A stretch of 22,892 bases of DNA, taken from Bdellovibrionia bacterium. Lineage in GTDB: Bacteria; Bdellovibrionota; UBA1018. The stretch spans positions 1 to 22,892 of the forward strand of contig JBJMMA010000245.1 in assembly GCA_045805065.1 (NCBI GenBank), written 5' to 3'. The position numbers and the translations under genes were made by a program. Shown one piece after another: positions 1 to 22,892 of this stretch. Under the pieces are notes generated by a model that worked only from the letters and a program-made list of their open reading frames with translations, did no database searches and was not told the DNA's origin. Every line of letters starts with the position of its first letter. The first letter of the stretch is position 1.

Positions 1-447
1 AATATCAAAAAGATAGAGCACAGGCACCAGCATCAGAAGAATGGTTAAATTGTAATTAATGAAATTATCGAAGATCTGAGCCAGAACGAGAGCGAGCGGC
101 TCGACCCGGTAGGACTTGATGAACTTGCCGTTATTGACGTAGATCCCCACCGACATTTCAGCGGTAGAGGAAATGAAGATCCACGGAAGAATGCTAGACA
201 ACAAAAACACTGGATATCGATCGACCTGGATTTTCAGGATGTAATGGAACGCAAAGCTTTGTGCCGAGTAGAGGATGGCAGGAGCCAATAAGACCCAAAG
301 CATTCCCGCCGTCGTCGAGCGATATCGAGACTTCAGATTCGCTTTGGTCAGAACCCAGGATTGCCTGAAAATGCGGGCCCAGTCTTTCGGGCGTTGGATA
401 TCTTTTGGCACAACTCTAAGGGTCGCATGAAGCCAAGATCTTGTCAT
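1..447 (-). CDS. ABC-2 type polysaccharide/O-antigen export permease (Wzm-like), 3' end runs off the window
   Basis: Absent from the ORF track because it has no stop in the window. Manual translation from ATG 447: MTRSWLHATLRVVPKDIQRPKDWARIFRQSWVLTKANLKSRYRSTTAGMLWVLLAPAILYSAQSFAFHYILKIQVDRYPVFLLSSILPWIFISSTAEMSVGIYVNNGKFIKSYRVEPLALVLAQIFDNFINY... The LKSRYR..G.LW.LL.P and YP.FL...LPW.F patterns are typical of Wzm/ABC-2 permeases. A GGAG RBS lies just upstream. Confidence 0.88.
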   Translation of the reverse strand, partial: MTRSWLHATLRVVPKDIQRPKDWARIFRQSWVLTKANLKSRYRSTTAGMLWVLLAPAILYSAQSFAFHYILKIQVDRYPVFLLSSILPWIFISSTAEMSVGIYVNNGKFIKSYRVEPLALVLAQIFDNFINYNLTILLMLVPVLYLFDI

Positions 448-545
448 GCGCTCCGTTCAATTTCGTTTGTGTTCATATCCAGTGTCGGTATCATCATCTT
501 AAGAGACCCTACTCAGTGAGAACATTCCAATCGCCCGATAGCACG

Positions 546-1490
546 ATGTCGTTCAACTCAGTAGCCATGGCCAGCCTCCTCATGGGCGCCGCTGCCGCTG
601 TTTCTCCGAGCGCATGGGCGTACTTTCCAGGAAAAGTCGAAGCCAATAGCGCTGAACTCAAGCAACAGCCTAGGCCTGATGCCATTACCGTCAAGACTCT
701 GCCTAAGGGAACCTCTTTCAACGCCTCAGACAAGCCTACCAACGGCTACTATTACATCCGAACCGCTACGGACTTAGGATGGGTGAATGGCGCAAGCATC
801 GGGAAGGCCCCTCTCACTCAGTCAAGGCCCCAGCAAAAGAGCGCTACTCAGCAACAGCAGCAACAACATCAGACTAAGCGAGCGACTCGTAAGCGTACTC
901 GAGTGGTTGCACCCTATGTGGTCAAGTTGCATGCGGACTACAACATATTCTCAGTATCGGACCTCAACACGGCAACTCGAAGCACAAGCTTTGGCAATGT
1001 GCTTGGGTTTGGTGGCGAAGCCCTCTACTTCTTTGATCCGTTGACGGCCGTGGGAATTAGAATCGACTCCATAGGACAGAAAGTCTCGGCAGCTGACACG
1101 TCCACCTCAAGCACCTACGACTTCAGTCTATCGACGCTTGCAATCATGGTGGGTGCCCAAAGAATTCTTTGGGAAGACGAATCGTTCTACATTTCCGGAA
1201 ACGGCTATCTTGGTCTTGCAAGCTCGAAGCTGAGCGTAAACGAGACGACTGCAACGGCTACCCAAACATTTGAGTTCAGCGGAAAGCCACTCACCTTCCT
1301 GGCCTTGCTTGAAGGGGGATGGAAGATCAATCCAACGTTCAGTCTTTTCGGCGAACTCGGCTATCGTTTTCTTAACAGCTCCAACGCGCCTCTCACAGGA
1401 TCAGACCCCACGGGAACAATCGTACCCTCCACGGTCTCGCTCAATTTCAGCGGCCCTGTCATTGGAATCGGCGCAAGCGCGCGCTTTTGA
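546..1490 (+). CDS. Secreted/outer-membrane protein: signal peptide, SH3b-like domain, Q/K/R-rich linker, C-terminal beta-barrel
   Basis: Part of ORF 441..1490. Start moved to ATG 546 because TTG 441 overlaps the wzm start and MSFNSVAMASLLMGAAAAVSPSAWA reads as a signal peptide. TLPKGT..GYYYIRT..GWV resembles a bacterial SH3 domain. The C-terminal half has alternating amphipathic strands and ends GIGASARF, with a terminal Phe typical of the BAM signal. Confidence 0.75.
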   Translation: MSFNSVAMASLLMGAAAAVSPSAWAYFPGKVEANSAELKQQPRPDAITVKTLPKGTSFNASDKPTNGYYYIRTATDLGWVNGASIGKAPLTQSRPQQKSATQQQQQQHQTKRATRKRTRVVAPYVVKLHADYNIFSVSDLNTATRSTSFGNVLGFGGEALYFFDPLTAVGIRIDSIGQKVSAADTSTSSTYDFSLSTLAIMVGAQRILWEDESFYISGNGYLGLASSKLSVNETTATATQTFEFSGKPLTFLALLEGGWKINPTFSLFGELGYRFLNSSNAPLTGSDPTGTIVPSTVSLNFSGPVIGIGASARF

Positions 1491-1515
1491 CTTTCATCTG
1501 CTCAACTGCTTTTCT

Positions 1516-1546
1516 TGAACGTCCCCTGAACGTCCCCTGAACGTCC
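1516..1546. repeat. 11-bp tandem repeat TGAACGTCCCC, about 2.8 copies
   Basis: Read directly: tgaacgtcccc tgaacgtcccc tgaacgtcc, intergenic. Confidence 0.95.
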
Positions 1547-1629
1547 AAAGACTCGACACACATAGTGCGAGCCCGACATGTGTCGGCTGGGACACCTTAG
1601 ATTTCTCAGCTATTTTCAAGGCTTTTTCT

Positions 1630-1645
1630 TGGAACAACGCGTGCA
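1630..1645 (+). promoter_or_regulatory. Putative sigma54 (-24/-12) promoter of the transglutaminase-like gene
   Basis: TGGAACAACGCGTGCA has GG-N10-GC spacing and resembles TGGCAC-N5-TTGCW. It lies about 25 nt before ATG 1669 (RBS CAGGAG). GACA/TGTC palindromes sit upstream at 1573-1595. Confidence 0.5.
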
Positions 1646-1668
1646 GTCTCTGACACCAGGAGACCATC

Positions 1669-2832
1669 ATGCGACTCATTGAGAATTACAAATCAGGCCT
1701 CACCTACATGATGGCAGCCGTCATGACGGCAGCTCCTGCGTTTCATATCGGCGACTCGATCGAGATCGAGACGCTCTTGAATGGTCGAAGTGACAAGAAC
1801 TTCTTAAGTGATCAAGAAAGCATCAAGCGCTATGTCGCCACCCAACTCCCCAAGGGGACGCTGGGAGAAATTGAAGAGATCCACGGCTTCAAAAAGACGG
1901 GCAACACCGGGCTTTACATTAAAGTGACATCCGGCCCAAACGCTGGAAAAAAATACTGGGTTCTGCATCGTCCAGATCGGAACTACCTCAAGCTCTACGA
2001 TAAGAAATCAAAAGAGACGGACTCCGCTCAAGACGCGGCCAAGCTCGAGACTCAGCAAGATATCAGCGCAGTCCATGATCGTCAGCCTGCCTCTAAAGCT
2101 CAGGGCGAAGCCCAGGCCGCTGCTCAAGCTTCAGAAACGAGCATCCCGGAAAAGGTGCTCAATCTGTCTCTCTTTGTTAAATCCGCGGGAGAATCACCAA
2201 AGGCCGACTGTTCGAACACAGATGCACCCAAGCAGGACATGGTCCCTGTTGCGGAATTGCCTCAGGAAAAAGCGGAGCTTTATCTGCGATCATCGCCGCG
2301 TGTCCAGACAAGCGATCCTCGGATTCAAGAACTCGCTCAATCCATCACAAGCGGAAAGAGCGATGACTATTCCAAGGCGATGGCGATTCACGACTGGGTT
2401 GCATCCAATGTGGAATACGACACCGAAGCTTATTTCAAAGAGTTTCTCAATGGGCGGACCTATACGCGCGAATACGATGCGCTGTCTGTCCTCAACCGAA
2501 CCCCTCATACCGCAGTATGTGCGGGATATACCAATTTAGCGCTCGCTTTGATGAGAGCTTCGAATATTCCGGCAAGGGAGATCGAAGGACTTGTGCATTA
2601 CGATGGCCCGCCCGAAACTCGGACCTGCGTGAATGCAGACAAACAAAAGAACTATCATGCATGGCTTGAAGTCTGGGTGAATGGAAGATGGCTTGCCATG
2701 GACACCACCGCGGACGCAGGCAATACGGATTACAAGACGGAGACTTTCATCAAATCTCCTTCTCGTAAATTCATGGACCTGGACGTTTTTTGGAAAAGCC
2801 ATACGCCTTGCAGCATTAACAACTACTATTAA
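1669..2832 (+). CDS. Transglutaminase-like (papain-fold) domain protein with N-terminal SH3-like region, probably exported
   Basis: Catalytic Cys motif AVCAGYTNLALALMRASNIPAR and His/Asp motif YHAWLEVWVNGRWLAMDTT, preceded by KAMAIHDWVASNVEYD. Good RBS. Confidence 0.88.
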   Translation: MRLIENYKSGLTYMMAAVMTAAPAFHIGDSIEIETLLNGRSDKNFLSDQESIKRYVATQLPKGTLGEIEEIHGFKKTGNTGLYIKVTSGPNAGKKYWVLHRPDRNYLKLYDKKSKETDSAQDAAKLETQQDISAVHDRQPASKAQGEAQAAAQASETSIPEKVLNLSLFVKSAGESPKADCSNTDAPKQDMVPVAELPQEKAELYLRSSPRVQTSDPRIQELAQSITSGKSDDYSKAMAIHDWVASNVEYDTEAYFKEFLNGRTYTREYDALSVLNRTPHTAVCAGYTNLALALMRASNIPAREIEGLVHYDGPPETRTCVNADKQKNYHAWLEVWVNGRWLAMDTTADAGNTDYKTETFIKSPSRKFMDLDVFWKSHTPCSINNYY

Positions 2833-2880
2833 TTTTAACTCACTTGACTTCACTCGCGCGCTCTTTCAAATTGGATCGCG

Positions 2881-3549
2881 ATGATCTCGACACAGGATAT
2901 CTTTCTCGTACTATTCTTGGCTTTTCTTGAGGGCATCCTCTCGATCGATAACGCCCTGGTATTGGCGTTAACAGCCAAAGGACTTCCGCATCACCTGCAG
3001 AGAAAAGCTCTGACCTATGGTCTGGCTGGAGCTGTCGTGTTCCGTATCTTAGCGCTGTTCATTGTGCGCCAACTCATGGCCTGGACCTGGGTCAAGTATG
3101 TCGGTGGCGGCTATCTCATCTTCATTTCGCTGCAGCATCTTTTTAAGAAGAAACATCATGAGGCTGAGCACGAAGGATCGAAATCTCCAGCTCGAAGCTT
3201 CTGGAAAACAGTCGTCGTGATCGAATTGATGGATATCGCCTTCGCGGTCGACTCCATTCTGGCCGCGGTCGCGCTGACTGATAAGTTCTGGATCATTTTC
3301 ATCGGCGGATTCATGGGCGTGATCATGATCCGCTTTTCAGCATCCGTCTTCATCAAGCTGCTCTCCCGCTTTCCGGCATTTGAGCCCACGGCTTATCTGC
3401 TGATTCTGTGGATCGGTATCAAGCTCGTGCTTGAAGGACTCCACATCCCAGGGCTTGAGTTCGAATCACCAAGCCATACCGCATTCTGGGTCTTCTGGGG
3501 ATTGATGGCACTCACCATCCTCAGCGGCTTCAGGCCGAAGCGGAGTTGA
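2881..3549 (+). CDS. TerC/Alx/YkoY family integral membrane protein
   Basis: LEGILSIDNALVLA, KALTYGLAGAVVFR and IELMDIAFAVDSILAAVA are TerC-family motifs; several hydrophobic helices. Confidence 0.93.
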   Translation: MISTQDIFLVLFLAFLEGILSIDNALVLALTAKGLPHHLQRKALTYGLAGAVVFRILALFIVRQLMAWTWVKYVGGGYLIFISLQHLFKKKHHEAEHEGSKSPARSFWKTVVVIELMDIAFAVDSILAAVALTDKFWIIFIGGFMGVIMIRFSASVFIKLLSRFPAFEPTAYLLILWIGIKLVLEGLHIPGLEFESPSHTAFWVFWGLMALTILSGFRPKRS

Positions 3550-4807
3550 TTACGCGGGCGCCGGCAGACACAGGGAAGTAAGCCTCGAAGACGTTTCCTT
3601 TTCCCGGAACGCTTTCGACCAGGCTCACGTTTCCGCCATGAAGCTGAGCGATCTGGCGAGAGATGTACAAGCCCAATCCCAAGCCACCCAATCTGCTCGT
3701 TCTTTGAGCGCGCTCAAAGGGCTGAAAAATTCTCTCGCGATCCTCGACAGGAACGCTTGGGCCTTGATCCCGCACCGTAAGCCGGAAGGATCCCCCCTCG
3801 CCCCGGAGCTTGATCCAGACCACTCCGCCCTCTGGTGAGAATCGAATCGCGTTCATCACAAGATTGGTGACGACTTCTTCCATACGAACCGGGTCGACGA
3901 ACGCATGCAATGAGTCCGGAGCGTCCGTATTGAGCGTCACGCCCGCCTCTTTTGCAATCAGGATCAGGCGCGCGTTGACGGTTTCGCGCAAAATCATCGC
4001 GACATCCACATCCGCCGGCTCAACCATGAATCGACCGTTCTGGATTCGGGAAACATCGAGAAGCCCGTCAATCAACTCATTGAGTCTTTCAACCTGGCGA
4101 ATCACGATTCTCAGAAAAGACTCTTTTCGCTCTTCCTGGAGCGCGGCAGGCTCATCTTTTTTCATGCGCGCCATGCGCTCTTGAAGCTGAAGAATGCCAT
4201 AGATCGAAGTCAGAGGAGTTTTAAGTTCATGGCTTGCGATCGAAAAAAACTGGCTTCGGAGCTGGATCGCGTTCTCCAGGCGATTGACTGCGGCAAGCTC
4301 CGAGAGGCGTTGCGACGCAGACAAAAGAAGAACCATCTCACGATCTGACAATGGCTTGATGGAACCCGCAACCACCCAGCCCGGTATTTGTTTTTTACGT
4401 CCTGTTGCGGAAGCTGGCGCACCGGTTGAGCGCATCTCCTGAAGTCCTGCGGGACGCGGAATCGGCGCAATCGTCAGGTTGGAGACCGCAAGCACTGCCG
4501 CAAGTGGCGCTGTCTCTCGCGTGATCTGAACCTGCTTCGGAGAGGCCTCCGAGAGATTGGCGATCTCATCGGTGCGTTTGAGCTGCGCTCTGAGCATCTC
4601 CTCGATCATCTCAGGACTGGAAGTCTCTGAGACGATTCCGGGCTGCACCCTGTACGCCACCTTCTCATCTTCCTCTACGGTGTATACGGCAGCGAAAGGT
4701 ACATCCAGAAGCTTGCAGATAGCTTCTGAAACCGTGGCCAGCTCGCTTCGAGTCTTTGGCCAAGAGATGATCGTTCTATAGAATTCCGTCAGCCTAGTCG
4801 ATTCCAC
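3530..4807 (-). CDS. Cytoplasmic sensor histidine kinase (GAF-like N-terminus, HisKA, HATPase_c)
   Basis: H-box ASHELKTPLTSI, N-box VTNLVMNAIRFS, G1 VRDQGPSV, F-box IFQPFER, G2 GLGLGLYIS. No obvious transmembrane helix. GTG start. The 3' end overlaps terC by 20 bp. Confidence 0.93.
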   Translation of the reverse strand: MESTRLTEFYRTIISWPKTRSELATVSEAICKLLDVPFAAVYTVEEDEKVAYRVQPGIVSETSSPEMIEEMLRAQLKRTDEIANLSEASPKQVQITRETAPLAAVLAVSNLTIAPIPRPAGLQEMRSTGAPASATGRKKQIPGWVVAGSIKPLSDREMVLLLSASQRLSELAAVNRLENAIQLRSQFFSIASHELKTPLTSIYGILQLQERMARMKKDEPAALQEERKESFLRIVIRQVERLNELIDGLLDVSRIQNGRFMVEPADVDVAMILRETVNARLILIAKEAGVTLNTDAPDSLHAFVDPVRMEEVVTNLVMNAIRFSPEGGVVWIKLRGEGGSFRLTVRDQGPSVPVEDRERIFQPFERAQRTSRLGGLGLGLYISRQIAQLHGGNVSLVESVPGKGNVFEAYFPVSAGARVINSASA

Positions 4808-4856
4808 AATGTTTGTATAACACGAATGATGCCCAGCGCGGATGCGTTAAGTTTCG

Positions 4857-4870
4857 GGCACGCTACTTGA
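4857..4870 (+). promoter_or_regulatory. Possible sigma54-like promoter for the candidate sRNA
   Basis: GGCACGCTACTTGA has a consensus -24 GGCACG and correct spacing, but the -12 box is TTGA rather than TTGC. Confidence 0.35.
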
Positions 4871-4881
4871 ACAACCGGTTG

Positions 4882-5004
4882 GTGACTGAAGTGAAAAAAA
4901 AGCGATTTGGATCAGGGTCGTGCGATCGCATTCCATCAACCGCCCCCAAACTAATGCGATCCACCTTGATCGAGGGGCAAGCTCCGGCTTGCCCCTCTTT
5001 TTTT
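4882..5004 (+). ncRNA. Candidate structured small RNA (long hairpin with C-rich loop, then an intrinsic terminator)
   Basis: Nested stems GATCAGGGT(4910-4918)/ACCTTGATC(4963-4971) and GATCGCATT(4924-4932)/AATGCGATC(4953-4961) enclose the loop CCATCAACCGCCCCCAAACT. A + strand terminator follows although both neighbouring genes are on the - strand. The 5' end is inferred. Confidence 0.5.
4972..5004 (+). terminator. Rho-independent terminator
   Basis: Perfect 11-bp stem GAGGGGCAAGC/GCTTGCCCCTC, loop TCCG, then T7. Confidence 0.88.
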
Positions 5005-5031
5005 CTATTATTCTTTAGATTGAGTTTAAAA

Positions 5032-5472
5032 CTACTTGAGACCGATCCGGTCATCCACGACGCGCACGAATTGCTCGGTGCTTCCTTTGAATTCGTACGA
5101 ATAGCCGGTTCTTGGGTAGTTCAGGCGCGGTGACTCAATGCCTCGGATGATATCGAGCAACGTTTCAAGATCTCGCGACTCGGCGCTAGATAGATGCCCG
5201 GTTTCGCGCTTATTCATAAGTTTAAACACCGGAATGCGAACGTCCTCGAGAGTATAACCCTGCTTTTTGCCAAACTGGACACAGTTGCCTTCTGCGCGGC
5301 ATCGGGCAAATTTAAACTTAAAGGGTGTTGAAGATACTTTTCGCACTTCAACAAAGTCGGAGTCGCTGCGATCTGAGAAAACGAATTTCCCGTTCGCGGA
5401 GACCCAATGGGTCGTCGTAAGGGCTAGCACGCCAAGAATTAGGAAAAACCGTTTCACATGAGATTTGTTCAT
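5032..5472 (-). CDS. Hypothetical secreted protein (about 146 aa)
   Basis: Part of ORF 5032..5514. The start at ATG 5472 gives MNKSHVKRFFLILGVLALTTTHWVSA, a signal peptide. It has a Cys pair (CRAEGNC). No family recognised. Confidence 0.65.
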   Translation of the reverse strand: MNKSHVKRFFLILGVLALTTTHWVSANGKFVFSDRSDSDFVEVRKVSSTPFKFKFARCRAEGNCVQFGKKQGYTLEDVRIPVFKLMNKRETGHLSSAESRDLETLLDIIRGIESPRLNYPRTGYSYEFKGSTEQFVRVVDDRIGLK

Positions 5473-5479
5473 AATCAAT

Positions 5480-5515
5480 TGCATCCAGTTCAGGTGCATC
5501 CAGTTCAGGCGCATC
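5480..5515. repeat. 15-bp tandem repeat TGCATCCAGTTCAGG, about 2.4 copies
   Basis: Read directly: tgcatccagttcagg tgcatccagttcagg cgcatc. It produces the MRLNWMHLNWM pseudo-N-terminus in the ORF track. Confidence 0.93.
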
Positions 5516-5560
5516 TAATTAACGCGACCGGTCTAAAACGTTCAACCGGCACTGCCCACG

Positions 5561-5576
5561 AGCAATCCATATGCCA
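5561..5576 (-). promoter_or_regulatory. Putative sigma54 promoter of the hypothetical secreted protein
   Basis: The minus strand reads TGGCATATGGATTGCT, a near-consensus TGGCAC-N5-TTGCW with exact GG-N10-GC spacing. Confidence 0.7.
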
Positions 5577-5659
5577 GCCCTGGATCTAACTCAACTTAAG
5601 AAAAGCTGCATAATCCAAAGAACTTAAGTGCGCTGAGCGGCATTCTTCGAGCCCTGAAA

Positions 5660-5678
5660 CTGTCTAAATTTTGGACAG
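5660..5678. promoter_or_regulatory. Imperfect palindrome, possible enhancer-binding protein site
   Basis: CTGTCTAAATTTTGGACAG (CTGTC-N9-GACAG) lies about 85-100 bp upstream of the sigma54 box, the usual position for an upstream activator sequence. Confidence 0.4.
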
Positions 5679-5729
5679 CTGTACAATTTTTTTAGATTTG
5701 GAAGAGAAACTCCGAAGAGAAGCATTGAT

Positions 5730-6836
5730 ATGGGGCAAGCAGAGAAACCACAACTTCAGGCAGTGCCTTCCTTACAAGGTCCTCAAAAGAGAACCTTGAA
5801 GAAGGGAGATCTGATCTTTGCGGAAGGTGAAAACTCTCGCGCGATGTACCTTCTTCAGAGCGGAATGATTCGCATCTTCAAGAAAAAGGGAGATGCGCAA
5901 ATCGAGCTCGATACGATTCGCTCGGGCCAGGTCTTAGGTGAGCTGGCGTTTTTGGACGGTAACCCAAGATCAGCATCGGGTGAAGCCCTGGTCGATTCTG
6001 AGATCATCGAAATTTCCGGGCCAACCTTTCAAGCCACTCTTGCTCAGATGCCTGATTGGCTCAAAATTCTTCTTAAAACGATTGTTGGAAGACTTCGCAC
6101 CGCAAGCACGCGCATTCGTCAGCTGGAGAGCGCGAGCACGGCCGTGGATTACTCAGATAAGAACGCTAAACCTGGAAAGCGCTCAAGTGCCTACGTTTTC
6201 CTGGGCGCACTGGACGTTCTTAAGACTCTTTCCGGATTTCTTCTGATTGCCTCACGCTATGGAAAACCCACCGCGGACGGCAAAGGCGTTGAGATGCGCA
6301 TGGGAATGGCCACACGTTACATGAATCAGATCATGGGCGTGCCTGAGGCCAAGATCACCTCGATGACTGATGCTCTCTTCCAAGCCGGGCTCTTTACGCT
6401 TCAGGAAGATCAGGTCAATCTGGCGAACTCAAAAACCCTGTTGAATGACGTTCAGTTCCTGGATCAGCTCATTGCTTATCTGAACGACGAAAACCTTTGC
6501 GATCCTTCCAAGCGGCACGACATCACGCCACGTTCGTTTTACATCATGAGCCTTGTGGCAAAGCATCTGAAGAGCTTCCCTGTGGATGAGAAGTCAGGTC
6601 TGACCTCGGTCAATCTCAACGCGATTCGAAAAGCAGATGCCGGATCTAACGGCAAAGAAGCGTTCGCTTTGCATGAGTTTCAAGGCCTGATCAAACTGGG
6701 TTACGCAACGAACATCGACTTCAAGTCTGCTGACGAAGCAGTCACCCTGATCAACGCTGAAGAGTTCACCAAGTCCTATCGCTTTCAGCGCTTCTGCATG
6801 ATCGTCCAGGCTATTAATGAACAGAAACGCAAGTAA
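5730..6836 (+). CDS. Cyclic nucleotide-binding (Crp/Fnr-like) domain protein with long C-terminal region
   Basis: LKKGDLIFAEGENSRAMYLLQSGMIRI and the phosphate-binding cassette GELAFLDGNPRSASG, followed by a C-helix LLKTIVGRLR. Confidence 0.88.
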   Translation: MGQAEKPQLQAVPSLQGPQKRTLKKGDLIFAEGENSRAMYLLQSGMIRIFKKKGDAQIELDTIRSGQVLGELAFLDGNPRSASGEALVDSEIIEISGPTFQATLAQMPDWLKILLKTIVGRLRTASTRIRQLESASTAVDYSDKNAKPGKRSSAYVFLGALDVLKTLSGFLLIASRYGKPTADGKGVEMRMGMATRYMNQIMGVPEAKITSMTDALFQAGLFTLQEDQVNLANSKTLLNDVQFLDQLIAYLNDENLCDPSKRHDITPRSFYIMSLVAKHLKSFPVDEKSGLTSVNLNAIRKADAGSNGKEAFALHEFQGLIKLGYATNIDFKSADEAVTLINAEEFTKSYRFQRFCMIVQAINEQKRK

Positions 6837-6872
6837 ACTTGCGTTTGGAACAGAAACGCAAGCAAGCTTGCG
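6819..6872. repeat. Tandem 25-bp palindromic repeat (two hairpins, period 29), probable terminator/stabiliser between convergent genes
   Basis: GAACAGAAACGCAAGTAAACTTGCG (6819-6843) and GAACAGAAACGCAAGCAAGCTTGCG (6848-6872); both fold. Confidence 0.85.
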
Positions 6873-6880
6873 CGCTGATC

Positions 6881-7927
6881 TCAGATCATGTCCGGCTTTT
6901 GCTTTTTGAGCTGCTCAACGATGAGCTTGATGTCCTGAGCGCGGCTCTTATCGGCAACCAGGATAGCGTTGCCATGATGAACGATGATCAAGTCTTTCAC
7001 GCCGAGAAGCGATACGACTTTCCCTGGAGCATCGACAATATTGCCCGTAGCGTCGATTGCGATCGCCTCGCCGCCGCTCACTACGCCCGCATCATGTCTC
7101 GTTTGAAGAACATCCGCCAAGCCTTCCAGCGAAGTCCAGCTGCCCAGATCATCCCAGCCGCAATCGAGCGGAAATGAGACGACGTTCTTTGCTTTTTCCA
7201 TGATGCCGTAGTCGATCGAAGTCGCCGTCATCTTGGGATAAGCGTTATCTACTTTTCCACCACAGGATTCCCAGGCGGCCTTCATCTCAGGCATGAGCTC
7301 ATCAAACGCGCGCAGAATCACTTCAGCGCGCCAGACGAACATTCCGCCGTTCCAAAGGTAGTTGCCTGAGGCCAGAAACTCTTTGGCGCGCTCAAAGTTC
7401 GGCTTCTCAACAAAGGCATCCACCTTTGCAGGAGTCGCCTTGGAGCCGATCTTCAAATAGCCGTATCCCGTTTCAGGACGATCGGGCTGGATTCCCAGGG
7501 TGACCAGATCATCATGCGTGAGCGCCCAATCACAAGCCGCACGAACGGTTGCGATGAACTGATCGGGACGCGCAATGTAGTGATCGGATGGCATCACGAG
7601 CATCAAGGCGCGAGGATTTTTTTCCGCGATCGCGCGTGCCGCCCAATAAATACAAGGAGCGGTATTGCGGCCTTGGGGCTCAGCAAGAACTTGCGCACTG
7701 GGTGCTTCGCGATTCACAGCGTCTTCAAGCGCTTTTGTCGTCACGATCATTTTATGATCAGCAGAGACGATCGGATCAAAGCGCTTCAAAGTCTGCTGAA
7801 GAAGGGTGTCTCCCCCATCCTCTTTGCCAAACGAGAGAAGCTGCTTAGGTTTGCGCGAAGTGCTTTTTGGCCAGAAGCGTGTGCCGCTTCCGCCTGCCAT
7901 TACAACGAGATGAATCTCGGTTTTCAT
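6881..7927 (-). CDS. manC: Mannose-1-phosphate guanylyltransferase (ManC-type, GMP domain only)
   Basis: VVMAGGSGTRFWPKS, PKQLL, EPQGRNTAPCI, PSDHYI, PETGYGYL, FVEKP, WNGGMF, SIDYGIMEK, GWDDLGSW. No C-terminal cupin. The alternative start is ATG 7969, which overlaps the upstream stop as TAATG. Confidence 0.93.
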   Translation of the reverse strand: MKTEIHLVVMAGGSGTRFWPKSTSRKPKQLLSFGKEDGGDTLLQQTLKRFDPIVSADHKMIVTTKALEDAVNREAPSAQVLAEPQGRNTAPCIYWAARAIAEKNPRALMLVMPSDHYIARPDQFIATVRAACDWALTHDDLVTLGIQPDRPETGYGYLKIGSKATPAKVDAFVEKPNFERAKEFLASGNYLWNGGMFVWRAEVILRAFDELMPEMKAAWESCGGKVDNAYPKMTATSIDYGIMEKAKNVVSFPLDCGWDDLGSWTSLEGLADVLQTRHDAGVVSGGEAIAIDATGNIVDAPGKVVSLLGVKDLIIVHHGNAILVADKSRAQDIKLIVEQLKKQKPDMI

Positions 7928-7939
7928 AGTAATTAAATT

Positions 7940-7970
7940 TCTCGGGCCGGCTCCGCCCGCCCTGGTCATT
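7940..7970 (-). repeat. 31-bp GC-rich palindromic (REP-like) element, copy 1
   Basis: The minus strand reads AATGACCAGGGCGGGCGGAGCCGGCCCGAGA, identical at 28 of 31 positions to 10322-10352 (+). Confidence 0.85.
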
Positions 7971-8367
7971 ATGGAGCCGAAGTGCCTTTGCGGCCGTAAC
8001 CATCTTCAATGCGGACCACATCGTTGAGGTGCGGAGTCGAGACTTCGAAAATATCGACGTCTTCGGTCGCGATCACGCGATGCTTGCGGCCGGTTGGAAT
8101 GTGGTGAGCTTCACCTTGAGAAACTGGAACGTGAATCATCGCACCGTCATCTGCCTCGAACACGAGAGTCATCTTGCCTGAGGCCACGAACATCGTTTCT
8201 TCCTTGATGTTGTGGTACTGAAGTGAAAGCTGATGGCCTTTGTTCACGTGAATGATCTTACCGACGTAGTCCTTGGTCTCAGCCCAGATGAGCTCGTAGC
8301 CCCAAGGCTTCTCAACGCGACGAATGTTCGTCTTTGTGGAATTTGGCATCGTTCCTAAATTCGACAT
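7969..8367 (-). CDS. Cupin domain protein resembling the mannose-6-phosphate isomerase (type II) domain
   Basis: RRVEKPWGYE, QLSLQYHNIKEETMFVASG, HIPTGRKHRV, EVSTPHLNDVVRIED; directly upstream of the guanylyltransferase. Confidence 0.85.
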   Translation of the reverse strand: MSNLGTMPNSTKTNIRRVEKPWGYELIWAETKDYVGKIIHVNKGHQLSLQYHNIKEETMFVASGKMTLVFEADDGAMIHVPVSQGEAHHIPTGRKHRVIATEDVDIFEVSTPHLNDVVRIEDGYGRKGTSAP

Positions 8368-8411
8368 CTTGGTCTCTCTCTCTCAAAGTCACTAATATAG
8401 CTAGAACCGCA

Positions 8412-9182
8412 TCATTCCACGGATTTAGCGACAATGAAAGAATCAATCACGCCTTGGGCGCGATACTTTTGACCGGCCTTTTCGGCTGCAGCCTTAGTCG
8501 GAAATCCGCCTAGATAAATCCGGTACCAACGTCCCTTGGACTTGAGGTCAGTCGCGTGAATCCTTGCAGAAACGCCCGAAATCTCGAGATCCTTCACCCG
8601 CGCCTGTGCTTCGTTCTGGTTCGAATAAGAGCCAATTTGTAAGGTAAAGCGTCCGGCCACTTTATGCGAAGTTTCATGATGGGCTTTTTCGTTCAAAGCC
8701 TTGAGCTCAGCCAGAGCCTCTTTTTGCTGCGGATTTTCAGATTCCGCTGCAGGATGTTCTGGAGCCGCCTGATGCTCTTCGGTTGGCTGAGCATGAGGCT
8801 GGACGTTTGTCGCGCCTGCATTCTTGGATTTAGCTTTTTCAGGAAGTTCAAGCTGCCGGGTATCTTCCAACTTGATGCCTGTTCGAGTGACTTCGTCGTG
8901 AGTCGCCTGGTTGACTGCATCCTCAGATGCCGCAACCATGGCCGAAGGAACAGCGGTCGGCTGAACCATCGCCTGCTCGGTCTCAGCAGTGGATGGAACT
9001 TCTGCAACGGGAGAAACGCCCGTGGTTGGCGTCGCATGTCCTGCGGGCGCCCCTTTTCCGGTCACGCGTTTGCCCAGGTGTACACCTAAGGTAAAGGCAA
9101 ACACAGCAACCATGACCCCAAGAAGCATCAGAACGCCGACTTCTTTGCGGTCATATATGAAAAAGCGTTGTTTTTTCTCCAT
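8412..9182 (-). CDS. SPOR-domain membrane-anchored protein (FtsN/DedD-like architecture)
   Basis: N-terminal TM helix (VGVLMLLGVMVAVFAFTLGVHLG), low-complexity A/P/E/Q linker, C-terminal FTLQIGSY...WYRIYLGGFPTKAAA SPOR motif. Confidence 0.9.
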   Translation of the reverse strand: MEKKQRFFIYDRKEVGVLMLLGVMVAVFAFTLGVHLGKRVTGKGAPAGHATPTTGVSPVAEVPSTAETEQAMVQPTAVPSAMVAASEDAVNQATHDEVTRTGIKLEDTRQLELPEKAKSKNAGATNVQPHAQPTEEHQAAPEHPAAESENPQQKEALAELKALNEKAHHETSHKVAGRFTLQIGSYSNQNEAQARVKDLEISGVSARIHATDLKSKGRWYRIYLGGFPTKAAAEKAGQKYRAQGVIDSFIVAKSVE

Positions 9183-9189
9183 TTTTTTA

Positions 9190-9218
9190 AGTGTAGCGAT
9201 CCTGTCGGTTCATGTCAA
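9190..9218 (-). promoter_or_regulatory. Sigma70-type promoter of the SPOR gene (leaderless geometry)
   Basis: The minus strand reads TTGACA-17 nt-TACACT, then only 7 nt (TAAAAAA) before ATG 9182; no Shine-Dalgarno. Confidence 0.75.
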
Positions 9219-9307
9219 ACAGGGCGACCTGTCGCATTGCGTTGCAGGCCGTCACCTCCAATGTAAGACTTGCTTTCGCTCTCATCCAAATGACAGAAAT
9301 AAGTACA

Positions 9308-10174
9308 ATGGCGAAACGGAGCACATTCTGGCGGAATTTTTCCTGCCTTTCTCTGAGCACTTTTCTCGCTCTAGGAACGAGTTCCTGCAGCAGTCTTTTT
9401 TATTTCCCATCGCACACTCTTTATTACTCCCCTAAGCGTCTGGGTTATGAAGCCAAGCAGGTGTCCTTCCACGCTCAGGACGGAACAACTCTTTATGCCT
9501 GGCTCTTCAAACCCCCCGAGGGCAGCACCCCGCCACGCGGAACGATCATTCAATTTCACGGCAATGCTGAGAACATGAGCAGTCATTACCTGTCTTTGGC
9601 CTGGCTGGTGGAACAAGGCTATCAGCTTGTCGCGTTTGATTATCGCGGCTACGGAAAATCCGAAGGCGATCCCTCACAAAAAGGAACTTATCTCGATGCG
9701 CTCGCCGCATTGGATCTTGCCTGGAAGTTTCATCAGGAGAATCATGCCCAGCATTTCATCGTCTTTGGCCAAAGCTTAGGCGGCGCGATTGCCACACGCG
9801 CGCTTCAGGATTTTCCGCAGAAAGACAAAGTGGATCTCCTCGTGCTTGATTCGACTTTCACTTCATACAAGAGCGTTGCTCGAAGAAAGCTTGCCTCGTT
9901 CTGGCTGACGTGGCCAATCAGCCCTCTTGGAGGACTTTTAGTTTCTGATTCCTACAATGCAGAAGACGCCTTGAAGGATAATAAAAGCCCAGTTCTGATC
10001 ATTCATGATCGAAGCGATCCTGTGATGCCTTTCTCGTGCGGTGAGGACTCTTACCGGCTTGCAACCGCGAAAAAAGAATTCTGGCAACTCGACCAGGGCG
10101 ACCACATCGCTGCCTTCAATAACCCCCAATCACCGTATCGAAAACGCTTGGTCGAGTTTCTCGATCGTCTGTAA
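9308..10174 (+). CDS. Alpha/beta hydrolase, probable lipoprotein
   Basis: FHGNAENM, FDYRGYGKSEG, nucleophile elbow GQSLGG, IHDRSDPVM (Asp) and GDHI (His). A lipobox-like LGTSSC follows a hydrophobic stretch. Start chosen at MAKRST within ORF 9212..10174. Confidence 0.88.
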   Translation: MAKRSTFWRNFSCLSLSTFLALGTSSCSSLFYFPSHTLYYSPKRLGYEAKQVSFHAQDGTTLYAWLFKPPEGSTPPRGTIIQFHGNAENMSSHYLSLAWLVEQGYQLVAFDYRGYGKSEGDPSQKGTYLDALAALDLAWKFHQENHAQHFIVFGQSLGGAIATRALQDFPQKDKVDLLVLDSTFTSYKSVARRKLASFWLTWPISPLGGLLVSDSYNAEDALKDNKSPVLIIHDRSDPVMPFSCGEDSYRLATAKKEFWQLDQGDHIAAFNNPQSPYRKRLVEFLDRL

Positions 10175-10288
10175 AAACTTTGTACAGTTGAAGCAGGTCT
10201 GAGCACGATTCGACCCTGTGTGCAGCTTTTTTGAAGATTATTTCCCAATGAAATCGAACTCATAGGCTTTTTTCGGTTACCGAGAAGT

Positions 10289-10305
10289 CAGGTTCGATCC
10301 TTGCT
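10289..10305 (+). promoter_or_regulatory. Possible sigma54 promoter of the biosynthetic operon
   Basis: CAGGTTCGATCCTTGCT has GG-N10-GC spacing with a perfect TTGCT -12 box and a weaker -24 box. The palindrome TCGGTTACCGA lies just upstream. Confidence 0.35.
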
Positions 10306-10321
10306 TTAATGACGTTCCTGA

Positions 10322-10352
10322 AATGACCAGGGCCGGCGTAGCCGGTCCGAGA
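10322..10352 (+). repeat. 31-bp GC-rich palindromic (REP-like) element, copy 2
   Basis: AATGACCAGGGCCGGCGTAGCCGGTCCGAGA; stem GGGCCGGC/GCCGGTCC (one G-U pair), loop GTA. Confidence 0.85.
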
Positions 10353-10367
10353 TCATATGGAGTGCTC

Positions 10368-12077
10368 ATGGGACCTGTGCTGCACAAAATGCTGACTGAC
10401 TTTGAGACTTGTGATTTCACGATCGGCGATCTGCTCGACGAAATCGCATCAGTCCGTCGTGACGACAGCGTCCTCATCGGTTTTGAAACCGAGGGCACTG
10501 GCAAGACTCGGAGGGAAGTCCGTAGATCGATGACCTACGGAGAGCTGGTCCACGCATCCAAGCTTCTTGCAACCCGACTCATGACCTCAGGAGTTCGTCC
10601 TGGCGATCGCGTTGCGTTGATTCGCCATTCCGGTCCTGACTGGCTCATCTGCTTTTTTGCGATCCTTTTATGTCGTGCCGTGGCGCTACCCGTGGATACC
10701 AAACTCGGCACGCGCGAGATTCTCGACATCTTCAAGAACGCTGAGCCCAAGGCGATGATCACGTCCTCGCATTTCAAAGACTTGCTGGATCAAACCGCAC
10801 GCGTCGCCCCAGAAATCATCCCGATCGTTCTTTCCCTGGCTGACCTGCGAGGGCAGCGAGACAAGGCTCAGAACGCTCCTCTTTCGCAAGAGATTCGCAG
10901 CTCACTTCACTTACAGGGACTGCATTTTCGCGATCTTGCCGTGATCGTTTATACATCCGGAAGCACGAGCAGCCCGAAAGGCGTCATGGCTCGTCTGAGC
11001 AACTTGATGTTTGAAGTGCATGCAATGCTCAATACCCAGCCCATCGACCGGCACACCAAAACCTTGTCCATTCTGCCGCCCAATCACTTCTTTGAGCTAT
11101 GCTGCGGACTTCTCACTCCGTTTTTTGCCGGCGGACAAATCGTGTTCAGCAAAAGTCTTTTGCCTGAAGACATCATCGATCAGATCTGCACTGAACAAGT
11201 GACGGATATTGTCTGCGTGCCGCTCTTCCTCCGGATGTTGAGAAAGGGCTTGCTGACAAAGATTGCTCGCTGCCGCTTGACCTCCGCATGGTTCTGGACA
11301 ACCTTCGCTCTTGCGCGACGGATTCCGTCCAGAGAAGCGCGAAGACTCCTTTTTGCTCCGATTCATCGGCAACTTGGAAATTCGCTTAAGCGATTCTACT
11401 GCGGTGGCGCCCCACTGGAGAAGGAAGTCGCCTGGTTTTTTGAGACCCTTGGAATTTCTCCGCTCGCTGGATATGGCCTGACTGAGACAAGCCCTGTCGT
11501 TTCGATCAATTCGGAAAAGAAAAACCGCATTGGATCCGTCGGACGGGCACTCCCGGGCGTCGAGGTAAAGACCGACTCCAAGGGTGAGCTTCTGGTTCGC
11601 GGTCCAAACGTCATGATGGGCTACCTGAACGCGCCCGAGCTGACTGCATCGGTGATCGATGCCAATGGGTGGTTCCGCACCGGTGATCTTGGGTTCATTG
11701 ATGAGGAAGGATTTATTCACATCACGGGACGATGCAAGGAGCTGATCGTTCTTGGGAACGGCAAGAAAGTCTTCCCAAACGAAGTCGAGGAAATGCTTGC
11801 TCCTCTGATCGAGCGCAAAACTGTCAAAGAGCTCTGCGTGGTGGGAGCCAGGGGCGAAGCTACTCAAGAAGAAGTCTGCGTCGTTGTCGTGGATCCACAG
11901 CTCGACGAAGACGGCCTTCGCCGTGAGATATTCTCGGCGTGTCAATCGTACGCGGTCTATAAACGCCCTACCCGCATCCTCGTCAAAAAAGACGGTCTAC
12001 CGGTTACGACGACCATGAAAGTCAATCGGGCTCGACTGAAAAACTGGATCGAAGGAAGAATGGAGATTGTATCATGA
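10368..12077 (+). CDS. Long-chain fatty acid--CoA/ACP ligase (AMP-binding, FadD-like)
   Basis: Adenylation motifs YTSGSTSSPKGVM, GYGLTETSP, GELLVRGPNVMMGY, GWFRTGDLG, ITGRCKELIV and a terminal Lys in PVTTTMKV. GGAG RBS before ATG 10368; the in-frame ATG 10323 lies inside the repeat. Confidence 0.92.
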   Translation: MGPVLHKMLTDFETCDFTIGDLLDEIASVRRDDSVLIGFETEGTGKTRREVRRSMTYGELVHASKLLATRLMTSGVRPGDRVALIRHSGPDWLICFFAILLCRAVALPVDTKLGTREILDIFKNAEPKAMITSSHFKDLLDQTARVAPEIIPIVLSLADLRGQRDKAQNAPLSQEIRSSLHLQGLHFRDLAVIVYTSGSTSSPKGVMARLSNLMFEVHAMLNTQPIDRHTKTLSILPPNHFFELCCGLLTPFFAGGQIVFSKSLLPEDIIDQICTEQVTDIVCVPLFLRMLRKGLLTKIARCRLTSAWFWTTFALARRIPSREARRLLFAPIHRQLGNSLKRFYCGGAPLEKEVAWFFETLGISPLAGYGLTETSPVVSINSEKKNRIGSVGRALPGVEVKTDSKGELLVRGPNVMMGYLNAPELTASVIDANGWFRTGDLGFIDEEGFIHITGRCKELIVLGNGKKVFPNEVEEMLAPLIERKTVKELCVVGARGEATQEEVCVVVVDPQLDEDGLRREIFSACQSYAVYKRPTRILVKKDGLPVTTTMKVNRARLKNWIEGRMEIVS

Positions 12078-12622
12078 TCAATGGTGTATCGAGTGTCATT
12101 TTGCTCAATTTCATTTACATCGGCTTGCTGCCAAAAATCTTTTTCAAGAAGGACGGCAAGTACAACCTTCACTGGTGGATCACGGCTGGACCGCTTTTCA
12201 TCTCGCCGATCGTGCTTTTGCTCATGAATCTGGGAATCCTGAGCCCGATGAGCGCGCCGATTGAGCAACCTGCCGCTGTTTTGAGCACGATCTCGATCGG
12301 ATTGATCTCATTCACCTTGGGAACCCATCGCGTTCCACTGGCTTTGTGGCATCAAACGAACGATGCACCCCAATCCATCGTGACCTGGGGCGCCTATAAG
12401 CGAATCCGCCATCCTTTCTATACTTCTTTTATCCTCTCGCAGTTTGCTGCCGCGATGGCCGCGCCGCACATCATCACCTTGCTGGCCCTTGCGTATGCGA
12501 TCTCCATCCTCACCTACACGGCCAAGAAAGAAGAAACCAAGCTCAGCGCCTCACAGTATGGCGAAGAATATAAACGCTACATGAAAGCGACGGGAAGATT
12601 CGTTCCCAAGGTTTCAGCTTAA
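12074..12622 (+). CDS. Isoprenylcysteine carboxyl methyltransferase (ICMT/PEMT)-family membrane methyltransferase
   Basis: IVTWGAYKRIRHPFY and EETKL...YGEEYKRYMKATGRFVP motifs; several TM helices; ATGA overlap with the ligase. Confidence 0.88.
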   Translation: MINGVSSVILLNFIYIGLLPKIFFKKDGKYNLHWWITAGPLFISPIVLLLMNLGILSPMSAPIEQPAAVLSTISIGLISFTLGTHRVPLALWHQTNDAPQSIVTWGAYKRIRHPFYTSFILSQFAAAMAAPHIITLLALAYAISILTYTAKKEETKLSASQYGEEYKRYMKATGRFVPKVSA

Positions 12623-12632
12623 GGAGCTCGAC

Positions 12633-13583
12633 ATGAAGCCAGTATTTGTCAGCCATCTCGCTTACGCGCTCGGAGAACAGGTTTTCTCAGTCGAGCAATC
12701 GGCTGAGGCCAAGCGGATCTTTTCCGGACCCCAGCAATTCCGCGATGCGGGATTCTCCGAGCATCGAGTCTGCGCGCCGGGCACTTCTCCCTATGCGCTC
12801 ACTCATCAAGCCGTCTCGCAGCTTGGCGAATCGATTCAAGGCACTGGCGCAATCATTTATGCCACCTGCCTTCCGCTGAATGGCAACATCGGAGATCCCT
12901 CGAAGTTCACCGAGACTCGCGATGTGAAACATCTGATGGATTTTCCTGCAAGCCATCTGCAGGCTGACTTCGGACTGGATAACGCAAGCGTCATCGGACT
13001 CAACCAGCAAGCCTGCACCAGCATGCTAGGCTCCATGAGACTTGCCCGTGCTTTGATTCAGACCGAGCCGGATCTCAAGAAGGTTCTATGCGTCACCTCC
13101 GATCGCTTTCCGGAAGGCGCAACCTATGAGCAAGCCTACAACGTCATCTCGGATGGCGCTGCAGCCTGCCTGGTCTCCGATGAGCCTCATGGCTATCGTA
13201 TCATGTGCACGCACGCGATCACCAACGGAGCCCTGGCTCAAGCAAGCGATGATGAGACGGTCGGAAGCTACTTCAATTACACTTACCGACTGATGGAAGA
13301 GACTCTGGCCAAAGCATCCCTGAAGATGAGCGACATCAACTGGGTCATCCCCCAGAACACGAACGTCAATGCCTGGATGATTCTCTCGCGTCTCCTGGGA
13401 ATTGACTTTGAGCGCGTTTATTTCGGTAGCATCTCTGAAGTCGCGCACATCATCAGCTCGGACAATGTCGTGAATCTCAAAAAGCTTGAGTCGACGGGTA
13501 ACCTTCGCTCAGGAGATCGCCTGCTCTTGTTCATGGCAGGATTTGGCTTGAACTGGCAGGCCGTCATTCTGCAGAAGGTCTAA
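12633..13583 (+). CDS. KAS III/FabH-fold condensing or acyl-transfer enzyme with non-canonical active site
   Basis: NQQACTS (catalytic Cys), ISDGAAACLV, DINWVIPQNTN, VAHIISSD, GDRLLLFMAGFGLNW; AAGGAG RBS. Confidence 0.88.
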   Translation: MKPVFVSHLAYALGEQVFSVEQSAEAKRIFSGPQQFRDAGFSEHRVCAPGTSPYALTHQAVSQLGESIQGTGAIIYATCLPLNGNIGDPSKFTETRDVKHLMDFPASHLQADFGLDNASVIGLNQQACTSMLGSMRLARALIQTEPDLKKVLCVTSDRFPEGATYEQAYNVISDGAAACLVSDEPHGYRIMCTHAITNGALAQASDDETVGSYFNYTYRLMEETLAKASLKMSDINWVIPQNTNVNAWMILSRLLGIDFERVYFGSISEVAHIISSDNVVNLKKLESTGNLRSGDRLLLFMAGFGLNWQAVILQKV

Positions 13584-13587
13584 TACT

Positions 13588-14454
13588 ATGCAAGAAAAAG
13601 AATCTGTCGCTTTAGCGCAAAAGCTGTCTGAGATCTCCGTCAAGAGCTTCTATAGCCCTTACGAGAATCTCGCTTTCCCAGAAACGATGGACAAGGTTCA
13701 ATGGTTCACCAGCCCTGAGCTGATTTCCATCTATGGAACCCAAGCCTACGAAGGGCTTTCCGAGGAAAAGAAAAAGCTTCTCAGCTTTTATGAAGCGGTC
13801 AATTTCTATAGCTTGAATATCCATGGCGAGAAAGCCTTGATGGAAGGGCTTGCGCGCAGGCTGCATGATCAGGAGCACGATGCCCACACGCGCTATATTC
13901 ATCACTTTCTTGATGAAGAGAACAAACACATGGTTTACTTCGGGACTTTCTGCACGCGCTATGCGGGCAAAGTCTACGCTGACCGAAAGTTCCAGTTTCC
14001 ACGCGAGTACGCAACCGGTGAGGAAGAGCTTCTGTTTTTTCTCAAGGTCATGATCTTCGAGGAGATCGTGGACTATTACAACAAGTCCATGTCCACGGAT
14101 CAGCGTTTGAACGAGGTCGCCCGCAAGATCAATCTCTTTCACCACAAGGACGAGATCCGCCATCTCATTTACGGGCGTCAACGGGTCAAGGAGCTCTTCC
14201 AGGAGCATTCTCCAAAATGGCCGCAGAAAACGTTGGATGATCTTCGCACTTATGTTCAGAGCTATTTCGTCACGACCTGGCGCGAATATTACAATCCTGA
14301 CATCTATAAGGATGTCGGCATTGAGAACGCCTACGAGCTTGCGGACGAAGTCTTTCACTCCGAAACGGCAAAGCTTCATCGTGAACGCGTCTCCAAGCAT
14401 TGCGTGGATTACCTGATGGAGTGCGGAATCCTTATCGAAAGGCCAAACCTATGA
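13588..14454 (+). CDS. AurF/CmlI-like non-heme diiron oxygenase
   Basis: Ferritin-like ligand pattern GE ... DEENKH ... FEEIVD ... HHKDEIRH. The HxxDExxH motif includes the extra His of arylamine N-oxygenases. The N-terminal WFTSPELISIYGT segment is typical of the family. Confidence 0.85.
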   Translation: MQEKESVALAQKLSEISVKSFYSPYENLAFPETMDKVQWFTSPELISIYGTQAYEGLSEEKKKLLSFYEAVNFYSLNIHGEKALMEGLARRLHDQEHDAHTRYIHHFLDEENKHMVYFGTFCTRYAGKVYADRKFQFPREYATGEEELLFFLKVMIFEEIVDYYNKSMSTDQRLNEVARKINLFHHKDEIRHLIYGRQRVKELFQEHSPKWPQKTLDDLRTYVQSYFVTTWREYYNPDIYKDVGIENAYELADEVFHSETAKLHRERVSKHCVDYLMECGILIERPNL

Positions 14455-14696
14455 AAACCGAATCAGAAATCAAAACTGAAATCCGTGAGTGGGTTCTTAA
14501 AACCAATAAGAAGATCACCGCCGCCGAACTCACCGATGACATGCACCTGATTGAGAAGCGAATCATCAGCTCGCTTCACATCATGGAGCTCATTCTGCTC
14601 ATTGAGAAGATCAAGGCTTCACGGTTTGACTTGAAAGCCATCAAGCCGGGCGCTTTCAACAGCATCGATTCCATCTATAAGAGCTTTTTCCTATGA
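14451..14696 (+). CDS. Carrier protein 1 (probable aminoacyl carrier)
   Basis: 81 aa from ATG 14451 (ATGA overlap). LIEKRIISSLHIMELILLIE carries the likely phosphopantetheine Ser; the C-terminus is PGAFNSIDSI. It is translationally coupled to the aa:CP ligase. Confidence 0.75.
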   Translation: MKTESEIKTEIREWVLKTNKKITAAELTDDMHLIEKRIISSLHIMELILLIEKIKASRFDLKAIKPGAFNSIDSIYKSFFL

Positions 14697-15580
14697 ACCT
14701 CAAGAAGCTTCCAGACCTGAGTGCGCTTTCCGGATATCGATGGACCGAGAACGGTCAATCCACGATGTCTGGCGGAGTTTTTCAACTCTATAGCGCTTTG
14801 GATAAAATGTTCCAGAGCTGGGCAATGCGCGTCCAGGCACAAGAGCATCACTTTCCAATCTTCATTCAGGCCAAGGAGCTCAATAAGCTCGATTACTTCA
14901 AGTCATTCCCGCATCTGATCAGCTTCCCGGTATTCCTGGAACCATCGGAAGAAAACCTGAGAAAGTTCGTCGAAGGCCAGCGGATTGACGAGCAGGGACG
15001 ACTCTGCCTGACTGAAACCGCGCCAATCCACGACTGCCTCACGCCAGCGGCTTGCTATCATTTCTATGTGACCTATCAGGGTCAGACCTTCAATGAGCCC
15101 CGTTATCTCACAACTCGCGCCAATTGCTTCCGACGAGAAACCCACTACGTCCCGCTCAGACGTCAATGGAACTTCGGAATGCGCGAAATCGTCTGCATCG
15201 GAACAGCGGATGAAGTCAAAGCTTTCATCCAAAGCTACCGGGACTGGCTCACGGAGATGTTCACTCAGCTGAAACTTCCGATTCAGTGGGAAGTGGCAAC
15301 GGATCCATTCTTTGATCCCACCCGCAATCCAAAGCATCTCATGCAACAGCTTGAACCGGTGAAGCATGAAATGATTTACGAGGGCGAGCTCTCGATCGGA
15401 TCAACCAATTATCATCGCAATTACTTTGGCGACGCTTTCAATATCTTGCGCGATGGCGAATCCGCCTTCTCAGGCTGCGTGGCATTTGGACTTGAGCGCT
15501 GGGTGTTTGCGATTTTGAACGAGTACGGGGCTGATGAGAAAAACTGGCCAGCCGAGCTCAGGAGCGTGATTCATGAGTAA
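14693..15580 (+). CDS. Amino acid:[carrier protein] ligase (class II aaRS/SerRS catalytic-domain homolog)
   Basis: YFKSFPHL, LTPAACYH, motif 2 CFRRE...FGMREIVCIG, DPFF, STNYHRNYFG and motif 3 SGCVAFGLERW. Only 295 aa with no tRNA-binding domain, and adjacent to a carrier protein. Confidence 0.9.
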   Translation: MNLKKLPDLSALSGYRWTENGQSTMSGGVFQLYSALDKMFQSWAMRVQAQEHHFPIFIQAKELNKLDYFKSFPHLISFPVFLEPSEENLRKFVEGQRIDEQGRLCLTETAPIHDCLTPAACYHFYVTYQGQTFNEPRYLTTRANCFRRETHYVPLRRQWNFGMREIVCIGTADEVKAFIQSYRDWLTEMFTQLKLPIQWEVATDPFFDPTRNPKHLMQQLEPVKHEMIYEGELSIGSTNYHRNYFGDAFNILRDGESAFSGCVAFGLERWVFAILNEYGADEKNWPAELRSVIHE

Positions 15581-16691
15581 GCGCGTTTTGATTTCAGGCG
15601 GCGGCGGATATCTTGGATTCCGCACGGCTCTTAAATATCTTCAAGACTCCGACGCACGCGTGGTCCTTACGGTTCACGCCAAGGATCAAGACGAGCTTGC
15701 GCACAAGTCCGAGCCACTTCTTCAGGCTGCCGGTCAGTATGCAGACCGGGTGGAGCCCGTGAGATTTGAGCTCGAGGAAGAAGAGCCACTTCGTGAGCTT
15801 GACCCATCCAGCATTGACGAAATCATCCATAGCGCAGCGGTGACGCGCTTTAATGTCGAAGCGGATGTCGCCCAAACCGTCAATATCAACGGCACTGAGA
15901 AAGTCATGAAGTTTGCTTCTCAATGCCCGAGACTTCAGTCGTTCGGGCTCTTAAGCAGCATTTACGCCTCAGGGCTCCGTAAAGGAGAAATCCTTGAGAC
16001 CAGGCTGAATGATAGTGAAGGCTTTGCCAATCACTATGAGCTCTCCAAATGGTCGGGCGAAGAGCTCCTCTTCAAAAAATACGAAAGCCTTCCCTGGAAG
16101 GTTTTTCGCATCGCCACCGTTCTTGCGGACCGGGACGATGGTCTGACCATCCAGCAAAACGCCGTGCACAACACGCTCAAGCTCTTCTACTATGGATTGA
16201 TCTCTCTGATCCCTGGATCGCCAGAGACCCCAGTCTACCTGGTCAATGGTGACTTTGTTGCGCAATCCGTGTTTGAGGGAATGCAAAGCTTCCCACAAAA
16301 GCAGATCTATCACGTTTGCCATGCGCGGGAGCACTCCATCCAGCTTGGGGAGCTCATTGATCTCGCGTACGAGACTTATTTGAAGGATCCTGCCTTTAAG
16401 AGTCGCCGCCTTTTGAAGCCCTTGTTCGCGGATGCGCAATCTTTCCATGCGCTCGTGAAAGGCGCGACGGAGTTTGGCGGAAATGTCCTTTCGCAGGCCG
16501 TCTCAAGCATTGCCCCTTTCGGGGTTCAGCTTTTCATCACGAAAGACGTGAAAAACAACGAACTCGTCTCGCGCCTGTCACATTATGCTCCGCCCAACCC
16601 TCAAGAACATGCAAGAAACACCTGCCAGTTTCTGGTAGAGTCCAAGTTCAAAAAACTTTCTTTAACCGACATTGTCGGAGGTGCTCAATGA
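15573..16691 (+). CDS. Extended SDR, thioester-reductase/fatty acyl reductase-like (NAD_binding_4 type)
   Basis: VLISGGGGYLG Rossmann motif, IIHSAAVTRF, NINGT, catalytic YELSK, FRIATV. Confidence 0.85.
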   Translation: MSKRVLISGGGGYLGFRTALKYLQDSDARVVLTVHAKDQDELAHKSEPLLQAAGQYADRVEPVRFELEEEEPLRELDPSSIDEIIHSAAVTRFNVEADVAQTVNINGTEKVMKFASQCPRLQSFGLLSSIYASGLRKGEILETRLNDSEGFANHYELSKWSGEELLFKKYESLPWKVFRIATVLADRDDGLTIQQNAVHNTLKLFYYGLISLIPGSPETPVYLVNGDFVAQSVFEGMQSFPQKQIYHVCHAREHSIQLGELIDLAYETYLKDPAFKSRRLLKPLFADAQSFHALVKGATEFGGNVLSQAVSSIAPFGVQLFITKDVKNNELVSRLSHYAPPNPQEHARNTCQFLVESKFKKLSLTDIVGGAQ

Positions 16692-17311
16692 GCGATCAGA
16701 CCATCCAACCCATCACCGAAAACGAGCGCTGGCTTCTGAGCTTTTACAGAACCTCAGAAATCAGCGGAGCGCTCTTCTTTGGCCGTCTGGCCAAGTCGCT
16801 TAAACCCGGCGCAATCCAGCATGACATGACCAAGCACTTTGCCGACGAAAGCCAGCACTCCTGGTACTGGACCGAGTGTCTGCAGACCCTTGGCTTTGAA
16901 CCCATCAAGCTCGACAACGCTTATCAGGACCAGTATGTCGCCGCTGGCGGGATGCCCGTCAACATCATGGAGATTCTGGCCATTACCCAGGTTTTTGAAA
17001 AACGTACCATCGGCCAATACGCGCTCCACCTCAATGCCCCAGGCACTCATCCTGTGATCAAGCAGACATTGAAGAAGATCATGGAAGACGAGAAATGGCA
17101 TATCCAATGGGTGGACAAGGCTCTTGAGTCACTGAGTGCTGAGTACGGCGCGGATCACATCAAGAAGACGCTTGAGCACTACCGCGCTGCTGACCAATCC
17201 GTTTATGAGAACAGCGTCAAGGAGCATCGCGAGCGAATCGAAGGTCTTTTTACGTACCGCCTGAAAAATGAAGAGAAATCTGACGAGATGAGCGAAGAGG
17301 AGAAAGTATGA
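16688..17311 (+). CDS. Ferritin-like diiron protein (second, 2-His/4-carboxylate pattern)
   Basis: RTSE ... ADESQH ... VFEKR ... EDEKWH give an E / DExxH / E / DExxH pattern; ATGA overlaps at both ends. Confidence 0.8.
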   Translation: MSDQTIQPITENERWLLSFYRTSEISGALFFGRLAKSLKPGAIQHDMTKHFADESQHSWYWTECLQTLGFEPIKLDNAYQDQYVAAGGMPVNIMEILAITQVFEKRTIGQYALHLNAPGTHPVIKQTLKKIMEDEKWHIQWVDKALESLSAEYGADHIKKTLEHYRAADQSVYENSVKEHRERIEGLFTYRLKNEEKSDEMSEEEKV

Positions 17312-17553
17312 GCTTCAACCGAAATGACGCTAAGGCGAAGATTGTGGAGTTTTTAAAGATCCCTGCGGCTCGCGTACAAGAGGACTCCCCTTTAGTTGAT
17401 CTCGTTGCTGAGTCCTTCATGCTCATCGAAATGGTGATTGAGCTTCAGGAAGCGTTCTCCCTGCGACTGAACCGTGAGGAGCTTGAAGAAATCAAAACCG
17501 TCGGACAGCTTTTAGATCTTCTCCAGGAGAAGAGCGCCGCAGCCGTTGGGTAA
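17308..17553 (+). CDS. Carrier protein 2 (acidic acyl carrier protein)
   Basis: 81 aa, acidic. DLVAESFMLIEMVIELQEAF..L..EELEEIKTVGQLLDLL aligns by eye with the ACP pattern DLGxDSL..E....E..F. Confidence 0.88.
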   Translation: MSFNRNDAKAKIVEFLKIPAARVQEDSPLVDLVAESFMLIEMVIELQEAFSLRLNREELEEIKTVGQLLDLLQEKSAAAVG

Positions 17554-17558
17554 ATTCG

Positions 17559-18254
17559 ATGACAACTCAACCTTCGAAAGACAGCATCGTACAGGTCAAA
17601 GACGTTCATCGGCGCTACCAGCTTGGCGCTACGACAGTGCACGCGCTCCGAGGAGCGAGCCTTGAGCTCAAGCGCGGTGACTTTACGGCTTTGATTGGAG
17701 CATCGGGCTCGGGAAAAAGCACGCTTTTGAACCTGATTGGATGCATCGATCATCCGGATCAGGGAAAGATCATCATCGATCAGGAAGACGTGGTCTCGCT
17801 CTCAGAGTCCGCTCAGGGAAATCTTAGAAACCGGAAGATCGGATTCATCTTTCAATCCTTCAACCTCGTTCCTGTTCTGAATGTCTTTGAGAATGTCGAG
17901 CTGCCTCTTTTGATTCAGCCCGAACTCTCTGAGTCAGAACGAAAAGAACGAGTCATGAACGCGATTCGAGACGTGGGCCTTGAAAGCTTTGCAAAGCAGA
18001 TTCCTGACCGGCTCTCAGGCGGTCAGCGCCAGCGCGTTGCAATCGCACGTGCGCTGGTTGTGAACCCGAAGCTTGTCTTGGCAGATGAGCCCACGGCCAA
18101 TCTTGATTCAGAGACTGCGCACAAGATCATCGATCTTCTGCTTGAGCTCAACACCAAGCGCCAGGTCACGTTTCTTTTCTCCACTCACGATGAGAAGCTC
18201 ATCGGACGCGTCAATCGTATCGTGAGAATCCAAGACGGTGTGATTGTCGAATGA
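17559..18254 (+). CDS. ABC transporter ATP-binding protein (LolD/MacB-type)
   Basis: Walker A GASGSGKST, IGFIFQSFNL, signature LSGGQRQRVAIARAL, Walker B LADEPTANLD, STHD. Confidence 0.96.
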   Translation: MTTQPSKDSIVQVKDVHRRYQLGATTVHALRGASLELKRGDFTALIGASGSGKSTLLNLIGCIDHPDQGKIIIDQEDVVSLSESAQGNLRNRKIGFIFQSFNLVPVLNVFENVELPLLIQPELSESERKERVMNAIRDVGLESFAKQIPDRLSGGQRQRVAIARALVVNPKLVLADEPTANLDSETAHKIIDLLLELNTKRQVTFLFSTHDEKLIGRVNRIVRIQDGVIVE

Positions 18255-19621
18255 GCTTCTCATCTTCTTCCAAAATATCTTTGAATCACTCTTGGAAACT
18301 CTCCTGGAGAAATCTCGGCAGGAATCGCAGGCGAAACCTGGCGACAGGAGCTGCCATTGCCTTTGGTTACGCTGGCCTCCTGCTCTTGGGAGGCTACATT
18401 GTCCGCGTGGAGCATTACCTGCGCGTGAACTCCGTCTATTTGAACCACTCAGGCCATGTTTCGATCTATCGCAAGGACGGACTGGAGCGGCACCTCACCA
18501 AGCCCTCTCGCTACAATCTCAAGCCTGAAGAACAGGCACGTATCCTCGAGCTCGTCTCCAAAGACTCTGAAATCGAATTTATCGGAAAATATCTGAAGGG
18601 CGCTGGCCTTGCCGGCAATGGATGCAAATCCTATCCATTTCTTGCCACCGGTATTGATACGAGCGTTGAGAAAACCATCCATGAGCATCCTGAAGTGATC
18701 GAATGGGTGCCGGAACTCAACGTCTCTCCCGAATTGCAATCTGACTCCGTAGCTCTGACTTCAGGCCTGGCAAGACTTCTTGGAAAGCCGCGGGTCCACT
18801 CTGAAGTCCCGCAGGAGTCGCGCTCCGTTGCTCAGACTCAGAATTGTTCAAGCCCTGATGTGTCCAAAGACCTCGCAAAAGATGCGAACATCCAATTGGC
18901 GGGACGCACAGTTCATGGAGACTTCTCCGCGGTCGATGCCGAGATCACAAGCCATTATTCGACTGGGCTTGCGCTGACCGAGGATAGCGGTCTTGTCGCC
19001 CCCCTTTCCATGCTTCAAAAGCTTTATGACACGGACTCGGTGACCTATATCGCGCTCTATTTGAAGCCAAACGTCTGGGTTCAATCCTATCTGAACCGTT
19101 TGAACGAACGACTTGCATCCACAGGACTTGAGTTATCGGTCTATGCTTACGATAGCGAGGACATCAGTCCTTTCTATGTCGGGGTCGTTAACTTTCTTCT
19201 CGTGATGGCAGGATTTTTCGTGTTCCTCGTCTTTGGAGTGGTGGCGCTTTCCATCATCAACTCACTTGCCATGAGTATTATCGAGCGGACTCGCGAGATC
19301 GGGACATTGCGCTCTCTGGGTTACTCCCGAGAGTCGATCGCAGGACTCTTTGCACGCGAAACCTTGATTCTTTCAGGAATCAGCCTGGCTTCAGGCTGGG
19401 CGCTTGCTCAGGCGATCTCCTGGGGAGTCAATTCGCTCAACATCCGCTTTGAGCCGCCCGGAATCGCAGACACCATGCAGTTCATGCTCAAGCCAAGCGC
19501 ACCTCTTTGCGCAGGGCTGGCTTTTGTGATTTTAATTCTGTCTTATTTGACCGCACGCCAAACAGCGATGATCCGAACCAAGCAAAGAGTCGCTGAACTC
19601 CTGACGAGCGGAACAGGCTGA
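18251..19621 (+). CDS. ABC transporter permease (LolC/E-, FtsX-like) 1
   Basis: LSWRNLGRNRRR N-terminus, one TM, a large periplasmic domain, then ERTREIGTLRSLGYSR and C-terminal TMs. Confidence 0.92.
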   Translation: MSFSSSSKISLNHSWKLSWRNLGRNRRRNLATGAAIAFGYAGLLLLGGYIVRVEHYLRVNSVYLNHSGHVSIYRKDGLERHLTKPSRYNLKPEEQARILELVSKDSEIEFIGKYLKGAGLAGNGCKSYPFLATGIDTSVEKTIHEHPEVIEWVPELNVSPELQSDSVALTSGLARLLGKPRVHSEVPQESRSVAQTQNCSSPDVSKDLAKDANIQLAGRTVHGDFSAVDAEITSHYSTGLALTEDSGLVAPLSMLQKLYDTDSVTYIALYLKPNVWVQSYLNRLNERLASTGLELSVYAYDSEDISPFYVGVVNFLLVMAGFFVFLVFGVVALSIINSLAMSIIERTREIGTLRSLGYSRESIAGLFARETLILSGISLASGWALAQAISWGVNSLNIRFEPPGIADTMQFMLKPSAPLCAGLAFVILILSYLTARQTAMIRTKQRVAELLTSGTG

Positions 19622-19638
19622 TAAAAGGAAGAACCTCT

Positions 19639-20379
19639 ATGAACAACAAATCAAAACTTGCGGCACTTGTCTTGAGTTTGAGTTCCCTTGCGCACGCGGC
19701 AACCCCGAGCGCCACAGATCTTTTAAAAAGCGCGGATCGCGCTCGTGGCGGATTGGTGAATGGCCTGGAGTGGACCGTAAACATCGAAAGTGTTGAGGAT
19801 GGTGACAAATCCAATCGCACCTTTCAGGTTCGCGCGCTTGATATCAACGCTCTTGTTCAGGCCGTAGCTCCAGCAAGAAATAAAGGCGAAGTCTTCCTCT
19901 TTAATGATCATGACCTTTGGTTTGCCAGGCCGGGCCTGAAGAAACCGGTCGCGATTTCCGCGCGTCAGCGCCTCACCGGTCAGGCTGCGAACGGGGATAT
20001 CGCCTCAACCCACTATTCAAGAGATTATAGCGCCACCGTCGAGAGCAAGGGCGCAGTCAATGGTGAACCTGTCACGATTCTCAAGCTCAAGGCGAAAGAT
20101 CCTAAAGTCACCTATGACCAGATTCGCTACTTTGTGAGCGACAAGCGAGGACTGGCCCTTAAAGCTGAGTTCATGACGCTTCAAGGTGAAGTCATGAAAA
20201 CGGCTACCTTCGAGTATGGGAATCAGATCGCCTCTGGCTCAGAGCATTTCCCATTTGTGAGCAAAATGACGATTCGCGATGCCAAGATCCCAGAAAATGT
20301 GAGTGTGATTCAATACACGGATCCCCAAGTCAAAGCGACGTCGCCATCTCTTTTCAACGTGAACAACTTAACCAGGTAA
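19639..20379 (+). CDS. Outer-membrane lipoprotein-sorting (LolA-like) periplasmic protein
   Basis: Signal peptide ending LAHA, LLKSADRAR, ISARQRLTGQAANGDIA, TYDQIRYFV..LALKAEF; located between two LolC/E-like permeases. Confidence 0.85.
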   Translation: MNNKSKLAALVLSLSSLAHAATPSATDLLKSADRARGGLVNGLEWTVNIESVEDGDKSNRTFQVRALDINALVQAVAPARNKGEVFLFNDHDLWFARPGLKKPVAISARQRLTGQAANGDIASTHYSRDYSATVESKGAVNGEPVTILKLKAKDPKVTYDQIRYFVSDKRGLALKAEFMTLQGEVMKTATFEYGNQIASGSEHFPFVSKMTIRDAKIPENVSVIQYTDPQVKATSPSLFNVNNLTR

Positions 20380-20385
20380 TATCCC

Positions 20386-21717
20386 ATGCTGTCTTTCTTT
20401 AGAATTGCTTGGAGAAACGCGACCCTGAATTGGCGCCATAGCCTGATGGCGATCATTTCGGTCGCGGCTGGCTTTGTGTCTCTGAGCATTTTTCAGAACT
20501 ACATGCTGGACGTGAAACACATGTACGTGAAGACGTACGAACAGCGTTTCATGTACGGACAGCTGATAGTCGAGAAGAAAGGCGCGCAGCAAAACCGCGG
20601 TATAGATTCGCCAGCGCCCGAGCTCAATGAACTCGACGTGCGGGAGCAGGCCTGGATTGCGAACTATCTAAGCTCTCATCCCAGTGAGGTGCAGAAATCC
20701 GTACGCTTTCTCAAAGTCTTTGGCATGATCGGTAACGGATCCGCTAACACGATTTTCTCTGGCTATGGCTACGATATTCAAAACGGTGCCGAGCTCAGAA
20801 AGCCGAACTGGGAATGGAACACTCTTGCCGGAAAGCCGTTGCAACTTTCCCCTCAACCCAACGGCATTGTTCTCGGGGTAAGCCTTGCTTCGATCTTGGG
20901 TTGTGAACCTGAGCAGAAGTCTCACTACCTCAATGGCCAGGGAGGCTATGAGGCGATCGAGCGGCCTTTCAAATGCCGGCAGACCGGCGATTTTCAACTC
21001 AATGTCGCGACCGAATCGGGTCAGGCTAACGCTCTCACGGGTTCGTTGGTGGGAATCATCGATGCGGCCTACAAAGATCTCGACACAAAGTTTGTCGCCA
21101 TGCCGTTAGAAATGGCTCAAACCCTGATGGCGACCCAGAAACTGAGCTACATCTCCGTTCAGCTCTCCGATTCAACCGATGCTTTGTCCTTTGCTAATAA
21201 AATGAGAGCAGATGCCTCTGGGGCTGGAATCCAACTCGATGTCACCCGTTGGCAGGATCATCCGGACGGCGATCTCTATGTGCGCACGATGAGCCTTCTG
21301 ACGATTTTCAGAAACTTCGTCGTTGCTGTCATCCTGGTCATCGCAGGCCTTTCTGTTCTCAGCACGATGATCAAGATCGTGACCGAGCGCACACGCGAGA
21401 TCGGCACACTGAGAAGCATGGGTTACTCTCGCCACCAAGTTCTGGCCTTGTTCGCCTTGGAAGTCTTCCTGCTTTCTGTCATTGGAATCGCAACAGGACT
21501 TCTGACAGCGCTCGCGTCATCCTGGGCGATTAACCTCATTGGCCTTACCTACAAGGCCGGCATGCTCACAGAGCCTGTACCGTTTCGTGTGGCTTTCTCG
21601 GCGCCCATTTACATCTCAAGTGCGGTTTTTCTGGTTGTGATCGCAACCCTTGCGGCCGTCGTCCCGGCGTATCAAGCGACAGGACGAAGAGTTTCGGAAT
21701 TGCTCACCCATGTTTAA
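20386..21717 (+). CDS. ABC transporter permease (LolC/E-, FtsX-like) 2
   Basis: IAWRNATLNWRHS and ERTREIGTLRSMGYSR; same topology as permease 1. Confidence 0.92.
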   Translation: MLSFFRIAWRNATLNWRHSLMAIISVAAGFVSLSIFQNYMLDVKHMYVKTYEQRFMYGQLIVEKKGAQQNRGIDSPAPELNELDVREQAWIANYLSSHPSEVQKSVRFLKVFGMIGNGSANTIFSGYGYDIQNGAELRKPNWEWNTLAGKPLQLSPQPNGIVLGVSLASILGCEPEQKSHYLNGQGGYEAIERPFKCRQTGDFQLNVATESGQANALTGSLVGIIDAAYKDLDTKFVAMPLEMAQTLMATQKLSYISVQLSDSTDALSFANKMRADASGAGIQLDVTRWQDHPDGDLYVRTMSLLTIFRNFVVAVILVIAGLSVLSTMIKIVTERTREIGTLRSMGYSRHQVLALFALEVFLLSVIGIATGLLTALASSWAINLIGLTYKAGMLTEPVPFRVAFSAPIYISSAVFLVVIATLAAVVPAYQATGRRVSELLTHV

Positions 21718-22892
21718 AGCGCCAACTCTTCCGCAGACTCTATTTTGCTTCTTGCTCTCGCTCGCAGCACTGAGTGCGGAAGCTCAGGCTGGCGAAGACT
21801 CTTCATTGAATTCTTCTTGGAAACTCGATGCGTCTTACGAAGGATATGGATCCGTTGTGGGATCGAGCATCAATTCATCGAGCGCAAATCCTGGGAACGG
21901 CGTTCTTCAAATTCCACAAAGCCAGGCAAGCGTGGATTCGCGTCCCTCTTTTACGCTTCAAAACCAGGACTCGATCAAACTGATCTTGCAGCCCCGTTGG
22001 CAGCTGGGTCCGAGCCTTACCACTTATAATGACCGCCCAGATGAGCGACACTTCCACAGTGAGCTGAGCCTGACCCAAGGATACGCGGCGGTCCAGCTCA
22101 GTGAGCAGTGGCTTTTTGCCGCTGGCGTGCAGAATTATCAGTGGGGCCCCGCTGAGCTCCTAACAGCGAGCAATCCGATGTCTCACTTTTCTGCGGGGCA
22201 AAGAAGTATTCTCTGGGTCGAAAAAGGTCATGGACTTGTCAGGCTCAATTTTTCGAGCGGGCAGAATATCTCAGCGGTTGTGATCGGCGATCTCTTTGAT
22301 AACAACCTCACGCCCGCCAACTCGGGCGGAACTTTCTCGCGCCTGGGTCTTGCCAAAGTCGAGTACCAGGTCTCGCCTGCTTCTTATGCGGGTTTGAGCG
22401 CTGGCTCAGGTGAGCACACCCAAACCTGGGTGGGAGAATATGGAAGCTTAGGCATCATTGACGGCCTTTCCATCTACGGCGACGCAAGACAGACGATCGG
22501 TAGCAACGCAGTCTATCTTGTCCCACGTGAGCGCTCGCTGGAGACGCTTGCGGACCTTGGAATCCGATTTGAAGACCGGGTCGATGCTCGCAGTGAAGTG
22601 ATCATCAATACCTATGGCTATGATCGACGTGAGTTCCAGCAACTCCTCTCTATTGCCAGCCAGTCGGGTCTTCTCTCCCAAGGATCTTCCCTTCCAGGTC
22701 TTGAGTTCCCCGGTAAAACTTATCTTTATGAGTCGGTCCGCTTGCCAGAAGTCGGCTATCAAAAGAGAATGACCCTGAACTTGCGCTACATTCATTCCCT
22801 GATGGATCAGTCGGGCGTGGTTTTCTTTAACGGCGATCAAGCACTCACCGATCATTTGAATGCGGTTTTTGAAATCAGTGTCAGCCGTGGAG
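21710..22892 (+). CDS. Probable outer-membrane beta-barrel protein, runs off the window
   Basis: Absent from the ORF track. Manual translation from ATG 21710 (8-nt overlap with permease 2) is open to the end: MFKAPTLPQTLFCFLLSLAALSAEAQAGEDSSLNSSWKLDASYEGYG...LTQGYAAVQLSEQWLFAAGVQNYQWGPAELLTASNPM... It shows a signal peptide, amphipathic beta-strands and a G.Q...WG.....P segment seen in porin-like barrels. Confidence 0.8.
   Translation, partial: MFKAPTLPQTLFCFLLSLAALSAEAQAGEDSSLNSSWKLDASYEGYGSVVGSSINSSSANPGNGVLQIPQSQASVDSRPSFTLQNQDSIKLILQPRWQLGPSLTTYNDRPDERHFHSELSLTQGYAAVQLSEQWLFAAGVQNYQWGPAELLTASNPMSHFSAGQRSILWVEKGHGLVRLNFSSGQNISAVVIGDLFDNNLTPANSGGTFSRLGLAKVEYQVSPASYAGLSAGSGEHTQTWVGEYGSLGIIDGLSIYGDARQTIGSNAVYLVPRERSLETLADLGIRFEDRVDARSEVIINTYGYDRREFQQLLSIASQSGLLSQGSSLPGLEFPGKTYLYESVRLPEVGYQKRMTLNLRYIHSLMDQSGVVFFNGDQALTDHLNAVFEISVSRG

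Follow-up and report, generated by a model that had tools for sequence, protein, structure and literature searches.

The DNA analysed here (the window) is a stretch of 22,892 nucleotides from a Bdellovibrionia bacterium. All of the genes described below lie on its forward strand, and nine of them form a cassette that encodes, in the order of position, an acyl-AMP ligase, an ICMT-like methyltransferase, a KASIII-like enzyme, an AurF-like oxygenase, a small carrier protein (CP1), an amino acid:[carrier protein] ligase, a thioester reductase, a ferritin-like protein, and a second carrier protein (ACP2). The AurF-like and CP1 genes overlap through ATGA at 14451-14454, the CP1 and ligase genes likewise at 14693-14696, and the ligase gene overlaps the following thioester reductase gene by 8 nt. 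Since promoter and terminator scans were no better than chance (7 promoters found against 7.7 expected, and 19 terminators against 15.8), the limits of the operon were drawn from such overlaps and short gaps only.

The ligase gene (14693..15580, with ATG at 14693 and stop at 15580) encodes a protein of 295 aa with a class II aaRS core, which matched the NCBIfam model NF005479 (amino acid--[acyl-carrier-protein] ligase) with E 2.4e-46. Because the score of 158.2 bits is below the equivalog cut-off of 357 bits, the protein is assigned to a separate subfamily and not to the equivalog. Methanogen-type SerRS models of NCBIfam were matched with E 1.1e-16 and 7e-11, and Pfam tRNA-synt_2b with E 1.2e-5 (25.9 bits, under the cut-off of 29.3). 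A sequence search of PDB identified Bll0957 (3mey) with E 1.9e-31 over query residues 51-293. The predicted fold of the ligase (pLDDT 89.5) matched Bll0957 (4h2w_B) over the whole length (Z 29.4, rmsd 2.5 A, 285 of 296 aligned), while the match to Methanosarcina SerRS was confined to the catalytic part (chain residues about 179-494, Z 25-26), indicating that the ligase carries no tRNA-binding arm. The closest relative by both sequence and fold is the glycine:[carrier protein] ligase Bll0957.

The motifs PAAC, MRE, and GCVAFG were aligned with the same motifs of Bll0957 in the PDB sequence alignment, and C121 (PAAC), E165 (MRE), and C262 (GCVAFG) are invariant in all 26 members of the subfamily compared; we take them to correspond to Cys131, Glu176, and Cys279, the presumed zinc ligands of the Bll0957-type site. 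Also invariant in 26 of 26 are R147 and E149 (CFRRE) and E268 and R269 (GLERW), presumably the class II motifs 2 and 3 with the ATP arginines. The substrate is most likely a small amino acid, glycine, an assignment made only from the preference of Bll0957 (PDB titles) and from the cited precedent of carrier-bound glycine (see below). Relatives of the ligase are often named "seryl-tRNA synthetase" in databases and the methanogen-type SerRS models do match it, but the idea of a surplus or degenerate seryl-tRNA synthetase at work in translation is hardly credible, given that the protein spans the catalytic core only, that it is always paired with and once fused to a carrier, and that a full bacterial SerRS (540 bits, over the cut-off) is encoded elsewhere in the genome.

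CP1 (14451..14696, ATG at 14451, 81 aa) is a predicted aminoacyl carrier protein of the type II PCP-like kind. The single sequence gave no Pfam match; a profile of 44 orthologues matched PltL (E 2.1e-9) and PigG (E 1.6e-5), both peptidyl carrier proteins of the stand-alone kind, whose phosphopantetheine serine is aligned with S41 (RIISSLH) of CP1, invariant in 44 of 44. A CP1 homologue was located directly upstream of the ligase gene in 68 of the 69 metagenome loci whose sequence extends 300 bp or more upstream, a pairing far beyond chance, and one natural fusion of carrier and ligase was found (P0117, 384 aa). The first-pass annotation had proposed that a stand-alone amino acid:carrier-protein ligase is paired here with a carrier of its own, the former being a 295-aa class II aaRS core without tRNA-binding arm that keeps the likely zinc ligands, and the latter an 81-aa protein coupled to it. 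Family and fold matches together with the conserved pairing support this putative pair; the missing arm agrees with the whole-length match to Bll0957, the zinc site with the alignment and invariance of its three residues, and the coupling with the gene overlap, the 68 loci, the invariant S41, and the fusion.

A contig scan with the single protein yielded one close relative, L001, and the wider sets were obtained by a genome search and an alignment-based metagenome scan. The ligase has 1782 related proteins at E 1e-5 or better, and relatives are encoded on 187 metagenome stretches; among the source names are Bdellovibrio, Acidobacteria, Blastocatellia, Terriglobia, and Manganitrophaceae. All nine cassette genes were present in eight of eight loci from Bdellovibrionota relatives and in 14 of the 15 long metagenome loci (those extending 5.5 kb or more upstream and 2.6 kb or more downstream), the 15th being without an ICMT match only. 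Despite reordering, three blocks were kept, KASIII-like–AurF-like–CP1–ligase–thioester reductase, ferritin-like–ACP2, and acyl-AMP ligase (with or without the ICMT-like gene). The context that had at first been considered unusual is thus the standard setting of a separate and widespread ligase subfamily, and the expectation that the operon supplies a set of downstream enzymes accords with the conservation of the nine genes in these loci. The usual neighbours of canonical ligases are acyl-CoA dehydrogenase and DUF1839. Two arrangements were set aside as different systems: in S. clavuligerus the ligase is accompanied by a carrier, a PPTase, and a condensation-domain protein, and in B. mycoides by an ACP and by KASIII-like, ACAD, and BtrH-like genes. 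No description of the cassette was found in the literature searched with cassette-directed terms, and nitronate monooxygenase was not mentioned among the matches listed for such a search.

The gene upstream of CP1 (13588..14454) encodes an AurF-like ferritin-type diiron oxygenase (Pfam AurF, E 1.1e-33, 117 bits, over the cut-off), and was found at this position in 46 of the 49 loci that extend 1.2 kb or more upstream. All 44 sequences compared share its predicted ligands E69, E111, H114, E158, H185, E189, and H192, and the H-x3-E-x2-H spacing includes the seventh histidine, which PMC12154687 describes as characteristic of N-oxygenases. A predicted complex of the AurF-like protein with CP1 scored 0.53 against 0.18 for the best control, with at least 66% of contacts in agreement between runs and a partner pLDDT of at least 85, and lends weak support to their interaction. 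Of 157 solved complexes, 116 attained the mark used for complex scores, as did 2 of 215 mismatched pairs; with scores of 0.60 or under, it was attained by 18 of the 157 and by both of these mismatches, although these benchmark counts hold only roughly for the AurF-like–CP1 pair, as its run used self-built alignments. As to chemistry, He and Ryan (2021) are cited, in PMC9967187 and PMC12183544, for the conversion of carrier-bound glycine by a diiron oxygenase to a nitronate, which is then O-methylated, or to an aldoxime, and the same work is cited in PMC12154687 for diiron N-oxygenation of carrier-bound glycine. Taking the conserved gene coupling, the residue signature, and this analogy together, we propose with fair confidence that the first step after loading is N-oxygenation of the CP1-bound amino acid by the adjacent AurF-like enzyme. 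The earlier statement that the downstream pathways of these ligases are poorly defined holds for the canonical ones (2022 review, PMC9437257) but is less true of the present branch, because the cited precedent covers N-oxygenation of carrier-bound glycine.

The trio of oxygenase, carrier, and ligase is also present on plasmids of Tistrella and two Streptomyces, and a plasmid of Agrobacterium vitis carries the oxygenase, NMO, and a ligase homologue; the window ligase is 40-42% identical to the ligases of these Tistrella, Streptomyces, and Agrobacterium plasmids as against 31.6% to a canonical one. In three of the four plasmids, a gene for "nitronate monooxygenase" adjoins. The Tistrella locus contains no fatty-acid genes, and the methyltransferase there is of class I. 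The title of He and Ryan (2021) names a "denitrification" branch, and together with the monooxygenase genes next to the trio relatives on three plasmids, this raises the possibility that the trio only makes nitrite from glycine, the rest of the operon being an unrelated lipid pathway. Such a division of the operon is very improbable, since no nitronate monooxygenase family was detected among the 15 operon proteins with Pfam and NCBIfam, and the trio is locked, by overlapping frames, between the KASIII-like and reductase genes in all eight loci of the relatives and in 14 of the 15 from metagenomes.

The KASIII-like enzyme of thiolase fold (12633..13583; Pfam ACP_syn_III_C, E 6.1e-14) keeps the cysteine (QQAC) in nine of nine sequences, whereas the histidine of FabH is replaced by Gln (PQNTN) and the asparagine by His (VAHIISSDN), so that the Cys-His-Asn triad of FabH for decarboxylative condensation is absent from all nine. 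The same fold and residue pattern, with the Cys, the His at the position of the FabH Asn, and the lack of the FabH His, is that of the acyltransferase ChlB3 (7eqi), to which the likeness is weak in sequence (E 8.1e-8). As judged from these residues, the Cys/His site is of the acyl-transfer type and not a decarboxylating triad, and the atom to be acylated could be nitrogen, oxygen, or carbon. The preceding gene (12074..12622) encodes an ICMT/PEMT-like integral-membrane methyltransferase (NCBIfam NF040696, E 1.2e-17, below the cut-off; Pfam ICMT, E 6.4e-5) with RHPFY and EE motifs invariant in nine of nine. On the other side of the trio, a stand-alone thioester reductase of the NAD_binding_4 or R-domain type (15573..16691; Pfam NAD_binding_4, E 2.1e-28) follows the ligase in 43 of the 43 loci with enough sequence. 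It contains GGGGYLG and YxxxK (YELSK), matches the thioester-reductase domain TIGR01746 with E 5e-20 (below the cut-off), and has an NRPS R domain as the nearest PDB match (6vtj, E 2.3e-9).

The remaining members of the cassette would constitute a fatty-acid branch. An AMP-binding acyl-AMP/acyl-carrier ligase (10323..12077; Pfam AMP-binding, E 2.8e-67), the presumed loader of ACP2, was best matched in NCBIfam by a model for long-chain fatty-acid ligases (278.6 bits, below the cut-off), and its gene is syntenic in eight of eight loci of the relatives. ACP2 (17308..17553; Pfam PP-binding, E 5.5e-10) has a Ser in (E/D)S(F/L) conserved in nine of nine. The ferritin-like protein (16688..17311) was recognised by invariant ligands, fold match, and fusions as a putative six-ligand diiron protein: all 32 sequences compared have E24, E54, H57, E104, E135, and H138, and the position of the seventh His is occupied by I131. 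Natural fusions to a PP-binding domain were found in P0133 and P0168; by comparison with the carrier–ligase fusion P0117, the two carriers have separate partners, the ligase for CP1 and the ferritin-like protein for ACP2. P0121 (418 aa) was set aside as a further fused form, its extra N-terminal part being PPTase-like by eye or else an over-called frame in GC-rich DNA, and a 538-aa frame in L096 was rejected as a fusion of reductase and ferritin-like protein for being a long open frame in GC-rich DNA.

In structural comparison by VIA-align, the model of the ferritin-like protein (pLDDT 88.7) gave as top matches proteins with aldehyde-deformylating oxygenase (ADO) activity (Z 17.1, 16.3, 15.6, and 15.4), the best being 5ux2_B (Z 17.1, rmsd 2.6, 174 aligned), as compared with about 13 for generic ferritins. 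Foldseek gave no match for the model at E 0.001 or better, and a search of PDB with the sequence found designed diiron bundles only. The order of a reductase gene and then a small ferritin-like diiron protein with ADOs as nearest folds, the two genes overlapping and usually adjacent, is reminiscent of the cyanobacterial acyl-ACP reductase/ADO pair, from which the window differs in having a reductase of the R-domain/NAD_binding_4 kind. By this analogy, the reductase would make an aldehyde, and the ferritin-like protein would deformylate it, with loss of the former carboxyl carbon of the carrier-bound acyl group, into a hydrocarbon-like or alpha-nitroketone-type lipid. This pairing is, however, quite unlikely: a shared fold shows no function, sequence identity with ADOs amounts to 13-14%, and the ferritin-like gene stays with ACP2 and not with the reductase in the reordered loci L042 and L016, as it does in the fusions, which join it to a carrier domain and in no case found to the reductase.

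Another unlikely product, though somewhat less so, is a simple lipid of the N-acyl amino aldehyde or N-acyl amino alcohol kind, such as N-acyl-ethanolamine or N-acyl-serinol. For such a product, the KASIII-like enzyme would N-acylate aminoacyl-CP1 and the reductase would release it, while both diiron proteins would hydroxylate or desaturate the fatty chain and leave the nitrogen alone. The ChlB3-like acyl-transfer site, the reductase gene directly 3' of the ligase, and the fusion of the ferritin-like protein to ACP in some bacteria are all consistent with this scheme, and ferritin-like diiron enzymes also perform C-H oxygenation and desaturation (PMC12154687). It leaves out of account, however, the N-oxygenase-typical seventh histidine of the AurF-like protein, kept in all 44 sequences, the coupling of its gene to CP1 and the ligase and not to ACP2, even in Tistrella without fatty-acid genes, and the "nitronate monooxygenase" genes at unrelated trio loci.

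Downstream of ACP2 lies a group of genes for a LolD-like ABC ATPase (17559..18254; TIGR02211, E 1.7e-70, 237 bits, below the cut-off; Pfam ABC_tran, E 3.3e-35), an FtsX-type permease (18251..19621; Pfam FtsX, E 9.6e-13), a LolA-like periplasmic lipid/lipoprotein carrier (19639..20379; Pfam LolA_like, E 3.1e-29), a second FtsX-type permease (20386..21717; Pfam FtsX, E 1.3e-20), and a signal-peptide protein without Pfam or NCBIfam match, to which no family was assigned (21710..22891, running off the window). The last travels with the export genes, homologues being located 3' of the second permease in L001, L014, L015, L016, L024, and L045. Lol-like genes are directly 3' of the cassette in four of eight loci of the relatives, and in L032, L037, and L042, MacB-type exporters are on the 3' side and patatin-type phospholipases on the 5' side. 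The alpha/beta hydrolase upstream of the cassette (9212..10174; Pfam Hydrolase_4, E 1.1e-19) is a doubtful member of the system; no homologue was found beside the cassette in the eight loci of the relatives, and an alpha/beta hydrolase gene is located 3' of the cassette in L085.

The pathway that we prefer runs as follows. By homology, the ligase would use ATP to activate a small amino acid, most likely glycine, and load it as a thioester onto the phosphopantetheine of CP1, where the AurF-like enzyme would oxidise the amino nitrogen to a hydroxylamine, oxime, or nitro/nitronate, as suggested by the conserved gene coupling, the ligand signature, and the published precedent. In the second branch, the AMP-binding ligase would load a fatty acid onto ACP2, and the ferritin-like diiron protein would modify the bound acyl chain, its pairing with ACP2 being supported by the natural fusions; since its folds are ADO-like and its gene comes after that of the reductase, it could act instead on the released aldehyde. 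The KASIII-like enzyme would then take the acyl group from ACP2 and join it to the glycine-derived unit on CP1; a nitroacetyl unit, if formed, has an acidic alpha-carbon, and therefore acylation would be possible without decarboxylation. Reduction by the thioester reductase would free an aldehyde or alcohol from CP1, this product would be methylated by the ICMT-like membrane enzyme, and the ABC, FtsX, LolA-like, and outer-membrane genes would carry the lipid out of the cytoplasmic membrane. Taken as a whole, from glycyl-CP1 to export, we consider this series of steps about equally likely to be right or wrong.

A more specific version of the preferred pathway, put forward tentatively as a possibility of lower probability, is a widespread pathway for N-oxygenated lipids, independent of both NRPS and PLP enzymes, in which nitroacetyl-CP1 would be alpha-acylated by the KASIII-like enzyme with a fatty acyl chain and, after reduction and methylation, a lipid of the nitro, O-methyl-nitronate, or nitroalkene type exported. 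The ADO-like protein would possibly remove the former carboxyl carbon after reductive release, and export would bring the lipid to the surface of predatory Bdellovibrionota cells and of numerous soil bacteria. Any O-methyl-nitronate chemistry is conjecture, because no nitronate monooxygenase was found in the cassette and the ICMT-like family differs from the class I methyltransferase of Tistrella.

The ligases Bll0957 and Atu2573 are reportedly the subject of papers by Mocibob et al. of 2010 and 2013. Their solved structures (3mey, 3mf1, and 4h2s; PMC9437257, PMC5370406, and PDB titles) share with the window ligase the full-length fold, the zinc and class II ATP motifs, the lack of a tRNA-binding domain, and an adjacent carrier gene. 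The window ligase differs from them in being about 28-31% identical and below the NCBIfam equivalog cut-off, in a carrier that resembles PltL and PigG and not Bll0957's own (E 0.65), and in its AurF-like, KASIII-like, and reductase neighbours in place of acyl-CoA dehydrogenase and DUF1839. The glycine nitronate and aldoxime pathways (enteromycin carboxamide, akazaoxime, and althiomycin) have in common with the cassette a carrier-bound amino acid, an AurF-type oxygenase, and a methyltransferase, but the loader there is an NRPS A-PCP module (PMC9967187), as compared with the aaRS-like ligase and free-standing carrier here. Those clusters have NRPS/PKS modules, whereas in the window the methyltransferase is a membrane ICMT-like protein and the amino acid unit would be passed to a reductase and combined with the output of a fatty-acid branch.

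In the ham/pvf/mgo signal pathways, an AurF-like N-oxygenase acts with an A-T-R NRPS, and fragin gains a fatty acyl group. The AurF-like N-oxygenase of the ham pathway is HamC (PMC11705231). As in these pathways, the amino acid would be loaded on a carrier, N-oxygenated, and released by a reductase, but the window proteins are free-standing, the loader is aaRS-like, and a KASIII-like enzyme stands in place of the condensation domain; no HamA/HamE-type or cupin partner was found. PltL and PigG are free-standing carriers on which the bound amino acid, proline, is oxidised after loading by adenylation enzymes of the ANL family. The CP1 profile matches these two best, with the serine in register, and CP1 differs from them in its pairing with an aaRS-like ligase.

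Knowledge of amino acid:carrier-protein ligases goes back to 2010, and the biological role of the aminoacyl-carrier was still described as unknown in a 2022 review (PMC9437257). A distinct subfamily is now placed in a conserved nine-gene cassette, and because the cassette names the next enzyme, a putative N-oxygenase, and supplies all the parts for reconstitution, the question of the ligase role becomes directly testable. The product of the cassette is probably an exported lipid that joins a carrier-bound amino acid to a fatty acid. The cassette suggests a family of lipids, so far undescribed, that are exported and carry oxidised nitrogen; they could matter in the chemistry of predator and prey or of soil communities. 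Should the reading as N-oxygenated lipids be true, aaRS-like carrier-protein ligases would for the first time have a demonstrated physiological role, and a new class of bacterial lipid would be defined.

In the window, which belongs to a 4.2-Mb genome (94% complete; phylum Bdellovibrionota), a total of 14 consecutive genes are arranged on the plus strand from position 10323 to the window end, with junctions that are either overlaps or very short gaps. The order is an AMP-binding acyl ligase (FAAL), an ICMT-like membrane methyltransferase, a KASIII-like enzyme, an AurF-like diiron oxygenase, the carrier protein CP1 (81 aa; 14451-14696), the amino acid:[carrier protein] ligase (295 aa; 14693-15580), a thioester reductase (TR), a small ferritin-like protein (Ferr), the second carrier ACP2, the Lol-like genes (a LolD-like ATPase, two FtsX permeases and a LolA-like protein), and a secreted protein that belongs to no known family (21710-22891). 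The stretch of nine genes that begins with the acyl ligase and ends with ACP2 is hereafter referred to as the cassette. The positions of the ligase and carrier genes claimed in the first-pass annotation were exact, and the coupling it claimed between the two is seen as an ATGA start/stop overlap at the CP1/ligase junction; the same overlap is present at the AurF-like/CP1 junction, and the ligase shares 8 nt with the gene that follows it. In six related loci, too, the secreted protein goes together with the Lol-like genes for export, and it may be an outer-membrane component. An alpha/beta hydrolase gene (9212-10174) lies just 5' of the operon, and is not kept beside the cassette in the eight loci of relatives. 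On the minus strand (6881-8367), the mannose-1-phosphate guanylyltransferase and the mannose-6-phosphate isomerase are divided between two adjacent ORFs, with the cupin (isomerase) part upstream of the nucleotidyl-transferase part.

The ligase matched the NCBIfam model "amino acid--[acyl-carrier-protein] ligase" with an E value of 2.4e-46 and 158 bits, as compared with the model cut-off of 357, and matched more weakly the NCBIfam models of methanogen-type SerRS. Among solved structures, the best sequence match was Bll0957, a glycine:[carrier protein] ligase (E 1.9e-31), with which the PAAC, MRE and GCVAFG motifs align identically. When 26 members of the subfamily were aligned, no variation was seen at C121, E165 and C262, the Cys, Glu and Cys that had been picked out from the sequence alone, nor at R147/E149 (CFRRE) and E268/R269 (GLERW); the two Cys and the Glu are what we take to be the zinc ligands of Bll0957. 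The AlphaFold model of the ligase (pLDDT 89.5) fits Bll0957 from end to end (Z 29.4, rmsd 2.5 A, 285 of 296 residues aligned), whereas the fit to Methanosarcina and Methanopyrus SerRS was limited to the catalytic part (chain residues about 179-494; Z about 25-26), and Z was about 22 for other class II synthetases. The model therefore agrees with the earlier description of a class II synthetase core that lacks the tRNA-binding arm. A role of the ligase in translation, to which its likeness to SerRS might point, is very unlikely, the arm being absent and an ordinary SerRS (540 bits) being encoded elsewhere in the genome. Together, ligase and carrier make up a new subfamily within a known family.

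The single CP1 sequence is too diverged to give a Pfam match, and showed weak likeness to ACPs (E 0.13). A CP1 profile built from 44 orthologues matched free-standing peptidyl carrier proteins such as PltL (E 2.1e-9) and PigG (E 1.6e-5), the invariant S41 being aligned with their modified serine, and barely detected the carrier of Bll0957 itself (E 0.65). The pairing of CP1 with the ligase is supported by a single natural fusion, the database protein P0117 (384 aa), in which a CP1-like domain, an acidic linker of roughly 20 residues and the ligase are joined; P0117 is the sole member of its cluster and is encoded on one contig of 6.2 kb.

Distribution of the ligase within the phylum is patchy: by setting the threshold at E 1e-20 or better, it was detected in nine of 301 genomes, G000 counted. 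The nearest relative (ligase 83% identical) came from an "uncultured Bacteriovoracaceae" assembly, and another is labelled "Bdellovibrio sp." All nine cassette genes accompany the ligase in 8/8 loci of relatives, and the full Lol-like module adjoins the cassette in four of the eight. Metagenome scanning with the ligase alignment identified 187 stretches encoding relatives. Among the best 80 of the 187, the complete nine-gene set was found in 14 of the 15 loci with enough flank, only the methyltransferase match being missing from the other one, and CP1, the oxygenase and the reductase were present in 68/69, 46/49 and 43/43, respectively, of the loci with room for them. The "unusual context" that the first-pass annotation ascribed to the ligase pair is thus not borne out, the cassette being conserved in relatives and metagenomes alike. 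Gene order varies, yet three blocks stay intact, [KASIII-AurF-CP1-ligase-TR], [Ferr-ACP2] and [FAAL(-ICMT)]. In three soil loci, a patatin-type protein of 750-840 aa, with two cNMP-binding domains, an NTE-type P-loop and a patatin phospholipase domain, is encoded directly upstream of the cassette (L032:3408-5714, L037:3291-5540 and L042:601-3114), and may supply fatty acid under cyclic-nucleotide control. In the same three loci, a MacB-type permease and an ABC ATPase are located 3' of the cassette in place of the Lol-like genes; both the phospholipase and the exporter fit an exported lipid product. In L042, a PPTase gene (11915-12364) follows the reductase gene.

The AurF-like protein matched Pfam AurF over the full length (E 1.1e-33), and E69, E111-x2-H114, E158 and H185-x3-E189-x2-H192 are kept in 44/44 orthologues. 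According to a 2025 preprint (PMC12154687), all ferritin-like diiron oxidases share six residues of this kind, and the seventh, His, is characteristic of N-oxygenases. For NRPS carriers, there is precedent for linking an amino acid held on the carrier with a diiron N-oxygenase: as described in PMC9967187 and PMC12183544 (citing He and Ryan 2021), a diiron oxygenase turns carrier-activated glycine into a nitronate, followed by O-methylation (enteromycin carboxamide), or alternatively into an aldoxime (althiomycin, akazaoxime). The predicted oxygenase:CP1 complex gave weak support, with a score of 0.53 against 0.18 for the best control; the calibration holds only roughly because own alignments were used, this level being reached by 116/157 solved complexes and 2/215 mismatches, of which only 18 of the 157 and both of the mismatches reached it with scores of 0.60 or under. 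The runs share at least 66% of contacts, with a partner pLDDT of at least 85.

In plasmid searches, the AurF-like protein and the ligase retrieved identical top records. The order of diiron oxygenase, small carrier and ligase was found on Tistrella pTM2, where a class I methyltransferase is also present, and on two Streptomyces plasmids, while an Agrobacterium vitis plasmid carries the oxygenase and a ligase homologue together with a "nitronate monooxygenase". The window ligase shares 40-42% identity with those of Tistrella and Streptomyces, as compared with 31.6% with a canonical NCBI-named Phyllobacterium ligase, of which the operon is composed of ACP, acyl-CoA dehydrogenase, ligase and DUF1839, the context that predominates among the 111 plasmid matches. 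A "nitronate monooxygenase" gene is present in three of the four plasmid loci with the oxygenase; a nitrite-generating module, to which these genes might point, is an unlikely reading for the window. On a Streptomyces sp. NBC_00335 plasmid (L019, 1558-13565), the oxygenase–carrier–ligase trio lies beside KS/CLF-type ketosynthases, two ACPs, two AMP-binding proteins and two PPTases, which suggests that an N-oxidised amino acid serves to start a type II PKS-like pathway. Ligase homologues were also found with KASIII-like, ACAD and BtrH-like genes (Bacillus mycoides plasmid) and with a condensation-domain protein and a PhyH dioxygenase (S. clavuligerus plasmid). The ligase family serves several unrelated pathways.

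In the KASIII-like protein, the active-site Cys is kept, but Gln is located at the position of FabH His and His at that of FabH Asn (9/9 sequences). The same pattern is found in ChlB3, an acyl-transfer enzyme, and the KASIII-like protein is thus not a malonyl-decarboxylating condensing enzyme. In the ferritin-like protein, E24, E54, H57, E104, E135 and H138 are invariant (32/32), making the classic six-ligand site without the extra His. Foldseek with its model (pLDDT 88.7) gave no match at E 0.001 or better; the closest folds were proteins with aldehyde-deformylating oxygenase activity (Z 17.1, 16.3, 15.6 and 15.4), as compared with Z 16.1 for an unknown ferritin-like protein and about 13 for generic ferritins. 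The reductase, inspected directly, contains the R-domain nucleotide motif and YxxxK. An unlikely alternative is that the reductase and the ferritin-like protein are used as an AAR/ADO-like pair. The ferritin-like protein is tied to ACP2 by two representative proteins, P0133 (296 aa) and P0168 (245 aa), in which a ferritin-like diiron domain is fused to a PP-binding domain; a 51-member cluster of such fusions, commonest in Gemmatimonadota, is present in the protein atlas.

From the identities and conservation of the cassette proteins, we infer the following pathway. The ligase would load a small amino acid, probably glycine, onto CP1, where its amino nitrogen would be oxidised by the AurF-like enzyme. 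A fatty acid would be put on ACP2 by the acyl ligase and the chain then modified by the ferritin-like enzyme; the CP1 and ACP2 units would be joined by the KASIII-like enzyme, and the product would be freed from CP1 by the reductase, methylated by the membrane methyltransferase, and exported by the Lol-like genes. Should oxidation give a nitroacetyl unit, the alpha-carbon of this unit would, on chemical grounds, be acidic enough for acylation without decarboxylation, and such a reaction would explain the missing FabH residues. A less likely alternative is that the cassette makes a plain N-acyl amino alcohol lipid; the conserved N-oxygenase ligands speak rather for the N-oxidised product. In the literature searched, no description was found of this nine-gene cassette, with its aaRS-like loader, two carriers, two diiron proteins, non-canonical KASIII-like enzyme and reductase. 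The cassette turns the long-open fate of aminoacyl-carrier proteins into a short, testable list.
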